64,000 nucleotides of DNA from Ostreococcus lucimarinus (lineage: Eukaryota). The translations under genes were made by a program, and so were the position numbers. Of the stretch, positions 1-64,000 are shown piece after piece. The notes under the pieces are model-generated. The model was not told the origin of the DNA and did not search any database. It worked only from the letters and a program-made list of their open reading frames with translations. How positions within the stretch are numbered: the stretch's first letter is position 1; every line of letters begins with the position of its first letter. The stretch lies in NCBI GenBank assembly GCA_000092065.1, contig CP000596.1. The stretch is one strand, 5' to 3'.

Positions 1-183
1 CCCTAAACCCTAAACCCTAAACCCTAAACCCTAAACCCTAAACCCTAAACCCTAAACCCTAAACCCTAAACCCTAAACCCTAAACCCTAAACCCTAAACC
101 CTAAACCCTAAACCCTAAACCCTAAACCCTAAACCCTAAACCCTAAACCCTAAACCCTAAACCCTAAACCCTAAACCCTAAAA
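1..183. repeat. Telomere: (CCCTAAA)n, about 26 perfect tandem copies (C-rich strand of TTTAGGG plant-type telomere), at a left chromosome end
   Basis: Perfect 7-mer array starts at base 1. The C-rich strand reads 5' to 3' inward from the end, which is the orientation expected at a left telomere. Confidence 0.97.
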
Positions 184-530
184 ATCGAACCCTAGTCCTC
201 CAAACCCTAGTTTACCCCGCCCTAACTCCAGTAGTCCTCCACCCAAAGCCAGTATCACACATTTCCAAAAAACCCAAACCGCGGCCTACGCCCGCGACGA
301 CGTAAAGGTCCGGGTCGCCGCCGGCACCCAGAGTTCCGCGAAACGCGCGCGTACACAGATGCAAATGCGTGTTTCATGCGTGTACGCAAAATTCCAGCGT
401 CGTCGACCGCCAGTGTAGTGGTTTCGGTGACCCCTTTACTCGCGCAACTTTCAGGGCGGCAAAAGCGTCATGTTCCAGAGACACTGCTAACCCTAGTTTC
501 TAACCCTAGTTTCTAACCCTAGTTTCAGGG
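184..530. repeat. Subtelomeric telomere-associated sequence with degenerate telomere-like units
   Basis: aaccctag, ccctaa and ccctag variants at 190-260; three tandem copies of taaccctagtttc at about 488-527; no ORF with recognisable coding content before 1532. Confidence 0.7.
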
Positions 531-1531
531 AGGCGCGTGCGGGCGACGCGCGCTGGGAGACGACGCGGGACGACGACTGCGACGTGGGTCAATCGTTTTG
601 AATTCCTGTTTTTTCTATTTTTAGCCCGCGATCGTTCATTCGCGATCCCCGTGTGGTTCGCGCATGTGCATCTACACGCGCTCGCTCGCGAATGTCACAT
701 CGCGCAAACGAGAAAACGCCTAAAAAACGCTCGAGAAACGGCACTGTTCGGCGCGCGCGTCCCGGCGCGACGGGGCGTCGCGCGTGTCGTTTCGAGCACA
801 TATACTCTCGCGCGTGCGCCTTACACGTTTTCGCGTGCGTCGCTCGTGCGCGCGCGCTCACACGCGCGCGAAGCGGCGACATTTCGCGCGGTTCCGAGGT
901 GCGTTTCCGCCCGAGGGTGTCTCGGCGTCGCGACTGCGAGTCGCGAGGCGCCAGTGAGCACCGCGACGAGCTCGTGGTGAGCGTTCGACCTCGCAGGTCC
1001 GCGCGTGCGTTCGCGTGTACGCGTTCCGCGGCGCTCGCGGGCGGCGCCGGCGCGCGGCGCGCATGCACTCGCGACTGATTTCCCGAGGCGCGCGCGTTTC
1101 GCGAAGTCGAGGTTCTCGTGCCGACCTCACTGCACGGCGCGCGCTCCATTACGCAGGCGTAACCTGTGCGACGACACGCGCGATGAACTCAGCCGGACGC
1201 GGCATCCATCCACGCTCACGTGCGCCACCTCGTCGCAGTTTCACTCCGCGGCGCGGACGACGCGGGCGCCTCGGAGACGCCGCGCGTGTTCGACGCGTTG
1301 GATTGGATCCAACGCGCGGTGACGGGCCGGAAACGCGCGCGCGACGATGCGGATGCGAAAGATCTGGGAAGCGACAGAGACCAGCGACGGCGGCTGCACG
1401 ACGCGGACGGCGCGGATGTTGGGCGATTCGTCGCGCAGATTCCGGTAGTAGGTCACAGCGACGCGCGACCTCACAGCGACGCCCGTTGGCGTCCCCGTTC
1501 CCACGATCCAGCTCGCTCGGCGATTTTTCAT

Positions 1532-3061
1532 TCACTTGGTGTCCGCACCGACGGTGTTCCAAGGAATGGACACGTTCGCGAATACGTTTTTGGTGCACTC
1601 CGCGCGGCGGCGGCGGAGTTGACGTTCGACGCCGAGCGCGGTGGCCCAAAACGCGTCGCCGACGAGCGGTCGGCGACGGTAGAGAAACAACGGCAACACC
1701 ATCTGTAGTCGCATGTGCATCGCGTCCCAATCCGAATTCGCACGCTCCAACGCGTCTGGTATCGTTTGAAAGTCCCTCTCGGGTATCATCACCGAAAACG
1801 CCGACCAATCGACGAGCCAACTGAGCGGTAATTCATAGTCGTCGGCGAGAATCACCGGCACGCATCCAAAGAGCATGGACTCGATCAATCGCGGACTGTG
1901 CACGCGCGTCCCGCGCATGTACAGGCAGAATCTCGAGTTTTTCATCTTCGCGGTGTATTCTTTCGACGTGGAACAACTCGGACCCAAGTCATACATCTGG
2001 CCGCGCGTATTTTTGAGCAAGAAGTCCGCGATCTCGCGACGATTCGGAAACGAATTGATCGCCCCTCGAAACATTAATAGAGTCTCTCTCTCGGCGTTGG
2101 CGAACGCTCTCCGTCTCGCCGCGTGCAGCGGTATCACAAAACTCAAACTATTGATGGCGCTGACGTCCTTATCGGGATGAAACGGTGCTTGCGAAGTGTG
2201 CGGACGCGAGGGTGAGATTGTCTCGGACGACGCGACGACAAACGTCGTCGATAAGATGACATCCTTGTGTCGCAACAGAGACATCGTGCTCGAACCGTGA
2301 GTAATGACGGAAAAGCGACTGCAACTTTCACCGCTCCTCACCCACGCGTTCGGATCTTCGGCCGACGCGTAGTCTATCGCGTGTTTCACACCTCGAGCCA
2401 TCGCGCTTCGACCTTTTTCCGAAAAATGTCTCAACTTGTCCATGACGCGATCAAAGTACGGATTTAAAGGCAACAAGTAGGCGTCGTTGACGTCATCGAC
2501 GCTCGAAGCGCACGATGAAAACGGACCGTTTTGGAAGTTTCGATTCAGAAAGTCCTCCACGTCGAACGCACGATTCCAGTTCATCGCCACTCGTCGAATG
2601 AGAGCGTTGCGCACTCGCGTCCGCGTCGGTTGCCTGAACGATTTCACGCAGAGTCGTCGTGGTAAACTTTCCATGGATGCACACAGCCCGGTGAAACCAT
2701 CGTATCCCGAAGAGCGTCGTAAAGGAAAATCTTTACCATCACCGACGCCACCGTCCGAGCACATCGCGCGAAACGTTGGAAATCCGTACTCATCGAATCG
2801 CGTCGCCGCGTCTCGACGATATCCGCCGCCGCCGCGACGACCCACGAGATGCCTCATCAAAGACCACGCGTCGAGCAGCTGCCCCTCACTCGCCGACCGG
2901 AACTCCCGCACGTGCACACTTCGCACGCCCACCGACATCATCGCGAGGGACGTGATCGCGGAAAATAGAAACAACGCCATCAACACGACGCGCAGTGACC
3001 GCATGGTGACGCTCACGCGCGCGCCCAGCCGCTCGAACGCGCGCACCACACCCGGGCTCAT
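1532..3061 (-). CDS. Exostosin-family (GT47) glycosyltransferase, type II membrane protein
   Basis: 509 aa. N-terminal signal anchor (VVLMALFLFSAITSLAMM). C-terminal exostosin motif RFCLYMRGTRVHSPRLIESMLFGCVPVILADDYELP. ATG at 3059-3061 and TGA stop at 1532-1534. Confidence 0.8.
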   Translation of the reverse strand: MSPGVVRAFERLGARVSVTMRSLRVVLMALFLFSAITSLAMMSVGVRSVHVREFRSASEGQLLDAWSLMRHLVGRRGGGGYRRDAATRFDEYGFPTFRAMCSDGGVGDGKDFPLRRSSGYDGFTGLCASMESLPRRLCVKSFRQPTRTRVRNALIRRVAMNWNRAFDVEDFLNRNFQNGPFSSCASSVDDVNDAYLLPLNPYFDRVMDKLRHFSEKGRSAMARGVKHAIDYASAEDPNAWVRSGESCSRFSVITHGSSTMSLLRHKDVILSTTFVVASSETISPSRPHTSQAPFHPDKDVSAINSLSFVIPLHAARRRAFANAERETLLMFRGAINSFPNRREIADFLLKNTRGQMYDLGPSCSTSKEYTAKMKNSRFCLYMRGTRVHSPRLIESMLFGCVPVILADDYELPLSWLVDWSAFSVMIPERDFQTIPDALERANSDWDAMHMRLQMVLPLFLYRRRPLVGDAFWATALGVERQLRRRRAECTKNVFANVSIPWNTVGADTK

Positions 3062-3273
3062 CGCGCGGTGACCGCGGCATCACCAGGGGTGCGGTGACCC
3101 ACCGCACCCGCCGTCGAGCGACCCGGCGACGCGCGCGTCACCGCGACCCACGGCGCACGTCCAAGTGGCGGGCGTCTCCCACGATGTGCGGTGCGTGCGT
3201 GACGCGCGCCTCAAAGTGTCGTCACTCCTTTTGTTTGCCACGCGCCGATTGGATCTCCTATCAACTTTACAAC

Positions 3274-6200
3274 TCATTTCTTTCTACACGAAAGCGACCT
3301 TCGCGCCGATTTGAGTTGTTGATTCAGCGACGTCTGCACGTCGAAGGCGCCGAATATATCAAGATGGTATCTACCCGATTTTTCGAGCGACTCCACTTCG
3401 GCTCGACCGAGTATGTCATCGAGCGCGCCACGCACGGACGTCTCGATTCGCACGTCCCCGCATACGTACACGTGTCCGCCTCCTTTAATCAAATCGCGAA
3501 TCCCGTCGCCGTTCTCGCGCATCACGGCGTCGACGTACATTTTCGGCAAGTCTGGCTCGCGAGAATACCCGACGAGGTACGCTGTCAACGCGCCATTTTC
3601 GGCGGCGATTTCCATCTCGTCGCGATACAACTGATTTCCTCGCGTTCGACATCCCACAATAAGCCATGCGTCGCTCCTTTGTTCAGGCGCCATGCACGCG
3701 CGATGATCGACGAACCCCTTAAAGGGCGCTATCCCAGTCCCGCCAGCGATCATCAGAATCGGCACCTTCGGAGACCGCGGCAATCGAAACGCCGGCGCCG
3801 GGAGCATCTCGACCATGACGTTTGTGCGCAAGGGCAACGTCGCCAAGAAATCAGAACAGAAGCCGAGATGCATGTGCGAATTCACGCCGTCGCCATTCCT
3901 GTACGTCACACGTCCGACGGTTAAAGAAAACACGTTATTTCCGACGGCGCGCGGCGAGCTCGAGACGGAGTAATAACGCGCGCGAAGTTTTGGTATCTTG
4001 AGAAGAATGTCTCGCAGCATTTCGATGCCCACCGCCTTGTCACGGCGATGCGTCGCGCTCAACGTCGGAAATTGATCGAAGAGTGTAGATATCCGCGCGC
4101 CAGTCTGCGAAATCCACTCTCGCCGCGCGTCTTCATCGAGTGCCAAGTTTTCCATTTGTGCTTTGCACGTTTCGTCGTCGACGTAATGCGCGAGGGCTTG
4201 CAGCAACTCCGCCGATGGCTCTTTGTTGATATCCAGCACCGTAGTGAAAAGATAACCGGCACCGACTGGGTTCGGAATGCTCGAGTCGAGTGAATTCTCA
4301 AAGATTTCTGATTCGTCCAGAGGAACTAGTTCGATTTGATCGTCAAAGTCGATGCCAAAGTGCGCGACGAAATAGCGCGCGCGCGCTTCGCTCGTTCGAG
4401 GGTACACTGAAACATGATCGCCGGGTTTGTAAAACTCGGTGTCTCGATGCCCGCGCGGTAAGGTGAGTGTCACGGCGACAGTGTTCAATCTACTACCGTC
4501 GCCGAGCACGACTCGATCGGTTAACGTCGCCGGCACGCCTGCTCGATGGTCAGCCGTGTGGTCTCGTCCGTGCACGTCACGGCGACGCACGTTCAAGACA
4601 AACGACGGTTGAAGCCGCGCCCCGCTTACAAGCTGATTGGTCAAAAGATCGCGCAGCGACGCGGTAATGCGCTCGTGTTTGTGGAACCAATTGAACAGAC
4701 TCTTCGTGAACTCGTGCACGCTGGCGTCTTCACCCTCGAGCTGATCGGCGCAAACCATAGGAAACATCTCTTTCGCGTCGGCTTCGCGGAGTGCCATCGC
4801 GAACTGCTTGCCACCGCCGCAAAACTTTGGATAGGCGCGCGAGCCGAACGCGCACAACGCGAAATTTTTGTCTTTCAACGCCTCGCGCGCTCCGTCACTA
4901 CGGCACCACTCGATGAACCTTTCCGACCCCGTCGGAACTGCCCCCGACCCCGTGGTCGACGCGAGCACGATTACGAATTCAACGCGCTCGAGCGCTTTCA
5001 AAAGGTCGTCACTTCGCAGGTCAGGATTCGCGACGTTGATTGGCCGAATCATCGGAAATCTTTGCCTCAAGAACAACCACAGCCATGACGCGCGTGCTTG
5101 CGTGCGGCCTCCGTCCGAAGCGTACAGAATAAGCGCTCCCTTTACTCGCACCATGCGCTTGCGCCACTTCGCCGCCGCGACGGCGACGTGCATCGCCGCT
5201 TGAGACAGCCCAGAAGCGGTGAAGAAGTTGGCGCGCCGCGCGCGAATCACGAGTTGATTCAGACTCATACCGCCGACGAGCGCCGGTTTCAGCGTATACT
5301 CCGTCATCTTGTTCAAGCCGAGATAAATCGAAGACGTCGAAGCCGCGGTGGGGGGTACGATCCACTTCCAATTTCCAGGCGCATAGCCGCGATCTTTCAT
5401 CTCATCCGCGTACCACTGCGCAAAGGATTCGGCGCACGTGTGATGGTCAGCGATGCTCACACGCGCGCGCTTGAAAGAATACAGAACGGCGTAATTTATC
5501 GCAGCGAGCGCGTGATCTTTCCATAAAGTTTCGTTCGTAGACGTGTCGATGCCCATCGCTTTGGCAATTCGTGGCGCGAAATTATATCGCGACTCGTCGC
5601 AAAAGTTGCGCGTCGCTATCTCAGTCACCATGTACCAACCGTTGAAGGGCGCGGCCGTGTAATGCAAACCACCGAGATCGAGCGTGATGTTCGACACGGC
5701 TGGGATGCCATACCAGCGCAATCCGAGCTGCGAGATGCCAGGAATCGTAGGGTGGTGAATCGGTACCTCGAGCAAGCACTCGTCGGGAAGTTCGTAAATG
5801 CTCGGCGGCGTCGAAGGACTGATTTGCACCACAATCGGAAGCGGATCGAACGGAGTCTCCGCACCGCCTTTCGGTACCCAATCGAAATACTTCTTCACGG
5901 AGTCGGTGAAGTGCAACTCTGCGGGGTCGCCGATTGTGGTTTCGTTCGGTCCTCGATGGCCCGCGTATCGAATGAGTTGCGAATTCCAAACGCGCGGTCC
6001 GTCTTCGGTGTTCGGCGTCTGCGGTTTAAACACCGTCATGAGCACCGGAATGTGATCACCGCCTATTCCACGCCTTAAGTGTTCCTTAATAGCCTCAAAC
6101 ATCTCGTCGTTCGTCTCGGCGTCTCGAGCGTCGATGACGTCGAGCGTCGCCCAGAATTTTCTATTAATGCACTTCGGCGCGTTGCGCCACGCGATTCGCG

Positions 6201-6669
6201 CGCCCCAACGAATCTCGTCCAGCGTGTGCGCATACGTCCCCGTGGTGTCGATGGAGTCGAGTATGTGTTTTACTCGTGCATCCGTAATCTTTTCATCAAT
6301 CCCTCGTTCGTGACCGTACAACCGCGCGTACTCTTCGGCTTCTCTTCTCAGTTTGTTTCCCGCGCTCTCGCGCTTCGTCTTCGCCGCTTCCAACGGCTCG
6401 CACCCGCGCGGGCACACCGCGGGACGCTTTCCGTGCACGTATCCCGGGTACGGATCCACGGACACCTGCGTTCGAGCGTCAATCATCGCCAAATCGTCGT
6501 CAATCGCCGCGCTAACGGTTTCAACTCTGTTCTTCGTCGCGTCGCGTCGACGCACCGTGCCGTGCCCGAACGGACATCGTTGCACGGGTAATCGCGCATC
6601 GTCCGTCGCGCCGTCGTCGTCGTCGCCGTCGTCGTCGCCGCGTCGACCCCGCTTCGCGCGCGACGCCAT
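3274..6669 (-). CDS. NOS: Nitric oxide synthase: heme oxygenase domain, FMN/flavodoxin domain and FAD/NADPH reductase domain in one chain
   Basis: 1131 aa from ATG at 6669 (the track ORF begins with GTG at 6741). Oxygenase motifs WRNAPKCINRKFWATLDVIDARD (heme Cys) and GWYMVTEIATRNF; basic stretch KWRKRMVRVK between the domains; flavodoxin FGSRAYPKFCGG; FAD motif RYYSVSSSP; NADPH motifs GGTGIAPFKGF and YVCGD. Confidence 0.88.
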   Translation of the reverse strand: MASRAKRGRRGDDDGDDDDGATDDARLPVQRCPFGHGTVRRRDATKNRVETVSAAIDDDLAMIDARTQVSVDPYPGYVHGKRPAVCPRGCEPLEAAKTKRESAGNKLRREAEEYARLYGHERGIDEKITDARVKHILDSIDTTGTYAHTLDEIRWGARIAWRNAPKCINRKFWATLDVIDARDAETNDEMFEAIKEHLRRGIGGDHIPVLMTVFKPQTPNTEDGPRVWNSQLIRYAGHRGPNETTIGDPAELHFTDSVKKYFDWVPKGGAETPFDPLPIVVQISPSTPPSIYELPDECLLEVPIHHPTIPGISQLGLRWYGIPAVSNITLDLGGLHYTAAPFNGWYMVTEIATRNFCDESRYNFAPRIAKAMGIDTSTNETLWKDHALAAINYAVLYSFKRARVSIADHHTCAESFAQWYADEMKDRGYAPGNWKWIVPPTAASTSSIYLGLNKMTEYTLKPALVGGMSLNQLVIRARRANFFTASGLSQAAMHVAVAAAKWRKRMVRVKGALILYASDGGRTQARASWLWLFLRQRFPMIRPINVANPDLRSDDLLKALERVEFVIVLASTTGSGAVPTGSERFIEWCRSDGAREALKDKNFALCAFGSRAYPKFCGGGKQFAMALREADAKEMFPMVCADQLEGEDASVHEFTKSLFNWFHKHERITASLRDLLTNQLVSGARLQPSFVLNVRRRDVHGRDHTADHRAGVPATLTDRVVLGDGSRLNTVAVTLTLPRGHRDTEFYKPGDHVSVYPRTSEARARYFVAHFGIDFDDQIELVPLDESEIFENSLDSSIPNPVGAGYLFTTVLDINKEPSAELLQALAHYVDDETCKAQMENLALDEDARREWISQTGARISTLFDQFPTLSATHRRDKAVGIEMLRDILLKIPKLRARYYSVSSSPRAVGNNVFSLTVGRVTYRNGDGVNSHMHLGFCSDFLATLPLRTNVMVEMLPAPAFRLPRSPKVPILMIAGGTGIAPFKGFVDHRACMAPEQRSDAWLIVGCRTRGNQLYRDEMEIAAENGALTAYLVGYSREPDLPKMYVDAVMRENGDGIRDLIKGGGHVYVCGDVRIETSVRGALDDILGRAEVESLEKSGRYHLDIFGAFDVQTSLNQQLKSARRSLSCRKK

Positions 6670-6891
6670 CGCGACCGAGTGTGGGGCGGCAACGACCCGA
6701 CGACCGACTCGGCGCGCGGTCGGGCGTTTCGGTCCCGTCACTGCGCGTCGCGCGGACGCGTCGCGCGTCGCGTCGCGTCACCGCCGCGCGAGCGAATCGA
6801 GCGTCGGCGTCGCGGGGCGGGAGACGAAAGTCGCGACGAACGGTGGACCGCGTCCGCGACGGCGCGCGCGCGAACGGCGACGTCGCGCGCG

Positions 6892-8841
6892 ATGACGTCT
6901 TCGAAGGCGATGGCGGTGATGATGTGCGTCGCGATGCGTGTTTTTGACGCGCGCGGGGCGCTGGCGCAGACACCGACGTACGAGACGATCGCGACGAACG
7001 GCACGTTCACGTCGACCCGAACGCTGGCGCACGATGAGTACGCGTACTTTCAGTTTGCCATACCGGACGCCTCGAGCGACGCGGACGTCGCGTTGGAAGT
7101 CATCGACGGCGACGCCGATTTATACGTCAAACGACCGTGCACGTCGTCGACGTGCACGGCACCGAGTGAAAACTGGTGGAATTGGCGAAGTGTGCACAGC
7201 GCGGGCAGGGATGAAGTCTTCATACACGCAGAGGTATTGTCGTCGAACCAAATATCCGTCGGCGCGGACAAGTTTTTCCTAGTCGCCGTCCACGGATGGA
7301 CGATGCACGGGGCAACGTTCAAGTTGTCGGTCGAAATCGTGCCCGAGAATAGATTGTTGAATCCCGCGCAGACAGCCGCGCTCGAGGGCATTTTTACGAA
7401 ATGCTGCTCGTCGACGACGTCGTGCCCGGTTTGGAAAACTGCCAGAAGATACGGTTACGATCCCTGCCACTGGGGCTTGGCTGGATGCACGAAGGCGAAC
7501 GAGACGAAATGGTTGAATCTGCAGGGGCTGTACTTGGATTGCGAGCTCGGTTCATCCGACGTCAGCGCATTCGGGTCGTCGTTGCGTAGGCTGTATGTCG
7601 GACAAAACACGGCGCTGAAACTCGCCGACGAAGACGCGACGATTGGATTGTTGAAGGTGCTTCCGAATTTGGTAGAAATAGACGTCACCGGAATCGATCT
7701 ACAGGGGCGAACCGTGGATGGACTGTGTCACGCATCGGTGAGCGCGAACTTGACGCGTATCGGTTTGAACACGGCGAACGTGTCGGGTGCGTTGTCACAG
7801 TGCGTGGTGGATAAACCTCAGTTGATGGATCTCGCGATGCAGTACAATTACTTGACCGGAACGCTGCCATCACTACCATCGTCGTCCAACTTACGAACGT
7901 TGTATCTCCACGAGCAAAGGTCGGCAGACAGCATCAGCGGCGTTCTACCGCCGTCGTACGTCAGCTCGACGACGCTCGAGCACTTGTGGCTGACCAATCT
8001 GAAACTCTCGGGCGCGTTGCCCGACGTGTTTTCGCCGACAGGCGTGTGGCGAGAGATATACTTGAACAAAAATGCATTTAACGGTACGATTCCAGCGTCT
8101 CTGGGCTCGCAGCGATATCTGCCGGTGCTCGACTTGTCCTTCAACGCGTTCTCAGGAGCGGTTCCCGGCGGTATTTACGATCACCCGAACCGCACGCACG
8201 TTGGCATCAAGTCGAACAAATTGACGCAAGTGAGCGTGTCCTCAATCCACAGCCCGCCGGGCGCGTCGCTGATACGTCTCGATGCGTCCAAAAACGTAGT
8301 CAACGAGACGGGCGTGTCGACGATATTCACTCGAATGCCGAAGCTGCAGTATCTCTACTTGAACGACAATGAACTTCACGGCGTCATCTTGGACGACTCG
8401 ACGACGCCGGTTTGGGCGCTTCGGCAATTAGACGTGAGTACAAACTATCTCGAAGGCGAAATTCCTGGCGCCTCGTATTGGGGTAAAATCTTCACGTCGA
8501 GCGCGCCCGCGGGACGAAAGTTTGACATATCGCAAAACCTGTACACCAGAGCCCCATCCTGGTTCGGCGCTTACACCGGCGATTCTGGTCTGACGATCAC
8601 ACTGGGCAGCGGGTTGTACGATCCATCCTCCGATCCCGACGCCGCGCTCGCGTCTGCGAATGCAAAGCCTACGGTGTCGAAATTCATGCTAGCGCTGTTG
8701 CTCATAACGCTCTTCGCCATGAGTGGACTGGGCCTGTACTTGGGCATTTATATCTTGGTGCAACGGCGAAATCGGGCGCACGCGAATCGCTTTAGGCAGT
8801 TTCATGACTTTGACCAAGGTCAAGGCGTCGAGATGGCGTAA
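6892..8841 (+). CDS. Leucine-rich-repeat receptor-like membrane protein with an N-terminal PPC-like domain
   Basis: 649 aa from ATG at 6892. Signal-peptide-like N-terminus (MTSSKAMAVMMCVAMRVF). EVIDGDADLYV pre-peptidase-C-terminal-like motif. Plant-type LRRs (LTGTLPS, NAFNGTIPASLGS, LDLSFNAFSGAVPGGI). C-terminal TM helix LALLLITLFAMSGLGLYLGIYILV followed by a basic tail. Confidence 0.6.
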   Translation: MTSSKAMAVMMCVAMRVFDARGALAQTPTYETIATNGTFTSTRTLAHDEYAYFQFAIPDASSDADVALEVIDGDADLYVKRPCTSSTCTAPSENWWNWRSVHSAGRDEVFIHAEVLSSNQISVGADKFFLVAVHGWTMHGATFKLSVEIVPENRLLNPAQTAALEGIFTKCCSSTTSCPVWKTARRYGYDPCHWGLAGCTKANETKWLNLQGLYLDCELGSSDVSAFGSSLRRLYVGQNTALKLADEDATIGLLKVLPNLVEIDVTGIDLQGRTVDGLCHASVSANLTRIGLNTANVSGALSQCVVDKPQLMDLAMQYNYLTGTLPSLPSSSNLRTLYLHEQRSADSISGVLPPSYVSSTTLEHLWLTNLKLSGALPDVFSPTGVWREIYLNKNAFNGTIPASLGSQRYLPVLDLSFNAFSGAVPGGIYDHPNRTHVGIKSNKLTQVSVSSIHSPPGASLIRLDASKNVVNETGVSTIFTRMPKLQYLYLNDNELHGVILDDSTTPVWALRQLDVSTNYLEGEIPGASYWGKIFTSSAPAGRKFDISQNLYTRAPSWFGAYTGDSGLTITLGSGLYDPSSDPDAALASANAKPTVSKFMLALLLITLFAMSGLGLYLGIYILVQRRNRAHANRFRQFHDFDQGQGVEMA

Positions 8842-8870
8842 CGACGCGATCGAACATGTCCGCGCCGTGA

Positions 8871-8924
8871 ATTCCTTCATTCCTTCATTCCTTCATTCCT
8901 TCATTTCTTCATTTGTAACACATA
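8871..8924. repeat. Microsatellite (TTCATTCC)n, about 5 units, in the convergent 3' region between the LRR and LDAH genes
   Basis: attccttcattccttcattccttcattccttcatttcttcattt. Confidence 0.8.
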
Positions 8925-8936
8925 CTAGAGCTGCTG

Positions 8937-10022
8937 TTAAAATCTATGCGCGAGTTTCGCCGTTTGTTTCGCGACGAGCTCGGCCGCGGCGTCGTTGACG
9001 ACGAAATCGTGCTTGACGCTGAGATCATCGACTGTGAACACGCCCACGTCTAACGCTGCGAGAGCATCACGCTGGTGAAACGGTGCCCAGTGATCGTCGT
9101 GTGCGTACACCGCGACAAAGCGCCCGTTATCCGCGCCTCGGCGAACGAGCGCGCACTCGCTCACCGGCGTCGTCAATTGCGCGAACTCGGTCCGCCCCAT
9201 GAATACCATATTTATCAGACTTTGCCATCTCAGCCATGCGCTGGTGATGTCCGCGGCGGCGCTATCCATGGATTTTGTCACAGTATTCTTCAACAACGCC
9301 AATCGAACGCCCGGAGCGACGAATCGTAACGCGTCTAAAAATCGTCCAAGCGCGTGCACAACGACGGATAATCGAGTCACGAAACTCAGACTCGATTGCA
9401 GCGTGCTTTGCGTGTTGACGTGAAGAAACGGCATCAAGCCCACCACACCGCTCACCCTGTCAAATCCGAGCTCAGACATCGCGTGAAGCGCCAAGTGAGC
9501 TCCGATACTGTGACCGACGACGACGACGGGCTCTGGCCCTTCGTCGTCGCAACATCGGTCGATGTATTCGCATACGTGCGTCTTTTGCTCATCCAACGAG
9601 AACCACTCGCTACGTCCACGGCGTTCGGCCTCGGTGTGTCCCAAATAACCGACGACGTCGACCCTCACGGCGTCCAACTCGTCGCACAGCGTTTTCGCGA
9701 ACGTCGCGTAAAACGCCGCGCAACCGGGATTACCTGGCACCACGAAGACGCGCGGGCCTTTCCCGTCAGCGCGTCGCGCGCGAATGATTTCGTACTCACA
9801 CCCTGTGAGCGTGGACGACGACGTCGAAGCCGACGCGGACGACGCGGCGCGGTCGCGAACGATGTCGCGCGAGACTCTGGTGAAACTTTCCACAACCGTT
9901 AAAGACGGCGACGCCATCGTCGTCAGCGCGCGTCCACGACGTCGGGTCGGACGCGTGAACGACGATGACACCGATGGTGATCTCGTGTGCGACAGCGCGC
10001 GCGCGAGACGGCTCGAAACCAT
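8937..10022 (-). CDS. Alpha/beta hydrolase of the lipid-droplet-associated hydrolase (LDAH/UPF0554) type
   Basis: 361 aa. VFVVPGNPGCAAFY motif followed by the nucleophile elbow VVVVGHSIGAHLAL. Real ATG at 10020-10022. Confidence 0.6.
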   Translation of the reverse strand: MVSSRLARALSHTRSPSVSSSFTRPTRRRGRALTTMASPSLTVVESFTRVSRDIVRDRAASSASASTSSSTLTGCEYEIIRARRADGKGPRVFVVPGNPGCAAFYATFAKTLCDELDAVRVDVVGYLGHTEAERRGRSEWFSLDEQKTHVCEYIDRCCDDEGPEPVVVVGHSIGAHLALHAMSELGFDRVSGVVGLMPFLHVNTQSTLQSSLSFVTRLSVVVHALGRFLDALRFVAPGVRLALLKNTVTKSMDSAAADITSAWLRWQSLINMVFMGRTEFAQLTTPVSECALVRRGADNGRFVAVYAHDDHWAPFHQRDALAALDVGVFTVDDLSVKHDFVVNDAAAELVAKQTAKLAHRF

Positions 10023-10162
10023 GCGTCGCGGTGTGCGGGGACGGGCGCGCCGTTAACCCTAGTCGCGCGCGCGAAATCGCGAGGTGGATTTTCATAGAAC
10101 CCACCGGTGGGCTTTGCATCTACAATGTCTACGTCTACGCACGGTGAATGGCGCCGATTACG

Positions 10163-11629
10163 TTAGATTTTTATCCCCTTGGTCTGCTTGACGTCGCGGA
10201 CGTACTCCGTGAGCAACTTTTTCGCCTCAAATCCCAACACGCGTTTCGCCAAGCACGTCGACGCGAGCGTGCCTTTCAAGTCAGCTTCTCGAGCGTCGAC
10301 GAAACGATGCTTGGATGAAATCATCTTCGCCAAGTCGAGCACGGTAGTGCTCGTACCCGAACCTATGTTGAACGTTCTCCCGGTCGCGGCATCGTTCATC
10401 GCTGCGAGGATGAGGCCGCGCGCGGCGTCTTCGACAAAGATGAAATCCCGAAACTGCGTGCCGTCGCCTTCAATTTCGAGCGCCTCACCCGCGATCGCGG
10501 ATGCGAAAAATCGACCGGTGACCACGGCTTGTTCGCCCTCCGCGGGTTCGTCTGGGCCATACACCATAAATAAGCGCGTGATGACCGCCTCGACGCCGTA
10601 CATCGAATAGTACAGACGCGCCAAGTCCTCGCCTTGCGCCTTTGTCGTCGCGTACGGCGTCGTCGTCGTTCGTAGATGCGTCCTTTCCTCGTCGAAGGGT
10701 GTTGGTTGGTTGCCATAATACGTCGAAGATCCTGTGTACACGAACCGAACGCGTCGCTTCTTCGCCGCGAGGAGCTCGTCGTCTCTCTCGCGTGTCGCTC
10801 TGAGCACGTTCTCCGTGCCCTTGACGTTGGCCTCGACGCACGCGTAGACGATATCGTGCTTGGAAGCATCCAGCGTTGGTTTCACCTTACTCACGGCGGC
10901 GAGGTGAAAGACGTACGCCACGTTCGCCATCGCTGATTTCACATTCTTGTACTGTCGAATATCGCCCTCGACGAGCGCAAACTTCCCCTCCTTTTGCTTC
11001 TCCGCGGCGAACGCCAACCGCGCTCGAGATCCAGTGCTCAGATCGTCCAACACGCGTACGCGCAGACCGATCGCTAACAATTGCTTCACTAGTTCGCTCC
11101 CGATGAACCCCGCACCGCCGGTGACGAGCGCCCACTCGTCCTCGACGTAGCCGCCGCCCGCGCGCCTCTTCGCGTACGCGTCCGACGCCAATCCGCTCGC
11201 TCGAATGAACGTGTCCCGACACGGATCGTGTCGCTCTAACCCGACCGCCCGATTCCACGCCTCCTGCGTTAATCCACAATCCCTTCTCGGCGCGCTGCCA
11301 TCCATGATGACCTTGTCGCCGCCCTCGTCTTCGAAGAACCCAGCCGCGAGCGACGCCCTGAGCTCTTCAATCTTCCCGCTCGTCGACGCCGTCGTGATGA
11401 GCGCGAGCAAAGTGACGACGCTCGCGACGAGAAACGCCTTCAACGCCCTAGACGTCGGTCCGCTGTAGTTGTGCGAGTGCGGTCTCGGGCGTTTATTCGG
11501 CGTCGTCGACATCCCGGAGTGCGACGCGCTCGCGGCGCCGCTCGCGGTCTCGACGTACGCGGTGCGATCGCCGGCCTCGCAATCGGTGTGCGAGACGCCG
11601 ACGATGCGTTGGTTGAGCTCGCTCGTCAT
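10163..11629 (-). CDS. Membrane-anchored NAD-dependent nucleotide-sugar epimerase/dehydratase (extended SDR)
   Basis: 488 aa. TM anchor AFLVASVVTLLALITTAS. Rossmann motif LVTGGAGFIGSELV...VLDDLSTGS. Catalytic YATTK (YxxxK). Consistent with a Golgi type II protein. Confidence 0.7.
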   Translation of the reverse strand: MTSELNQRIVGVSHTDCEAGDRTAYVETASGAASASHSGMSTTPNKRPRPHSHNYSGPTSRALKAFLVASVVTLLALITTASTSGKIEELRASLAAGFFEDEGGDKVIMDGSAPRRDCGLTQEAWNRAVGLERHDPCRDTFIRASGLASDAYAKRRAGGGYVEDEWALVTGGAGFIGSELVKQLLAIGLRVRVLDDLSTGSRARLAFAAEKQKEGKFALVEGDIRQYKNVKSAMANVAYVFHLAAVSKVKPTLDASKHDIVYACVEANVKGTENVLRATRERDDELLAAKKRRVRFVYTGSSTYYGNQPTPFDEERTHLRTTTTPYATTKAQGEDLARLYYSMYGVEAVITRLFMVYGPDEPAEGEQAVVTGRFFASAIAGEALEIEGDGTQFRDFIFVEDAARGLILAAMNDAATGRTFNIGSGTSTTVLDLAKMISSKHRFVDAREADLKGTLASTCLAKRVLGFEAKKLLTEYVRDVKQTKGIKI

Positions 11630-11757
11630 CGCGCGCGACGGCGACCGATCGCGACGACGACAAGTGCGGGGCGCGCGGCGGATGATGTGACTCCACGCCG
11701 ACTGATTGATTTCAAGGCGCTATCTCGCCCACCGACGACCGGCGCGGCGATTATTTA

Positions 11758-12765
11758 CTACGCGCTGCCCGACTTCCACGGCTTTAACACGGGAAGGAGC
11801 ACGGATATTAATATGGTCATCAAGATGACGATCACGATGCACGTCCACTTGCGCGTGTTCTTCTGATACGCGCGCGCCTTTTTAAGCTCGACGTGCCCTT
11901 GCTGCACGTATTCCACGGATCTCGCCACGTGGCTTTCGACGTTGTCGATCATCTCTCCTTGCGCCTCGACGAGAACGGACATGTCTAAAAACACCTGGTT
12001 CAGCTCGAGTAGCTTACGTTCGAGCTCGAGAATGGCGTTGTGTCGCTCTTGAATCTCGTTTACGGTGTCTAAAATCTGTCCCCGACCTTGCTCGAGCAGG
12101 GCTGTTTGAAACATCGTCTCGCTCTCGCCGGTTTCGATCAACCGCTCGACGTCTTCCTCCTTCGCCTCCGTTCCAGTCACCGCGAAATATCGCCGCTCGA
12201 CGATTTCCTTATATTCCTCTCGTAAGCGTTCGCGCAAGTTTTGAAACTCACCCATCTGTTCCTTCAACTTCGTCTTCATCGAGCTCGTCAGCGCCGCGCG
12301 CGTGCGATGCTCGCTCGACCCTTGGGCGATTTTCCCACTCTTTAACGCCTTTTCGTTATCCTCGTCCAGGTTCTCCAGCCTTAACTTTGTCTCTCGCGCA
12401 ATCTTACTCACGCTTTCGATCGTCGCGTTCATGCGATCCTGCCTCTCGCGCGTTTCCTCCGCCGAAGTCGCGCGTTTCGACGCCTCGTGTTCGTCGTGCA
12501 GCGCGCGCAGCGCCGCGCGAATCTGCGTCATGTTCGATTTCACCGCTTGCACGTCGCCGAAGAAGGTCGACATGAGATCCTCGGACGTCGTCGACGTCGT
12601 CGCCACCGTCCCATCGCTCGCGGTCGTCGTCCCGCGCCCTCCCGCGTCTCGCGTCCCGAGCTCGACGTCCGCGACGTCGTTCGAACCGTTCGACGCGTTC
12701 GCGCGCGCGCGCGCGTCGCCGTCGTACACGTTCGTCGCGCCCACGGCGGCGAGTAAATCATTCAT
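11758..12765 (-). CDS. Syntaxin (Qa-SNARE) with C-terminal tail anchor
   Basis: 335 aa from the ATG (MNDLLAAV) at 12765; the track ORF extends spuriously upstream to 13812. SNARE motif ILELERKLLELNQVFLDMSVLVEAQGEMIDNVE. TM helix WTCIVIVILMTILISVLLPVL. Confidence 0.8.
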   Translation of the reverse strand: MNDLLAAVGATNVYDGDARARANASNGSNDVADVELGTRDAGGRGTTTASDGTVATTSTTSEDLMSTFFGDVQAVKSNMTQIRAALRALHDEHEASKRATSAEETRERQDRMNATIESVSKIARETKLRLENLDEDNEKALKSGKIAQGSSEHRTRAALTSSMKTKLKEQMGEFQNLRERLREEYKEIVERRYFAVTGTEAKEEDVERLIETGESETMFQTALLEQGRGQILDTVNEIQERHNAILELERKLLELNQVFLDMSVLVEAQGEMIDNVESHVARSVEYVQQGHVELKKARAYQKNTRKWTCIVIVILMTILISVLLPVLKPWKSGSA

Positions 12766-12891
12766 GCCGAGACACCGGCCGTCGCGCGCGGCGGGTCCGT
12801 CGTCGTCGCGCGCGGCGCCGCGCGCGGCGGGGTCGTCGCCGTCGCGTCGCGTCGTCGCGTCGTCGGACCGGCGAACGTCGCGCGCGGCCGA

Positions 12892-12935
12892 CCGATCGAT
12901 CCGATCGATCCGATCGATCCGATCCGATCGATCCC
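12892..12935. repeat. Tandem 9-mer (GATCGATCC)n, about 5 copies, in the divergent promoter between syntaxin and GRP94
   Basis: gatcgatccgatcgatccgatcgatccgatccgatcgatcc. Confidence 0.8.
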
Positions 12936-13141
12936 ACGCGCGCCCATCGATCGCGTCGATCGGTTTCCCCAGAATCACCCTCGCGCGTGGTTTTCGTTCG
13001 ACCCGCGCGCGCGACGGTCGCCGATGTCGCGCGTTCCCGAAATCGCGCGATTCGATTGGCTCGCGCGTGACGAATGACGATTGCCGCGCGACGACGCCGC
13101 GCGCGACGATCGGACGCACACCGCGACGCGACCGAGCGAAG

Positions 13142-15697
13142 ATGGCGCGCGCGCGAGGTCGCGCGACGCGATGGACGACGATCGCGCTCGCGTGCGTCGT
13201 GAGCGCGATGTGCGTGTTCGGAGGCGCGACGAACGGTGCGTGGACGGAAAGATGAGCGAACGATGCGCGAAAGAAAGATGTCGACGAAGCTCGACGAAGA
13301 TTTCCGACCGCGCGCGCGATCGAGTCGCGACGCGCGGGCGGCGCGGCGCGAGCGAGCGCGAGATGCGTGAACGATGACTGACCGAGCGCACACGTCGACG
13401 ACGCAGTGCGCGCGGAGGAAGACGCGACGACGGACGCCGGCGCGGCGAAAATCCCAGACTTCGCCCCGGGGGCGGAAAAGTTTGAGTTCCAGGCCGAGGT
13501 CTCGCGATTGATGGACATCATCATCAACTCGCTGTACTCGAACAAGGATATTTTCTTGCGCGAATTGATCTCGAACGGCTCGGATTCTTTGGACAAGATT
13601 CGATTCATGTCGCTCACCGACAAGGAGCAATTGGGAGGCGGCGAAAACGCCGATCTCGACATTCGCATCAAGGCTGACAAGGAGCGCAAGGTGCTCACGA
13701 TTCGCGACCGAGGCATCGGGATGACGAAGGACGACTTGATGAACAACCTCGGTACGATCGCCAAGTCCGGAACGTCCGCGTTTTTGGACCAAATGGCGTC
13801 TGGCGGCGACATGTCTTTGATCGGACAGTTCGGCGTCGGTTTCTACTCCGTCTACCTCGTCGCCGACTTTGTCGAAGTGCGCTCGAAACACAACGACGAC
13901 GACAAGCAATGGGTGTGGCAATCTAAGGCTGATGGCAACTTTGCCATCTCCGAGGACGAAGGCGAACCGCTCGGCCGCGGGGTGGAGATCAACATCTACC
14001 TCAAGGAAGAAGCGCAAGAGTACCTCGAAGAGACCAAGCTTCAAGCTCTCGTCGAGCGTTACTCCGAGTTCATCAACTTCCCCATCTACCTGTACAACTC
14101 CAAGGAAGTCTCTGAAGAAGTACCCGTCGAAGCCGGCGACGAGGATGAAGAAGCTGACGTCTCCGGTGACGACGCCGAAGACGACGAGGAAGGCGACGAT
14201 GAGGAAGGCGACGAAGACGAAGAGGACGACGAACCGAAGACGAAGACCGTGACCAAGACCGTTTGGGATTGGGAACGCCTGAACGACGTCAAGGCGATCT
14301 GGCTCCGAAGCACGAACGAAGTTGAAGAGGAAGAGTACACCAAGTTCTACCAAGCTCTCGCCAAGAACTCTGAAGAGCCGCTCGCGTATTCGCACTTCAA
14401 GGCGGAGGGCGACGTCGAATTCAAGGCCATTCTCTACATCCCCGAACGACCGTCGCCGGACTACTACGACAACTACTACAGCCGCGCGAGCGCGCTCAAG
14501 TTGTACGTCCGCCGTGTCTTCATCTCTGACGAGTTCGACGAGTTGTTGCCCAAGTATTTGAGCTTCATTAAGGGCATCGTCGACTCGGACACGCTCCCCT
14601 TGAACGTGTCTCGCGAAACTCTCCAGCAACACACGAGCTTGAAGACGATCAAGAAGAAGCTCGTTCGCAAGGCGCTCGACATGATTCGCAAGCTCGCGGA
14701 AGAAGGCGGCGATGCGGAAGATGACGATGCCAAGCCCGAAGGCGAAGATGACGCGGCGACGAAGGACGAGCCGAAGTATGAAAAGTTCTGGAAGTCGTTC
14801 GGCAAGGCGATCAAGCTCGGGATCATCGAAGACGCGAGCAACCGCGTGCGCCTCGCCAAGCTTCTTCGATTCCAAACCTCGAAGTCCGACGGCAAGCTCG
14901 TCTCTTTGGAGCAGTACGTCGAACGCATGAAGGAGGGCCAAAAGTCGATTTATTACATCACCGGAGAATCCATCGACGCGCTCAAAAACTCTCCGTTCCT
15001 CGAGAAGCTCATCTCCAAGGACTTCGAAGTCATCTACTTCACCGATCCCATCGATGAGTACACCATGCAAAACTTGACTGAATTCGATGATTTCAAGTTC
15101 TCCAACGCGAGCAAGGAAGACCTCAAGTTTGGCGACGCGGACGACGACGAAAAGGCTCGCTTTAAGAAGACGAAGGAGGCGTTCAAGTCTTTCACCACGT
15201 GGTGGAAGAGCAAGCTTCCGGACACCATGATTGAAGCGGTCAAGGTCTCCAACCGCCTCTCCACCACCCCGTGCGTCGTCGTGTCGTCCAAGTACGGCTG
15301 GTCCGCAAACATGGAACGCATCATGAAGGCGCAAGCCATGGGCGACGAATCCCGTCACGAGTACATGCGCGGCAAGAAGACGCTCGAAGTGAACCCGAGA
15401 CACCCGATGATCGCGGCGCTCAAGGAACGCGCGGCTACGGATCCGGACTCCGAAGAAACGGAAACGTTGGCCAAGCTCATGTTCGAAACCGCGATGTTGG
15501 AATCTGGTTTCTCGTTCGACAAGCCTCAAGAGTACACCTCTCGCGTTTTCGACTTGTTGAAGTCGAACATGGGCATCGAAAAGGATGCCGAACTCGTCGA
15601 CGAGACCCAGTTCCACTTGCCGGAAGAAGAAGACGAGGAAGATAAAAAGGAAGAAACCAAGGAAGAAACCAAGGAAGCTCCGAAAGACGAGCTCTAA
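13142..15697 (+). CDS. HSP90B: ER-type HSP90 (GRP94/endoplasmin); two exons: 13142..13235 and 13407..15697
   Basis: Exon 1 encodes MARARGRATRWTTIALACVVSAMCVFGGATNG (signal peptide) and is followed by an in-frame stop, so an intron is required. The join is phase 1, donor GTGCGT, giving ...TNG|VRAEEDATTDAG.... Exon 2 carries the HSP90 ATPase motifs (LRELISNGSDSLDKIR, GQFGVGFYS) and a C-terminal KDEL. 794 aa. Confidence 0.85.
13236..13406 (+). other. Spliceosomal intron of the GRP94 gene (171 nt)
   Basis: Donor GTGCGT. ACTGAC branch motif at 13377-13382, 23 nt upstream of the CAG acceptor. Confidence 0.8.
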
Positions 15698-15779
15698 ACG
15701 ATTTTAATATGAGATGACACGCGAATTTTGTGTTAAAAGCGAGAACAAAACAAACTCATCGGAAGGCATCGTAAGCTTT

Positions 15780-16622
15780 TCACCGACGACCGCTTAGCGA
15801 GCCTGGAAGCGTGACGAAGCTGCGTCGACCCGGTCCCGCTCGTGTAGTCATCTGAAGTCCCGCAAATGCTGGGCCGCGAACTGGCAGCATGCGTCGGCTC
15901 GATTTCGGTTCGCGCGCGGGAGCGGGAGAAGGCGCGGGCGCCGGGGAAAGGTCTTCGTCGAGTCCCTCGTCGTCGAGACGGATCAGTTCGAAATGGATTT
16001 CCACGTCTCCTGCGCGCGCATCGCCGACGCTTTCCGCATGTTCCTCGTAGCGTTCGAGTGATTCCGTCCCCGACATGAGCACGCCACCGTTGTCTTCCAC
16101 CGTTTCGTGCAACGCGACGAAGTCGCAAAAGTATCCGGTGCGATCTCGATCGACGTCGGACGCACCACACCTTCCGAATTCTTTCCCTGGAAACGGAATC
16201 TCGTTCGAGCATTCATCAGGAAACATGAAACCGCAAATGTGCATCGTGTGCATCGTGCCCTGCTCGCCGTTCGGGACGTATAACACGAAAGACATCGACG
16301 CGAAATCGTTCTCCGCCGTCGGCCATTTGACGGCGAGAAAGCTCGCGCCTACCTCCACAGCGGCGGTATCCGCCGCATCGACGGCTTCGCGCTCGACGAA
16401 AGGTTGAATCGTGACATCAGCGGCAAGAACTGAGTCATCGATGAACATTTCAAGTTCATCCATCGCCCTGTGAACGTCTTCGGCTATTTTCTCGGGTAGC
16501 TCGCGGAAGTACTCGCTCGCGTTCACAGTAGAAGTCGCTGAAGGGTCATCCGCCGCGACGACGCGCGAACAGAGACACGCCGAGACGAAAACGAGGAAGG
16601 TTGTAAAGATTTGGTTTCTCAT
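15780..16622 (-). CDS. Secreted protein of unknown function
   Basis: 280 aa from ATG at 16622. Signal peptide MRNQIFTTFLVFVSACLCSRVVA. Several Cys residues and a Pro/Ala-rich C-terminus. No family recognised. Its 3' end overlaps the GRP94 3' region. Confidence 0.4.
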   Translation of the reverse strand: MRNQIFTTFLVFVSACLCSRVVAADDPSATSTVNASEYFRELPEKIAEDVHRAMDELEMFIDDSVLAADVTIQPFVEREAVDAADTAAVEVGASFLAVKWPTAENDFASMSFVLYVPNGEQGTMHTMHICGFMFPDECSNEIPFPGKEFGRCGASDVDRDRTGYFCDFVALHETVEDNGGVLMSGTESLERYEEHAESVGDARAGDVEIHFELIRLDDEGLDEDLSPAPAPSPAPAREPKSSRRMLPVRGPAFAGLQMTTRAGPGRRSFVTLPGSLSGRR

Positions 16623-16779
16623 GTGCGCTTCCCTTGCGCGTGCGTCGGTTTGTGACGCGTGCGGTGGGCGCGCGTGCCCAGAGTCGACGAGAGTACACAC
16701 GCCGCCGAGATACGATGGATTGGTAATCAAACATAGTATGTTATCATTAACACCGAGCGTTTTCAAATCATCGTCGCGC

Positions 16780-18765
16780 TCACGCGGTGGCTATTCCGCA
16801 AAGCTCCTTCAACTCGCTTCCACTCAAGCTCTCGGAGTCCAGCAAGCGTCGCGCAATCGTGTGCAAATCGCCCTCGTGTTGAGTGAGTAAATCTTTCGCG
16901 CGTTTATACGCCGCGTCGAGCATCGCTTTCACCTCGATCTCGATCAGCTGTCGAGTTTCGCTCGACAACTCATCGGACGCGTAGTCTTGCGACGCCAAGC
17001 CGACTTTTTCGCTCATGCCGTAGCGCGTCACCATCTCTCGCGCCAGACGGGTGGCTTGCTGTAAATCGCTCGAAGCCCCGGTGGTGATCTCCTCGGAACC
17101 AAAGATGAGCTCCTCCGCCACACGACCGCCCATGGTGACGTCGAGCATGGCGAGCAGTTGTCTTCGCGTCATTTGCAATTCGTCCTTCTCGGGGAGTTGC
17201 ATCACCATCCCCAACGCTTGCCCTCGCGGAACGATGGTCGCCTTGTGCACCGGACGCGCGCCCTTCGTGCGAAGCGCCACCAACGCGTGCCCACCTTCGT
17301 GATACGCCGTCAACTTGCGATTTTCGGGCGTGATGATGGCTGATGTGCGCGCGGCGCCCATCAAGATGCGATCCTTGGCGAAATCGAGGTGCTTGGCGCC
17401 GACGCTCGCGACGCCGTCGAGCGCGGCTTTAAGCGCGGCGATGTTTATCAAGTTTGCCAAGTCAGCGCCGCTGAAACCGGGAGTGCCGCGCGCGACGACG
17501 TCGAAGTCGACATTATCCGCCATCTTCACGCCCTTGGCGTGCGCCTGTAAAATTTCGCGGCGGCCGCCGACGTCGGGATTGGGCACGGACACCGTGCGAT
17601 CGAATCGCCCTGGACGAATCAAAGCCTTGTCCAACATCCCCGGTGTGTTCGTGGCCGCGAGCACGATGACGCCCTCGCTCGCTTTAAAGCCATCGAGCTC
17701 GGTCAAGAGTTGGTTCAACGTCATGCGAGTGTTTTGTTGGTCCTTAGGGTTTCTCGCCGCCCCCACGGCGTCGATTTCGTCGATAAAAACGATGCACGGC
17801 GCGTTTTGCTTAGCCGCCTTGAAGAGATCTCGCACTCTCCGCGCGCCGACGCCGACGAACATCTCTTCGAACTCGCTACCGCTGCTGTAAAAGAATGGCA
17901 CGCCCGCTTCGCCCGCGACCGCCTTGGCGAGCATCGTCTTCCCCGTTCCCGGCGGGCCGACGAGAAGCAAGCCTTTGGGTAACTTACCGCCGAGTTTGGT
18001 GAACTTTTCCGGCGCCTTGAGGTACTCTACGATCTCCACCAACTCCGCCTTGGCCTCGTCCACGCCCTTGACGTCGTCGAAAGTCGTCGTCTGCGTGTTT
18101 TGATGCGGCTTGACGCTTTCGCCGCCTAAAATCGCCTTGCTCATCCCTCCGCGATCCTCCAAGAGCGCCCCGATCCCGCTCAGCACGATGAACGCCGTCC
18201 CCAGCGTGCGCACCGTGCGCCACAATTGCGCCTTGAAAGTCGGTTCGAGCTGTTGCGTGTACAACGGGTTCTTTTCGCTTCCGAGCGCCGCCACCGCGGG
18301 CGCCGCGTTCGCCGCGCTCGCCCCCGCGTTCGCGCCGAAGATCGACCCCAACGACGCCAACATCCCCTTCGGCGCCGCATCGCTCTCCGTCGCCGTCGCG
18401 CTCGCACCGATTGCGCCCGTCGTCGCCGCCGCCTCCGCCGTCGCGCCTCTGTGCACCGCGCGCGCCAACGCGCTCTCGTTCACTCGATCGAGCGCCACGA
18501 GCGCCTTCAGGTACTCCGCCGTGTTCGCCTCCGTGCGCACCGCGGCGCCGTTTTCATACGCCTCGATCACCTCCGCGTGTCGTCCTCGCGCGTTCGCGTC
18601 TCGCAGGGACGTCGTCAATCGCCTTCGCGGCGTCGTCGACGCCGGTGACGCGACGGCGCGCGACGATGACGACGACGCGGACGCGGACGACGTCGCGCGC
18701 GCGAGCTGCGTCGCGCATCGCGCGCCGCCGCGTTTGATCGCGCGTCTCGCGATCTCGCGCAGCAT
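16780..18765 (-). CDS. FTSH: ATP-dependent zinc metalloprotease FtsH, mitochondrial i-AAA (YME1-like) type
   Basis: 661 aa. One TM helix. Walker A GPPGTGKT, Walker B IVFIDEIDAV, second region of homology, HEGGHA zinc site. Presequence-like N-terminus. Confidence 0.9.
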   Translation of the reverse strand: MLREIARRAIKRGGARCATQLARATSSASASSSSSRAVASPASTTPRRRLTTSLRDANARGRHAEVIEAYENGAAVRTEANTAEYLKALVALDRVNESALARAVHRGATAEAAATTGAIGASATATESDAAPKGMLASLGSIFGANAGASAANAAPAVAALGSEKNPLYTQQLEPTFKAQLWRTVRTLGTAFIVLSGIGALLEDRGGMSKAILGGESVKPHQNTQTTTFDDVKGVDEAKAELVEIVEYLKAPEKFTKLGGKLPKGLLLVGPPGTGKTMLAKAVAGEAGVPFFYSSGSEFEEMFVGVGARRVRDLFKAAKQNAPCIVFIDEIDAVGAARNPKDQQNTRMTLNQLLTELDGFKASEGVIVLAATNTPGMLDKALIRPGRFDRTVSVPNPDVGGRREILQAHAKGVKMADNVDFDVVARGTPGFSGADLANLINIAALKAALDGVASVGAKHLDFAKDRILMGAARTSAIITPENRKLTAYHEGGHALVALRTKGARPVHKATIVPRGQALGMVMQLPEKDELQMTRRQLLAMLDVTMGGRVAEELIFGSEEITTGASSDLQQATRLAREMVTRYGMSEKVGLASQDYASDELSSETRQLIEIEVKAMLDAAYKRAKDLLTQHEGDLHTIARRLLDSESLSGSELKELCGIATA

Positions 18766-18944
18766 CGCGTCGCGAACGCGCGGACGCGCGCCGACGAATG
18801 GCGCGTCGTCGTCATCAATCTTCCACCGCGCCGCGTGATTTCTTCCACTTCTTCATTCGTCGAATCGCTCGTTGATTAAAATACTACACCTCCAACGGGA
18901 CGAAACCGAGGCGAAGACGCGCGTCTCGAGCTCGCGTCGCGCGT

Positions 18945-19928
18945 TCACTCGTCGTCGTCGTCGTCGTCGTCGTCGTCCATGAACTCGGCAAACTCGCCGA
19001 GATCCTCCGCGGGCGCGGCGGCGGGCGCGGGCGCCTCGACGCCGAAGGCGACGGCGTCGCGCGCGTCGGCGAGCGCGCTCGGCTCGATCGCCGTCTTGGG
19101 CGCGCGCGCGCGCGCACCGGCGGTCTTTCTCGCCTCGGCCGCGCGTTCGAGCTCGATCGAGCTCGCGTCGACCGCTTTCGGCGGTCCGATGTCCCAGTTA
19201 TCGTTCAACAAATTCATCTCCGTGGGCACGTGAATACCGGGGCGATTGGAGAGTTTGGGCAACGGATGCCTGTTCACCACCGCCGCCATCGCGTGCGCGT
19301 CCGCCAAACTCGGCGGTTCGATGAACTGCCGCATTAATATCGCCTTGGCTCCTATTTTCACATCCTCCGCGTCGATCGTTCCTCGCCCCGCGTGTCTCGC
19401 CGCGCACGCGCTCTCCTCCAGCGCCTCGCTCGCGTACCGGTGCATGAACTCCATCCCTTGCGAGATGACCTTACGATCGACGTCCGTCACGCCCTGCGCG
19501 GATCGAATCAGTTCGCGCGTCGTCGTCAGTCCTTCCTTCGCGCGTTCGTCGTCCTCGCGCGTCGCGTCGGTCGCGTCGCGCGTCTCTCGCACCATCTCTC
19601 GCAGGATCTCTCGCGCCGCCGCCGCGTCTCTCGGCGCGCGTCGTTTCCCTCGTCCCTCGTCCTCGTCCTCGTTCGTCTCCAACGCTCGCGCGTCGTCGTC
19701 TTCGCGCACGCGCGCGCCCTCTCGCGCGCTTTTCTCCTCGTCCTCGTCCTCGTCGTCGTCGCCCTCGAGCGTCTCGCGCGCCTCGCGTCGCTTCTTCGCC
19801 TCCGCGGCGAGTCGAATGGCTTTCTTTTGTTCGGGCGTCAGCCCGCTGTTCACCATCGCCGCGACCGAGGGGAGTCGATCGCGTCGTTTCTTCGCCGACG
19901 CGCTCGGCGCCTTGCGCTTCGGCGCCAT
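18945..19928 (-). CDS. TAF9: Histone-fold protein, TAF9-like (TFIID subunit)
   Basis: 327 aa. Histone fold RKVISQGMEFMHRYASEALEESACAARHAGRGTIDAEDVKIGAKAI aligns with TAF9 [42 protein letters not shown]. Conserved NRHPLPKL...RPGIHVP box. Poly-Asp C-terminus, as in TAF9. Confidence 0.55.
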   Translation of the reverse strand: MAPKRKAPSASAKKRRDRLPSVAAMVNSGLTPEQKKAIRLAAEAKKRREARETLEGDDDEDEDEEKSAREGARVREDDDARALETNEDEDEGRGKRRAPRDAAAAREILREMVRETRDATDATREDDERAKEGLTTTRELIRSAQGVTDVDRKVISQGMEFMHRYASEALEESACAARHAGRGTIDAEDVKIGAKAILMRQFIEPPSLADAHAMAAVVNRHPLPKLSNRPGIHVPTEMNLLNDNWDIGPPKAVDASSIELERAAEARKTAGARARAPKTAIEPSALADARDAVAFGVEAPAPAAAPAEDLGEFAEFMDDDDDDDDDE

Positions 19929-20062
19929 CGCGTTCGGCTCGAGGCGTCGTGTGCGGACGACCGTCGACGCGAATCCGCGTCCGTTCCATTCGTGTTTGAT
20001 TTGATGCGCGGCGATGCGTTCGCGATCGCGTCGTCAGACGTCGGACGTCGGACGCGCGCGCG

Positions 20063-20579
20063 ATGGCGCGCGAGGGTAAAGCGCGCGCGTCGCACGTCCT
20101 CGTCAAGCACGCGGATTCGCGACGACCGGCGAGCTGGCGCGATCCCGAGGGCGCGCACATCGCGAAAAAGGCGCGCGGCGCGCGCATCGCGAACGCATGA
20201 AAAATGAGTCGCGCGACGACGGACGGACGGATGGACGGACGGACGGACCGCGACGCGGCGTCGCGCGCGAAGACGATTCGCGTTAAACGCGATGACTGAC
20301 GAATCCGCGACGACGACGACGACGCAGACGAAAGAGGCGGCGATCGACGAGCTGCTGCGCTATCGCGACGCGGTGGCGAACGGCGAGGCGACGTTCGCGG
20401 ACGTCGCGAAAAAGGTGAGCGATTGCAGCAGCGCGAAGCGGGGAGGAGATTTAGGGGAATTTGGACCGGGACAGATGCAAAGGGCGTTCGAGGACGCGAC
20501 GTACGCGCTGAAGATTGGCGAGATGAGCGAGGCGGTGGAGACGGATTCGGGCGTGCACGTCATCTTGCGCACGGGGTGA
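20063..20579 (+). CDS. PIN1: Pin1-type parvulin peptidyl-prolyl isomerase (no WW domain, plant Pin1At-like); exons 20063..20170 and 20328..20579
   Basis: Exon 1 encodes MAREGKARASHVLVKHADSRRPASWRDPEGAHIAKK. Exon 2 encodes TKEAAIDELL...SDCSSAKRGGDLGEFGPGQMQRAFEDATYALKIGEMS...DSGVHVILRTG. The 120-aa product aligns end to end with Arabidopsis Pin1At (119 aa). No GT donor exists between the conserved HVLVKH codons and the in-frame stop at 20198, so the model needs a GC-AG intron. Confidence 0.6.
20171..20327 (+). other. Putative GC-AG intron of the Pin1 gene (157 nt)
   Basis: 5' end is GCGCGC (non-canonical). ACTGAC at 20296-20301 lies 25 nt upstream of the CAG acceptor at 20325-20327. Confidence 0.5.
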
Positions 20580-20666
20580 GCGACGCGCAAAATATCGATC
20601 GTGTAATCATGAAAAAGATACCGCGCGGTGTGCGCGAGTCGAAGAGTGTCGTCCCTCGCGCGTCCA

Positions 20667-21218
20667 CTACGCCGCCGCGAGCGTCGCGAGCGTCGCGAGC
20701 GTCGCCGCGAGCGTCGCCGCGAGCGTCGTCGGCGTCCCTCGCGCCGCCGCGCTCGGCGCCGCCGCGACGGTGTTGTCCCAATTATTGCACGCCATGTGCG
20801 ACGCGCCCGGCATGTACATCCCGTTCATCGCGTGATTCGCCGGTCCGCAATTCATCGCCACCGACTGTTGCGTCGCCGTCGCCGCGCTGCCCTGCATCAT
20901 GTGCGACGCGTTGAAGCAATCGAACGTCTTCCCGTACTTGCTCACCTGCACCGGCGCCATCGCCGCGTTCGACGCGGCGCACACGTCGTCGCACCGCTCC
21001 GCCGTGCACCCCTCGTACGTGTACGCCGCCGTCGTCGCGCCGCACCACGTGTTCGTCGCGTTCCCGATCCCGCACGCCGTCGCCGTCGTCGGCGTCGTCG
21101 TGTCGCAGTCGGCCGTGCACGCGTACGTTCGCGACGCCGGGACGTTCGCGACGACGGGCGTGACCGCGAGCGCGAGCGCGCAGAGCGCGCGCAGGACGAT
21201 CGCGCGCGCGACGCGCAT
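20667..21218 (-). CDS. Small secreted Cys-rich protein with hydrophobic (LAAT)n C-terminus, a possible GPI signal
   Basis: 183 aa. Signal peptide MRVARAIVLRALCALALAVTPVVA. About 12 Cys. Ends LAATLAATLATLATLAAA. Confidence 0.45.
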   Translation of the reverse strand: MRVARAIVLRALCALALAVTPVVANVPASRTYACTADCDTTTPTTATACGIGNATNTWCGATTAAYTYEGCTAERCDDVCAASNAAMAPVQVSKYGKTFDCFNASHMMQGSAATATQQSVAMNCGPANHAMNGMYMPGASHMACNNWDNTVAAAPSAAARGTPTTLAATLAATLATLATLAAA

Positions 21219-21452
21219 CGCGAGGACCGCCGACGAATGACGGTCGGTCGCCGACGAATGACGGTCGGTCGCGTGTCTTCCGCCGCAGCCGGCGTCGCGC
21301 GCGTCTCGATGGCGTCCGTCTCGACGACGCGCGCGGTGTCGACGACGCGCGCGCGCGCGGGACGGCGTCGCGCGACGCGCGGCGCGCGCGCGACGGCGGA
21401 CGACGACGGACGCGACGACGACGCGCGACGCGTCGGACGACGCGCGGCGACG

Positions 21453-22550
21453 ATGGGCGCGAGCGCGACGGTCGCGGCGCTGGCGGTGACGGCGACGCCG
21501 GCGTCGGCGCGCGCGGTGGGAACGATGTGCGGGTACTTTGATGAATTCAGCGCCGGGCTGGCGCCGGCGTACGCGTTCAGCACGCCGTGGAGCGAGGGCC
21601 TGGTCGCGGACGCGACGTGGGTTCGCGGCGTCGGTGATTATAAAAAGGCGAAGAAGGAAGCGAACGCGCCGGTTTTAGCCGTCAGCGACGGGCCGGGGGT
21701 GTCGCACGCGTACATGAGCGCGCTCGAAACGCTGAGCGGCGAGGTCGGCGGCGCGCGGGAAGTTTTCCTCTACGACCAAAGAGGCTGCGGCAAGTCAAAG
21801 TCGGCGACGGACGGCGAGGTTTACGATTTGGATTTATACCTGAACGAGTTGCGAACGGTGGTGAGAGAGTTGCGATTGGTCGAAGAGGGCGGTGCGCACG
21901 TGCTGGCGCACGGGTATTGGGGCGCTCGTCTCGCCACGGCGATGGCGCTCGAGCGACCGAATTTCGCGAAGACGCTGACGCTCGTGTCGCCGACGGCGTC
22001 GCGCGCGACGGAGGTCCGCGACTGGCGTCGAGCGCTGGACGACATATCGCCGGAATCGCGAAACGTGATTCTGGCGTATGAGGCTGATTTGGACGACTCG
22101 AAGCGCGACGCGTACGACGCCGGCATGCGCGAGTTTAGCTCGCGCTTCGTCTCCACGCGAGGCGCGGCGGGCGCGTGCTTTGACGTCGCGCTCGCACCGC
22201 GCACGAGTGATGCGCAACGGCTCGCGATCACGGGTGGTCGTTACTTCACGGCATCCGGTTCGCTCGCGTCTGACTCGATTCAACTCGATGACTTGGGCTC
22301 GCGTCTCGGCGCCAACGGCGTACGAGCCGTGCGCGTCGTCCGAGGGGCGAACGACGCGGTTTCGGAATCGAGCGCGAAGGAAATCGTGAATGCGATCAAC
22401 GCGAACGATGGCGAACCGTTTTGCGCGTACGACGAAGTCTCGAACGCGGGATCGTGCGTCTTTCTCGATCGTGGCGATTACTTTTACGAATCTTTGAACG
22501 TCTGCGTCGAGCTCGCCGAAGACGAAAGCGGAGGCGCTCGACGCTTGTAA
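21453..22550 (+). CDS. Alpha/beta hydrolase, proline-iminopeptidase-like (S33 fold), with the nucleophile Ser replaced by Tyr
   Basis: 365 aa from ATG at 21453; an upstream in-frame Ala/Arg/Ser-rich extension could be a transit peptide. Motifs SDGPGVSHAYM and LYDQRGCGKS. Nucleophile elbow reads AHGYWGA where GGSWG is expected. Confidence 0.6.
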   Translation: MGASATVAALAVTATPASARAVGTMCGYFDEFSAGLAPAYAFSTPWSEGLVADATWVRGVGDYKKAKKEANAPVLAVSDGPGVSHAYMSALETLSGEVGGAREVFLYDQRGCGKSKSATDGEVYDLDLYLNELRTVVRELRLVEEGGAHVLAHGYWGARLATAMALERPNFAKTLTLVSPTASRATEVRDWRRALDDISPESRNVILAYEADLDDSKRDAYDAGMREFSSRFVSTRGAAGACFDVALAPRTSDAQRLAITGGRYFTASGSLASDSIQLDDLGSRLGANGVRAVRVVRGANDAVSESSAKEIVNAINANDGEPFCAYDEVSNAGSCVFLDRGDYFYESLNVCVELAEDESGGARRL

Positions 22551-22757
22551 ACTATGGGATTGATGTAGCGACGCACGCCGCGGTCGGTGCGCTGGAGCTT
22601 CGACTCACTCTAACGCTCTAAATCGACTCGCGTCGCGCGCGCGCGCGCTCGTTCGGACGCGCGAGATTCAGCGCCGCCGCGTCTCGGTCTCGCGCGCGGG
22701 TCCCGTTCAACCAGCCGGTTCGCCATCGTCGTCACGCGCGCGCGCGCACCGCGCGTC

Positions 22758-23300
22758 ATGACGCCCGAGCGATGCGAGAGAGAGTTGCACGACATGGCGA
22801 CTCGCACGTCGCCCATCGTGCGATTCATGCTGCAGAAGCTCGCCGAGGCTGGGTGCGCGATCGACGCGAGATTTTTCAGCGTGGAGACGTGCGACAAGAG
22901 CGTCGTCGGAGGGTTTCGACCGCCCGATGGGGTGGTGATGTGCCACAATCAGATACACGATCGAACGACGATGGAAAACATGCTGGCGCACGAGCTGATA
23001 CACGCGTACGATCAGTGCCGGGGAGGGAAAAAGATGAACTGGCTCGACGTGCGACAGCACGCGTGCTCGGAGGTGCGCGCGGCGAATTTGAGCGGGGATT
23101 GTCACTGGATGAACGAGCTCATGCGAGGACGGGTGTTCTTTGACTTGAAGAAACATCATCAAAAGTGCGTGCGACGGCGCGCGGAGCTCTCGGTGGCGAT
23201 GAACCCGAATTGTACGAGCGACGCGCACGCGAAACAAGTCGTCGACGAGGTCTTCGAGCGATGCTTCAAAGATACGGCGCCGTACGACGACATCCCGTGA
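22758..23300 (+). CDS. ATP23: Mitochondrial inner-membrane metalloprotease ATP23 (M76)
   Basis: 180 aa. HELIHAYD zinc motif. Conserved Cys pattern of Atp23/XRCC6BP1. Confidence 0.8.
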   Translation: MTPERCERELHDMATRTSPIVRFMLQKLAEAGCAIDARFFSVETCDKSVVGGFRPPDGVVMCHNQIHDRTTMENMLAHELIHAYDQCRGGKKMNWLDVRQHACSEVRAANLSGDCHWMNELMRGRVFFDLKKHHQKCVRRRAELSVAMNPNCTSDAHAKQVVDEVFERCFKDTAPYDDIP

Positions 23301-23557
23301 CGCGTTCGCGATGAACGCACCACACTAGCTTAGCCGCACCGATGTACTATGTATAGTTGCCTTTGAAAGTTCTTTTCGCGCGCGCGCGTCGTCTCCCCGA
23401 GGCAATCGGATCCGCGCCGCGCGAAAACGACGGAAGAAGATTTTGGATGTATTGACACACACACTACTCTACGAGTGTACGGGACGTGAATTTTACGGGG
23501 TGATGCTGGGTATTAAATCCCCTTCGCGCGTAGAATCGCCCTGCCGATCTGGATCGA

Positions 23558-24542
23558 TTATTTAAGCAACTCTTGACCGAAGAGGACGACGAATTTGCCA
23601 AAGCGTCCGACGACGTCGATGGTCCCGCCGACGGTGGGCAACTCCAAGCGAACCGGGGTTTCCTTCGAGGCCGTGCCTTCGAAGAAAGAACCCTCGCTCG
23701 TGCGCGGAGGCAAACCAGGGCCGAACGCCGGGTGTTCGAGCAACGCCGCCAAAAGCTGCGTCCCTCGCAGCGCGTTGGTGAGAGGCATGTGTCCCGGCGC
23801 GGCGTCCGCTCGCCATTGAAATTCTTGCGGAAACTTGCGATAGTCTCCATTTTCCCCAGTCGTCCAGTCAATCTTCTTGAAGAACTTCGCCCACTGCTTC
23901 TTTTGAGAGATCCAAATCTTTCTTTGCACGCTGAATCCAAATCTGTTGTTACTGTAAAACTTCCACAACTCGTCGATTGTTCGCAAATCCGTCGCCGGCA
24001 TGTTATCCACCTCGGTGAAGTACACCCACTCGCGATCCTCCGCATCTTCGCCCGCCAGCACGCACATCAACCGGCGGTGCTCGTCGTCCGCCTTTTCCCA
24101 CTCACCGGCTTCGAGCAAGGCCTTGAACGGGGCGTAGTCAACCCCCATCTGTCGTCGAAGCGTTTCGTCTTCGTCAGTCTCGCGCGAGTGGATAGGGTCT
24201 CTCTCTCGCGCGCGCGATCTCCGCGCTTCCCGCGCGCGTTTTCGCGCGTCGCGCGACTTTACGACCGCGCGCGGTCGTGCGAAGCACCACCGCGTCGTCG
24301 CGCGCGTCGTCGCGCGCGCGCGTCGCTTCACGCGCGCGTCGAGCGCGTCGCGAACGACGCACCTCGGAATCGAGCGCCGGTGGCGCCGGACCTTCGGAGG
24401 CTTCTCCGGACGACGTCGCGCTGGATTCGCCCGTGCCGACCGCGCGGAGGGGGTGGGCGACTCTGGATCTATGCGTTTTCGCGACGCGCGCGACGGGGGC
24501 GTGCGCGACGCATCGACCGTTCGCGACGGCGGAGGCCAACAT
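23558..24542 (-). CDS. GUN4: GUN4 tetrapyrrole-binding Mg-chelatase regulator; exons 24363..24542 (transit peptide) and 23558..24148
   Basis: Exon 1 encodes MLASAVANGRCVAHAPVARVAK...PPALDSE (chloroplast-transit-like) and ends at a GTGCGT donor. ACTGAC then CAG sit immediately before ATGGGGGTTGAC, the start of exon 2. Exon 2 is the GUN4 core (VDYAPFKALLEAGEWEKADDEHRRLM, LWKFYSNNRFGFSVQRKIW). 256 aa, against 265 aa in Arabidopsis. Confidence 0.75.
24149..24362 (-). other. Intron of the GUN4 gene (214 nt)
   Basis: Donor GTGCGT. ACTGAC about 22 nt upstream of the CAG acceptor that directly abuts the internal ATG. Confidence 0.7.
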
Positions 24543-24658
24543 GACGATCGAGTCGCGTTGTGCGGGACAACGCCACAGGGGTTTGGGCGGAACGCGCGAG
24601 ATATTTTCACGCGCGCGGCGGCTTCGACGGCGCGGGCGAGCGCGAAAGGTGAGATCGA

Positions 24659-25837
24659 TCACAAAAACACCTCGGGACGACTGACGTCGTCGAAGGCGTG
24701 GTAGGCGTCGTACACGATCTCGTAACGGGAGAACGTGGGGTGATCGCGCACGCGGCCGTTTCGCAACAGAAACAACACGTGCGACGTGGCGACGAGGCAA
24801 AAGACGCCGAACACCCAATCGAGATTTTGGAGGGCGAAATAGAGGGTGATGGAGAAATGACCGGTCAGGCTGAGGTAGATGTACGCGATCGAGCACGCGT
24901 AACTGGTGACGACGACGACCCACGCCGCGGTTTCCACGCGCACGCGGCGCGTGAGGAGCAACACGCACGCCAAGACGCGACTACCGTCCATGGGGTAACA
25001 CGGAAGAAAGTGCCACACTAAGAGCGCAAAGTTCAGAAACGCCAAGTACCGACACAAGAATGAGACATCATCGAGCGCGACGAGGCTCAGGAGCCACCAA
25101 AGTGCAAGCATGGGCGCGTGAGAAATCGGTCCCGCGAGCGTCACCGCGAGCTCTTGCGACAGCGTCAACCCGTCCAAATGCAAAAAGGCCAGCGCCCCGA
25201 ACGGCCATAAAATGATCCCCTTGTCCTCATCGACTCTACCCCCGAATCGTCTGCACGCGTACACGTGGCTAAGCTCGTGCGCGATCATCGTCCCGTATCC
25301 GAACGCGAAAAAGCACGACAAGAAAATCGTCACAAAGAGCACCCAAAAGAAGAAACCCCCGCCGCCAACAAACGGTCCGAGCACGACCAACAGCGTCCAC
25401 ATCACCCCCCACACATAAATCGTCCACAGCGACACGAATATCTTCACGTCACCGAGCGTCATCCAAAACTTTGGTTGAAGGTACCGGTCGAACGCGTCCT
25501 CGGGCGCCGCGCGCTGCGATTCCTCATCTCCATCTCCGCTCGCTCCCGCGTCGTCGCGCCCGCCGTCCACGACCGCGTCGAGTTCACGCTCGAGATCGTC
25601 CTCCGCGCGCTCGCGCGTCGTCGTCGTCTTCGCGTCGCTCGTCGTCGTCGCCGCGTCGTTCGGTAACAACTTTCGCGTGGAAGTTTCGTCGTCGTCGCCA
25701 TCGTCGTCGCGCGCATCGGCGCCACCGCGCGCCGTCGGCGTCGCGCCCTCGCTCATCGCGTCGACGACGATGGCGTCGTTCGCGTCTCGCGGACTCTCGC
25801 GCGTCTCCGCGCCGTCGGCGTCGTCCAGGATCGCCAT
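24659..25837 (-). CDS. Site-2-protease family (M50) intramembrane metalloprotease
   Basis: 392 aa. Multiple TM helices. HELSHV (HExxH) within a TM helix and a downstream NFALLVWHFLPCYPMDGSRV (LDG-type) motif. Acidic N-terminal region. Confidence 0.7.
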   Translation of the reverse strand: MAILDDADGAETRESPRDANDAIVVDAMSEGATPTARGGADARDDDGDDDETSTRKLLPNDAATTTSDAKTTTTRERAEDDLERELDAVVDGGRDDAGASGDGDEESQRAAPEDAFDRYLQPKFWMTLGDVKIFVSLWTIYVWGVMWTLLVVLGPFVGGGGFFFWVLFVTIFLSCFFAFGYGTMIAHELSHVYACRRFGGRVDEDKGIILWPFGALAFLHLDGLTLSQELAVTLAGPISHAPMLALWWLLSLVALDDVSFLCRYLAFLNFALLVWHFLPCYPMDGSRVLACVLLLTRRVRVETAAWVVVVTSYACSIAYIYLSLTGHFSITLYFALQNLDWVFGVFCLVATSHVLFLLRNGRVRDHPTFSRYEIVYDAYHAFDDVSRPEVFL

Positions 25838-25918
25838 CGTCGTCGTCGCGCAGTGACGACGACAGAACGTCAGAGCGCGTCGCGGCGACGCGGTGCGCGG
25901 CCGCTGGACGCGCGTCGC

Positions 25919-26935
25919 ATGGAGGCGCGATTCGCGCGGCGCGTCGACGACGCGCTCGGCGCGCGGCTCGCGTCGCGCGGGTACGCGTGCGTCGATGACT
26001 TTCTCGAGCGGGACACCGCGGACGCGATGCGCCGCGAGCTCGAACGACTCGCGGACGCGCGCGATGCGAACGAGACGGGGCGGGGAGGCGGGCGAAAGTA
26101 TTTACGACCGAATCGCACCAAGTTCGGGGACGAACACTTGTTCGGGAAACCGAACATTTACGAGTGCGACATGCACGACGACGGGACGCTGGCGGAGACG
26201 AAGCGCGACGCGGCGTACGCGACGATTTGGGAATTCTTTCGCGCGACGGAGCGAGGCATGGCGGATGCGTTTCGAAGGGTGATTCCAGAGATCGCGCTGC
26301 GCGACGGTCCGGACTCGCGCACGGTGAAATTGCAAGTGAACGAAGGACGCGGCGCGTGCTTCCCGTGGCACTACGACAACCCGGGCGCGCCGTCGAATCG
26401 AGCGTTGACGTGTATATTATATCTCAATCCCGATTGGAAGCCGGGCGACGGGGGTGAATTACGTCTTCAACCGTTTTGCGGCGTCGCGGCGACGATTCAG
26501 CCGAAACATAACCGATTAGCCATATTTTTTAGCGACCGAACGCTGCATCGAGTGACGCCGTCGACGGCGGCGAAAAGGTACGCCGTCACGGTTTGGCTCG
26601 ACGCAGATTTCGTCGACCCGCGCACGGGGGCATCGACGAACGCGTCGGAGTTAAATCTGAACGCACGAGAGGCGCTGAGTGATATAGCGAAGACGGCGAA
26701 AGAGTTGGCGCGAGGGAACGCGCAGCGCGCCTTGTCTCGCGCCGTGTACGCAGACGAGTACGAAGCCTCGCTCGTGGAGTGCATGGGAAACGCGCGCGGG
26801 GCGGACGAGATGCTCCAGGCGCACTACGAACACTGTAGATCAGTGAAAAAGAACCACGCGTTGAAGACGCTCGTGGATGCGCTGCGCGATTATCGTCGAG
26901 AAGTCGAAGCGAGCGCCGCCGAAGTCGAGCTTTAG
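25919..26935 (+). CDS. 2-oxoglutarate/Fe(II)-dependent oxygenase, prolyl-hydroxylase-like
   Basis: 338 aa from the first ATG. The HxD...H triad is WHYDNP...NRLAIFFSDRTLHRV, with an RYAVTVW 2OG-binding Arg. Confidence 0.65.
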   Translation: MEARFARRVDDALGARLASRGYACVDDFLERDTADAMRRELERLADARDANETGRGGGRKYLRPNRTKFGDEHLFGKPNIYECDMHDDGTLAETKRDAAYATIWEFFRATERGMADAFRRVIPEIALRDGPDSRTVKLQVNEGRGACFPWHYDNPGAPSNRALTCILYLNPDWKPGDGGELRLQPFCGVAATIQPKHNRLAIFFSDRTLHRVTPSTAAKRYAVTVWLDADFVDPRTGASTNASELNLNAREALSDIAKTAKELARGNAQRALSRAVYADEYEASLVECMGNARGADEMLQAHYEHCRSVKKNHALKTLVDALRDYRREVEASAAEVEL

Positions 26936-26978
26936 CCGTCGATAGGAAATTTAGTCACAACAATAGCGCGTTAAAAAT

Positions 26979-28145
26979 CTAGTACGTGATCGTCTTAGAA
27001 ACGTCGAAGAAGTGCTTGACCGATTCCTCAGGCGTGCCCACGAGCACGCCGTGACCGAGGTTGAGGATGTGACCGGTCGGACCCGCCTTGCGGCACACGT
27101 CTCTGACAGCCTTTTCGATCGCGTCTTCTCCGGCGAAGAGGACGACGGGATCGACGTTACCTTGCACCGCCTTGTCCCCGACGCGGCGTCGACCATCCTC
27201 CATATCGATCGTCCAATCCAGCCCGATGGTGTCCACCGGCAACGTCGCCATGCGCTCCAAAAGACCGCCCGAACCGTTGGCGTACATAGTAATCGGCACT
27301 CCCGGGTGCGTCTGGTTCACCTTGCGAACGACGCGCTCGATGTACGGCTTGCTCCATTCCTCCCACATGTGCGGCGGCAATTGTCCACCCCAAGAGTCGA
27401 ACACTTGAATCACTTGCGCGCCGGCATCGATTTGGAATCCGACGTACACCGCCAACGCGTCCGCCACGGCGCTCAGCAACTTGTGCAACACCTCGGGATT
27501 GTTGAAGCACATCGACTTGATGGTTTTGTACGTCGACGTCGATTGCCCTTCGACGATGTACGTGCACAGCGTCCACGGCGCGCCGACGAAACCGAGCACG
27601 GCCGCTTCATCACCAACCTCTTGTCGCAAAATCTTCAACGAATCCGCCACGAACTCAACCTTACTCAAATCAACTTCGTGCAACATCTTCAAATCCTCCG
27701 CGCTTCGAATCGTCTTCTCCAACATCGGTCCCTTGTAATCGTCAATCTCGAAATCGATCCCGAACGCCGGAAACGGGGTCAAGATGTCGCTGAACAGAAT
27801 CACCCCATCCGGTTGAAACGCGCGAAACGGTTGCAGCGTGATCTCGCAGATCAGATCCGTCGTCTCGCTTCGCTCGCGAAAGCTCGGATGTTTCACCGCC
27901 ACGTCCCGGTACTCCTTCATGTACCGTCCCGCTTGTCGCATCATCCACGCCGGCGCGCGTTCGACCTTTTCTTTCCTCGCCGCTCGCACCATGAGCGGAT
28001 CGTTCGCGCTCGCGCTCGCGCTCGCGTCGCACGCGCGCGTCTTCCGCATCTTTCGCAGCGCGCGCGACGCCGCGCCGCGCGTCGCATCGTTTCGCGATCT
28101 CGAGCGCAGCGCGCGCGCGTCGCGCGCGGTGCGCGCCGCGAACAT
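26979..28145 (-). CDS. HEME: Uroporphyrinogen decarboxylase with plastid transit peptide
   Basis: 388 aa. [15 protein letters not shown] and ILFSDILTP signatures. Real ATG at 28145. Confidence 0.9.
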
Positions 28146-28393
28146 GTCGCGCCCGAGCGTCGTGTGTGAGTCTCTAAAACCGACGCCTTAGCCGAAGCCG
28201 TCTCGCGCGTAGCGTCGACGCGTCGACGAGTGCGACGACGATCGCGCGAAAGATTGATTGATGCATCATTCACATCGCCGAGGCGCGCGTCGTGGATAGG
28301 GCGAGACGTCGCCGAGACGCGCGTCGTGGATAGGGCGAGATTTACAAAGTCGGCGACGCGTCGTTTCCAGTCGAAGCGCGACAGTCGGTGACG

Positions 28394-29200
28394 TCACCAA
28401 TCCACCTTGGTGGGCGCGGCGCCGAGCGACATCACCCCGTGCGCCTGGTGTAAGACCATGCGCCACGAACCGTCGAGCTGACGCTCGAAGACGTTCGTCG
28501 CGGCGAGCGAGGCGCCGCCGGAGACGCGCTCGACGCACGTGGCGAACCCCCAACCGTCGCCCGCGTGCACGCGAACGTCGGCGCACTGCACGTCCGCACC
28601 GCCGTCGGGCATGCTCGCGAAGATGATTTCCCACGATTCCAACACGTCGCGCGCGCCGGAGACGACGGCGGAACCGGGATGGAGACACTGCACGTGCGCG
28701 CCCTCGGCCCAAACCGCGCGCATCGCCGAGACGCTGGCGTCGCGAAACGCTCTGTAAAAACCCTCGTTCGCGTCTTGCACCGCGCGCGCGGCGTCTCGGG
28801 ATATGCTATCGATCAAATCTCTCAGTCTCGCCGCTTCTTCGTAATCCTCATCGCGTATCGCCGTTCGCAGGGCGAATTCGTAATCCGTCTTCGTCGGCGC
28901 CGACGCCGCGCGGTACGCCAAGCCGTCCCCGTCGCCGTCCGCGCTCGCGTCCGCGTCCGCGCCGGTCTCGCGTCCTCGCGCCGCGCTTTCGACGTCGCGC
29001 GCGCGCGACGACGACGCGTCGTTCGCGTCGTCGTTCGGCGTCGCGCGCGTTCGCGTCGCCGGCGTCGCGCGGTGTACGCGCCGCGCGATCGCGCGAATTT
29101 CCCGGCGCGCGTCCGCGCGCGCGACCGTCGCGCGCGTCGCGCGCGTCACCGGCGTCGGCATCGCGAAGTGCGGCGTCGACGGCACGCCTCGACGCGCCAT
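28394..29200 (-). CDS. UVR-motif plus NTF2/SnoaL-like domain protein with transit-peptide-like N-terminus
   Basis: 268 aa from ATG at 29200. DYEFALRTAIRDEDYEEAARLRDLID (UvrB/C-type helix) followed by an NTF2-like fold (FYRAFRDA...WEIIFAS). This ATG overlaps the FKBP ATG on a CATG palindrome. Confidence 0.5.
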   Translation of the reverse strand: MARRGVPSTPHFAMPTPVTRATRATVARADARREIRAIARRVHRATPATRTRATPNDDANDASSSRARDVESAARGRETGADADASADGDGDGLAYRAASAPTKTDYEFALRTAIRDEDYEEAARLRDLIDSISRDAARAVQDANEGFYRAFRDASVSAMRAVWAEGAHVQCLHPGSAVVSGARDVLESWEIIFASMPDGGADVQCADVRVHAGDGWGFATCVERVSGGASLAATNVFERQLDGSWRMVLHQAHGVMSLGAAPTKVDW

Positions 29201-29969
29201 GTCGACGCGAATCGCGATCGCGACGCGCGCGACGCGCGCTGGTGCGCGACACCGCGCGAGACCGCGTCGTCGCGCGCGCGTCGCGATCGCGCGGCGCGTC
29301 GTCGCGCGCGCGACGACGACGAACGACGACGACGACGACGACGACGCGAGTGACGACGCGAACGACGCGCTGAAACGCGTCGCGGCGACGACGCGCGGGA
29401 AAAGGCGACGGGCGGAGTCCACGGACGCGGTGGCGACGTTCATGACGCGCAGATTCGGGCTCAAGGGCGGCCTGGCGTGGTTGGGGGCGCTGACGTTCGG
29501 CGTGCTGAGCGAACAGCTCAAGACGAGACGCGAGACGCGCGAGGCGATCGAGAACACCGAGGACGTGCGGAGGGAGGATTTGAAGACGGTCGAACTGCCG
29601 AGCGGAGTGACGTACGTGGAGTACACGCGGGGGGGGGGGGAGCGCGTGCGAAAGCAGTACCTGTGCGCGGCGAAACTGCGCGCGCGCGCGGTTTCGGCGG
29701 AGGAGGCCGAGGCGTACGCGTACGACACGGAGTCGGCGGGAAGGGAAATCGTGTGGTCGTTCGGCGGGAAGCTCGGACCGCCGTTGTGTCGAGGGTTAGA
29801 GGAAGGCGTCGCCGGGATGCGACAGGGCGGGCGACGCGTCGTGCGCGTGCCGGCGCGATTGGCGTTCGGGAGCGACGGCGCGGATTTTCCGCGAGGCGGT
29901 AAAATCGACCCCGACCGCGACGTAGAGTTCGACGTCACGCTGACGCGCGTGAGCGTTCCACCGAGTTGA
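29199..29969 (+). CDS. FKBP-type peptidyl-prolyl isomerase, thylakoid-lumen type (transit peptide plus twin-arginine signal)
   Basis: 256 aa. TRRFGLKGGLAWLGALTFGV Tat-like signal. FKBP domain GVTYVEY...GREIVWSFGG...LEEGVAGMRQGGRRVVRVPARLAFG...EFDVTL. Confidence 0.75.
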   Translation: MSTRIAIATRATRAGARHRARPRRRARVAIARRVVARATTTNDDDDDDDASDDANDALKRVAATTRGKRRRAESTDAVATFMTRRFGLKGGLAWLGALTFGVLSEQLKTRRETREAIENTEDVRREDLKTVELPSGVTYVEYTRGGGERVRKQYLCAAKLRARAVSAEEAEAYAYDTESAGREIVWSFGGKLGPPLCRGLEEGVAGMRQGGRRVVRVPARLAFGSDGADFPRGGKIDPDRDVEFDVTLTRVSVPPS

Positions 29970-29976
29970 AGTGAGA

Positions 29977-30570
29977 TTAAATGTCGTTATTCATCGCCGA
30001 GCCCGCGCCTTTCGCTCTCAACGCCTCGCCCTCGAACGTCAATCCGTCGTATCCGTTTTCCATGAAGGCTCGAATGTTCGCGTGCGAGTCCCCGCTCGGC
30101 GCGTTCGCCACGTCCTCGTAGTGCTCGCAAAACAACCGCAGCGCCGCGCCCTCGCTCAATCCTCGCATTTTCGCGAAATAAAACGTCTTGCACGATCCAC
30201 TGTTCGTCCCCGCCGCGTTCCTCGTCTCTCGCGACGTCCCGACGCCGCTCGCGTACGCCGTCGGCTCGAAATCAAAGCACTCGTCCATCTTCGCCATCAC
30301 CTCCTGAAACTTCACGTTCGCCAGCCCGAACTCCTGCTCCGCGAGCTCCGCGAGCGTGTCCACGATCGCTTTCACGCTCGGGTTCGCGTTCGTCGCCAGC
30401 GCCTGCGCCCGCATCGCGCGCACCATCTCGCCTTCGTCGCGCGTCGACGCCCGCGCGCGCGTCGCGTCGCGCCTCGACGTCGCGCTCGCGCGACGCGCGC
30501 ATGAGCGCACGCGCGCGACGCGCGCGCGCGCGCCCGCGCGCGCGACGGACGTCCCGGACGTTTGCGACAT
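29977..30570 (-). CDS. HopJ-family protein (homologue of a bacterial type III effector)
   Basis: 197 aa from ATG at 30570. Motifs AGTNSGSCKTFYFA, LFCEHYEDV and NIRAFMENGYDGLTFEG. Transit-peptide-like N-terminus. Its stop lies 7 bp from the FKBP stop. Confidence 0.6.
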   Translation of the reverse strand: MSQTSGTSVARAGARARVARVRSCARRASATSRRDATRARASTRDEGEMVRAMRAQALATNANPSVKAIVDTLAELAEQEFGLANVKFQEVMAKMDECFDFEPTAYASGVGTSRETRNAAGTNSGSCKTFYFAKMRGLSEGAALRLFCEHYEDVANAPSGDSHANIRAFMENGYDGLTFEGEALRAKGAGSAMNNDI

Positions 30571-30621
30571 TCGAATCTTTCGCGACGTTCGCGTCGACGT
30601 GTGCGGCACTCATCGACGACG

Positions 30622-31860
30622 ATGCGAGCGACGTCGACGTCGCGCGCGCGAGCGCGAGCGCCGCGCGCGCGTCGCGCGTCGTCCGCGATCGCGCGGCGCG
30701 GTCGTCGAGCGACGCGCGCGCGCGCGTCGTCCGCGAACGGCGACGATGAGTCGACGAGGAAGGATTCGAAATCGTCGAGCGACGAGGCGAATGAACCGGC
30801 GTGGGCGCGCGCGGGGCGGGACGGGGCGAACGGACGACCGATATGGGAGATGGACATCGACGCCGAGTTCGATCGCGTGGAACGGGCGCGACGGGAGCGG
30901 GAGATGAAGAGCGAGGCGCGCGCGAACGCGGGGTTGGGGTTCGGACGGGCGAGAATGTTGGACGACTTGAACGTCGATTTGTCGGCGGCGTTGAGAAAGC
31001 GCGAGGACGAGGACGATGAGGAGGACGATGAGGAGGACGATGAGGAGGACGAGGATGACGACGACGCGGAGGGCGAGCGACGAAGACGGCGACGCGATGC
31101 GGAGGGACCGCGATTATTGAGCGACGGCGCGTCGGCGTTGTTCGCGGACGCGACGCGAGATCCGGCGCTGCGATACGTCGATAAGAATGGACGCGTCAAG
31201 GGCGAACCGACGGCGTTGGATCTGGCGACGACGAAGAAGGGAGACAGTAAGTATAACCTGCGCGGTTGGAATTACGCGCCGACGCGAGCGGAGAAAGGGC
31301 GGTGGCAAAGAGAGTGGGAAAAGGCGGAACGCGCCAAGGCGCTCAAGACGCCCGGGTACAGACCGCAGAGCGGAATCGCGATTAAATCGAAAATTAAGGA
31401 CGCGACGTTCATGCCGGTCAAGGCGTTCGCGGATTTAACGGATGAAGAGAAAGCCGCGCGACGGGCGGCGGATCAGGTCAAGTACGCGAAGATTAAGGAG
31501 GACTTATTGCTCACCACGGCGGGCATGGCGGGCTCGGGCGCCGTCGCCGCCTTCGCCGTCGGCGGCGCGAACATGGGTTACTCTTGGCTTCTCGGCGCCG
31601 CGGGTGCGATCGTGTACGTCCGCTTACTCAGCGGCAAAGCGGAATCCGAGAGCGTTCAGGGCGGTCCACCGAGTATTTTAGTACCCGTCATTCTCTTCAT
31701 GGCGCTCAACCGGTGGAACACGCTCTTCGCCCCCGACGTCGGCGTCGCGTTGACGCCCATCCCGATGCTCCTCGCGTTTTTCACGTACAAGCCCGCCAGC
31801 GTGCTTCAGGCGTTCAAAGACGTCTTAGCGAACCCCGAAGACGCGGACGACGCGGAATAG
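30622..31860 (+). CDS. Chloroplast membrane protein, CGL160/AtpI-like (tentative)
   Basis: 412 aa. Basic transit-like N-terminus, acidic DE-rich linker. C-terminal hydrophobic segments (AGMAGSGAVAAFAVGG, ILVPVILFMAL, LTPIPMLLAFF). Family assignment from memory only. Confidence 0.4.
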   Translation: MRATSTSRARARAPRARRASSAIARRGRRATRARASSANGDDESTRKDSKSSSDEANEPAWARAGRDGANGRPIWEMDIDAEFDRVERARREREMKSEARANAGLGFGRARMLDDLNVDLSAALRKREDEDDEEDDEEDDEEDEDDDDAEGERRRRRRDAEGPRLLSDGASALFADATRDPALRYVDKNGRVKGEPTALDLATTKKGDSKYNLRGWNYAPTRAEKGRWQREWEKAERAKALKTPGYRPQSGIAIKSKIKDATFMPVKAFADLTDEEKAARRAADQVKYAKIKEDLLLTTAGMAGSGAVAAFAVGGANMGYSWLLGAAGAIVYVRLLSGKAESESVQGGPPSILVPVILFMALNRWNTLFAPDVGVALTPIPMLLAFFTYKPASVLQAFKDVLANPEDADDAE

Positions 31861-31963
31861 ACGGACAACGCATGTAAAGTCACCGCCCGCGCGCGCGCTC
31901 GCCGACGGCGCCCCCTCCTCGCTCGCGTCGCGCGCGCGTCACGTCGCGACGCGTCACCGCGCG

Positions 31964-33421
31964 ATGCCGCCCGATGAATCGCTCGAGGCGCGCGACGCGA
32001 CGAAAGACGTCGCGGACGACGCCCGCGCGTCGTGGTGGCGCGAGGAACTGCGCGCGGTGGCGCACATTTGTCCACCAATCATGACGCAGTTCGGGTCGCA
32101 GCAGTTGTTGATGGCCACGCAGCTCGTGTACTGCGGAAACGAATCGCGCGAGGCGCTCACGACGATGACGATAGCGGCGACGATGTGGAACATGCTCTGG
32201 ATGGCGATCACGGGCGCCGGAGGGACGATGGACACGCTGGGAAGCCAGGCGCACGGCGCGGGGGACGCGCGCGCCGTCAAGTCGTGGGCGCTGCTCACGA
32301 CGTGCGCCATCACCGCGTTTTGCGTGCCCGCGAACGCGATTTTAGCGGCGGGGAAAGAGATCGCGATCGGGGTGTTCAAGGCTGATAAATCTAGGGCTGG
32401 AGAGATTCGCGACTGCGCGCTCATCATGTGCGGGAGTTTTTATCCACTCGCGGCGACTCTGGGTTTACAGAAATACTTGAGCGTTCGGCGGAAAGTCGGA
32501 GCCGTGGGGCTGACTTCGGTGGCGACGCTGTTCGTAAACATCGCGTTTCATCACGCCCTCGTCAAGCAGCACAAAATGGGAGTCATCGGTAGCTCGATCG
32601 CCATGGTCGCGGCTCGGGCGATGAACCTCGCGATGTTGCTCGCGTACGTCTGCGTGGACGAGCGATGGTGGGCGACGGGTGCGCTTGACGAATGGCGCTC
32701 GGCGAAGGCGGCGATAACCAGGGACATGGTCGCACGCGTCGCGCACTTGTCGACTCAAGGCGTCATCATGGTGTTCGGCGAGGCTTTCTCGTTTGAAGTC
32801 ACCGTCGTTTTGGCTGCGCAACTGGGCGAAGTATCCCTCGGCGCGCACATGGTGATGCTCAATATTTGTACGATGACCTTCATGATGGGACCGATGTCGT
32901 TCGGCACCGCGGCATCGATTAGAGTTGGAAATTTATTAGGTATGCGAGACCCGCGCGGAGCGAAGCGTTCGGCGTGGTTAATAACGTCGATGTCTCTCAC
33001 GTTTATGGCGGGGTGCGCGTTTATGATACTCTTCGCGATTAAACCTATCGCGAGGCTGTACACTGGAAACGACCCCGAGATCACGGCTACCCTCATCAAG
33101 ATCGCCCCTTACGCCGCCGCTTTCCAGATATTCGACGCCTCGCTCGGATGCTGTAACGGCATCCTTCGCGCGTGCGGGAAACAGGCGTTCATCGCGAAGA
33201 GCAATCTCGCCTCTCTGTGGTTGTGCGGTTTGACCTCGGGCGCTTTAATCACCTTCGTCGGCGACGAAGGGGTGAAGGGTTTATGGGTGGGACTCATGAT
33301 CGGCGTCGGGATGGCGGGTTCGTTTCTCGCATCGGTGGTGTACCGTTTAGACTGGCAACACGAATCATTTTTAGCCACCCGCGCGGCGACCAACGTCTTT
33401 CGCGGCGGCGCGGCGCTGTAG
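31964..33421 (+). CDS. MATE (multidrug and toxic compound extrusion) family transporter
   Basis: 485 aa. 12 predicted TM helices. N-terminal WWREELRAVAHICPPIMTQFGSQQLLMATQLV is typical of the MATE/DTX family. Confidence 0.85.
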   Translation: MPPDESLEARDATKDVADDARASWWREELRAVAHICPPIMTQFGSQQLLMATQLVYCGNESREALTTMTIAATMWNMLWMAITGAGGTMDTLGSQAHGAGDARAVKSWALLTTCAITAFCVPANAILAAGKEIAIGVFKADKSRAGEIRDCALIMCGSFYPLAATLGLQKYLSVRRKVGAVGLTSVATLFVNIAFHHALVKQHKMGVIGSSIAMVAARAMNLAMLLAYVCVDERWWATGALDEWRSAKAAITRDMVARVAHLSTQGVIMVFGEAFSFEVTVVLAAQLGEVSLGAHMVMLNICTMTFMMGPMSFGTAASIRVGNLLGMRDPRGAKRSAWLITSMSLTFMAGCAFMILFAIKPIARLYTGNDPEITATLIKIAPYAAAFQIFDASLGCCNGILRACGKQAFIAKSNLASLWLCGLTSGALITFVGDEGVKGLWVGLMIGVGMAGSFLASVVYRLDWQHESFLATRAATNVFRGGAAL

Positions 33422-33497
33422 ACGAATTAGCACAACAACAACGGCTGGGAACTAGTGGCTCGCAAGTTTTTCATGTATTTCACATCCTTCATTCATC

Positions 33498-33872
33498 TCA
33501 CCCGGCGAACGGAGGCAGCCCGTTACTCCAAAGAAACGCCGCGAACAACCCGGCCAACACGACGGCGCTCCTCGTCACCAAATTAATCGTCGGCGTCCAG
33601 ATGTCGCGCTCCTCCAGATCCACCGCCACGGGTTCGGTGACGAATCCTTTGTAATACTCCGCGTCTCGCCCGTCGACGGCGCCCCGCTCGCCGTCGTTCG
33701 CGTCGTTCGCGCCGTTCGCGCCGTCGCTATCCACGCTCTCCGCGCGCGCGAGGACCTCGACTCTGTCGACGCGCGCGCGCGCGCGCCGCGTCGTCGTCGC
33801 GCGCGGCGCGGTGTTTCTCGTCGTCGTCGCGCGCGCGGCGCCGAGCGCGCGCGTCGACGTCGCCGTCGACAT
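33498..33872 (-). CDS. Small single-pass membrane protein with plastid-transit-like N-terminus (hypothetical)
   Basis: 124 aa. Ala/Arg/Thr-rich N-terminus. C-terminal TM helix SAVVLAGLFAAFLW. The ATG is 58 bp from the divergent MoaE ATG. Confidence 0.35.
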   Translation of the reverse strand: MSTATSTRALGAARATTTRNTAPRATTTRRARARVDRVEVLARAESVDSDGANGANDANDGERGAVDGRDAEYYKGFVTEPVAVDLEERDIWTPTINLVTRSAVVLAGLFAAFLWSNGLPPFAG

Positions 33873-33930
33873 CGCCGCGACGTCCGTCGCGTCACTGCGT
33901 GACGTCCCGAGCGACCGCCTGGGACTTTAA

Positions 33931-34461
33931 ATGTCGAAAGACGACGTCCCCGAAGCGCGCGTGCGCGTCGCCATCGCGCCGAACGCCATCGATGAGCGCG
34001 CACACATAGAATACGTCCGCGACGCGCGCGCGGGGGCGATCTCCGTGTTCGTGGGGACGACGCGAGACACGTTTCGAGGCGAAAAAGTGCAAAAGTTGAG
34101 CTACGAGTGCTACGAACCGATGGCGCTGCGAGAACTGCGCGCGATCGCGGACGAACTGGTGGTGAAATACGCGGGAGACGGTGACGAGGGAAACGCCTTG
34201 GACGGACGCGGCGGGCACGGGATCAGGGCGATCGATATCGCGCACAGGGTCGGGGACGTCGGCGCGGGCGAGACGTCCGTCGTCGTCGCCGTGGCGAGCG
34301 CGCACAGGAAAGACGCGCAGGACGCGTGCGCGGAGGCGATGGAGGCGCTCAAGGCGCGCGTACCGATTTGGAAAAAGGAAATATTTGAGGGCGCGAGCGC
34401 GGAAGGGGTCTGGAAAGCGAACGGATTGGGCGCGTTCGCGGCGTCCGAGGCGGCGTCGTAG
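33931..34461 (+). CDS. MOCS2B: Molybdopterin synthase catalytic subunit (MoaE/MOCS2B)
   Basis: 176 aa. MoaE signatures ISVFVGTTRD, LSYECYEPMAL and HRVGDVGAGETSVVVAVASAHR. C-terminal PIWKKEIF. Confidence 0.85.
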   Translation: MSKDDVPEARVRVAIAPNAIDERAHIEYVRDARAGAISVFVGTTRDTFRGEKVQKLSYECYEPMALRELRAIADELVVKYAGDGDEGNALDGRGGHGIRAIDIAHRVGDVGAGETSVVVAVASAHRKDAQDACAEAMEALKARVPIWKKEIFEGASAEGVWKANGLGAFAASEAAS

Positions 34462-34521
34462 CCGAGAGCCGGCGTCCCGAGAGCCGGGACGTCATCGCGC
34501 GACGCGCGCGGCCGCGACGAG

Positions 34522-35727
34522 ATGGCGACGACGTGCGTCGGTGCGTTGCGCGTCGCGGCGCGCGCGAGCGGTCGTGGGCGCGGACGCGGCGCGGGCCGTG
34601 GGCGCTCGAGCGCCGGCGGCCGCCGCGACGGCGCGGCGAGCCGTCGAGGTCGTCGGTCCCCCGACGTCGCGCGCGCGCCGTCGACGACGCCCGCGCCGAC
34701 AATCGACGAAGGCGTCGTCGCGCGTAATCTCGATGCCGTCGGCGCGCTCGTGAGGACGCTCGTGAAGCACACCGAGGGCGCGGACGGCGCGGGCGGCGGC
34801 TCGAGCGGCGGTTACGAGGGCGACGGGTTTCGCCTCGTGCGGTGCATGCCGCACCTGAAACGTCGCGAAGCCGACGCCGCGGTGAGCGCGGGGCGTGTAC
34901 TCGTGAACGGTGAGCTCGTGCGTCCGTCGCAGCGCGTCAAGGCGGGAGACGTGGTGACTCTGGACGGCAAGGTGATGCTCTGGGAGGCGTACGCGAGACG
35001 CGTCGAAGAGGAAATCGCGAACGACGCGACGTCGTCGTTCGTGTATTTGTTGTATAATAAACCTCGTGGCGTCGTGTGCACGATGGAACCGCATCAACGA
35101 ACGTCGTTGCATTTCGCGCTCGAACGCGAGCGCGCTCGCATGAAAAAGATACGAATATTTCCAGTCGGTAGGCTCGACAAGGATTCGAGCGGGTTGGTGC
35201 TGTTGACGAACGACGGACGCGTGAGCGATGCTTTGCTCGATCCGAGCAGGAAGGCGGAGAAAGAGTACGACGTAGATGTCGATCGTGACGTGAGCGCGGC
35301 CGACGTCGAGCGTCTGGCCGCGGGGGTCGTCATCACGACGCTTCAACAGCGAACGATGACGGAGACGACGGCGCCGACGCAGCCGTGCGAGGTGAGAAAG
35401 ATCGGACCTAGGACGCTGCGTTTCGTTTTGAAGGAAGGAAGAAATCGACAGATTCGAAAGATGTGCGAAGCTTTGTCGTACGACGTTACGCGATTGCATC
35501 GAACGCGCATCGCCGAGCTCGAGCTCGGCGACTTGGAAATCGGCGGCTTGCGTCCGCTCGACGTCGACGAGCTGCGCGTCGTGTCTGATCGCGTTCGCGA
35601 GAGAGCGAAGGCATCGACGCAATCGACGCAGAAGCAATCTTCCGAGAGTCGCCGTCGCAAGGCGGCGATCGACGCCAACCCGAGCGGATGGGGGTCAAAG
35701 ATTTACAAAGATTCGCACACGACGTGA
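34522..35727 (+). CDS. RsuA/RluB-family pseudouridine synthase with S4 domain, organelle-targeted
   Basis: 401 aa. S4 domain RVLVNGELVRPSQRVKAGDVVTL. Catalytic FPVGRLDKDSSGLVLLTNDG. The start is 60 bp downstream of the MoaE stop. Confidence 0.8.
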   Translation: MATTCVGALRVAARASGRGRGRGAGRGRSSAGGRRDGAASRRGRRSPDVARAPSTTPAPTIDEGVVARNLDAVGALVRTLVKHTEGADGAGGGSSGGYEGDGFRLVRCMPHLKRREADAAVSAGRVLVNGELVRPSQRVKAGDVVTLDGKVMLWEAYARRVEEEIANDATSSFVYLLYNKPRGVVCTMEPHQRTSLHFALERERARMKKIRIFPVGRLDKDSSGLVLLTNDGRVSDALLDPSRKAEKEYDVDVDRDVSAADVERLAAGVVITTLQQRTMTETTAPTQPCEVRKIGPRTLRFVLKEGRNRQIRKMCEALSYDVTRLHRTRIAELELGDLEIGGLRPLDVDELRVVSDRVRERAKASTQSTQKQSSESRRRKAAIDANPSGWGSKIYKDSHTT

Positions 35728-35766
35728 TTTTCTACAAATTACGTACTAGAACAGCTAGCTATGATG

Positions 35767-37307
35767 TCATATCGCGAAAAACTTACCTCGCCCACCTCGC
35801 CCATCGGCGCCGTGCTTGATGAACGTGCCGTTTGAGTTAGACGGCGCTCGCGGCGAAGACTTCAAAAATGACCCGGCGCGTCTCGTCTTGTTCGTCGCCG
35901 CCGACCCGCTCGCCGCCATCTTTTGTCGCTTGCGCTCCACGCGCGCGTCGACGTCGTTTAAAATATTCGCCAAAACGTCGTCTTCGACGCCATCGTCGTC
36001 GTCGTCGCTCACCAAGTTGATTTCGTCGCGGTTTGACGTACGCTTCGGCGGCGGCGGCGCCAACTTTTTCATCAATTCGTCGTCGCCTCGACGCAACGAC
36101 TTCTTCACGACGCGCTTCTTGTCCGCGACGCGTTGCGTTGGCGGATACGCGAACTCGCTCGGATCATCCACTCCCCACGCGTGCCTGCTATTGGCGCGAC
36201 CGCCGAGCTGGAAATCGCCCGTCGACGTCGGCGGCGCGGGCGCCGCCGGCTTTGGTTTCGCCGCCGTTTGCGTCTTCGCGACGTCGCGAAACGCGTCCAA
36301 TTTCGCCTCCAGCGCCTTGACGTCTTTTTCCTTTTCGCGAACTTTGCGCGCGAGCGCGTCGTATTGCTCTTGCTGCGACGCGATTTGTTTATTCTTCGCG
36401 CACAAGTTTCGCACGAGCGTCGTCATCGCCAAGCGCGGATCGCTCCCCTCCAGCCTCTTCAACATCTCCCTCTCTCCGAGCGACGACGCGCTCGCCGCGA
36501 CTTCTCTCTCGATGCGCTCCTTGTCTTCGAACTTTGACAAACTCCGCGTCAACTCGTCGTTCTTCTCTCGCAACGTCTTCATCTCCCTGGCGTCCCGGCG
36601 AACCTTTGACGCGAGCGTGTCTTGCGCCAACCGAATCGCGCTCAACTCATTCTTCGCCTTTTCCAACGCCCGTCGCGCGTCATCGCTCTCCGTCGCGCGT
36701 CGCCCGATCGCATCCTTTTCCCGCTTTAACGTCTCTATCGCGTCCAGCGCCTCCCGCATCCGCTCTCGCTCTCGCCTCAGCTCTCGCGCGCACTCGGCGT
36801 ACCGCTCGTCCGCGCCTCGCGCGCCGTCCTCCCCCCCCCTCGACCGCCGCCTGCCCGGCGTCGGTTGACTCCGCCCCCCGTGCGCGTCGTCAACGCCGTC
36901 ATCCATCGTTTTATGATCCAGGTATATCGTCACGCAATCGTCGTACGCGAATTCGCGTTTACACGTCGGACACGTCGCCTCGCCGCAATCGTCGCGTCGT
37001 CCTCGTCCTCCCCTTTCCTCCCTCGCCCGTCGCCGCGTCTCCACGTCGTGCCACTTCGAGATGCATCGCACGTGATACACGTGTCCGCATCCTCGCAGCG
37101 CCTGTCGCGCGACGCCCGTCGCCCGCGTCGCTCGTCGTCAGTCGTTCGTTCGCGTCGCATCCGTCAAACGTTCGTTTCAAATCGCGCCTTCGTCTGTTCG
37201 TCATCGGCGTCGTTCGTCGCGTCGCGTCGCGTCGTTCGGTTCGTCGCGCGCGCACGCACCACACACTTCCCCGCGCACGTCTCCAGGCACACCGCGCACC
37301 GCGACAT
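35767..37307 (-). CDS. RING-H2 finger plus long coiled-coil protein; exons 37260..37307 and 35767..37101
   Basis: Exon 1 encodes MSRCAVCLETCAGKCV (C1-x2-C2). It joins phase 0 at a GTGCGT donor to ALRGCGHVYHVRCISKWHD...CPTC (C3-H-H-C...C-x2-C). The join restores a complete RING-H2, which the track ORF otherwise truncates. This is followed by about 300 aa of heptad-rich coiled coil. 460 aa. Confidence 0.65.
37102..37259 (-). other. Intron of the RING-H2 gene (158 nt)
   Basis: Donor GTGCGT. gACTGAC about 35 nt upstream of the CAG acceptor. Confidence 0.65.
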
Positions 37308-37439
37308 CGCGCCGCGCCGCGACCTGCCGTCCCGGTCGCCCGGGCATCCATCCATCCATCCATCCGTCCGCGCCCGTCGCGAAGAAACGTGCACGTGGAT
37401 TCGACGCGTCGCGCGCGCCGGCGTCGCGCGATCCACCGC

Positions 37440-38200
37440 ACCGCGCTTTAACTCCCGCGTCGTCGATATTTTTTTTTTCTAGCGCGACGTCGACGGCGGC
37501 GACGCGACGATCGCCGCCGACGCGTCGCGCGCGCGGACGCGCGTCGACGCGACCGCGATCGATCGCGTGCGGCGTAAAAATCGCGATGACGTCGCGGTCG
37601 CGCGCGCGCGAACGACGACGCGCGCGCGCTCGAGCGCGGCGAGTCGCGGTTATTTTTCGCGCGCGTCGTCGTCGCGCGTCCGCGCGCGCGTCGTCGTTCG
37701 CGCGCGCGTCGTTCGCGACGCGCGCGAATCGAATCGTCGCGCGGCACATCGCGCCGATGCCGATGATGACGTGTCCGACGACGACGACGCGTCCGACGAC
37801 GACGCGGGCGAGCGCGCGACGCGCGACGCGGGCGAACGCGCGACGCGCGACGACGACGACGACGACGCGCGCCGTCGCGCGCGACGACGACGACGCGCGC
37901 GAGGAACGGTCGACGCGACGCGCGATCGTGATGATGACGGCGACGATGCTGGCGACGGCGGCGACGACGCGCGACGACGCGCTGGCGTACGGCACGGGCG
38001 GGTGGAAGGATTGCGAACCGATATGCGATTCGCTGAAGAACGGACGCGCGGAGCAGTTGGCGATGCAGGAGGAGATGATGCGGTCGATGGGGCGGGACGC
38101 GAGCGCGAGCGCGAGCGAGGGCGAGAGCAAGCGAGAGCGCGAGCGGCGGGCGGAGCGCGAACGCGCGAGGGGAGGGAAGTGAGCGCGAGCGCGGGTGAGA
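37440..38200. repeat. GC-rich low-complexity tract ((GACGAC)n-like and GCG-rich), unusually long for this locus; includes a T12 tract at 37465-37476
   Basis: Runs of gacgacgacgacg, cgcgcgcg and gcgagcgcgagcgcgagcg. Only Arg-, Asp- or Ala-rich ORFs on both strands. Confidence 0.5.
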
Positions 38201-38286
38201 GAGGTGGATTCGACGCTTCGATTCGATCGATTTTGTAACGACATGGACGCTTTGGTTTCGCGCGCGCGCGATTCGTCATTCGTCGT

Positions 38287-39624
38287 CTACGCGAGCACCG
38301 CGACGACGGGGGCGGTGGCCGGGGCGGTGGATGGTTTCAGACGCACGACGCGATCGCGAAGGACGCGCGCGCGGACGCCGACGCCGTCGGTGCCCGCGCG
38401 GGCGATTTCGGTTTCGGCGAGGACGCGCAACGCGCGGGTGACGCATCGCGACAGCACGATGGCAACCTCTTTGCCGCCTTCGATGGCGTACTCGCCCTCG
38501 AACTCGACCTCGTTCACGAGGGCTTCGAGCACGCGGTCGTCCCACTCCAATCGCGCGAGCTCGCGGCGCGCTTTTTTCGTCTCACCGCGTCGCTCGAGCT
38601 GCGCGTGCACGATGGCTTTCACCGCCGCGCGATCGAGCGGGACGAAGGGCACGAATATATCGATCGCGCCGACCACCTTGAGCGTGTCCTCGCGATCTTC
38701 GCAACCATCGCTCGTCCACTTTTCGAACAACCCATCCTTCAGCTTGCGCTGCAACGCCGTGAGCTCGTCGCCCGTGGGCGCGCCGCCGCCCGCCGCCGAA
38801 GCGTCGTGCACGTCCATGAATCCCATATTCGCCTCCAACACGAATATCGATCGCCCAAACGTCACGTTTCGATCGAACGGGTTCGCCCCCGTCCCCGCGC
38901 TGCCGTGTTCGAGCATCTGCTTCAACATTCCGCGCGCCGGACACCCTAACTTATCGTACTCCTCGACGACGACGACGGATTCGGGATACTTTTCCAAGTG
39001 TCGCGTCACCGCGTCTCGCAACATCCTCGCCTGCGTCTCGCGTTCGCGCACCACGTAGTCCGTACCGAATATCACCTTATACCCCGGGCATCCCGCCCCC
39101 GGGCACGCCTCGTTTCGTCGTCCTCGTCGTCCCGAGTCGAAATCGCTCTCTCGCGTCGCGTTGTACGCCGCGCGCGCCAATATCCTATGAAACAACGACT
39201 TCCCCACCCCCGGACTCCCGTGCAGCGACATCACCAGCGGTTTCTCTCGATCACGCGACGATTTCTCCGCGTGATCGCACACCGCGTCGACGACGAGCGC
39301 CGCGCCGACGTCTTGCCCCAGCAACTCTCGCGTCGTCAGCGCTCGCGTCCGCGCGCACAGCGCCTCTTCGCAAAACCATCCATCGCGTCCGCACCCCCTC
39401 GCGCGTCGATCGAGCGCGTCCCGCGCGTCGCGCGCGTATCGCACCGCGGCGTCCGCGCCTCGGCGCGCGACGTCGAGCGCGCGTCGCCACGTCTCGACGG
39501 TTTTCTCGCGCTCGCGCGCGAACGCCAACTGAAATCCACAAAGAATCGCCAGCGCGACGCACGCGCGCGCGATGACGCGCCGATCGCGCGCGCCGGTCGC
39601 GCGCGCGCGCTGACCGCGCGCCAT
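38287..39624 (-). CDS. Torsin-family AAA+ ATPase (ER-lumenal type) with signal anchor
   Basis: 445 aa from ATG at 39624. Hydrophobic VIARACVALAILCGFQLAFA. Torsin Walker A EKPLVMSLHGSPGVGKS, against KPLVLSLHGWTGTGKN in Torsins. Confidence 0.7.
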   Translation of the reverse strand: MARGQRARATGARDRRVIARACVALAILCGFQLAFAREREKTVETWRRALDVARRGADAAVRYARDARDALDRRARGCGRDGWFCEEALCARTRALTTRELLGQDVGAALVVDAVCDHAEKSSRDREKPLVMSLHGSPGVGKSLFHRILARAAYNATRESDFDSGRRGRRNEACPGAGCPGYKVIFGTDYVVRERETQARMLRDAVTRHLEKYPESVVVVEEYDKLGCPARGMLKQMLEHGSAGTGANPFDRNVTFGRSIFVLEANMGFMDVHDASAAGGGAPTGDELTALQRKLKDGLFEKWTSDGCEDREDTLKVVGAIDIFVPFVPLDRAAVKAIVHAQLERRGETKKARRELARLEWDDRVLEALVNEVEFEGEYAIEGGKEVAIVLSRCVTRALRVLAETEIARAGTDGVGVRARVLRDRVVRLKPSTAPATAPVVAVLA

Positions 39625-42600
39625 GTCGCGACGCGTCGCGGACGCGCGGCCGGCGCGCGGCGTCGAGCGCGACGAAATGCCGCCGCCGCCATTTCGCGAC
39701 GCATCGTCGACGCGCGCGATGGCGCTCTTCGCGCCGTATCGCGCGCTCGGCCTCGTGAACGCGCAGCGAGGATGCGCGCTCGTCGTCAAGCGGCGCGGGA
39801 CGGAGACGTTCGTCACGGTGAGCGCGGAGGACGCGTTCGCGGTGTACGACGCGCGAAAACTCACATTGGTCTTTCGAAGCGCGCGGTTCGCGACGAGCGA
39901 CGCGCGAGGGATCGGGGCGATGGCGGTGAGGAAGGATTACACGTTTTGCGCGATCGGACGGGAGATAAGGTGCGCGAAACGATTGGCGGAGTGCTGCGAA
40001 GGACTGGGGCGGGACGACGGCTCGGGACACGACGCGCGGGTGACGACGCTGCACGCGTTCGGACGACACTTGGCGAGCGTGGACGAAAATGGGGCGGTGA
40101 AGATGTGGGACATCGATGATGACGCCATGCGGGCGCGCGAGCGGGCGTGGGCGGTGGGACGAGGAGAACCGACGGGGCCGGAGGGCGAGAGCGACTCGGA
40201 GCTCGAGCTCGGCGCGCGAGCGATGGAGATGCCTCGGACGTTCGCGGCGACGACGGTGTGTCATCCCGATGGATACGTGGATAAGTTACTGTTTGGCTCG
40301 AGCGATGGGCGATTGGCGCTGATGAACGTGCGAGCGGGTAAATTGGTGCACGAATTTGCGGGCTGGGGGTCGGCGGTGACGGCGCTGGAGAACTCGCCGG
40401 CGACGGATGTCGTCGCCGTCGGTTTGGCGGATGGGCGCGTGCTTTTGGTGAACGTATTAGAAGATAAAGTTTTGTTTACGCTCACGCCCGAGCGTGGGGT
40501 AAAGGTGACGGCGCTGGCGTTTAGAACGGATGATCAGGACGACGTGCTGTGCGTCGGCGACGAAACGGGACGCGTGACGGTTTGGGATTTGGAAAAGCGC
40601 TCGTTGCGCACGCTCATCGTGCAATGTCACGAAGGTCCGGTGGTTTCGTTGAAATTTCTCGATGGACAACCGGTGATGGTGTCGAGTGGGTTCGATAACA
40701 CGTTGAAGGAGTGGATTTTTGATAGAGAAGACGGCGACGCTCGACTCTTGCGCTTTCGCGCCGGACACTCCAAGCCGCCGACGAGCGTGTCGTTCTACGG
40801 TGAAGGCAAGAAACTTTTAGCGGCTGGGAGCGATCGAACGTTGCGATTTTTTCACGCGTTTCGTGATCAGCAAAACATCGAGTTGAGCCAAAAGAATGTC
40901 AGCAAGCGCGCGAAGAAAATCGGCGTCGCGGAGGAAGAGTTGAAACTTTCTCCGGTTACGAAGATGGCGTGGGGCGAGCTTCGCGAGCGCGATTGGGCAA
41001 ACGTCGTCACCGCGCACGAAGGTTCAAACAAGGCGTACACGTGGCGTATTTCCAAAGGTGCGCTCGGTGAACACATTTTGCAATGTCCGAAGGACGACGG
41101 CAAGTGCGAAGTCAAGTCGGTTGCGATTAGCGCGTGCGGCAACTTTGCCTTTCTCGGTGCCGCAAACGGGGCGATCCATCGATTCAACTTGCAATCGGGC
41201 GCGCATCGTGGCGCGTTCGAGCGCGTCCTCGACGCTGATGAGGTGATGCGCACAAAGAAGAAGAAGAACGGAAACGAAGGGTACAATTTCCCCGGCGGCA
41301 AGCGTTCGTTTTGGGCTCTCGCGAATCAAACCGGTGGAAACGCAGAGGGAAAATTGCGCGTTGCCGCGCACGACGGTGAAGTGACGTGCATACAAGCACA
41401 CTGCGCGAATAGAAGCGTCGTCACCGCGGGTGTCGACGGGATGATTCGCGTGTGGAAATTTAGCGAGTTGAAGATTGACTTGGAAATCGACGTCGGGTGC
41501 GGCGTGCGGTGCGGTCACTTGCACGAGGACTCATTGCTCGTCGTTGGATGCGCTGATAAGCACGTGCGCGTATACGATACCATGACGGGTAAACGTGTTC
41601 GCACGTTCAAGCCACGCGGTCAGGAAAATGAGGCTGGAGATATCACGAGCGTGCAAATCAGTGAAAACGGTAAATGGATCTTCGTCCTCGACACCACCGG
41701 AACGATACGAGTGTACGATATTCCCGCCGCGAGATTGATTCAACACATGATTCTCGGTGCGGATAAAGTCACCGCCATGAGCTTTTCACCGCGAATGGAC
41801 TTTTTAGCCACCGTGCACGAGAACAGGGTCGGGTTGTATTTGTGGGTGAACATGCCGATGTTTGATTACGACACCAAATTGGCGTACGGGCGCAAAGTTT
41901 CCATCGCACTTCCGAGAAAACACGCGGAATCCGACGCAGACGGCGGCGTGCGCGATGCGTCTGAGGAGACGAACAAGGAGTCCAACGATACCGACGTGTA
42001 CATTCACCCGTTCGAAGAAGACGAAGAAGAAGAGCATCGCAATTTGCAAGAGTTGGAAGAATATTTCAAAGAAATGGCCACCGGCCCGAAACAAATAGCC
42101 CCTGGCATGATTACTCTGGCGATGATGCCTCAGACGCAAATCGAAATGCTACTGAATCTGGAGACGGTGCAAGCGAAGAGTAAGGTGAAGACCGATGACA
42201 AAGAACCGGAATTGGCGCCGTTCTTTCTGCCCACAGCCGCCGCGAGCGACGACGTGCGTCGATCTGTCTTCGATCCCGCGCGAGAATCCGAGCTCAACGC
42301 CAAAGACGACACCGGCGATGATGATTCCAAAGCACCGAAGAGTCGAATTTTGCGTCAAGGCGCGGATCTCGCCGGCGCGTCCGCGACGCCGCTCTTGACG
42401 TTGATTCTTCGAGGAGAACGATCGGAGGACTACACCGAAGCGCTCGAATTCTTGAAGAATGCGTCGATACACGTCGTCGACGCCGAGCTGCGATCGCTCG
42501 GACCTTGGGATCACAAGTTCATGTCCGAGGACGACGTGAAAACTTTGCGGAGCGCCATCAAATTTTTCACCGCCGCAATCGCGAGCGGCATGTACTACGA

Positions 42601-42787
42601 GATGGTCAACGCCCAACTCAACGTGTTTCTCAACGTGCACACCACCGCGATCATGCAATCCAGCGCGCTCGTCGACGAGTGTCACGCCCTGCGAGAGGCC
42701 ATGCACAAATCCTACAGCAGGATCGACGATTTGTTCAACGAAATTCGGTGCACGCTCAGTTTCCACATCGGCGACGCCGGCGTCTAG
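39623..42787 (+). CDS. UTP21: UTP21/WDR36 WD-repeat U3 snoRNP (SSU processome) protein
   Basis: 1054 aa. N-terminal ALFAPYRALGLV box typical of WDR36/Utp21. Multiple WD40 repeats. C-terminal Utp21 domain. The ATG at 39623 overlaps the Torsin ATG (CATG); the true start could be Met18 or Met33. Confidence 0.85.
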   Translation: MSRRVADARPARGVERDEMPPPPFRDASSTRAMALFAPYRALGLVNAQRGCALVVKRRGTETFVTVSAEDAFAVYDARKLTLVFRSARFATSDARGIGAMAVRKDYTFCAIGREIRCAKRLAECCEGLGRDDGSGHDARVTTLHAFGRHLASVDENGAVKMWDIDDDAMRARERAWAVGRGEPTGPEGESDSELELGARAMEMPRTFAATTVCHPDGYVDKLLFGSSDGRLALMNVRAGKLVHEFAGWGSAVTALENSPATDVVAVGLADGRVLLVNVLEDKVLFTLTPERGVKVTALAFRTDDQDDVLCVGDETGRVTVWDLEKRSLRTLIVQCHEGPVVSLKFLDGQPVMVSSGFDNTLKEWIFDREDGDARLLRFRAGHSKPPTSVSFYGEGKKLLAAGSDRTLRFFHAFRDQQNIELSQKNVSKRAKKIGVAEEELKLSPVTKMAWGELRERDWANVVTAHEGSNKAYTWRISKGALGEHILQCPKDDGKCEVKSVAISACGNFAFLGAANGAIHRFNLQSGAHRGAFERVLDADEVMRTKKKKNGNEGYNFPGGKRSFWALANQTGGNAEGKLRVAAHDGEVTCIQAHCANRSVVTAGVDGMIRVWKFSELKIDLEIDVGCGVRCGHLHEDSLLVVGCADKHVRVYDTMTGKRVRTFKPRGQENEAGDITSVQISENGKWIFVLDTTGTIRVYDIPAARLIQHMILGADKVTAMSFSPRMDFLATVHENRVGLYLWVNMPMFDYDTKLAYGRKVSIALPRKHAESDADGGVRDASEETNKESNDTDVYIHPFEEDEEEEHRNLQELEEYFKEMATGPKQIAPGMITLAMMPQTQIEMLLNLETVQAKSKVKTDDKEPELAPFFLPTAAASDDVRRSVFDPARESELNAKDDTGDDDSKAPKSRILRQGADLAGASATPLLTLILRGERSEDYTEALEFLKNASIHVVDAELRSLGPWDHKFMSEDDVKTLRSAIKFFTAAIASGMYYEMVNAQLNVFLNVHTTAIMQSSALVDECHALREAMHKSYSRIDDLFNEIRCTLSFHIGDAGV

Positions 42788-42934
42788 TCCCGCGGCGACC
42801 CCACCGGCGCCGATCGCGCCACCGCGAACGTGTAAATCAAAACAAGCGTTTCAACGCCATCTCACGCGCTTCGCGTTCGTCCACCATCCGTCCCGCGTCG
42901 TCGTCTTCGCTCGCCGCACTCCCCGCCGCGTCCC

Positions 42935-43411
42935 ATGTCCGCCTTCGTCCCCGTTCCCGGCTGCGCCACGCGCTTCCGCGTCCTCAACCAGGCGCCGCCG
43001 TCCGCCCCCGTCGTCGAGCGCGGCGACGTCGTCGTCGTCCACGCCAAGGGCGTCGTCAAGGAGACGCAAAAGACGTTCTGGTCCACCAAGGACCCGGGAC
43101 AGAAACCGTTCGAGTACACCGCCGGCGTCGGCGGCGTCATCACCGGTGCGTCGCGCGCGTCGTCGTCGCTCGAGAACCGAGCGCTCGCGCGCCCGCGACG
43201 CGCGACGCCGCGCGACTGACGATGAACGATCGCGAATCGAATCGCCGCAGGCTGGGACCGCGGCTGCCTCGGCGCGCGCGTCGGCGAGACGCGCGAGCTC
43301 GACATTCCCGCGAGCGAGGGCTACGGCGCCGGAGGATTCCCGGCGTGGGGGATCCCGCCGAACGGCGCGCTCGTGTTCGAGATCGAGGTGCTCAGCGTGC
43401 GCGGAAAGTAG
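42935..43411 (+). CDS. FKBP12: FKBP12-type peptidyl-prolyl isomerase; exons 42935..43145 and 43251..43411
   Basis: Exon 1 encodes ...GDVVVVHAKGVVKETQKTFWSTKDPGQKPFEYTAGVGGVITG. Phase-1 GTGCGT donor. Exon 2 encodes WDRGCLGARVGETRELDIPASEGYGAGGFPAWGIPPNGALVFEIEVLSVRGK. The product aligns with the full FKBP12 domain, 123 aa. It is hidden inside the spurious N-terminal extension of the DDX11 track ORF. Confidence 0.8.
43146..43250 (+). other. Intron of the FKBP12 gene (105 nt)
   Basis: Donor GTGCGT. ACTGAC at 43215-43220, about 28 nt before the CAG acceptor at 43248-43250. Confidence 0.8.
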
Positions 43412-43536
43412 AGCGACGAGCGACGAGTAATCCGACGACGCGCCGAATGAATCAAACCGAACGAACGTCACCGCGCGACGCGCGCGATGCGGTGAGGCGC
43501 GGCGCGAGCCCGAACGAACGCGCGCGCACGCCGACG

Positions 43537-46209
43537 ATGCGCCGGGACGCGTTCCCGGCGTTCCCGTACGCGACGGCGTACGGAATACAAAAAGATCTCA
43601 TGCGACACATCTACGACGCGTGCGAGCGACGCGCGACGTTCGGCGCGTTCGAGAGCCCGACGGGCACGGGGAAGACGCTGAGCGTGTTGATCGCGGCGAT
43701 GTCGTGGATCGACGATCGACGACGGGCGCGGCTGGCGGGGACGAAGTTGGACGACGAGGACGACGGGCGGGACGGCGCGGGGGAGACGACGAAGAGCGCG
43801 GAGGACGACGAACCGGATTGGTTGCGAGAGTACGACGCGAAGCGAAGGAAAACAGACGCGGATGAGGTCGAACGAAGACGAGGGGAGATACGGCGGGAGA
43901 TGCGAGCGAGGGCGAAGACGGCGGAGACGCGCGCGCGGTTGCGGCGAGACGCGGAGACGCGGTTGAGAGAAAAGATTCGCGGCGGCGACGCGAGGGACTC
44001 CGCGGTGAAGAACGATGAGATCGATAAGCATACCGCGGAAGAGCGCGAGTTTTTAGCGGATGAGTACGACTCTGGGGCGGAAAATGCGAAGGAGGATTTG
44101 CGAACGTTGCTGCGAGACGGCGACGACGAGAGCGACGACGACGACGCGCACGCGGCGAAGGAGGAAGACGATGCGTTGCGTCCGGCACAGCAGGTAATTT
44201 TGTGCTCGCGGACGCACTCTCAGCTCACACAAGTGATTGGTGAGCTTAAGAGGACGGTATTCGGTGGGAGCGTGGCGAATGCGGAGGAACAAGTCGCCGT
44301 CGCCGCCGTCGCCGGTCGAGCGCAACTGTGCGTCAACCCGGCGGTGAAAAGCTTAGGCTCGGCGGCGCGAATCAACGAGCGTTGCTTGGACATGAGCAAA
44401 GGCAAGGCGAAGCCAGGGGAGAAGACGAAAATCAAGGCGTGTCCGTACTTGTCTAAGCGTCGAAAGGCGATGCTCGAGCTTAAAGAAGCGGCGTTGGCCA
44501 AGCCGATGGACATTGAAGATTTAGCCAAGCTCGGCGAGTCGAGTCGGGCGTGTCCGTATTACGCCGCTCGCTCGGCGTTACCGGAAGCGGACTTGGTGTT
44601 GATGCCCTACGCATCTTTGTTGCACGCGGACACGCGCGAGATTTTAGGCGTCAAGTTGGAGAATGCGGTGGTGGTTTTCGACGAGGCGCACAACTTGGTG
44701 GACGCCGTGCACAATTCATACGGCGCCGCGGTGACGCTCAACCAATTAAGCGACGTTAACGACATGCTCACCGAGTACGTCGAGCGATTCAAGACTCGTT
44801 TGAGCGCGAATAACTTGCGTTATCTGCGTACGTTGACCAACATAACGCGCGCGTTCGTGAAAGTCCTCGCGAAAGAGACGGAAGACGAGAGCAAACCTCA
44901 AAAACGATTGACGACGTTGAATGATTTCTTGTTTGAGTGCGGACAAGACACTGTGAATATGTTTAGCTTGCGAAGATACTTGAAGGAGAGTAAGGTAGCG
45001 CATAAGATCGCGTCGTATGGCGAGCGTGTGCGCTCGGGGGAGAACATGAGCGTCGACGGCGTCAAGATGGAAACCATCGGACGTACGAAAGTCGCCGTCG
45101 CGCCGGATCCAAATGCTGCCCCGCGCGTGGGCGCGGTGCACGCGTTGACGTCACTCATCGATGCGTTAGCGAGCGCGGATAGTGATGGTCGAATGATTTA
45201 CGAACGCGCCACGCCTGAAGGTGATCCCGCAACGCTTCGTTTTGTCCTGCTTGACGCCGCCAGCCGGTTCAAGCGCGTCGTCGAACAAGCGCGTTCGGTG
45301 ATTCTCGTCGGCGGAACGCTCGCGCCGATTCCCGAGCTCGTCGCCCAGCTCTTCCCAGATTTACAGTCGCAAACGGCTCCAGCACCGGGTGCTCGACAGC
45401 TCAAGACGTTCACGTGTGGGCACATCATACCCCGCGACAACTTGTTACCCATCGCCCTCTCCGCGGGTCCCACTGGCGTGGCGTTGGATTTCACGCACGG
45501 CGCTCGCGCTGACGTTTCCGTTATTGATGAACTCGGGAGAATCCTTCTCAACGCGTGCAGAGTCTCTCCTGGCGGAGCGTGTGTCTTCTTTCCGTCGTTC
45601 AAATACGCCGACGAAGTGTACGCGAGATGGGAGTCCACGGGCGCCATGGCGTCCATTCGCGGCGTCAAGGACGTGTATCGCGAACCGCGCGACGCGAGCA
45701 CTCTGGAGCAATGCTTGAGAGATTACGCGGCGTCAGTGAGCCGAGGCGCGAGTACGCGAAACGGCGGCGCGGTGTTGTTATGCGTCGTCGGAGGTAAGTT
45801 GAGCGAAGGCATCAACTTCAAGGATGAACTCGGTCGACTCGTCGTCATGGTCGGCTTGCCCTACGCCAACGTCGCCGACGCCGAGCTCAAGGCGCGCATG
45901 GACCATCTCGATACCGGTCCTGGGAACCAAGGACGCGGTCGCGCGTATTACGAAGCGTTGTGCATGCGAGGCGTCAATCAAAGCATCGGGCGCGCGATTC
46001 GTCACGTCGGCGATTACGCGTGCATTTTGCTCTGCGACAAGCGATGGGGCGCGTTTGGGAGCGCGACGAACGGCTCGCGCACCAAGGCGGCCAAAGCACT
46101 TCCAGAATGGATAGAACAACGACTTGTGGTGCCGCAGCGTAATTACGGTGAAGCGCACGGTCGCGTGGCACAATTCTTTCGCGCGCGCGAGGCGAAACAA
46201 GGACACTAG
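43537..46209 (+). CDS. DDX11: DDX11/ChlR1 (Chl1) Fe-S DNA helicase of the XPD/Rad3 superfamily
   Basis: 890 aa from ATG at 43537. N-terminal FPAFPYATAYGIQKDLM...ESPTGTGKTLS. DEAH box VVFDEAHNLVDAV. C-terminal helicase motifs LLCVVGGKLSEGINF and YYEALCMRGVNQSIGRAIRH. Confidence 0.85.
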   Translation: MRRDAFPAFPYATAYGIQKDLMRHIYDACERRATFGAFESPTGTGKTLSVLIAAMSWIDDRRRARLAGTKLDDEDDGRDGAGETTKSAEDDEPDWLREYDAKRRKTDADEVERRRGEIRREMRARAKTAETRARLRRDAETRLREKIRGGDARDSAVKNDEIDKHTAEEREFLADEYDSGAENAKEDLRTLLRDGDDESDDDDAHAAKEEDDALRPAQQVILCSRTHSQLTQVIGELKRTVFGGSVANAEEQVAVAAVAGRAQLCVNPAVKSLGSAARINERCLDMSKGKAKPGEKTKIKACPYLSKRRKAMLELKEAALAKPMDIEDLAKLGESSRACPYYAARSALPEADLVLMPYASLLHADTREILGVKLENAVVVFDEAHNLVDAVHNSYGAAVTLNQLSDVNDMLTEYVERFKTRLSANNLRYLRTLTNITRAFVKVLAKETEDESKPQKRLTTLNDFLFECGQDTVNMFSLRRYLKESKVAHKIASYGERVRSGENMSVDGVKMETIGRTKVAVAPDPNAAPRVGAVHALTSLIDALASADSDGRMIYERATPEGDPATLRFVLLDAASRFKRVVEQARSVILVGGTLAPIPELVAQLFPDLQSQTAPAPGARQLKTFTCGHIIPRDNLLPIALSAGPTGVALDFTHGARADVSVIDELGRILLNACRVSPGGACVFFPSFKYADEVYARWESTGAMASIRGVKDVYREPRDASTLEQCLRDYAASVSRGASTRNGGAVLLCVVGGKLSEGINFKDELGRLVVMVGLPYANVADAELKARMDHLDTGPGNQGRGRAYYEALCMRGVNQSIGRAIRHVGDYACILLCDKRWGAFGSATNGSRTKAAKALPEWIEQRLVVPQRNYGEAHGRVAQFFRAREAKQGH

Positions 46210-46282
46210 CGTTCGGGGCGCGGCGCTCCGTAGCATTTTTTAGGAATGATGATAGATTAGTGCGTATGCTTCGCGGTGCGTC

Positions 46283-47266
46283 TTATTCGTCGCTGTCGTC
46301 GTCGTCGTCGTTCGCGTCGCTCGTCCACAGCGTGAGATTGTCGCGCAAAAGCTGCATGATCAAGGTGGAATCCTTGTAAGATTCGTCCGTCAGCGTGTCC
46401 AAATCGGCGATGGCTTCCTCGAACGCCGTCTTGGCGAGTTCGCACGCCTTGGTCGAATCGTTGCCGATTTCGTAATGGAACACCGAGTGGTTGAGCGCCA
46501 AACCGAGTCGCACGGGGTGCGTCGGCGGTAATCCATCGGTCGAACCCTTCCCGTTCGCCATCGTCGTCGCCTCCGCGTACGCCTCGTCCGCGTTTTTACT
46601 CGCCTCTTCGCGTTCATCACCGCTCGAAACCTCGGCGAGGTAGCGATAGTAATCCGCCTTCATCTTCAGGTAAAACACCACGCTCTCCCCATCCCCCGAC
46701 GCCTTGCTCAACAATCGCCCGTCGAGCACCTCCAACACGTCGGCGCAAATATCCTTCAACTCCTTCTCCACGCGCGTTCGATACCCCCTCACCTTTTCCG
46801 CCTGCGCCTCGTGTCCCTTCCCTCGCTCCTTCTCCTCGATCGAGTTCAAGATTCTCCACGACCCGCGTCGCGCGCCGATCACGTTCTTGTACCCCACGCT
46901 CAGCATGTTTCGCTCATCCGTCGTGAGCGCGTCGACGCCCTCGAGCGCGCACAGCGCCCGCATCGCCTTCACTTGTTCTGCGTCCGCGTCGCGCGCCGCG
47001 TCGCGTCGATCCGTCAGTCGCCTCGTCCCGACGCGTCATCGCGCCCGCGCCGTTCGCACGCGTCGATCGCGTCGCGCGCGCGACGCGTCGATCCGCGACG
47101 CGCCGCGCGCGCCCGCGCGCGCCTCGACGCGATCGATCCTTCGTTCGTCCGTCGCGCCGTCGATCGCGCCGTCGATCGCGTCGGACGTCGACGCACCGTC
47201 GTGTCGCTCCGCCTGCTCGGCGAGTTTCGCCTCGAACACGCATCGCTGGCGCGCGTCGAGCGACAT
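46283..47266 (-). CDS. 14-3-3 protein; exons 47197..47266 and 46283..46977
   Basis: Exon 1 encodes [23 protein letters not shown], ending at a phase-1 GTGCGT donor. Exon 2 encodes (E)[13 protein letters not shown]...[23 protein letters not shown]...[19 protein letters not shown]. 254 aa with an acidic C-terminus. Confidence 0.9.
46978..47196 (-). other. Intron of the 14-3-3 gene (219 nt)
   Basis: Donor GTGCGT. gACTGAC about 35 nt upstream of the CAG acceptor. Confidence 0.85.
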
Positions 47267-47399
47267 GGCGCTTCGCTTCGCGACGCGACGCGACGCGCGA
47301 TGGCGCGCGACGCGGCGTCGCGACGCGCGTGTTTTTATCGATGACGGTCGGTCGTCGCGTGTGTACACGGCGTGAAAAACGCCGATCGCGAGACGCGCG

Positions 47400-50111
47400 A
47401 TGGTGGAAAAGGCGGGCGCGCGAAACGGCGTCCGCGTCAGCGCCGATGATCGAATGATGCGTCGCGACGCGACGACGCGACGCGGCGACTCGGCGCGCGC
47501 GATGGCGACGGACGCGCGCGCGAGGGCGACGCGCGCGGTGTATCTGCGCGAAACGGTGATCTCGAAGCTGCGATTGGCGCGGACGCTGAGCGATACCGCG
47601 GTGTATAAATCGTACGCGCGGCGGTCGGCATTGGCGATGAAGTACACGCTGACGATTTATGAGCAGCGGAAGATGCTGTTCTTGGCGGTGGCGCACGCGA
47701 TGGCGACGATGGTGGTGTGGTCGCACTTTTTCTTGGTCAAGTATCGCGCGACGGCGAAGGTGCCGCGCGGGGCGAATTTGTATTGGTGGAAGCGACTGAC
47801 GCCGCCGTTTGAGTTCGGGGCGATGCACGCGATTTTGTTTCAGATGGCGCTGCTGCCGCTGACGATGGCGCGACAGAGCGTGGCGGCGCTGTCGACGACG
47901 TCTTTCGGAAGGAAGTTTGTCCCGCTGCACAAAGTCGTGGCGATGCACATTCACCTCGGGTACGTCATGGTTTCTTTCGTGTTCGCGTCGACTATTTTGT
48001 TCTTCGTGTTCTTCGGACAAGGTTGCGCGCAGCAAAAGTCGGGTAAAGAGCCGACGCCGGGCGGGCAGCACACGTTTTGTCACAAGATGACGAGCGAAAT
48101 CATGGCCACCGGGTTGGCGATTATGGGATGCTTGCTGCTCGTCGCGGTGACGTCGTACGCGAGAAATCGAATCAAGTACGAGATCTTTTACTACGTTCAC
48201 CACTTCGTATTCATCATGTTTGCGCTCGCAATCGCGCACACGCTGGATGATAAGGCCCGACGCGGACAGGTGCGCTCGCAAAACTTTAAGTGGTTCTCCG
48301 CATCGCTCGTATGGTACTTGACGGACCGATTGCAAGCGTCGTTCAACATACGAGATTGTGACGTCGTGGAGTGCGTCGCGCTCGGTGACGACGAGCCGGA
48401 GTCACGTAAAGTGGTGCACTTGCGCATTGTGCGCCCGGAGACGTTCATTTTTCGTCCAGGTCAATATGTCTTTATCAACGATCGCAACATCGATTACACG
48501 TGGCATCCGTACTCGATTGCGTCGTCACCGCACGAGGATACGATTGACTTTTACATCGAAGTCATGTCGACGAGCAGAGTCGATGGCGCAAATAGCTGGA
48601 CGAATAAGCTCTGGCGCGACGCCCGGGATGGGTTTGTATCCAAAATGCGCATTAATGGACCGTATGGCACCGGATTTAACGACATCGACGACAAGACGGA
48701 AATCGTGGCCATCGGCGCCGGGACGGGCATCGTTCCGATGCTTTCCTTGGCGAAAGCCAAGGTGAACGAGTTCGTACGAATGAATGCTCAAGCGCGGTTG
48801 TCTGACTTGGCCGCCAGAGACGCCAAAAATCGCAAGTTCGCGGACAATTATTTCAAAGAGTCTTACACGCTGAAGGACTTCGTCTATAAACAGCTCGGCC
48901 TCGCGAAGAAGGAATCGAAGGCCAGCGAAATGTGGGCGAGTCGAAGCGTTCAAGACATATTTTTGCATAAGCAGTGCGCTTGGCGCGAAGCGAAGTTGCG
49001 AGAAGAAGGTGATAACGCCACGAAACGTCATTACGAGAGACTTCTCACGAAGAATGTCTTGCACGAAGTCGTGGACCTCACGCAAATCGGGTTCCCGCTG
49101 CTCGACTTAACCTCCATCGCGTTACTCCTTTCTTTCTCGAAAAACTTTGCAATCGCCACGCAAGCCATGCGAGAAGTCCCACTGTGGGCTTTCTTCGTAT
49201 GCCACTGCTATTTCTTCGTTCACTGGGTGTTCACCAGAATGAACGCCCCTATTTGGTGGATAGATCTCATCTTCAACGCCACGTCAACCGTGGCGTTCAC
49301 CGCCTGGTACAACTTGATTCGTGAAGATCGTAAGGAATGGAATGTCTACATGATTTGGGCGTTCGCCGCACTCTCGGTGTACCGAATCGCTCGAATCTCC
49401 AGTGACGTTCTCTTAACAGGCACTCCTGGCTCGCGCGCCGTCAACGCGTATCTCGAAAAAACGGGCGACGCGACGAGCGTGACTGAAAAGTTCACGCTCA
49501 TCTTCATGACGCCGCAGGTTGACTTCTGCCAAATCCTCTGGCGTGACTTGGACTCTCTTCATCAATCGATTACAAAGAATTATGGCGAGCAAGCTTCGCG
49601 TGTTTTCGACATTCAAGTCTATTGCACGTCGAGAGACTCGGCGGAAAACGAAGAATTGAAGAAGCGCGTCAAGGGCACTTCGCTCGGCGCCGCCGGCGCG
49701 CTTCATATGGAGCGCCCTGACTTGGACGAGATCACGTCTCGCCCCGTTCTTCAACAAGTGCTAAAGGATCAATTTACCGGAGAGGACAGACCATCGTTCA
49801 CGGCCAGCCTCGTCGCCTTTTGCGGCAGCACGCAGCTCGGTTCAAAAATTGCGCTCGCCGTCGTTCGCTCGAGAGCTCGCGTGAAAGCCTTCACCGAAAA
49901 TCACTCCATCGAGTTTCTTCAAGAAAACTACGGCCAAGCGACGCCCGCGAAAGATCGCGGTCGCGCCTCTTTCAAACAGGTCAGAGTCGAGCCTGCACCA
50001 ACTGTATCCGGCGTCGTCGGCAACATCGTAAACGTCGGCCGCGCCGCGGCCAACGTCGCCGCCGTCGCGCTCAAGACCGTCGGACCGAAGACGACGAAAA
50101 CGTCCAATTGA
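47400..50111 (+). CDS. NADPH oxidase / ferric-reductase (NOX/FRE) family flavocytochrome with an extra 4-TM insert inside the NADPH-binding domain
   Basis: 903 aa. Ferric-reductase TM domain with paired His (HKVVAMHIHLGY, YYVHHFVFIMFALAIAH). FAD motif HPYSIASSP. NADPH P-loop AIGAGTGIVPM. Then about 250 aa with four hydrophobic helices, before the C-terminal LVAFCGSTQLG (CGP-like) motif. Confidence 0.8.
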   Translation: MVEKAGARNGVRVSADDRMMRRDATTRRGDSARAMATDARARATRAVYLRETVISKLRLARTLSDTAVYKSYARRSALAMKYTLTIYEQRKMLFLAVAHAMATMVVWSHFFLVKYRATAKVPRGANLYWWKRLTPPFEFGAMHAILFQMALLPLTMARQSVAALSTTSFGRKFVPLHKVVAMHIHLGYVMVSFVFASTILFFVFFGQGCAQQKSGKEPTPGGQHTFCHKMTSEIMATGLAIMGCLLLVAVTSYARNRIKYEIFYYVHHFVFIMFALAIAHTLDDKARRGQVRSQNFKWFSASLVWYLTDRLQASFNIRDCDVVECVALGDDEPESRKVVHLRIVRPETFIFRPGQYVFINDRNIDYTWHPYSIASSPHEDTIDFYIEVMSTSRVDGANSWTNKLWRDARDGFVSKMRINGPYGTGFNDIDDKTEIVAIGAGTGIVPMLSLAKAKVNEFVRMNAQARLSDLAARDAKNRKFADNYFKESYTLKDFVYKQLGLAKKESKASEMWASRSVQDIFLHKQCAWREAKLREEGDNATKRHYERLLTKNVLHEVVDLTQIGFPLLDLTSIALLLSFSKNFAIATQAMREVPLWAFFVCHCYFFVHWVFTRMNAPIWWIDLIFNATSTVAFTAWYNLIREDRKEWNVYMIWAFAALSVYRIARISSDVLLTGTPGSRAVNAYLEKTGDATSVTEKFTLIFMTPQVDFCQILWRDLDSLHQSITKNYGEQASRVFDIQVYCTSRDSAENEELKKRVKGTSLGAAGALHMERPDLDEITSRPVLQQVLKDQFTGEDRPSFTASLVAFCGSTQLGSKIALAVVRSRARVKAFTENHSIEFLQENYGQATPAKDRGRASFKQVRVEPAPTVSGVVGNIVNVGRAAANVAAVALKTVGPKTTKTSN

Positions 50112-50408
50112 ACGGCCACCGCGCCGTGATCCCAAACGTCATTGTAAATTAATCATCTTGTAATTTTGCCATCTGCCCGCGCCCGCCCGCCGCTCTTCGC
50201 TCGACGCTCGACGCTCTTCGCCGCTCTTCGCTCTTCGCTCTTCGCGCCGCGAGTCGAGTCACCGACGTTCCGCGACGCGCGACGTCAAAACGCTCGATCG
50301 CATCGAAGCGCTCGATCGTCGCGAGGGCGTCGCGACGCGCGCGCGGCGTCGCATCGCGCCGACGCGAAATCCAACGGAATCCAACGGTGCGCGCTTAAAT
50401 CTCGTCGC

Positions 50409-51275
50409 ATGGCGCCCGCGGACGCGATGGACGCCGACGCGCTCGCGCGCGAGTTGCGCGAAGAAAACGCATCGCTCAGGCGCGAGATCGAAGCGCTGCG
50501 GGAGCGTTCGGCGACGCGCGAGATTGAATTCAGGCAAGAGCTGCGCGCGTTGGCGGCGCAGTGCGCGAGCCTCGCGGCGGCGGCGGCGGTGACGAGCGCG
50601 AGCGCTGCGGCGACGACGGAAGCGACGCAAACGGAAGCGACGGTGAGCGCGGACGCGCACGGGGGTGAATGGCGCGTCGGAGGAGGGCACGGGGTCGGCG
50701 GGCGGCCGCGGCGAAGCGCGCGCGCGCCGCCGACGGCGTGGGAGGTGCCGAACGCGTGGCCGATGGGGGCCGAGAACGCGGATCGGGCGTCGGCGAGGTC
50801 CGGAGAGGTGAGCGATCGCGTTCGAGACGCGGTCGAGGAAGAGGCGAGGCGGCGCGGGCGAGGACGCCGCGGCGTCGACGCCGACGCGTTCGTCGGCGAC
50901 TTGAGTTCGTTCTTCTTCAAAACGGCCAAGCACGAAGCGCCGGTGTGGGAGTCGAAGAAAAGCACGAAAAGTAACGATATCGACGCGACGTCGATATTGC
51001 GAAGCGCGCGCGACGGTGCGAGCGAGGACGACGTCGACGCGGACGCCTTCGGCGCGTCTTCGCGTCCCGCCCGCGAAACCGACCCGTTCGACCGGAGCCG
51101 CGGACGTCCCGCGTCGTCCCTCGACGTCGAAGACGAGCGCGAGGCCGATCTCACCGATAGTTTACGCGACGACGACGACCTCGTCGACGCCCTGCTCCGC
51201 GGCGGCCGCGACGGCGAGCGCGCCGCCGAGACCCTCGCGTCTCGGCTTCGCGCCGTCGGCTTCGCCGATTCCTAG
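50409..51275 (+). CDS. Hypothetical coiled-coil, acidic protein
   Basis: 288 aa from the first ATG. N-terminal heptad region LARELREENASLRREIEALRER. No recognisable domain. Low-complexity Ala/Asp/Arg-rich. Confidence 0.3.
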   Translation: MAPADAMDADALARELREENASLRREIEALRERSATREIEFRQELRALAAQCASLAAAAAVTSASAAATTEATQTEATVSADAHGGEWRVGGGHGVGGRPRRSARAPPTAWEVPNAWPMGAENADRASARSGEVSDRVRDAVEEEARRRGRGRRGVDADAFVGDLSSFFFKTAKHEAPVWESKKSTKSNDIDATSILRSARDGASEDDVDADAFGASSRPARETDPFDRSRGRPASSLDVEDEREADLTDSLRDDDDLVDALLRGGRDGERAAETLASRLRAVGFADS

Positions 51276-51591
51276 TCCACCGGCTTCGCGCGCGTCTTCG
51301 CGTCCATCTTTTAGCGATCACTCGCGCCGCGTCGACGCCGTTCGATCGAACGCGAGACCTCCGCGGCGACGCGCGTCGCGTCTCTCCCCCGCGCGAGCGT
51401 CTTTTTTCGCGACCGTTCGGTAAAAATCACACCTCACACCCTGTTTGCACTGTTTGCCCATACGCATCGCGAAACGAACACTAAGCGTCGAAACGCCATT
51501 GATCGGCGTCCCTTGACGCGTCGCGGCGCGGCGCGTCTCGGCGCGCGTCGCGGCGCGACGACCGGTGCGCGCGCCCTGGACGACGCGGTCG

Positions 51592-52749
51592 ATGCGCGCG
51601 GAACCGCTCGACGCGACGGCGTCGAACGCGTCGGCGTCGTCGCCGCGGGAGACGAGGAAACGCGCGAGGGAGGCGATTTTCGCGCGCTTCGACGCGCTCG
51701 CCACCGCGCGCGGGGCGAAGCTGGCGAAGAGGCGAGGAAAAAGGAACTGCGTCGAGCTGGAGTTAGAGGCGTTGGGAGGCGTGAGCGACGAGACGCTCGC
51801 GAAGTTTGCGACGTACGGGGACAAAGTGCAGAAAATGATGCAAAAAGCGACGCCGCGAGGGGCGACGCCCGGGCTCGCGCCGATTCGGTACGCGGCGCGA
51901 GGGACGCTTTTTAACGAGCCGTATCGCGTGTCGGTGGACGAGCAAGGCGTGCATCGCGTGGTTTGGGGGAAGGAAGGCGAGTCGCGCAGGGTCGTGCGGT
52001 CGAAAGATGGGGCGCGTACCCCGCAAGAGGCGGTGGAATGCGTGCACGTCGAAATTCTGAGGCGAATGAATGAAAACATTGCCTCAGTCAGCGACGAATC
52101 GCATGATGGTACATTCGAAGCCCGCATATGCAGAAATTGTCTATGCGACTGCTCGAAGACGCCACTGATGCGTCGTGGTCCCGATGGGATCGGTACGCTT
52201 TGCAACGCTTGTGGGCTGTGGTGGAGTCGACATCAAACGATGCGCGAGTATCCGTCGGTGGTGCCAGAAGAAACGCCGCACAAGGCGATATTTATCCGAA
52301 ATCCAGTCAAAAGCCGAAGAGCACTGAAAACGTTAGACGTTTTTGGATACTATTCATCGAGCGTGCAAGCGACGCTCGCCAAGGCTTGCGCCGCCGTGCT
52401 CCAAGAAGAACGGCGTTCACTTCGGCTTCCGCGCGTCAAGTCGAAACCAGACGTACGATACGACTTCAAGCGAGCTATCCACGACGTGTTCGATCGGTGC
52501 GACTGTGTCTTCGCGGACTCCCCTTCTCATTCAGATGATTTAGGATGGGAACATTACCCCCCATCGATCACAGACTTCGCAGCTGAACAACTCGAAGAAC
52601 TCGAAGGAGTCAAACTCGAAGGAGTCAAACTCGAAGGAGTCAAACTCGAAGGAGTCGAACTCGAAGGAGTCGAACTCGAAGAACTCGAACTCGAAGAACT
52701 CGAAGCTTTCGCGTTCGGTTTCGAGCCCCCGCGGTTGGATCCAGTCTGA
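51592..52749 (+). CDS. GATA-type zinc-finger transcription factor with C-terminal (LEGVK/LEELE)n repeat
   Basis: GATA finger CRNCLCDCSKTPLMRRGPDGIGTLCNACGLWW. C-terminus encoded by a 15-bp tandem repeat. Confidence 0.65.
   Translation: MRAEPLDATASNASASSPRETRKRAREAIFARFDALATARGAKLAKRRGKRNCVELELEALGGVSDETLAKFATYGDKVQKMMQKATPRGATPGLAPIRYAARGTLFNEPYRVSVDEQGVHRVVWGKEGESRRVVRSKDGARTPQEAVECVHVEILRRMNENIASVSDESHDGTFEARICRNCLCDCSKTPLMRRGPDGIGTLCNACGLWWSRHQTMREYPSVVPEETPHKAIFIRNPVKSRRALKTLDVFGYYSSSVQATLAKACAAVLQEERRSLRLPRVKSKPDVRYDFKRAIHDVFDRCDCVFADSPSHSDDLGWEHYPPSITDFAAEQLEELEGVKLEGVKLEGVKLEGVELEGVELEELELEELEAFAFGFEPPRLDPV
52591..52710 (+). repeat. 15-bp coding minisatellite (ctcgaaggagtcaaa and variants, about 8 copies) encoding LEGVKLEGVKLEGVELEGVELEELELEELE
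   Basis: Perfect and near-perfect tandem 15-mers inside the GATA gene's C-terminal codons. Confidence 0.85.
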
Positions 52750-52988
52750 TAGACGTCGGCGTCTTGTATTGTGAAAAAGTTGAAAAGTTGGCCTAGCTTT
52801 TGTAACACCGGCGCGTTGGCAAGACGAACGCGCGGTGCGCCGCACTTCGCGCCGCTCGCGCGCGCTCGAGGTCGCGTCGCGCGTGCGCACGCGATCACTT
52901 CGACCGCTCGCGCGCCGCGGAGCCGGCGCGAAACGCTTCAGGGCGCGTTCGTCGAGTTCACCTCGACCGATCCAGTCTGTCCCGGTCG

Positions 52989-54557
52989 ATGGAAACTTTC
53001 GCGTCGCACGCCCCGCCCGCCGCGCACGAGGACGCGATCGCGAGATGCGAGATCTTAGAGCGTGAACTTCGAGCGTTACAAGCGGCGGAGCGGGCGTCGC
53101 GCGCGCGAGAGACGGCGCTGGCGTGCGAACTGGAGACGCGGCGGCGACGCGCTCGAGCGGGACGGCGAGCGACGGAGACGGATGACGACGATGAGAGCGA
53201 ATACGGCGGACGTCGCGCGATCGGTGCGTCAGCGAGCGTGCCGTTGAGAGAGTACGAGGGTCTACGCGAGCGGTGTGAGGCGGCGGAGGCGCGGGCGAGG
53301 CGGGCGACGGAGACGCTCGCGCAAGTCGCCGCCGAACGCGGGGAGATGCGAGAGAAAGCGGCGAGCGAAGCGGTTGAAAACGCGGTGAGAGAGGCCGAGG
53401 AGAAGTGGCGAGCAGAAATGGAAGAGTTGAGTCGAGCGGCGCGGGCTGACGCGAGGGCACTGAGTTCGTCGCGAAATAGAGCGGGCGAACTCGCGGCGGA
53501 GCTGCGCGAGGCGAAGGCGCTGCGAGACGAGTGGCAGAAGCGAGCAGAGGCGGCAATGGAAACGAGCGAAGCGACGTCTGATGCGCTTGAGCGCATGCGT
53601 AAGGCGATCATAGAGAGTGAGAATATGGGTTTAAGCGAGCGAAGTGTCAAAGACGCGGAGAGGATTCAAAAATTGGTCAAGCAGTTGGCGACGACGCAAG
53701 AGCAGCTCGCGATTGCGCAAAGGGAGGTCCACAAACGCGATTCAGCGCGGGATAGGCTCGTGTTCGATGCTCAAAAAGCGCAAGAACGCGTCAAGGAGAT
53801 TTCGTCGCGTTTGGCCGAGGTGCAAGCGGAACGCGAACACGCGAAGGAAACCGTTTCTGTCGAACGCGCTGAGAAGGAACGCCTGAACGGTGAGGTGGTA
53901 TATTTAAGAGGCGAGTTGGACCGAATTCGCTCGGAAAACGAAAATGAAATGAGCGATTTCACAGATTGGCGCACGCAGACGGAAAAAACGTACAATCGTG
54001 AGCTCAATCAGGCGCGCAAAGACGCGGCGCGCCACGCGATGACTGTACGTAAACTTCAGCAAAAATTGGCGCAAGGCAAGGACGCGAGCGACGCCCGTAA
54101 AATCGCGCAGTTGGAGCGCGAGTGCGCCACCGTTCGTGAGACAGTGCGTGAGTTGGTCACCGAGCGCGACGCGTTGGCGCGACGCGTCCAGGATTTGACA
54201 TCATTCCGAAGCGACGCTCGGCATCAAAAGGGCTCTGCGAACGCGCGTCGAGCCGTCGTCGCGCACGACGACGACGAGGTCGACGACAATATCGACCCAG
54301 GCGCGTTTGGCGTCGACGACGACTTAGATATCTCCGGCGAAGACGACGAAGACGACGACATCTTCAACGAGGCGACCGAAAATCTCTTCAAAGAAACCGT
54401 CGACGATTTCTTCGAAGACGACGACGCCGAAGACGCCCGCCTCGAAGCCGCGCACGCGCACGCGCACGCCCTCGCCAAGCGCCTACAGTCCATAGAATCC
54501 CGCGCCGTGGCATTCCTAGGCGCCCGCGACGATTTCTTCGAAGACGACGATTTGTAA
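52989..54557 (+). CDS. Long coiled-coil protein with two C-terminal acidic FF motifs (DDFFEDDD)
   Basis: 522 aa. Real ATG. About 400 aa of predicted coiled coil. Ends ...DDFFEDDDAEDARLEAAHAHAHALAKRLQSIESRAVAFLGARDDFFEDDDL. Confidence 0.45.
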   Translation: METFASHAPPAAHEDAIARCEILERELRALQAAERASRARETALACELETRRRRARAGRRATETDDDDESEYGGRRAIGASASVPLREYEGLRERCEAAEARARRATETLAQVAAERGEMREKAASEAVENAVREAEEKWRAEMEELSRAARADARALSSSRNRAGELAAELREAKALRDEWQKRAEAAMETSEATSDALERMRKAIIESENMGLSERSVKDAERIQKLVKQLATTQEQLAIAQREVHKRDSARDRLVFDAQKAQERVKEISSRLAEVQAEREHAKETVSVERAEKERLNGEVVYLRGELDRIRSENENEMSDFTDWRTQTEKTYNRELNQARKDAARHAMTVRKLQQKLAQGKDASDARKIAQLERECATVRETVRELVTERDALARRVQDLTSFRSDARHQKGSANARRAVVAHDDDEVDDNIDPGAFGVDDDLDISGEDDEDDDIFNEATENLFKETVDDFFEDDDAEDARLEAAHAHAHALAKRLQSIESRAVAFLGARDDFFEDDDL

Positions 54558-54625
54558 CCTCGCCGCGCTTCCACATCCAAACCGCGGCGCTCGCGCCGGC
54601 CGCACTCGTCGCCTCCCCGAAACCC

Positions 54626-55624
54626 ATGGGTCGCAAGAAATCCTCCTCCGTCGCCGCCGACGCCTCCAGGGACGTCCCCGCGCACTTAGTCACGACCGAG
54701 ATCGACGTCACGGCGCTCACGTACGAAGAAATCCAAGCGCGACATCGCGAGCAGCTCGAAGAAATCGAATCGCTCGTGACGAAACTTTACGGCGCGACGC
54801 CGGGGAAGAAAGACAAGGAAAAGGCCATGCGCGCCGTCGGTGTGGTGAGCGATAGACATTATCAAGAGATGATGGCGTGGGAAGACGCGAACGAGGCGTC
54901 GGAGGCGAACGAGACGAGCGATGGGGAAGCGGACGCGAACGCGGCGGCGGCGGCGCTGCGCGACCAGGCGACGCTGACGAACGACGACGACGATGACGAG
55001 AAGGAGGCGAAGGAAAGCGATGAAAGCGAGAAGCAAAAGAAGCCGTCCAAGGCGATGGCGCGCAAAGCGAAGCGTGCGGCGGAGGAAGCGGCGAGAGAGG
55101 CGAGGATCGCGGCGGAAAAGGCGGCGCTGGGACCGAGCGCTCAGGCGATGGAGAGCGAAGTCTTGAGGTCGAGATTAGCCCCGCTCGGGTTGCGCGTGAA
55201 AGAAATACGCGCTGATGGCCACTGCTTGTATCGCTCGATCGATGATCAGCTGGTCAAGGTGACGGGGTCGGGGCACGAGGGCGGATACGAGGGGTTGCGC
55301 GCGACGTGCGCGGCGACGATGAGAGACGACGAGGATTCGTTTCGACCATTCATCGGCGATTGCGCCGAACAAACGCCCGAGGCGGACGAACGGTGGCGAG
55401 CGTACGTGCGCGAAGTCGAGAGTACGGCGACTTGGGGAGGTCAGTTGGAGATCATGGCGCTTTCGAAAGCGTTGCGGCGGCGGATCCAGGTGTTTAGCGC
55501 GACGATGCCCGTCGTAGTCATGGGCGAAGACTTTGACGAGGACGGCGCGCTGCGCGTGGCGTACCATCGGCACGCGTTCGGTTTGGGCGAGCACTACAAT
55601 AGCGTGGAAGACGACAAGAAATAA
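54626..55624 (+). CDS. OTUD6B: OTU-domain deubiquitinase (OTUD6B-like) with N-terminal coiled coil
   Basis: 332 aa. Catalytic Cys box IRADGHCLYRSIDDQL. His box RVAYHRHAFGLGEHYNSV. Confidence 0.8.
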   Translation: MGRKKSSSVAADASRDVPAHLVTTEIDVTALTYEEIQARHREQLEEIESLVTKLYGATPGKKDKEKAMRAVGVVSDRHYQEMMAWEDANEASEANETSDGEADANAAAAALRDQATLTNDDDDDEKEAKESDESEKQKKPSKAMARKAKRAAEEAAREARIAAEKAALGPSAQAMESEVLRSRLAPLGLRVKEIRADGHCLYRSIDDQLVKVTGSGHEGGYEGLRATCAATMRDDEDSFRPFIGDCAEQTPEADERWRAYVREVESTATWGGQLEIMALSKALRRRIQVFSATMPVVVMGEDFDEDGALRVAYHRHAFGLGEHYNSVEDDKK

Positions 55625-55669
55625 TGTGATATTGCAAGAAAGAATATGCTAGAGATGGAAAGGAAAGAC

Positions 55670-57100
55670 TCAGTTCATGCCCGTCCCGTGCGCGATCAGC
55701 CCTAGGAGTCCGCCGAGGACGACGACCAACGGGGCCTGGATCAGCGTCCACGTTCCCCTTGGCAACTTGACGACGTGCACGCAAAACGTGCAAATCATTC
55801 CGATGCACACGGTAGCGTTCGGAAACGGACTCAGAGATTTGACCTTGAACGCGATGTTGAACGCGGCGGCGACGACGAGTCCGACGGCTGACGCATTCAG
55901 TCCGGGCAGAGCGCGTCTGTAGACGCGCCATTTTCGAAATTTCCCCCAGAACGGAAGCACGGCGAAGATGAGAATCACGCCCGGACCGAACAACCCGAAC
56001 CACGCGCACATGATGCCGACGACGACGTTCACGCCCGCGCGTCGCGCGGCGACGGCGCCGAGGTACGCGCTGAGATTAAACAACGGCCCCGGCATGGCTT
56101 GCGCCATGGCTAAACCGGCGAAAAACTGTTCTTCGGTGACCCAAGACGTGAGCGACTCGCTTCTGACGCAACTCGTCGCGCCACTCGCGATCGAGCACGT
56201 CGTTTCGTACTGCACGACGTCGTTCAACAACAGCGGAAGCACGACTTGACCGCCGCCGAAGATGATCGAACCCGTGCGCCAAAACGCCTCGAACCAATGC
56301 AACTCCTTATTCGACGCGTAATCCGTCTTCGACACCGCGATCCCGAGCGCGACGAGCGCGACGATCCACCCCACGATCAAGCACCCCCCGACCGCGGGCG
56401 TGAGACCGAGATGCGCCACCTCCTCCGCGTCTTCGTCTCCGCTCGCGTCCTCCCTCGCGCCGCGCGTCTCGCCGTCCTCCTTTTTCGCCCACCTCTCCCG
56501 CGCGCGCGCCTCGCACGTCGTCGCGCATCCCCCGAACGCGATCAACGCCGGAAACAACCACGCCGTCTGACGATAACACGCCACCACCGCGCTCGTCGCG
56601 CACAAAACCTTCGTCGTCGCCGTCTTCGCCCGCGACCGCGTCAGCGACGCCGCCGCCGACGCGATCAACCCCGCGCCCGCCGCCGACAGCCCCCCCGCGA
56701 GCGCTCGAAGCGTTTGTCCTGGATTCACCAGCGTTTCCGCCGCGCCCGCGCCCGCGAGCGACATCAGCAGCAGTCCCGGATACTGAAACAGCGTCCCGCT
56801 CAGCGCGCCCCCCGCGACGCCGCCCCTCGCGATCCCGATCGCGAACGACATCTGCGTCGACGTCGGTCCCGGCAGGCACTGCCCGAGCGCCAGCAGCTCC
56901 GCGAACGTCCCGCTCGTCATCCACGGCCGCGGAGCGCGCTTCACGAAGGTTTCGTTGAAGAGCGCGACGTGCGCGGCGGGACCGCCGAACGCGGTCCAGC
57001 CGAGCAAAGCGAACGACGACGCGATCTCGCGACGCGGCGACGGCGCGACGTAAGACGCGCGCTCCTCGTCGCCGTCTCGCGCGATCTCGCGGTGCGCCAT
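55670..57100 (-). CDS. Chromate-ion transporter (CHR/ChrA) family, duplicated-domain type
   Basis: 476 aa from ATG at 57100; the track ORF runs spuriously to 57745. ChrA signatures LGWTAFGGPAAHVALFNETFVKR and SIIFGGGQVVLPLL. About 10-12 TM helices. Confidence 0.8.
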   Translation of the reverse strand: MAHREIARDGDEERASYVAPSPRREIASSFALLGWTAFGGPAAHVALFNETFVKRAPRPWMTSGTFAELLALGQCLPGPTSTQMSFAIGIARGGVAGGALSGTLFQYPGLLLMSLAGAGAAETLVNPGQTLRALAGGLSAAGAGLIASAAASLTRSRAKTATTKVLCATSAVVACYRQTAWLFPALIAFGGCATTCEARARERWAKKEDGETRGAREDASGDEDAEEVAHLGLTPAVGGCLIVGWIVALVALGIAVSKTDYASNKELHWFEAFWRTGSIIFGGGQVVLPLLLNDVVQYETTCSIASGATSCVRSESLTSWVTEEQFFAGLAMAQAMPGPLFNLSAYLGAVAARRAGVNVVVGIMCAWFGLFGPGVILIFAVLPFWGKFRKWRVYRRALPGLNASAVGLVVAAAFNIAFKVKSLSPFPNATVCIGMICTFCVHVVKLPRGTWTLIQAPLVVVLGGLLGLIAHGTGMN

Positions 57101-57246
57101 CGCGCGCGCGCAGGTGCGCGACGCGCGACGCGCGGCGCGCGAGGGCGACGAGGACGCGGCGCGCGCATCGAGGGTGAAAAAAAAACGCTCGAGGAGACGA
57201 AAAAACGGCACACGACGACGCGCGAGCGACGCGCGAGCGACGCGCG

Positions 57247-58906
57247 ATGACGCGCGATGACGCCGACGGGGGCGCGCGGGATGATTTATACGACGCGCTC
57301 GGCGTCGCGCGGGACGCGACGAAGACGGAGGTGCGCGCGAGACGACGCGAGGACGACGCGACGAGGACGATGGATGCGTTTCGATGACGACCGCGTGGAT
57401 AGGGGAGGGGCGACGACGACGACTGACGGCGAGGCGCGACGACGGCGCGACGACGGCGCGGCGTAGGTGCGACGGGCGTATCGAAATTTGATCACGCGCG
57501 CGCATCCCGATAAGGGCGGAGACGCGGTGACGTTCGCGAGGATCCAACGCGCGTACGACGTGCTGAGCGACGACGCGAAGCGCGCGTCGTACGACGAGAC
57601 TGGGACGTTTGAAAAGACGGTCGAAGAAGAATTGCTCGATGAATTCGGTGGAGGGGTGTTTCGCGATAAGATGAAGGAGGAGGAAGCGCGCAAGGAGTCT
57701 CTGGCCGAGGCGCTCGTGAAGACGGAGAAGGAGAAGGGGTCGCACACCGCCGGATTCGAAGCGTGGCTCCGAGCGCGCGGACCGGATTCGAACAAGACGA
57801 TCGGGGTCGAAGACATGATCGATCGATTCGGGGTGAACAAAGGTTCGTACGACGAAGTGGTGCTACCGAAGATTCGTGCGTACCAGGCGAGCGTCACAGC
57901 GGCGAACGCGATTAAATTGGGATCGGCGGCGATTCCTCCCACGCTCGAGTGGGGCGAGGTGCTCGTCAACGTGCGCGTCGCGCCGATTAATCCCGCCGAT
58001 ATCGACGCCAAGACGCTCGCTTCGCGCGCGAAATTCCCTTTCGTCGCTGGATCCGATGGTGTCGCCACCGTGGTGAAAGTCGGCGCGGGCGTGAAATCTC
58101 TCAACGAAGGCGATTGGGTGCTGCCGTACAAAGCCGAGATGGGCACGTGGCGCTCGCTCGCGGTGTGGAAGGAGAAGGACCTAATCAAGCTTCCTTCGGA
58201 CATTTTACCCATGGAATACGCGGCGATGATGCGTGAAATGTGCGTCGCGTACCGTTTACTGGAAGACTTCGGAAGCTTGAAACCGGGAGACGCCGTGGTG
58301 CTCAACGCCGCGACGTCCACCGTCGGTCAGTGCGTCGTGCAACTGTGCGCCATGCTCAAGCTTCGCGCCGTCGCCGTCGTGCGCTCGCGGAAAGATTTCG
58401 ACAAGACGGCGGCGTGGTTGAAATCACTCGGCGCTTCGGAGGTGTTGAAAGATGAAGGCTCGATCGCGACCGAGCTCACGTCGCGAAACTTGTTCGCCAA
58501 GCCGAGACTGGCGCTCGACGCCGTCGGCGGCGCCTCGGCGGTGCGTCTCGCCGAATCCCTCCAACCCGGTTGTCCGCTCATCGTCTACGGCAACATGAGC
58601 GGTCGCGCGGCGACGTTCCCATGGCACGCCTGGACGCAATCCGCACTCATCGTTCGCGGGTTCTCGTTGCGCCAATGGATGACTGAAAACAAGAAAAAGG
58701 TGCCCAAGATGATGGAGACGCTCGGCAAGCTCGCGCGCGCCGACAAACTCGCGATTCAGTACACCGACTACGAACTCTCGAGCGAGTTCGAGGAGGCGCT
58801 CGAACACGCGCGCGAGGACGATCGATGCACCAAAGTACTGTTACGCGTGAACGATATCGGGACGACGTACGACAGCGCCGAAAACGCCGCCTCGCCGACG
58901 GCGTGA
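57247..58906 (+). CDS. J-domain fused to a mitochondrial-type trans-2-enoyl-CoA reductase (MECR/ETR1, MDR superfamily); exons 57247..57330 and 57467..58906
   Basis: Exon 1 encodes MTRDDADGGARDDLYDALGVARDATKTE. Phase-0 GTGCGC donor. Exon 2 continues the J-domain (VRRAYRNLITRAHPDKGGD...YDETG), has an acidic linker of about 75 aa, then a MECR-like enoyl reductase (VNVRVAPINPADID, GDWVLPYKAEMGTWRSLAV, LNAATSTVGQCVVQLCAMLKLRAVAVVRSR). 507 aa. Confidence 0.75.
57331..57466 (+). other. Intron in the J-domain region of the DnaJ-MECR gene (136 nt)
   Basis: Donor GTGCGC. ACTGAC at 57422-57427, 39 nt upstream of the TAG acceptor. Confidence 0.7.
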
Positions 58907-59131
58907 GCGGTCCCGCGACGGGCGTCTCGACTCGGGCGACGGCGACCGCGCGGGCGAGACGAGACGAGACTATTCAGGGACGAAGACTACACGAATAAAT
59001 GCACGAAACTGTAATGATAATATTTCATCCTCAGTTCCTAAACTGCGGCGACCTATCGCGTCGCCTCTTCAAAGCGCGTACGTACCGAGCGTCGACGCTC
59101 GATGGCGTCGTCCTCGCTTCGCGGCGCGCGT

Positions 59132-59857
59132 TTAGTAGAGTTCTTCCTCCATGTGCGTCTTGACCGTGCAGTCCGACGTCGGGTACGCGACGCACGTGAG
59201 CACGAAGCCGTTACCCATTTGGTCGTCGTCCAAGAAAGATTGGTCGGATTGGTCGATGGAACCAGCCTGCGCGCGATCGTCTCGTCAGTCTCGTCATCCA
59301 GAAACGTCCCATCGTCGGTTCGCGACTCGTCGAGAGTCCCTCGCGGGCGAGTGACGTCAACGTACCGTGACCTTACCCGCGCACGACGAGCATGCGCCCG
59401 CGCGGCACGAGTACGGCAAGTCGATGCCGGCTTCCTGCGCGCGTCGCAAAAGAAATCACCCCTCCGTCAGTCTCGCGCCCTCGCGACGCCCGCGCGTTCG
59501 CGCGCGACGCGCCCGACGCGCATCGCGTCGATCGCCCGATCGTTGGGCGGCGCCGCGTCAGCGTCGCGCGACGCGATTCGCCCCCGTTCCCGCGCGCGCG
59601 ACGCCGCGCGCGACGCCGCGCGCGTCGCGACCCGACGATTAAAAATTCGCTCGAGCGTTTCGCGCACTCACCTCAGCGGCGTCGAGGATGTACGTGTCGT
59701 CCGCGCACTCGATCGCTTGCGCCCCCTCCGGGGTTTCGAGCGTGACCTGGAAGCGCGCGATCGTCGATCGGCGCGCGACGGCGGCGGAGGATCGGCGCGC
59801 GCCCGCGAAGGACGCGACGGGGGCGGCGGTGACGGACATCTTCGTGACGGCGGACAT
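59132..59857 (-). CDS. PETF: Plant-type [2Fe-2S] ferredoxin with transit peptide; three exons: 59672..59857, 59366..59434 and 59132..59266
   Basis: Exon 1 encodes [62 protein letters not shown], donor GTGAGT. Exon 2 encodes [23 protein letters not shown], donor GTACGT. Exon 3 encodes [44 protein letters not shown], then a stop. 129 aa. All four Fe-S cysteines are present. Confidence 0.85.
59267..59365 (-). other. Ferredoxin intron 2 (99 nt)
   Basis: GTACGT donor. gACTGAC about 17 nt upstream of the CAG acceptor. Confidence 0.8.
59435..59671 (-). other. Ferredoxin intron 1 (237 nt)
   Basis: GTGAGT donor. agACTGAC 34 nt upstream of the CAG acceptor. Confidence 0.8.
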
Positions 59858-60139
59858 TGTGTCTGTGTGTTACTGCGTGGAGTAGTGTCGACGCGTCGTC
59901 GGCGAACGAGCGATCGACGCGACGCGATCGATCGAGGTCGGTCGATCCCCCTAACCTGTTGATTCGTCGAGTCAGCACTCGTCGACGCGCGCCGATCGAA
60001 AAAACCGTCCTCGCGTCGATCGACCGCGCGCGCATCGTCGGTCGCCGTCGAACCTCGCGCCGTCGATCGCGCGCGCGCGCGTCGATCGATCGATCGATCG
60101 ATCGATCGCGCGCGCCCGCACTTCGCGCCGACGGCGACC

Positions 60140-60562
60140 ATGCGCGCGATGTCGACGACGACGACGACGACGACGCGCGCGATGACGTCGCGCGCGTCGC
60201 GACGCCGACCGACGACGCGACGTCCGACGCGCGCGTACGCGCCGCGCGCGCGATCGAGCGACGACGACGACGACGCGACGGCGAACGAATCGTCGACGTC
60301 GGCGACCGAGCCCAAGCTCGACCCGTTCGGGTTCGGGGCGCGACGGCAGGACGCGCCGGACGAGATCCGCCCGGGATTCGACACCGCGGAGGGGGGGAAG
60401 GTGGGACCGGTGGGGACGTTTTTCATCTCCGCGCTGCTGATCGCGCTGTTCGGGGGGTCGTTTTTCTTCACGAGCGTGCCGCGGGGGAGCGTGGAGGAGC
60501 TCGCGGCGAGGCAGTTGGCGGACGATCCGAACGCGCCGACGCAGAGCTTCGCGAGACGGTGA
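60140..60562 (+). CDS. Hypothetical small single-pass membrane protein with plastid-transit-like N-terminus
   Basis: 140 aa. Real ATG. poly-Thr/Arg N-terminus. TM helix GPVGTFFISALLIALFGGSFFF. No family recognised. Confidence 0.35.
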   Translation: MRAMSTTTTTTTRAMTSRASRRRPTTRRPTRAYAPRARSSDDDDDATANESSTSATEPKLDPFGFGARRQDAPDEIRPGFDTAEGGKVGPVGTFFISALLIALFGGSFFFTSVPRGSVEELAARQLADDPNAPTQSFARR

Positions 60563-60708
60563 GGCGGTGGGGGGTGTGAGGGTGTTGGTATTTTTACGGT
60601 GGGCGTCGCGCGGGGAAGGGTAGATTGGTTGGTTGTCAAAACACGCGCGCTCGCGCTAAACTACGTAAATCTCTACGACGCGACGCGACGCGACGCTTCT
60701 AACTAAGA

Positions 60709-63700
60709 CTAGATTCCGATCCGATCGACGACGGCGCGGGAATCGAAGAATGATGCCAAGGCGGTGGAGAGCGGTGCGCGGTGCGCGCTTCGGATGGCGT
60801 CGATGGCGTGGGGGGCGATTTGGGCGACGACGTCGGCGTCGGCGAAATCGACGAGGGACGCCAACGCGCGCGCGGCGAGACGCTCTCGCGTCGGCGTGAG
60901 GGCGTTGGAGCGTAAACACGCATCACCGTCGCGCGTGTTTTCTTTGTCGCTCTCGCGCGCTTCTCGGTGGATGACTAAGCATCGCGACGCGTGTTCCACG
61001 AGGCGCTCTCTCGCGTCGACGTCGCCTCGCAACGCTCGTAAAAGCGCGTCGCCGGCGGCAAACTCGAGACGAGACAACGTCCCGAGAGATCCTTCGGCGT
61101 CGTTTTCTTCTCTCGCGAACGCGTAGGCGTCGGTGATGATGTCCACGAGTTCCGAGCGCGCGCTCTCCGGAACGCCGACGACGCCTCGCAAATCGGCGCA
61201 CGCAGCGACGCACGCGAGCGAGCGACTCACGACATCGCTCGCGTTCGGTAAGTCGAGCATGACGACGTCTACGACGACGCCGTACCGCAGAACTTTGCAA
61301 ATCGCACGCCAAGTGTCCACAGAAGAGTCACCGCGAGCTATGACGACGTCCATCGCCGAGCGCGTCGCCGCGAGCGCGTCGGGAATCGCTCGAGGCGCGG
61401 CGGCGCGCAAGACGTTCGTCACGAAGGACCAAATCGCCGGTAGCAACGCGTCGTAGGCTGATTTTTTGTCGCGCACGAGCGCGATCAGGCGTGGAAGAAT
61501 GAGATCCAACGCCCGCGTGGCGTCGAGCTTGGTCTCCAATAAGCCCTCGACCGCTCCAGCGCGCGCCACCCCCCACGCCTCGGCGCTCAGTCGCTCGACG
61601 TCGTCGTCTTCGAGAACGCGGAACAACGCGTCGAGAGCGCGATCGTCTTCGCGCGCGAGCGCGCCGATAGTTTCGCACGTTGCCGCCCAAGTCGTCTTCA
61701 ACCACGCGTTCGCGTCCTCGTCGCCCATGGCGAGTCCTCGGCGGCACGCCGCGGCGATCGTCGCAACGGCGCGTCGCGGCGGCGAATCCTCGTCGTCCGA
61801 GCCAGCGCTCGCGCGTCGTCGGCGTCGCGCGAACGTCCCGAGCAAGCACATCGCTCGTGGGACGCACGCAAGCGGTAGGCCGAGGTAGTCGTCGTCGTCC
61901 TCCGTCGCCACCTTCGACGCGCTGTCGCCATTTTTTTCCAACGCCGCGGCCAGCGCCTTCTCCAACGCCTCGCACGCCGCGGCTTCCGCATCTCCCAAAG
62001 CGACATCGCTCGACGAACCGTCACCGTACACGTGTTCGAGCACTTCTAACGCTGGATCCCAACCCAAATCCAGCGAGTCCCCGAATCGCTGGAGCGCTTG
62101 AGCGACGCACGACGAAATCAAATCTCTCGCGTGCGCGTTTGGGGCGTTTTCGATCGCCGCGACGAATGGCTTCATCGCGTCCACCTGCGTGGCCGAACGC
62201 GTCGCGCGCGCGCGTAAAAGCAACCTATTCGCCACTTGTCGTAGCGAATCTGTGGCGTGTAACACGACTTTATCGTCGGGGTGCTTCACGCTCTCCACCA
62301 GGTGTTCGGCGACGACGTTCCAAAGCTTGGACCACACCAGGCGCACGCGCGTCATATTCGTCGCCGCGACTTCGGTGAGACGTAGTAACGCCGACACGTT
62401 ACCGCCCGCACCGTCCCAGAGTTCATGACGAGATACTGTGGCGATGGCGGAGGCGTAGGCGATGATCTCATCGGAATCGAATCGAGTGCTCAACGCGAAT
62501 ACGCGCTCGATGGCTTCGCCGCCCGCGGTGGACAACCACTGCGTCACCGAAAGCTCCGCCGGGGTGAGCGCGTCGGGGCTAACATCGCCGCCCGATTGCG
62601 TCGCCGATTTCGATGACGCCACTAGTTCTTGCATGCGAAGCGGTGCACAAAAAATATCTTTCGCGCGCGCGGTATCGAAGGATACGCCGGCGCCGACGAC
62701 GGCGCGCAAGTTTTCCAACCGCGTCACCATTTCCAACACGCTCGCCCACGCCTGGACGCCGCCTAGATTGGATTCGCTCGCCGCGAGCTCGAGGAGCGTG
62801 CTCAAAGCTTCTTTACTCTGAGTTGCGATGCCTTCGCGGCGTCCAAACCCAGGAGCAGAGACTAAGAAGGTGCAGATATCGTCGCGCAACATCGGGAGTT
62901 GCAGTCGCGCCGCGAGCGACAGCATCGCTCTCGCGCCTTCGAGCGGCATCGCTGCGTGCGCTTCATCCGGGGCGGAGTCAAACGCGCTGGATAACGCGAT
63001 TAACATGCATTTCCCCGCCGCCTCGAGCATCGGTCGCGCCAAGCCTGGTTCGGAGGCTCGGACGAAGAGCGCGCTCGCGGCTTCGTCGCTCTCCTCGGCG
63101 TGCTTGAACATCGCCTTCGTGGACTTGAGTAACTCTACCGTTTCGTCGCTCGCCTCTTTGAGCGTAGATCGGTTCTTCCAGGGAGCTGCAAAGTTTAGTA
63201 CTTGCGCCATCGTCTTCTTCGCCCGCGCGTTATCGCCACCGTTCGCTTTGGTCGCCGTCGATGGCTCCGCGGCGTGCATTTTGATTTCCTCGGCAGTGAC
63301 GCGCGCGTAAATCGCGGCGACGGCTTCCACATCCAAATCTTTTGTCGCCTCGGCTGCGGTGGCCATGAGCACGAAATCACCTTCGCTCATCTTCATCGCG
63401 GCGTCTGTGAGGGGGTTGTGCGCATCCGTGTTCAACATGACGATCGCGAAGGCTAAGATGTACGCGGCGTCCGCGGACGGGTACGCCCCCGGATTGCACG
63501 CGCAAAACCTCGCCGCGAACGCCTCGACCAATCGATCAATCTTTTGTGCCTCCCCTGGGAGCTTGAACCCACCCAAAAACAAGCGCATGGCATCATCGAT
63601 GCTCATCGACGCAAAGTCGAATCTGTGGACGTACGCGCGCATGACGACGAGCGCGTCGGCGTCGGGCGAGCCGAGTAACTCGCCGATGGCGGCGGGCGCG

Positions 63701-64000
63701 ACGCGCGCGCTCGTCTTGCGCAAAAACTCCGCACACACATTTGGATCCTCCGAGCGCGCCGCGACTCTGAGCGTCTGCGTCGAAGGATCGACGTTGAAGG
63801 CTTCGACAGCCTTTTCCATGGAGGCCTTCGTCTTTTTCGCCTTTTGAAATCGTTCGGCTTCGGATTCCACCGCGGCGGACGGGGAATTTACACACGACGG
63901 CGACGACGGGGAGTCTGACGGCGACGTCGGAGCTGTCGCGATTTTTTCTTCGCGATGCGTCGGCGACGTGGGCGTGGAAGGTCCATCATCGCCGGCGACG
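60709..64000 (-). CDS. Sec7-domain ARF guanine-nucleotide exchange factor (BIG/GBF class), 5'-partial: continues beyond the window end
   Basis: Sec7 catalytic region KLPGEAQKIDRLVEAFAARFCACNPGAYPSADAAYILAFAIVMLNTDAHNP with the glutamate finger. About 950 aa of downstream HDS-like helical repeats. The frame stays open, with no in-frame ATG, from 63870 to base 64000. Confidence 0.8.
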   Translation of the reverse strand, partial: VAGDDGPSTPTSPTHREEKIATAPTSPSDSPSSPSCVNSPSAAVESEAERFQKAKKTKASMEKAVEAFNVDPSTQTLRVAARSEDPNVCAEFLRKTSARVAPAAIGELLGSPDADALVVMRAYVHRFDFASMSIDDAMRLFLGGFKLPGEAQKIDRLVEAFAARFCACNPGAYPSADAAYILAFAIVMLNTDAHNPLTDAAMKMSEGDFVLMATAAEATKDLDVEAVAAIYARVTAEEIKMHAAEPSTATKANGGDNARAKKTMAQVLNFAAPWKNRSTLKEASDETVELLKSTKAMFKHAEESDEAASALFVRASEPGLARPMLEAAGKCMLIALSSAFDSAPDEAHAAMPLEGARAMLSLAARLQLPMLRDDICTFLVSAPGFGRREGIATQSKEALSTLLELAASESNLGGVQAWASVLEMVTRLENLRAVVGAGVSFDTARAKDIFCAPLRMQELVASSKSATQSGGDVSPDALTPAELSVTQWLSTAGGEAIERVFALSTRFDSDEIIAYASAIATVSRHELWDGAGGNVSALLRLTEVAATNMTRVRLVWSKLWNVVAEHLVESVKHPDDKVVLHATDSLRQVANRLLLRARATRSATQVDAMKPFVAAIENAPNAHARDLISSCVAQALQRFGDSLDLGWDPALEVLEHVYGDGSSSDVALGDAEAAACEALEKALAAALEKNGDSASKVATEDDDDYLGLPLACVPRAMCLLGTFARRRRRASAGSDDEDSPPRRAVATIAAACRRGLAMGDEDANAWLKTTWAATCETIGALAREDDRALDALFRVLEDDDVERLSAEAWGVARAGAVEGLLETKLDATRALDLILPRLIALVRDKKSAYDALLPAIWSFVTNVLRAAAPRAIPDALAATRSAMDVVIARGDSSVDTWRAICKVLRYGVVVDVVMLDLPNASDVVSRSLACVAACADLRGVVGVPESARSELVDIITDAYAFAREENDAEGSLGTLSRLEFAAGDALLRALRGDVDARERLVEHASRCLVIHREARESDKENTRDGDACLRSNALTPTRERLAARALASLVDFADADVVAQIAPHAIDAIRSAHRAPLSTALASFFDSRAVVDRIGI

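What the first reader, a model, noticed from the sequence alone, without database searches (positions are those of the whole stretch)
47400..50111. NOX/ferric-reductase with four transmembrane helices inserted into the NADPH-binding domain
After the NADPH P-loop (GAGTGIVPM) there are about 250 residues containing four strongly hydrophobic helices (LLDLTSIALLLSF, LWAFFVCHCYFFVHWVF, WWIDLIFNATSTVAFTAWY, VYMIWAFAALSVYRIA) before the C-terminal CGP-like motif (LVAFCGSTQLG). A comparable intradomain 4-TM insertion has been described in red-algal and diatom NOX homologues, and was not expected in a green alga. It lies in the same window as a NOS, so enzymes producing NO and superoxide are encoded 40 kb apart.
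Basis: partly seen in the sequence, partly recalled or inferred. Interest (0 to 1): 0.5.

Follow-up and report, generated by a model that had tools for sequence, protein, structure and literature searches.

The report
Algal NoxD-type oxidase, four extra helices
This Ostreococcus gene encodes a NADPH-oxidase-like membrane enzyme whose NADPH-binding domain really is interrupted by four extra membrane helices, but this layout is the already described algal "NoxD/preNOX" type and has been reported for green algae.

Summary
ORF 47400-50111 (+) encodes a 903-aa NOX/ferric-reductase flavocytochrome. About 240 residues (456-694) are inserted between the GxGxGxxP helix unit and the second strand of the NADPH-binding fold. 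Residues 556-672 of the insert form four hydrophobic helices.

The insert is translated. It has no stop codons and 0-2 gap codons against three other Ostreococcus species, with dN/dS of 0.17-0.33. An O. mediterraneus UniRef protein is collinear through it. AlphaFold2 models it confidently as an antiparallel four-helix bundle.

The architecture is the known algal NoxD/preNOX type. Zhang 2013 reported it for Viridiplantae, and a 2020 survey listed an O. tauri NoxD-like gene. Homologues with an alignable insert occur in Bathycoccus, Cymbomonas, diatoms, Emiliania and Chromera. A rough core-domain tree places this clade sister to red-algal NoxD with 98% bootstrap. The insert sequences themselves show no detectable similarity to the red-algal ones.

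Superoxide production is not established. All 61 aligned members lack the distal TM3 haem histidine and the canonical O2-pocket residues. The NOS gene is present about 40 kb away, but I found no evidence of functional linkage.

Novelty is low. The role of the four helices remains unknown.

The parts
47400..50111 (+). Complete coding sequence (903 codons plus stop) of the NoxD-type NOX-like flavocytochrome. Database relatives start at M19 or M35, so the true start codon is uncertain.
47484..47663 (+). N-terminal cytosolic helices (residues 29-88) before TM1. No EF-hand.
   Evidence: AlphaFold2 secondary structure; Pfam finds no EF-hand
47667..48344 (+). Ferric-reductase (haem-binding) domain with six TM helices (residues 90-315). 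Haem ligands conserved: H183 (47946-47948), H267 (48198-48200), H280 (48237-48239). The expected distal TM3 histidine is S197 (47988-47990). Extra conserved histidines: H99 (47694-47696), H109 (47724-47726), H143 (47826-47828).
48345..48695 (+). FAD-binding beta-barrel (residues 316-432) with the HPYSIAS motif at 48504-48524.
48696..48764 (+). First strand, glycine-rich loop and helix of the NADPH-binding fold (residues 433-455; GAGTGIVPM at 48714-48740).
48765..49064 (+). Insert, first part (residues 456-555): soluble helical stalk. This is the least conserved part of the insert (69-73% identity among Ostreococcus species, dN/dS about 0.3).
49065..49415 (+). Insert, four-helix membrane bundle (residues 556-672): i1 49074-49142, i2 49161-49232, i3 49248-49325, i4 49344-49415. 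Family-conserved residues: S578 (49131-49133), D622 (49263-49265), Y661 (49380-49382), R665 (49392-49394).
49416..49481 (+). Insert, return linker (residues 673-694) leading back to strand beta-2.
49482..49934 (+). Remainder of the NADPH-binding fold (residues 695-845), with FCGS (49818-49829) and the terminal ENYG aromatic motif (49923-49934).
49935..50108 (+). C-terminal tail (residues 846-903). Low confidence (pLDDT below 50 from residue 855) and weakly constrained (dN/dS 0.6-1.1). Much shorter or unalignable in more distant homologues.

Best explanation
The gene encodes an EF-hand-less NOX-like flavocytochrome b of the algal NoxD/preNOX type.

Shown:
- It has an intact ferric-reductase six-helix domain, an FAD barrel and a NADPH-binding fold.
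- The NADPH-binding fold is split after its first strand-loop-helix unit by about 240 translated residues.
- The insert leaves the cytosolic domain through a helical stalk, forms an antiparallel bundle of four hydrophobic helices, and returns.
- The whole arrangement is conserved under purifying selection in prasinophytes, diatoms, a haptophyte and a chromerid.
- Its catalytic core is sister to red-algal NoxD in a rough tree.

Inferred:
- Electrons pass from NADPH to FAD, then to the inner haem (H183/H267), then to the outer haem (H280 plus an unidentified partner), then to an acceptor on the far side of the membrane.
- The four-helix bundle, which enters and leaves on the cytosolic side, most likely acts as a built-in membrane anchor or accessory module. 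It would hold the NADPH lobe docked against the membrane domain. In other NOX enzymes this job is done by separate subunits or EF-hand domains.
- O2 (giving superoxide) is my working guess for the acceptor. It is a weak guess, because the canonical O2 pocket is not conserved.
For: Family and fold:
- Pfam and PDB sequence matches to NOX2, NOX5 and DUOX1.
- Foldseek top hits are NOX5, DUOX1 and NOX2, E 1e-15 to 1e-12.
- All cofactor motifs are conserved: HPxSxxS, GxGxGxxP, FCG, ENYG.

Insert position: profile alignment to NOX2 (422->426) and NOX5 (558->580) against profile positions 422->653.

Insert is coding:
- 239 codons with 0-2 gap codons and no stops in four Ostreococcus species.
- dN/dS is 0.17-0.33 for the four-helix part.
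- An O. mediterraneus UniRef protein is gap-free over 855 residues including the insert.
- MMETSP transcript-derived diatom homologues contain it.

Helices:
- Wimley-White scan.
- AlphaFold2 block-averaged pLDDT about 84-97 in the full-length model and 89.5 mean for the insert alone.
- Lys+Arg count is 8 on the predicted cytosolic side against 2 on the outer loops.

Relation to NoxD:
- Same insertion point and helix number as Chondrus and Porphyra NoxD (PMC1940245 and its supplement).
- NJ tree of 472 core columns: family plus red-algal NoxD 98% bootstrap; with fungal NoxC 100%.

Prior description in the green lineage: PMC3591440 and PMC7730656.
Against: - The insert has no detectable sequence similarity to the red-algal NoxD insert (BLASTP; hhalign probability 0.1-0.2%).
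- The family profile scores Chondrus NoxD (121.7 bits) no better than human NOX5 (118.7 bits).
- The tree is a quick neighbour-joining tree built partly from OCR-derived sequences. Long-branch attraction is possible.
- All 61 aligned members lack the distal TM3 haem histidine (S/A at position 197). Alignment to NOX2 and human NOX5 places F139 and F201 at the positions of the O2-pocket residues (CsNOX5 R256 and H317) (PMC8129163). Zhang 2013 concluded that the chlorophyte preNOX genes they analysed are unlikely to generate ROS.
- The anchoring/docking role of the bundle is inference only.
Confidence: 0.75

Rival explanations
1. The 'insert' is an unrecognised intron or assembly/annotation artefact. 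On this view the mature protein is an ordinary six-helix NOX.
For: The insert is absent from canonical NOX enzymes. Pfam's NAD_binding_6 model is broken by it.
Against: - The reading frame is open.
- There are 0-2 gap codons and no stops over 239 codons in four Ostreococcus species, with dN/dS of 0.17-0.33.
- An O. mediterraneus UniRef protein and MMETSP transcript-derived homologues retain it.
- The insert aligns, with invariant S578 and near-invariant D622, Y661 and R665, across green algae, diatoms, Emiliania and Chromera.
- AlphaFold2 folds it confidently.
Confidence: 0.02
2. The protein is a metalloreductase (ferric or cupric chelate reductase, or a reductase for another extracellular or lumenal acceptor) rather than a superoxide-generating oxidase.
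For: - The canonical O2-pocket residues and the distal TM3 histidine are replaced in all 61 aligned members (PMC8129163).
- Zhang 2013 (PMC3591440) judged the chlorophyte preNOX genes they analysed unlikely to generate ROS.
- The outer-face loops are strongly conserved: invariant C209 and C227, and T281, D283, R287, R292, S293, Q294. This could indicate a specific substrate site.
- JGI annotates relatives as 'predicted ferric reductase'.
Against: [quoted passage not shown] - The core is closest to NOX structures, and the rough tree places it with NoxD and NoxC. No ferric-reductase (FRE/FRO) sequence was included for comparison.
- The NOX-type T237-G238 dipeptide is invariant (PMC3591440).
Confidence: 0.3
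3. The four-helix insertion arose independently in this clade and in red-algal NoxD, at a site in the NADPH-binding fold that tolerates insertions. On this view the window protein is not a true NoxD member.
For: - No sequence similarity between the two inserts.
- Insert lengths differ: about 240 residues here against 305-416 trimmed in Chondrus and Porphyra (PMC1940245).
- Red-algal NoxD keeps the canonical TM3 histidine pair while this family does not.
- The same site carries a hydrophilic insertion of about 20 residues in NOX5. Fungal NoxC also has a long insertion between its NADPH-binding subregions (PMC1940245; sequence).
Against: - The insertion point and the helix number are the same in both.
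- The core-domain tree unites the two groups at 98% bootstrap.
- Membrane helices and linkers commonly diverge beyond detection over such distances.
Confidence: 0.2

Closest known systems
Red-algal NoxD (Chondrus crispus Ccrboh AAZ73480; Porphyra yezoensis ABA18724; Herve et al. 2006; Kawahara et al. 2007)
   Same: - NOX catalytic core without EF-hands.
- Four additional predicted TM helices (TM7-TM10) inserted at the same point, between the NADPH-binding subregions.
- C-terminal ...ENF/YG motif.
- Sister group in a rough core-domain tree (98% bootstrap).
   Different: - No detectable similarity between the insert sequences.
- The insert is shorter here (about 240 residues against about 305-416).
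- Chondrus and Porphyra keep the canonical TM3 His...His+14 pair. This protein and all 60 aligned relatives have Ser/Ala at the distal position and carry extra conserved histidines in TM1 and TM2.
- This protein has a 58-residue disordered tail after ENYG.
'preNOX' group of Zhang et al. 2013 (PMC3591440) and the NoxD-like genes of O. tauri and other algae in PMC7730656
   Same: - Described as NOX-group homologues of Rhodophyta, stramenopiles and Viridiplantae with four additional predicted TM helices.
- Green-algal members are noted to lack the second haem histidine of TM3 while keeping the Thr-Gly dipeptide. That is what is seen here (S197; T237-G238).
   Different: - Those papers name species only in figures, so I could not confirm that their green-algal sequences are orthologues of this gene.
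- Here the missing distal histidine also applies to the diatom, haptophyte and chromerid members of the family. Zhang et al. attribute it to green algae only.
Human NOX2-p22phox, NOX5 and DUOX1-DUOXA1 (solved structures 8gz3, 8u85, 7d3e)
   Same: - Same six-helix haem domain, FAD barrel and NADPH fold (Foldseek E 1e-15 to 1e-12; TM-score normalised to NOX2 of 0.64-0.67).
- Inner-haem ligands and the TM5 outer-haem ligand are conserved.
   Different: - No partner subunit or EF-hand domain is encoded in the protein. Instead four extra helices lie in cis.
- The O2-pocket residues (CsNOX5 R256, H313, H317) are F, S and F here.
Plant/protist ferric-chelate reductases (FRO/ppFRE)
   Same: Zhang et al. 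[quoted passage not shown] An interrupted NADPH domain is therefore not unique to NoxD.
   Different: - Not compared by sequence here, because no FRO sequence was available to the tools.
- The named relatives in the homologue list carry NOX- or RBOH-derived names.
- O. tauri shows almost no inducible ferrireductase activity (PMC4855317).

Membership tests
NOX/FRE flavocytochrome b superfamily (ferric-reductase domain + FAD + NAD(P)H) | Ferric_reduct transmembrane domain with haem-ligand histidines in TM3 and TM5 | tested here: met
   Pfam PF01794, E 6e-10. H183 (TM3), H267 and H280 (TM5, 13 apart) are invariant or nearly so. However, only three of the four canonical ligands are present.
NOX/FRE flavocytochrome b superfamily (ferric-reductase domain + FAD + NAD(P)H) | FAD-binding barrel (HPFT/S motif) and NADPH-binding fold (GxGxGxxP ... 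CGP/S ... C-terminal aromatic) | tested here: met
   PF08022, E 2e-12. HPYSIAS, GAGTGIVPM, FCGS and ENYG are all conserved. Both halves of the NADPH fold align to NOX2 and NOX5.
NoxD (algal NOX with TM7-TM10; Herve 2006, Kawahara 2007) | Four additional predicted TM helices inserted between the NADPH-binding subregions | tested here: met
   Insert at residues 456-694, at the same point as in Chondrus NoxD (after GGIGSTPF...; before VDFVWT). Four hydrophobic helices.
NoxD (algal NOX with TM7-TM10; Herve 2006, Kawahara 2007) | No N-terminal EF-hand domain | tested here: met
   No EF-hand Pfam hit. The N-terminus has about 60 residues of helix before TM1.
NoxD (algal NOX with TM7-TM10; Herve 2006, Kawahara 2007) | Groups phylogenetically with red-algal NoxD (and fungal/amoebal NoxC) | tested here: met
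   NJ tree, 472 core columns, 200 bootstraps: family plus Chondrus and Porphyra NoxD 98%; plus Fusarium NoxC 100%. This is a rough method with small sampling and OCR-derived reference sequences.
NoxD (algal NOX with TM7-TM10; Herve 2006, Kawahara 2007) | Insert homologous in sequence to the red-algal TM7-TM10 insert | tested here: not met
   BLASTP finds no alignment in the insert. hhalign of the 26-sequence insert profile gives probability 0.2% against Chondrus and 0.1% against a Chondrus+Porphyra alignment. Divergence beyond detection is not excluded.
NoxD (algal NOX with TM7-TM10; Herve 2006, Kawahara 2007) | All four haem-ligand histidines conserved (reported for Chondrus NoxD) | tested here: not met
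   The distal TM3 position is S197, and A or S in 61 of 61 family members. Chondrus and Porphyra have His there.
ROS-generating NADPH oxidase (functional class) | Canonical O2-reduction pocket at the outer haem (CsNOX5 Arg256, His313, His317; NOX2 R54, H115, H119) | tested here: not met
   The aligned positions are F139, S197 and F201. The pocket is as defined in PMC8129163.
ROS-generating NADPH oxidase (functional class) | NADPH-dependent superoxide or H2O2 production | not testable with these tools
   Requires biochemistry or genetics. No published assay for the Ostreococcus protein was found.
Reductive iron-uptake ferric reductase (FRE/FRO functional class) | Induced by iron deficiency and responsible for cell-surface ferrireductase activity | not testable with these tools
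   Literature only. [quoted passage not shown] Orthology to the window gene is inferred, not shown.

The most novel reading that the evidence does not exclude
The prasinophyte/diatom/haptophyte/chromerid clade may be a distinct NoxD-like subfamily with rebuilt outer-face redox chemistry.
- The distal TM3 haem ligand and both other O2-pocket residues are gone in every aligned member.
- New near-invariant histidines appear in TM1 (H99, H109) and TM2 (H143, one turn below the NOX2 R54 position).
- The outer haem would then be ligated through TM2 or be five-coordinate. That would change the acceptor or the mechanism, for example to inner-sphere O2 or NO chemistry, or to a metal substrate.
- The four-helix bundle, with its invariant Ser and near-invariant Asp/Tyr/Arg, would serve as an in-cis accessory module. 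It could be a p22phox-like scaffold or a charge-compensating path.
Probability: 0.2. Interest if true: 0.6.

Novelty: already known. Interest (0 to 1): 0.25.

Why it matters
The finding adds little as stated. NOX-like proteins with four extra helices in the NADPH-binding domain have been known since 2006 and were reported for the green lineage in 2013 and 2020.

What remains open is the function of this architecture. Kawahara 2007 stated that it was unknown, and I found no later study that resolves it.
- The family is small: 199 cluster representatives among 1.84 billion proteins match the insert.
- It occurs in ecologically dominant marine phytoplankton: Ostreococcus, Bathycoccus, diatoms and Emiliania.
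- The presumed O. tauri orthologue is reported as strongly expressed.
- Extracellular superoxide production by phytoplankton is a recognised but mechanistically unresolved flux.
- Whether this protein contributes depends on whether it reduces O2 at all. Its remodelled outer-haem site puts that in doubt.

Ostreococcus is genetically tractable, so a knockout would address this directly.

Tried and rejected
- **Intron or artefact hypothesis.** Rejected by codon-level comparison with three Ostreococcus orthologues and by collinearity with an O. mediterraneus UniRef protein.
- **Sequence homology between this insert and the red-algal NoxD insert.** BLASTP and hhalign found nothing. By eye there is an Asp at the start of helix 3 and an RxxR at the end of helix 4 in both. 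I do not count this as evidence.
- **Search for stand-alone relatives of the bundle**, as a possible donor of the insertion. There were 199 hits. Most of the ten short hits I inspected carry NOX flanking sequence; two end shortly after helix i4 and are uninformative. No stand-alone relative was found.
- **Haem geometry** (does H143 or H109 reach the outer haem?). Not testable, because structure prediction returns no coordinates. The afdb50 fold library was unavailable.
- **Conserved NOS-NOX linkage.** Only 10-kb flanks of the orthologues could be fetched. The immediate neighbours differ in all three, but the 40-kb distance itself could not be examined.
- **Species identification.** The exact protein occurs only in unnamed Logan assemblies. 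The nearest named relative is O. mediterraneus, at 84-85% identity.
- **Herve et al. 2006** is not held in the library.
Full report
**What is in the sequence**

The window holds an uninterrupted ORF at 47400-50111 on the + strand (903 codons).

Pfam finds the ferric-reductase transmembrane domain (residues 147-277) and the FAD-binding domain (337-424). It finds only the C-terminal half of the NAD-binding domain (728-817), below the curated threshold.

Matches to solved structures of NOX2, NOX5 and DUOX1 cover the haem domain, the FAD barrel and the GxGxGxxP loop, then stop near residue 455. A profile of 61 homologues aligns to NOX2 and NOX5 on both sides of a gap. Profile positions 422->653 correspond to NOX2 422->426 and NOX5 558->580. 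The protein therefore carries about 240 extra residues (456-694). They lie between the first strand-loop-helix unit and the second strand of the NADPH-binding fold.

**Are the four helices membrane helices?**

- A Wimley-White octanol scan with a 19-residue window gives positive segments at the six canonical TM helices (2.8-13.0 kcal/mol) and the four insert helices (5.5, 15.7, 7.6 and 5.5 kcal/mol). One marginal segment lies in the Rossmann core.
- On Kyte-Doolittle only two of the four exceed 1.4. The helices are rich in aromatic residues rather than strongly aliphatic.
- AlphaFold2 on the 61-sequence alignment gives mean pLDDT 85 and pTM 0.83. Helices 540-581, 588-611, 617-642 and 649-672 have block-averaged pLDDT of about 84-97.
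- The insert modelled alone (pLDDT 89.5) is an up-down-up-down four-helix bundle.
- Lys+Arg count is 8 on the segments predicted to be cytosolic and 2 on the two short outer loops. This fits an insert that enters and leaves on the cytosolic side.
- No dedicated topology predictor was available, and model coordinates are not returned. Co-planarity with the haem domain and the docking surface were therefore not examined.

**Is the insert translated?**

I fetched the orthologous genes of three other Ostreococcus species from metagenome contigs and made codon alignments.

| Region | Codons | Gap codons | Stops | dN/dS |
|---|---|---|---|---|
| Whole insert | 239 | 0-2 | 0 | not computed as one region |
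| Four-helix part | 117 | 0 | 0 | 0.17-0.33 |
| Soluble stalk | 100 | 0-2 | 0 | about 0.3 |
| Catalytic domains (for comparison) | – | 0-1 | 0 | 0.08-0.52 |

An O. mediterraneus UniRef protein is collinear with the window protein over 855 residues without a single gap. To my knowledge its accession series derives from MMETSP transcriptomes. MMETSP-labelled homologues also contain the insert. The intron/artefact reading is rejected.

**What family is it?**

The database search returned 100 homologues, the display limit.

- Full-length relatives that include the insert come from Ostreococcus species (78-99% identity), a cluster containing Bathycoccus prasinos, and Cymbomonas.
- Others come from diatoms (Seminavis, Cylindrotheca, Epithemia), Chromera velia and Emiliania huxleyi.
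- The insert aligns across all of them. S578 is invariant, and D622, Y661 and R665 are near-invariant.
- A profile of the insert alone finds only 199 cluster representatives among 1.84 billion proteins.
- Most of the ten short hits I inspected carry NOX flanking sequence; two simply end after helix i4. I found no evidence of a stand-alone relative of the bundle.

**Comparison with the literature**

- Kawahara et al. 2007 (PMC1940245) named the red-algal enzymes NoxD. They noted four additional predicted TM regions in an insertion between the NADPH-binding subregions and stated that its function is unknown.
- Anderson et al. 2015 (PMC5016757) drew the same architecture for Chondrus, Cyanidioschyzon, Porphyra and Phaeodactylum. 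They noted its absence from the Chlamydomonas RBOs.
- Zhang et al. [quoted passage not shown] They also state that green-algal members lack the second haem histidine of TM3.
- A 2020 survey (PMC7730656) explicitly lists a NoxD-like gene in O. tauri.
- Lelandais et al. 2016 (PMC4855317) discuss the single O. tauri ferrireductase homologue, ostta09g01890. It is strongly expressed and slightly repressed by iron deprivation, in cells with very low, non-inducible ferrireductase activity.

The statement that the insertion 'was not expected in a green alga' is therefore not supported. One plant-centred survey did miss the Ostreococcus gene (PMC4824067). I suspect this is because the split NAD-binding domain falls below HMM thresholds.

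**Direct test against red-algal NoxD**

I recovered the Chondrus crispus and Porphyra yezoensis NoxD sequences from the supplement of PMC1940245.

- The insertion point is the same: after GGIGSTPF plus a helix, and before VDFVWT.
- The inserts show no detectable similarity (BLASTP; hhalign probability 0.1-0.2%).
- The family profile scores Chondrus NoxD at 121.7 bits, no better than human NOX5 at 118.7 bits.
- A neighbour-joining tree of 472 core columns with the insert trimmed out gave these bootstrap values from 200 replicates:

| Grouping | Bootstrap |
|---|---|
| This family | 100% |
| The two red-algal NoxD | 100% |
| Family plus red-algal NoxD | 98% |
| Plus fungal NoxC | 100% |

This matches Kawahara's NoxC/NoxD subgroup. 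The method is rough: NJ, 18 sequences, and OCR-derived references. With that caveat, a single origin of the four-helix insertion followed by divergence beyond recognition is the most parsimonious reading. Convergent insertion at a permissive site remains a live alternative. The same site carries a hydrophilic insertion in NOX5, and fungal NoxC also has a long insertion between its NADPH-binding subregions.

**A feature that bears on function**

Two independent alignments agree on the correspondences below: the HMMER profile against human NOX5 and MAFFT with human NOX2. The CsNOX5 equivalents follow from published NOX2/CsNOX5 correspondences and my own mapping.

| Window residue | NOX2 | CsNOX5 | Role in canonical NOX | Family conservation |
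|---|---|---|---|---|
| H183 | H101 | H299 | inner-haem ligand | 60 of 61 |
| S197 (H183+14) | H115 | H313 | distal haem ligand | Ser/Ala in 61 of 61 |
| F201 (H183+18) | H119 | H317 | O2 pocket | at least 90% |
| F139 | R54 | R256 | O2 pocket | Phe in 55 of 61 |

Conservation counts are unless noted. The three residues S197, F201 and F139 replace the ones that form the proposed O2-binding pocket at the outer haem (PMC8129163).

In their place the family has near-invariant histidines in TM1 (H99, H109) and TM2 (H143, one helical turn below the R54 position). It also has very strongly conserved outer loops: invariant C209 and C227, and T281, D283, R287, R292, S293, Q294. Chondrus and Porphyra NoxD keep the canonical TM3 pair.

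Whether H143 or H109 supplies the missing ligand could not be tested without coordinates. The consequence is that superoxide production by this protein is an assumption, not a finding. Zhang et al. reached the same doubt for the chlorophyte genes they analysed.

**Most likely mechanism**

Shown: all cofactor motifs for FAD and NAD(P)H and three of the four haem ligands are conserved. The fold is that of NOX (Foldseek E 1e-15 to 1e-12 against NOX5, DUOX1 and NOX2).

Inferred:
- Electrons flow from NADPH to FAD to the inner haem to the outer haem to an acceptor across the membrane.
- The insert is connected to the Rossmann fold through helical stalks. It most likely anchors the NADPH lobe to the membrane as a built-in accessory module. 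It would substitute for the separate subunits or EF-hand domains that dock the dehydrogenase domain in other NOX enzymes.
- O2 is my working guess for the acceptor. A metal or other acceptor is a serious rival, at about 0.3.

**NOS linkage**

A complete NOS is encoded at 3274-6741 on the - strand, with oxygenase, flavodoxin, FAD and NAD domains. The co-occurrence is real. However, the two genes are about 40 kb apart in a window densely packed with long ORFs. The immediate neighbours of the NOX-like gene differ in all three other Ostreococcus species examined. The upstream neighbour here is a divergently transcribed 14-3-3 gene. Nothing supports functional coupling.

**Verdict**

- The architecture is already known, including in the green lineage.
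- Interest is low to moderate. It rests on two unresolved points: the role of the four helices and the remodelled outer-haem site. Both would need structure coordinates, biochemistry or an Ostreococcus knockout to resolve.

Noticed in passing
window 47694-48002 (codons H99, H109, F139, H143, H183, S197, F201): The distal TM3 haem histidine and both other residues of the canonical NOX O2 pocket are replaced (S197, F201, F139) in all or nearly all of the 61 aligned family members. The diatom, haptophyte and chromerid members are included. Near-invariant histidines appear in TM1 and TM2 instead. Red-algal NoxD keeps the canonical pair.
   Followed up: partly
window 48015-48290 (outer loops: G206, C209, C227; T281-W298): The two extracytoplasmic loops of the haem domain are among the most conserved parts of the protein. 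Two cysteines are invariant, suggesting a likely disulfide. The motif HTxDxxxR...RSQxFKW is also invariant. This hints at a specific outer-face site.
   Followed up: no
window 3274-6741 (-): Full-length nitric oxide synthase: oxygenase domain (E 1e-125) plus flavodoxin, FAD and NAD domains.
   Followed up: partly
window 46283-46972 (-): A 14-3-3 protein gene lies immediately upstream of the NOX-like gene and is divergently oriented, with about 430 bp between the two ORFs. This neighbour is not seen next to the orthologue in the two other Ostreococcus contigs with upstream sequence (L002, L003).
   Followed up: partly
L001, L002, L003 (orthologue contigs): Gene order around the NOX-like gene differs in each of three other Ostreococcus species. 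Neighbours include thioredoxin-like and PCNA-like genes, a GTP_EFTU-domain GTPase and a CCCH zinc-finger gene, and a SET-domain and a Rieske gene. Local synteny is therefore not conserved.
   Followed up: partly
database clusters of P0007, P0010, P0014: In the cluster containing Bathycoccus and in two other homologue clusters, many database entries are split into two ORFs: about 160-290 aa plus about 540-680 aa. The sizes suggest a break in the N-terminal third, possibly an intron there, and not in the insert.
   Followed up: no
window 49935-50108: A 58-residue tail follows the normally C-terminal ENYG aromatic motif. It is predicted disordered (pLDDT below 50 from residue 855) and evolves almost neutrally among Ostreococcus species (dN/dS 0.6-1.1).
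   Followed up: partly
window 39623-42787 (+), 42505-46209 (+), 60709-63870 (-): Other large ORFs in the window. One is a Utp21/WDR36 beta-propeller protein and one is a Sec7-domain protein (both by Pfam). A long ORF has a C-terminal part containing a DEAH-type helicase motif (VVFDEAHNL), judged by eye only.
   Followed up: no
window 49182-49232 (helix i2, LWAFFVCHCYFFVHWVF): The CHC motif and a second histidine (H608) in insert helix 2 look like possible metal or haem ligands. They are not conserved outside the closest relatives (C601 7/61, H602 14/61, C603 9/61, H608 11/61). They are unlikely to be a family-wide cofactor site.
   Followed up: yes

What the first reader, a model, noticed from the sequence alone, without database searches (positions are those of the whole stretch)
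57247..58906. J-domain fused in frame to a MECR-type trans-2-enoyl-CoA reductase
A complete DnaJ J-domain, split by an intron after DLYDALGVARDATKTE and carrying an intact HPD in HPDKGGD, is continuous through an acidic linker of about 75 aa into an enoyl reductase closely resembling mitochondrial MECR/Etr1 (mtFAS II). The J-domain has no mitochondrial presequence. I am not aware of a described J-domain-enoyl-reductase architecture. If real, it suggests Hsp70 recruitment to, or regulation of, mitochondrial fatty-acid and lipoate synthesis. Alternatively the MECR part is translated from an internal start (MIDRFGVNKG...).
Basis: partly seen in the sequence, partly recalled or inferred. Interest (0 to 1): 0.65.

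Follow-up and report, generated by a model that had tools for sequence, protein, structure and literature searches.

The report
Conserved J-domain protein with MECR-like domain
This is a real two-exon gene for an Hsp70 co-chaperone (J-domain) fused to a domain derived from the mitochondrial enoyl reductase MECR; the same fusion occurs from green algae to Toxoplasma and I found no paper on it, but it lacks MECR's catalytic residues and a mitochondrial address, so it is probably not a fatty-acid-synthesis enzyme.

Summary
Exon 1 (57247-57330), a 136-nt GT-AG intron and exon 2 (57467-58906) encode a 507-aa protein. It has a complete J-domain with HPD, a conserved linker and an MDR domain whose closest solved relative is human MECR (E 6e-53; TM 0.85-0.90).

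The fusion is not an annotation accident. All three parts are under purifying selection. The intron position recurs in a Bathycoccus-like relative and in Picocystis, where a 497-aa spliced-form protein exists. The architecture is found across green algae, in Chromera and in coccidia including Toxoplasma, sometimes with an extra hydrolase-like or SAM domain.

The mtFAS/lipoate reading is not supported:
- There is no presequence.
- The ER domains form their own clade apart from canonical MECRs.
- The catalytic Tyr94 position holds Tyr in 10/34 clade members against 66/78 canonical, and it is absent here.
- Trp311 is replaced, by Ser428 here.
- The NADPH motif is retained.

The best-conserved segment is an unannotated motif, GSHTAGFEAWLRARG.

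Most likely this is a cytosolic class-C J-protein that uses a remodelled, NADPH-binding MECR-like domain as its specificity module. Ten literature searches found no description. Function is inferred, not shown.

The parts
57247..57330 (+). Exon 1: start codon, acidic 12-aa N-terminus, and helix I plus the start of helix II of the J-domain (MTRDDADGGARDDLYDALGVARDATKTE).
   Evidence: Orthologues have the same peptide contiguous with VRRAYRNL. Population variants fall only in codons 9-10.
57331..57466 (+). Intron, 136 nt, GT...AG, phase 0, with an ACTGAC branch-like motif at 57422-57427.
   Evidence: There is a 1-nt indel polymorphism inside it at 57400 among 8 metagenome contigs. The same intron position is seen in a Bathycoccus-like relative (L013) and in Picocystis (P0021 against P0197).
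57467..58906 (+). Exon 2: the rest of the J-domain, the linker, the MECR-like domain, the C-terminal tail and the TGA stop.
   Evidence: The 472-aa part of this ORF is found exactly in 813 blocks of public assemblies.
57283..57330 (+). J-domain, first part (aa 13-28).
   Evidence: Pfam PF00226 matches aa 13-71 over the full model, E 4.4e-18.
57467..57604 (+). J-domain, second part (aa 29-74), including HPD at 57503-57511.
   Evidence: The AF2 helices are confident.
57605..57736 (+). Linker, first part (aa 75-118): a G/F-like motif EEELLDEFGGGVFRD followed by a charged helix.
   Evidence: Conserved across the family. AF2 predicts a long helix. No Pfam or PDB match.
57737..57784 (+). Family signature motif GSHTAGFEAWLRARGP (aa 119-134), the most conserved segment of the protein.
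   Evidence: Mean conservation is 0.86 against 0.66 for the J-domain. It is present in green-algal, chromerid, coccidian and SAM-type members. AF2 gives it low pLDDT.
57833..58849 (+). MECR-like MDR domain (aa 151-489): GroES-like lobe plus Rossmann lobe.
   Evidence: Pfam ADH_N and ADH_zinc_N. Human MECR E 6e-53. Foldseek TMt 0.85-0.90. pLDDT above 90.
57995..58036 (+). Loop DIDAKTLASRAKFP (aa 205-218), where canonical MECR carries the catalytic Tyr (human QGNYG). There is no Tyr here and the loop is shortened.
   Evidence: Alignments to human MECR and Etr1p. Column statistics. The role of the Tyr is from PMC9899272 and PMC10864336.
58304..58330 (+). Retained dinucleotide-binding motif NAATSTVGQ (aa 308-316).
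   Evidence: It aligns with human NASNSGVGQ and is conserved in both the J-clade and canonical MECRs.
58664..58666 (+). Ser428 at the position of MECR Trp311 / Etr1p Trp322 (RGFSLRQW against RGFWLSQW).
   Evidence: W in 62/78 canonical sequences against 3/34 in the J-clade.
58850..58870 (+). C-terminal motif NDIGTTY (aa 490-496). In most green-algal orthologues the protein ends here, as NDIGVTY.
59010..59014 (+). TGTAA, the only such pentamer on the + strand between 57000 and 59300, 104 nt after the stop. It is a candidate poly(A) signal.
   Evidence: That TGTAA is the green-algal poly(A) signal is my own background knowledge.

Best explanation
One nuclear gene of a marine Mamiellales-type green picoalga encodes a 507-aa, probably cytosolic, class-C J-domain co-chaperone. 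It belongs to an old and apparently unstudied eukaryotic family with the layout J-domain, conserved linker with the motif SHxxGFExW[LM]RxRG, then a MECR-derived MDR domain.

Shown here:
- the gene structure;
- the three-part architecture;
- conservation of that architecture in green algae, chromerids and coccidia;
- a separate clade for its ER domains;
- loss of MECR's catalytic Tyr and Trp, with retention of the NADPH-binding motif;
- absence of any N-terminal extension.

Inferred:
- The HPD J-domain docks on cytosolic Hsp70 and triggers its ATPase.
- The MECR-like domain and the linker motif decide where or on what this happens, by binding NADP(H) and a ligand or partner protein.
- In this lineage the domain does not carry out the canonical Tyr-dependent enoyl-thioester reduction of mitochondrial FAS II.
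For: Gene model and Pfam/PDB matches.

Purifying selection on all three parts, window against L001: pN 0.15-0.19 with pS 0.60-0.83.

The intron behaves as non-coding: a 1-nt indel polymorphism lies inside it, and exon 2 carries only one SNP, synonymous, in 1440 nt.

The same intron position occurs in L013 and in Picocystis, where the spliced-form protein P0197 (UniRef A0A7S3XDW2) exists.

Uninterrupted J-ER ORFs occur on transcript-sized contigs L001, L002 and L011.

More than 35 full-length green-algal orthologues were aligned.

Non-green members:
- Chromera velia, with DnaJ + ER + Abhydrolase_2;
- Besnoitia, Hammondia, Neospora, Toxoplasma and Cystoisospora;
- DnaJ + ER + SAM forms.

NJ tree: all 30 sequences flagged for a J-domain or the motif fall in one clade of 34, with 78 canonical MECR-like sequences outside.

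Active-site columns: Tyr94 is Y in 10/34 against 66/78. Trp311 is W in 3/34 against 62/78. The NADPH motif is kept in both groups.

Tyr94/Tyr79 is the catalytic residue according to PMC9899272 and PMC10864336.

Short acidic pre-J N-termini in the window protein and eight orthologues listed, and in the wider alignment.
Against: - No transcript from this species was found. The exact 507-aa product is absent from the 15-billion-protein collection, and no spliced-junction match exists in JGI contigs.
- In a Bathycoccus-like relative, an MMETSP transcript ORF (P0165) starts inside the intron. Unspliced or intron-initiated isoforms that lack J-domain helix I may therefore exist.
- The strongly conserved NADPH motif and substrate-lobe residues, and the retention of Tyr in core chlorophytes, fit an active oxidoreductase as well as a sensor or adaptor.
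- Localisation was judged by inspecting N-termini, not by a predictor or an experiment.
- Whether the same genome has a canonical MECR paralogue was not tested.
Confidence: 0.55

Rival explanations
1. The MECR-like domain is still an active NADPH-dependent ene-reductase, working in the cytosol on a substrate other than acyl-ACP (for example an enoyl-CoA, a 2-alkenal or enone, or a protein-bound thioester). It would use a different proton source. The J-domain would couple this enzyme to Hsp70.
For: - The NADPH-binding motif N[AG]xNSxVGQ is conserved throughout the clade.
- The ER domain is under purifying selection and folds confidently.
- Core chlorophyte members keep a Tyr in the catalytic column.
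- In chromerid and related alveolate-type members the domain is followed by a Phospholipase/Carboxylesterase-type hydrolase domain (Pfam-detected in P0250, P0241 and P0245; seen only by sequence resemblance in coccidia). This hints at acyl-ester or thioester chemistry.
- Many MDR quinone and alkenal reductases lack the MECR Tyr (my background knowledge; they appear as the next-best folds).
Against: - The Tyr is missing in most lineages, including this one.
- The Trp311 equivalent is replaced almost everywhere.
- The canonical [ST]VNPCT stretch that lines the acyl tunnel is replaced by M[ML]RE[ML]C.
- The hydrolase domain's GxSxG serine is itself lost in most alveolate members, which points toward non-catalytic use.
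Confidence: 0.3
2. This is the organism's mitochondrial FAS II enoyl reductase, imported by an unconventional signal. The J-domain would recruit mitochondrial Hsp70 to fatty-acid and lipoate synthesis.
For: Human MECR and Candida Etr1p are the closest solved relatives. Databases label orthologues 'enoyl-[acyl-carrier-protein] reductase'.
Against: - No presequence; the N-terminus is acidic in nearly all full-length orthologues.
- The ER domains form a clade separate from canonical MECRs.
- The catalytic Tyr and Trp are absent.
- A Haematococcus 'MECR' cloned with primers encoding MQACRHIA... and ...DMLSS does not show this family's ends. This hints that chlorophytes have a separate canonical enzyme. 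The hint is weak.
Confidence: 0.05
3. The fusion is an artefact of reading. Either there are two products (a short J-protein, and a reductase translated from the internal Met at aa 146), or exon 1 is not used and the protein has a truncated, non-functional J-domain.
For: There is no transcript evidence in this species. Prokaryote-style gene callers start the ORF inside the J-domain. One MMETSP ORF in a relative starts in the intron.
Against: - The ORF is continuous with no stop or poly(A) signal between the parts.
- The linker upstream of the Met is constrained, and the Met is not conserved.
- Exon 1 is conserved in the population and across genera, with a conserved intron position.
- Full-length single ORFs occur in dozens of taxa, including NCBI gene models.
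Confidence: 0.05

Closest known systems
Human MECR / Candida tropicalis Etr1p (mitochondrial 2-enoyl thioester reductase, MDR superfamily)
   Same: Same two-lobe MDR fold: TMt 0.85-0.90, 34-35% identity to human MECR and 24% to Etr1p. They share the NADPH motif NAxxSxVGQ and the second Trp of GFxLxxW.
   Different: - No presequence.
- An N-terminal J-domain plus a 76-aa conserved linker.
- Catalytic Tyr94/Tyr79 absent; Trp311/Trp322 replaced by Ser.
- The [ST]VNPCT stretch is replaced by MMREMC.
- An extra C-terminal NDIGxTY motif.
- A separate phylogenetic clade.
Class C (type III) J-domain proteins that carry an enzyme-like or redox domain, e.g. DnaJ-Fer of Viridiplantae and Thaumarchaeota (PMC3564930). 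ERdj5/DNAJC10 and Chlamydomonas CDJ3-5 are cited from my own knowledge.
   Same: An N-terminal J-domain with HPD is joined to a non-chaperone domain that presumably provides specificity. There is no class A/B zinc-finger or C-terminal client-binding domain.
   Different: The partner domain here is a MECR-derived NADPH-binding MDR fold. No paper on such a combination was found.
Automatically annotated orthologues: Chloropicon primus 'trans-2-enoyl-CoA reductase' (P0016), Volvox carteri 'molecular chaperone' (P0060), Chromera velia A0A0G4GCB1 (P0250), Toxoplasma gondii 'DnaJ domain-containing protein' (P0391)
   Same: Same J-domain, the same SHxxGFExW[LM]RxR motif, and the same ER clade.
   Different: Chromerid members add a C-terminal Abhydrolase_2 domain, and the coccidian ones have a C-terminal region that resembles it but gave no Pfam hit. 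Another lineage adds a SAM domain. Core chlorophytes keep the Tyr that the window protein lacks.
Euglena gracilis complex I subunit NDUEG3 (PDB 8iuf chain E3)
   Same: A MECR-like fold used outside FAS II (E 2.4e-25; Foldseek rank 13).
   Different: The match covers only the ER domain. A profile of the linker does not hit it.

Membership tests
J-domain proteins (Hsp40/DnaJ co-chaperones) | A complete J-domain of about 70 aa, matching the family profile above threshold. | tested here: met
   PF00226, 65.6 bits (cutoff 27.8), E 4.4e-18, model positions 1-63 of 63, aa 13-71 of the spliced product. AF2 gives confident helices.
J-domain proteins (Hsp40/DnaJ co-chaperones) | Invariant HPD tripeptide between helices II and III. 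| tested here: met
   HPD at aa 41-43 (57503-57511). H, P and D are invariant or nearly invariant across 45 orthologues.
J-domain proteins (Hsp40/DnaJ co-chaperones) | Stimulates Hsp70 ATPase. | not testable with these tools
   Requires biochemistry.
Class A/B J-proteins | Long G/F region followed by a zinc-finger and/or DnaJ C-terminal client-binding domains. | tested here: not met
   No DnaJ_C or DnaJ_CXXCXGXG Pfam hits; there is only a short FGGGxFRD motif. The protein is therefore class C.
MECR/Etr1 mitochondrial 2-enoyl thioester reductase | MDR fold (GroES-like plus Rossmann lobes), with MECR as nearest relative. | tested here: met
MECR/Etr1 mitochondrial 2-enoyl thioester reductase | Catalytic tyrosine (human Tyr94, Etr1p Tyr79). 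| tested here: not met
   The loop is shortened and has no Tyr. The column is Y in 66/78 canonical sequences against 10/34 in the J-clade. Its role is from PMC9899272 and PMC10864336.
MECR/Etr1 mitochondrial 2-enoyl thioester reductase | Active-site Trp (human Trp311, Etr1p Trp322) in GFW. | tested here: not met
   Ser428 in RGFSLRQW. W in 62/78 canonical sequences against 3/34 in the J-clade. That this Trp is an active-site residue rests on the 4w99 entry title and my own knowledge.
MECR/Etr1 mitochondrial 2-enoyl thioester reductase | NADPH-binding glycine-rich motif. | tested here: met
   NAATSTVGQ aligns with NASNSGVGQ. This is sequence evidence only; binding was not measured.
MECR/Etr1 mitochondrial 2-enoyl thioester reductase | N-terminal mitochondrial presequence and matrix location. 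| tested here: not met
   Twelve acidic residues (4 D/E, 2 K/R) precede the J-domain, and the pattern is the same in orthologues. This was judged by inspection; no targeting predictor was available.
MECR/Etr1 mitochondrial 2-enoyl thioester reductase | Groups with canonical MECRs in a phylogeny. | tested here: not met
   In an NJ tree of 112 ER domains the window sequence lies in the J-clade of 34, with 78 canonical sequences outside. The tree is distance-based and has no bootstrap.
MECR/Etr1 mitochondrial 2-enoyl thioester reductase | Reduces 2-enoyl-ACP/CoA and supports lipoylation. | not testable with these tools
   Requires an enzyme assay or complementation.
Unnamed J-domain / MECR-like family (green algae, chromerids, coccidia, others) | N-terminal J-domain, linker motif SHxxGFExW[LM]RxR[GN], and an ER domain of the J-clade with M[ML]RE[ML]C and GF[NS]LRxW. 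| tested here: met
   All are present in the window protein. The green-algal C-terminal NDIGxTY motif is also present.

The most novel reading that the evidence does not exclude
This would be an ancient Hsp70 co-chaperone family, present in green algae, chromerids, coccidian parasites including Toxoplasma, and at least one other lineage. It uses a catalytically remodelled MECR-like domain as an NADPH-sensing or acyl-thioester-sensing (or client-binding) module, and a highly conserved short motif (SHxxGFExWLRxRG) to engage an unknown partner. That would tie cytosolic Hsp70 action to redox or lipid state. The family would be a pseudoenzyme-type J-protein class that nobody has studied.
Probability: 0.3. 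Interest if true: 0.7.

Novelty: new variant of a known kind. Interest (0 to 1): 0.5.

Why it matters
J-domain proteins give Hsp70 its specificity, so each new client-defining domain marks a new cellular job for the chaperone. Three points make this family worth attention.

- A MECR-derived, NADPH-binding fold has been attached to a J-domain since before green algae and alveolates diverged, or was transferred between them. Its catalytic residues have since eroded while its cofactor motif was kept. That is the signature of a sensor or adaptor pseudoenzyme.
- Databases currently label many members 'enoyl-[acyl-carrier-protein] reductase'. That would mislead metabolic reconstructions of mitochondrial FAS and lipoate synthesis in picoalgae.
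- The family is tractable in Ostreococcus, Chlamydomonas and Toxoplasma, so its function can be tested directly.

Tried and rejected
I therefore modelled the 75%-identical full-length orthologue P0006 and the window's 479-aa exon-2 ORF instead.
2. A degenerate pattern for the spliced junction TKTE|VRRAYRNL gave 0 hits in JGI contigs. A looser pattern gave only a 66%-identical relative (L011) and an unrelated intron-containing locus (L012).
3. A profile search with 14 non-green members returned only the query, so that search was wasted.
4. The afdb50 fold library was unavailable.
5. The linker alone, and a 23-sequence linker profile, were searched against PDB. Only chance-level hits appeared (E 2 and 7.8).
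6. NCBIfam has nothing above its cutoffs.
7. I checked whether the intron is a repeated 'introner' element. There is no second copy in the window.
8. A Haematococcus 'MECR' overexpression paper (PMC10067919) looked like functional data for the family. Its cloning primers encode MQACRHIA... and ...DMLSS, which are not this family's ends, so I did not use it.
9. Ten literature searches found no description of the architecture.
10. I could not determine whether this organism also has a canonical MECR.
Full report
**Observation.** The region reads as the first-stage reader described.
- An ATG at 57247 opens a 28-codon exon (MTRDDADGGARDDLYDALGVARDATKTE) ending at 57330.
- A 136-nt GT...AG intron follows (57331-57466). 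It has an ACTGAC branch-like motif 37 nt before the acceptor, the same style as the two introns of the neighbouring ferredoxin gene.
- Exon 2 (57467-58906) continues VRRAYRNLITRAHPDKGGD... and stays open for 479 codons to a TGA.
- The spliced 507-aa product matches Pfam DnaJ over the whole model (aa 13-71, E 4.4e-18), plus ADH_N (191-271) and ADH_zinc_N (314-445).
- Its best solved relatives are human MECR (E 6e-53) and then Candida Etr1p (E about 1e-27).
- An AlphaFold2 model of the exon-2 ORF (pLDDT 84) superposes best on human MECR, with TM-score 0.85-0.90 on the target and 34-35% identity.

**Is the fusion real?** Several independent lines say yes.
- Selection. I compared the window with L001, a 75%-identical relative. 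Non-synonymous divergence is low and similar in the J-domain (pN 0.15), the linker (0.18) and the ER domain (0.16), while synonymous sites are near saturation (pS 0.60-0.83). That Met is also not conserved in orthologues.
- Population data. Among eight metagenome contigs of the same species, the intron carries a 1-nt indel. Exon 2 has a single synonymous SNP in 1440 nt. Exon 1 varies only in codons 9-10, before the J-domain.
- Intron position. The same phase-0 position, after the Glu that precedes [VI]RRAYRNL, is found in a Bathycoccus-like relative (L013...TSIE|GTATAC...AACAG|IRRAYR). It is also found in Picocystis, where the genomic read-through (P0021, 578 aa) and the spliced-form protein (P0197, UniRef A0A7S3XDW2, 497 aa) are both on record.
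- Uninterrupted ORFs. Complete J-to-ER ORFs lie on transcript-sized contigs of relatives: L001 and L002 at 75% identity, and L011 at 66%.
- Signals. No stop codon and no TGTAA lies between the two domains. The only TGTAA nearby is 104 nt after the stop.
- What is missing is a transcript from this species itself. The exact 507-aa product is not in the 15-billion-protein collection, and no junction-spanning contig was found.
- One caveat: an MMETSP transcript ORF of the Bathycoccus-like relative starts inside the intron (P0165). Unspliced or intron-initiated isoforms may therefore exist.

**How widespread is it?** The first search returned 189 clusters at E<=1e-10 (the best 120 listed), nearly all showing DnaJ + ADH_N/ADH_zinc_N. 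Those without a DnaJ hit that I inspected (for example P0004, P0069, P0078, P0084) are gene calls that start inside the J-domain.
- Named green members include Chloropicon, Pseudoscourfieldia, Picocystis, Micractinium, Chlorella, Auxenochlorella, Prototheca, Picochlorum, Pedinophyceae, Volvox, Gonium, Pleodorina, Tetradesmus, Cymbomonas, and the streptophyte algae Mesostigma and Chlorokybus. No land plant appeared among the named hits. I read this as probable absence from embryophytes, but that is an inference.
- An exhaustive HMMER scan of 1.84 billion representatives showed that the family is not confined to green algae.
- Chromera velia (A0A0G4GCB1, 934 aa) and two unnamed relatives have J + linker + ER followed by an Abhydrolase_2 (Phospholipase/Carboxylesterase) domain.
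- Another lineage has J + linker + ER + SAM.
- Besnoitia, Hammondia, Neospora, Toxoplasma gondii (989 aa, 'DnaJ domain-containing protein') and Cystoisospora carry the same J-domain, motif and ER domain with a C-terminal region that resembles the Abhydrolase_2 domain of the chromerid members but gave no Pfam hit.
- In a neighbour-joining tree of 112 ER domains, all 30 sequences that carry a J-domain or the linker motif fall in one clade of 34. The 78 canonical, 330-390-aa MECR-like sequences lie outside it. The tree is distance-based and has no bootstrap.

**What the 'linker' is.** It is charged (19 D/E and 13 K/R in 76 aa) but it is not a spacer.
- It starts with a short G/F-like motif, EEELLDEFGGGVFRD, followed by a charged helix.
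- It then has GSHTAGFEAWLRARG (aa 119-134). This is the most conserved segment of the whole protein: 0.86 mean majority fraction against 0.66 for the J-domain and 0.69 for the ER core.
- The motif is recognisable in chromerid, coccidian and SAM-type members.
- AlphaFold gives it a short helix at low confidence.
- It has no Pfam or PDB relative.
- High conservation combined with low monomer confidence is what one expects of a partner-binding or interface motif. This is my inference.

**Is the ER domain a MECR?** It is MECR-derived but does not pass the membership test.
- Published structures name Tyr94 (human) and Tyr79 (Etr1p) as the catalytic residue (PMC9899272, PMC10864336).
- In the window protein the corresponding loop (DIDAKTLASRAKFP, 57995-58036) is shortened and has no Tyr.
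- Across the tree, the Tyr column is Y in 66/78 canonical sequences but only 10/34 of the J-clade. Those ten include the core chlorophytes in the set; most prasinophyte, streptophyte-alga and alveolate members lack it.
- The GFW tryptophan (Trp311/Trp322) is W in 62/78 canonical sequences against 3/34 in the J-clade. It is Ser428 here.
- The canonical [ST]VNPCT stretch includes human Gly165, whose mutation shortens the acyl tunnel. It is replaced by M[ML]RE[ML]C.
- By contrast, the dinucleotide-binding motif (NAATSTVGQ) and the second Trp are kept in both groups.
- The alveolate hydrolase-like domain shows the same pattern. GxSxG is intact in Chromera (GFSLG) but degenerate in the others.

**Localisation.** In the window protein and in nearly all full-length orthologues, the J-domain starts 5-15 residues from an acidic N-terminus. 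The longer Volvox and Chlorokybus extensions also do not look like presequences. I ran no targeting predictor, so 'cytosolic' is an inference from the absence of any N-terminal extension, signal peptide or transmembrane segment visible by eye.

**Most likely mechanism.** Shown: the architecture, its conservation, the remodelled active site, the retained cofactor motif and the lack of a presequence. Inferred: the protein is a class-C J-domain co-chaperone. Its HPD J-domain activates cytosolic Hsp70. Its MECR-like domain (probably NADP(H)-bound, and possibly dimeric like MECR) and linker motif select the site or client.
- The main rival is that the domain is still an ene-reductase with a different substrate and proton donor. 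The conserved NADPH site, the Tyr in core chlorophytes and the fused esterase-type domain keep this rival alive.

**Comparison with what is known, and novelty.**
- The closest enzyme is MECR/Etr1. The closest functional analogues are class-C J-proteins that carry redox or enzyme-like domains, such as DnaJ-Fer (PMC3564930).
- Members of this family are in public databases under automatic names: 'trans-2-enoyl-CoA reductase', 'enoyl-[acyl-carrier-protein] reductase', 'J domain-containing protein' and 'molecular chaperone'.
- Ten full-text searches found no paper that describes or studies the architecture. The library lacks most subscription journals, so this is absence of evidence only.
- I rate it a new variant of a known kind: a J-protein with a previously undescribed specificity domain. 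Interest is moderate. The window gene itself is an ordinary orthologue of a conserved family, but the family is unstudied, widely distributed and currently mis-annotated as a metabolic enzyme.

**Source organism (inference).** GC content is about 60-67%. The ORF is identical in 813 blocks of marine metagenome assemblies. The nearest named relatives are prasinophytes. Together these point to an abundant Mamiellales picoalga, probably Ostreococcus-like. This was not verified.

Noticed in passing
window 59135-59857 (- strand): A plant-type [2Fe-2S] ferredoxin gene with a transit-peptide-like N-terminus, in three exons (about 59857-59672, 59434-59366, 59270-59135). Its introns are GTGAGT...CAG (237 nt) and GTACGT...CAG (105 nt). 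It converges on the J-ER gene with about 230 nt between the stop codons. The J-ER/ferredoxin pairing is conserved in L001 and L013.
   Followed up: partly
window 55670-57100 (- strand), 54626-55624 (+) and 60709-63870 (-): Neighbouring genes. A chromate-transporter-family gene is divergent from the J-ER gene, with about 150 nt between the start codons, which suggests a shared promoter region. There is also an OTU-domain ORF and a Sec7-domain GEF. The Pfam labels come from gene calls on identical metagenome contigs.
   Followed up: no
L001 1-1956 compared with window 57247-59445: The 75%-identical relative lacks both the J-gene intron and the ferredoxin intron present in the window. The contig is either an assembled pair of overlapping convergent transcripts or comes from an intron-poorer sister species. 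I could not tell which.
   Followed up: partly
L013 205-700; proteins P0163 and P0165: In the Bathycoccus-like relative the equivalent intron is about 395 nt. Both genome gene calls and an MMETSP transcript ORF begin inside it (MTHFLLPLYSLPLKNQ|QIRRAYRNL). This suggests intron retention or an internal transcription start in that species.
   Followed up: partly
proteins P0250, P0241, P0245, P0371, P0391: Alveolate members add a C-terminal Phospholipase/Carboxylesterase-type domain. Its GxSxG serine is intact only in Chromera (GFSLG) and is lost in the others (GFDQG, GFAHG, GSGEG). A second enzyme-like domain is apparently decaying in the same family.
   Followed up: partly
proteins P0259, P0269, P0282, P0385: A third architecture, J-domain + linker motif + ER + C-terminal SAM domain, comes from an unidentified GC-rich eukaryotic lineage. 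The taxon was not determined.
   Followed up: no
proteins P0008, P0069, P0078, P0084, P0163 (loop equivalent to window 57995-58036): The loop that should hold the catalytic Tyr is a hotspot for low-complexity insertions in Mamiellales relatives, including a poly-Gly run and 40-60-aa Ser/Ala/Asn-rich inserts. This fits relaxed constraint on that loop.
   Followed up: no
PDB 8iuf chain E3 (Euglena NDUEG3): A MECR-like subunit of Euglena complex I is the next-closest non-MECR relative of the ER domain (E 2.4e-25). Its ER part starts at about residue 194 of a 594-aa chain, an N-terminal extension similar in length to the one here. A profile of the linker does not detect it.
   Followed up: partly

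Follow-up and report, generated by a model that had tools for sequence, protein, structure and literature searches.

A three-exon plant-type ferredoxin gene of Ostreococcus lucimarinus, expressed and already in the public annotation

The ferredoxin gene and its transcript

The window analysed here is a stretch of 64,000 nucleotides from contig CP000596.1 of the Ostreococcus lucimarinus assembly GCA_000092065.1, and all positions below are counted within it unless stated otherwise. Reading the minus strand of 58900-60100 and joining three exons gives a coding sequence of 186 + 69 + 135 = 390 nt, which stays in frame and specifies 129 amino acids followed by TAA, in segments of 62, 23 and 44 residues. 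Both exon joins are in phase 0, and the GC3 of the joined coding sequence is 86%. We regard the locus as almost certainly the nuclear PetF gene of O. lucimarinus, encoding a chloroplast plant-type [2Fe-2S] ferredoxin (Fd), and none of our results spoke against this reading. Its features are as follows:

59858..59889, minus strand: 5′ UTR, about 30 nt, free of upstream ATG, placed by transcript contigs and sequence
59672..59857, minus strand: exon 1 coding sequence, 186 nt, codons 1-62, with a putative presequence of about 35 residues and the first 27 mature residues, ending ...ILDAAE
59435..59671, minus strand: intron 1, 237 nt, phase 0, GTGAGTGC...GCGCGCAG, donor GTGAGT, 73% GC
59466..59471, minus strand: branch-site motif ACTGAC of intron 1, in the context GAGACTGACGGA, with the branch A 32 nt from the intron end
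59366..59434, minus strand: exon 2, 69 nt, codons 63-85, with three of the four predicted cluster cysteines (C72, C77, C80)
59267..59365, minus strand: intron 2, 99 nt, phase 0, GTACGTTG...GCGCGCAG, donor GTACGT
59284..59289, minus strand: branch-site motif ACTGAC of intron 2, in the context GAGACTGACGAG, with the branch A 18 nt from the intron end
59132..59266, minus strand: exon 3 coding sequence, 135 nt including TAA, codons 86-129, with the predicted fourth ligand C110 and the C-terminal EEELY
59000..59131, minus strand: 3′ UTR, about 131 nt, with the poly(A) addition site at 59001/59000, from transcript contig L001

The initial annotation, made from the letters of the window, had placed three minus-strand exons at 59132-59857, and both its coordinates and its junction peptides proved exact on re-reading and joining: exon 1 closes on ...ILDAAE, and exon 3 opens with AGSIDQ and closes with EEELY. 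Its length of 69 nt for exon 2 also holds, and an exon of the same size is found in O. tauri and Micromonas pusilla.

The exact 129-aa sequence is present in the protein collection (P0001), where it is encoded as a single uninterrupted 390-nt ORF by two public contigs from environmental ENA assemblies, L001 (586 nt) and L002 (530 nt). Between 59889 and 59000, L001 equals the genome minus both introns without a single mismatch, and then runs into about 30 A that are not in the genome, which there reads ATTTATTCG (also given as TTTATTCG). L002 matches the spliced prediction from 59886 through both junctions, with two differences that both fall in the 3′ UTR. As the two contigs lack the introns and a non-templated poly(A) stretch is present, we infer that they derive from spliced and polyadenylated mRNA. 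Together they place the 5′ end near 59889. The initial annotation had named the lack of a transcript across the three exons as evidence that would speak against the gene; the spliced, polyadenylated transcript spans all three. The record name of L001 furthermore states a coverage of 399.9, which is consistent with an abundant mRNA.

A look into the annotation of the source genome, proposed together with the gene, found it there: the annotation of O. lucimarinus CCE9901 lists it as XP_001421955.1 (ABP00249.1; UniProt A4S8V9; P0006, the best named match), under the record name 'predicted protein' and the UniRef name 'Ferredoxin'. The novelty implied by the initial annotation is thus overstated, as the gene is already in the public annotation. 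XP_001421955.1 is the same gene without the N-terminal MSAVTK of our reading; its 123 aa begin at Met7 and show 100% identity with residues 7-129 of our product. From Ostreococcus sp. 'lucimarinus', an MMETSP transcript yields a product of 129 aa with 98% identity.

It is conceivable, though in our view unlikely, that translation starts at this second in-frame Met (Met7, window position 59839), as in the RefSeq model. Met7 is the start used by the reference annotation, the O. tauri N-terminus likewise has internal Met residues (MSAMNMS), and the mature protein is identical with either start. On the other hand, both transcript contigs reach about 30 nt upstream of 59857 without an ATG, which leaves Met1 as the first AUG for a scanning ribosome, and a protein of 129 aa starting MSA... 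is also given by the O. tauri model and by the gene calls from MMETSP and ENA. As Met1 is both the first AUG of the mRNA and the start of the O. tauri and transcriptome models, we consider it the more likely start, and suggest a small correction of the reference model, from 123 aa to 129 aa beginning at Met1. What this analysis adds to the known gene is this likely N-terminal extension of 6 aa, together with explicit UTR and poly(A) coordinates. Otherwise its significance is small, the gene, its product and its intron signals being textbook or published for O. lucimarinus.

Splice signals and the age of the introns

Both introns end in GCGCGCAG (CGCAG), and each carries one ACTGAC, which lies inside GAGACTGACG; the longer form GACTGACG occurs in both, at 59472-59465 and 59290-59283. 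The donors GTGAGT and GTACGT and the 3′ ends of the form ACTGAC...CAG, from which the joins had originally been read, are all present, and the latter are the known pattern of branch site plus acceptor. For O. lucimarinus introns that are confirmed by ESTs and lie outside chromosome 2, ACTGAC is present in 87% and GACTGACG in 66.5%, the donor consensus is GTGCGTG, the preferred acceptor is CGCAG, and the distance from branch site to AG has a broad peak at about 20-35 nt (Irimia and Roy, 2008; PMC2483917). Table 3 of that paper, as extracted, gives intron counts for each chromosome that clash with the percentages and look swapped; these were left unused. The Fd donors, read as GTGAGTG and GTACGTT, come close to the consensus without matching it exactly, and the 18 nt from branch site to AG in intron 2 is just below the published peak. 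Both introns have GT...AG ends, an ACTGAC branch site and a CGCAG acceptor, and their removal is confirmed by the transcripts. They are typical of the genome, that is, canonical spliceosomal introns of the non-chromosome-2 kind with slightly off-consensus donors.

The motif GACTGACG is found at 11 sites in the whole window versus 5.2 expected, and 11 was reached in 1 of 100 shuffles. Three of the 11 lie in introns established here (two in the Fd gene and one in the neighbouring DnaJ-ADH gene, described below); the other eight, at 19524, 20294, 24172, 24679, 37136, 43214, 47012 and 47794, may mark further introns.

For four relatives we retrieved the ferredoxin locus from the genome and derived its exon structure by an exact fit to the protein of the same species:

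O. tauri: exons of 186, 69 and 135 nt; introns of 244 and 207 nt, at the same two phase-0 positions
M. pusilla: exons of 204, 69, 117 and 18 nt; introns of 230, 198 and 185 nt, at both of these positions and, in addition, before EEELY
Chlamydomonas schloesseri PetF: a single intron of 215 nt, between DAAE and EAG, which is the position of intron 1
Pycnococcus: a single intron of 549 nt, elsewhere than either intron here

The position of intron 1 is thus common to O. lucimarinus, O. tauri, M. pusilla and C. schloesseri PetF, while that of intron 2 is common to O. tauri and M. pusilla and absent from Chlamydomonas and Pycnococcus. These shared positions indicate that intron 1 is old among chlorophytes, and that intron 2 and the 69-nt exon are common to these Mamiellales. 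For the same reason we rejected the idea that intron 1 is a repeated element of the 'introner' type, as an intron that occupies one and the same position in O. tauri, Micromonas and Chlamydomonas is likely to be old. Families of repeated 'introner elements' have reportedly been described for M. pusilla CCMP1545. In that strain the ferredoxin gene has the extra 185-nt phase-0 intron (L004 3819-4003), situated between HM and EEELY, directly upstream of the final five codons; neither Ostreococcus species has it, nor do Chlamydomonas and Pycnococcus.

The two introns are retained in an otherwise intron-poor genome and in a very highly expressed gene, and one could speculate that they are kept for a reason, be it intron-mediated enhancement or a regulatory element in the CG-rich block of intron 1. 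This block aligns between O. lucimarinus and O. tauri, but it is of low complexity (CG repeats) and the alignment could be noise; we consider such a role decidedly improbable. A search of 58800-60300 against Rfam at a permissive E-value, looking for a snoRNA or other RNA, gave no match inside the ferredoxin gene, introns included. Eleven weak Rfam matches, all far below the gathering score, fall in the low-complexity sequence at 60011-60220.

The product and the open reading frames that cover it

The initial annotation had called the product a plant-type [2Fe-2S] ferredoxin of 129 aa, and this is borne out. Pfam PF00111 (Fer2) matches it with 84.4 bits against a cut-off of 21 (E 5.4e-24, profile positions 6-77 of 77), and NCBIfam TIGR02008 (fdx_plant) with 165.6 bits against a cut-off of 81.15 (E 1.6e-49, profile positions 2-97 of 97), so that both family cut-offs are exceeded across the full domain. 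When searched against PDB sequences, the product aligns with the Chlamydomonas chloroplast ferredoxin 7wzn_G (E 1.5e-51) without a gap through the joins at 62/63 and 85/86, and dozens of further plant, algal and cyanobacterial ferredoxins are among the matches. The mature part is identical to Chlamydomonas PetF at 76 of 94 residues (81%). A failure to align over the full length, which had been put forward as a possible refutation, was thus not seen: the product aligns full length to PetF. The cluster ligand motif C72-X4-C77-X2-C80-X29-C110 is intact (CRAGACSSC...LTC), its four cysteines lining up with the ligands in the Chlamydomonas ferredoxin of known structure. Judged by its sequence, the 129-aa product is not a chance assembly of exons.

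Residues 36-129 align with 1-94 of 2n0s_B and with 2-95 of 6kum_A. As mature algal Fd chains, including those of Chlamydomonas, begin opposite residue 36, homology supports the presequence of about 35 aa proposed in the initial annotation. This N-terminal extension is rich in Ala, Arg and Ser, free of acidic residues and poorly conserved between species. Poor conservation between species is usual for transit peptides.

A comparison of O. lucimarinus with O. tauri over codons 36-129 shows 4 differing residues and a nucleotide identity of 94%, the mature codons comprising 77 identical ones, 13 with synonymous and 4 with non-synonymous differences. The presequence and the introns have diverged between the two species, except for the splice signals and ACTGAC. 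Conserved mature exons next to diverged introns and presequence mean that purifying selection acts in exactly the ferredoxin frame.

The gene is transcribed from about 59889 on the minus strand, two phase-0 introns of the U2 type are removed by way of a GT donor, a GACTGACG branch site and a CGCAG acceptor, and the mRNA receives its poly(A) tail at about 59000. For the further route to function we rely on homology to the PetF family. The 129-aa precursor is predicted to be imported post-translationally into the chloroplast and to lose its presequence of about 35 aa, leaving a mature protein of about 94 aa that probably binds one [2Fe-2S] cluster through C72, C77, C80 and C110. As a photosynthetic PetF it would carry single electrons from PSI, on the PsaC/D/E side, to FNR and to other ferredoxin-dependent enzymes; nitrite and sulfite reductases, glutamate synthase (GOGAT), ferredoxin-thioredoxin reductase (FTR) and similar enzymes are candidate acceptors.

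The assignment to the photosynthetic, FDX1/PetF-like isoform is suggested by the PDB scores, together with the high transcript coverage. It has to be weighed against the view that the protein, though a plant-type ferredoxin, is a minor or heterotrophic-type isoform for nitrite or sulfite reduction, like Chlamydomonas FDX2 or a root-type Fd. Green algae carry several Fer2 paralogs, the physiological partner is not fixed by sequence alone, and the PDB matches include Fd2 and Fd3 isoforms with E-values from 1e-36 to 1e-45. However, Chlamydomonas Fd1/PetF chains are the top PDB matches with 170-176 bits, the FDX2-type apoferredoxin 4itk_A reaching 126.9 bits, and the identity of the mature part to PetF is high, as is the stated coverage of the transcript assembly. 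Furthermore, O. tauri and Micromonas have the gene in the orthologous position with a conserved structure, and there it is annotated as 'ferredoxin, chloroplast precursor'. A minor isoform therefore seems very unlikely to us, and we favor the photosynthetic one.

The list of open reading frames, made with a threshold of 20 aa, contains six entries over the locus:

59639-59857, minus strand: 72 aa, with the true ATG, all of exon 1 and 10 read-through codons
59357-59449, minus strand: 30 aa, spanning exon 2
59132-59233, minus strand: 33 aa, spanning part of exon 3
59102-59962, plus strand: 286 aa, Arg-rich
59668-60639, minus strand: 323 aa, Arg-rich, in another frame
59673-60035, minus strand: 120 aa, Arg-rich, in another frame

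The initial annotation had dismissed the conspicuous ORFs here as Arg-rich junk, and rightly so: they are Arg-rich, and a Pfam scan of the 286-, 323- and 120-aa ORFs gave nothing significant, the best match being DUF7673 with E 0.043, below the cut-off. That the real gene should be one of the two longest ORFs over the locus, the 286-aa or the 323-aa one, with the ferredoxin as a by-product, has next to no chance, given that neither has a Pfam match at E ≤ 0.1, that a low-complexity composition like theirs is expected by chance at 62-65% GC, that the substitutions between O. lucimarinus and O. tauri follow the ferredoxin frame (13 synonymous, 4 non-synonymous) and that the spliced transcripts have the sense of the ferredoxin gene.

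Two stronger statements about the ORF list hold in part. That no listed ORF corresponds to the gene is true of exons 2 and 3, which appear only in ORFs of 30 and 33 aa, but not of exon 1, since the 72-aa ORF has the true ATG and all of that exon. Likewise, the statement that six-frame ORF calling fails completely in this genome is right for exons 2 and 3 at this locus and wrong for exon 1, and as a claim about the genome it is overstated, because the window has 58 ORFs of at least 250 aa and the published annotation of O. lucimarinus has only 2148 predicted introns genome-wide (PMC2483917). The GC content is 59-68% across the window, and no tRNAs were found in it. We point out that the locus is a case in which careful reading of the sequence alone recovers a gene with introns and an internal exon of only 69 nt, although the genome is GC-rich and spurious Arg-rich ORFs dominate the list.

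Neighbouring genes and comparison with known ferredoxins

The order of genes around the ferredoxin gene, with a small divergent gene upstream and a convergent DnaJ-ADH gene downstream, is kept in O. tauri and, to some extent, in M. pusilla. The convergent neighbour, at 57247-58906 on the plus strand, is a fusion gene of DnaJ with ADH_N/ADH_zinc_N whose intron was missed by ORF calling:

57247-57330, plus strand: exon 1, encoding MTRDDADGGARDDLYDALGVARDATKTE, the start of the J domain
57331-57466, plus strand: intron, 136 nt, with an GTGCGCGC donor, GACTGACG at 57421-57428 and a TAG acceptor
57467-58906, plus strand: exon 2; the joined product has 507 aa

For this gene the ORF list holds only a 479-aa ORF starting at GTG. 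O. tauri has an ortholog of 489 aa in the same place. The Fd poly(A) site (about 59000) lies only about 94 nt from the DnaJ-ADH stop codon (58906), and the 3′ UTRs of the two genes probably abut or overlap.

On the other side, a 140-aa ORF at 60140-60562 on the plus strand diverges from the ferredoxin gene, its ATG lying about 250 nt from the Fd transcript start; the sequence upstream of the ferredoxin gene at 59990-60100 is low-complexity (CGAT)n / (GC)n. The ORF has a Thr/Arg-rich N-terminus and one hydrophobic stretch (GTFFISALLIALFGGSFFFTS), and gave no Pfam match. Its exact sequence is found in public metagenome gene calls as a 'hypothetical protein' in a cluster of 49 members, and the same position is taken by a 133-aa gene in O. 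tauri and a 197-aa gene in M. pusilla, both without domains. Its product may be a small, conserved membrane protein targeted to an organelle, and a bidirectional promoter may serve both this gene and PetF.

In conclusion, the three-exon ferredoxin gene of O. lucimarinus is real, expressed, ordinary and already known. The O. tauri ferredoxin (P0009, '2Fe-2S ferredoxin, iron-sulphur binding site', CAID01000017.2) is also 129 aa long and has identical exon sizes, ACTGAC branch sites (with the intron 1 motif conserved) and the same flanking genes. Its introns, on the other hand, are 244 and 207 nt long versus 237 and 99 nt here, its presequence has diverged, and the overall protein identity is 79%. 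The M. pusilla CCMP1545 'ferredoxin, chloroplast precursor' (P0011) is 76% identical, keeps the 69-nt exon and has an ADH-family neighbour downstream, but its presequence is 6 aa longer than that of O. lucimarinus. Chlamydomonas reinhardtii PetF/FDX1 (7wzn_G, 2mh7, 6kum, 2n0s) agrees with it in the four Cys ligands and in the C-terminus, whereas the gene of the close relative C. schloesseri lacks an intron between KVT and AG, the position of intron 2, and has a presequence unrelated in sequence to that of O. lucimarinus.
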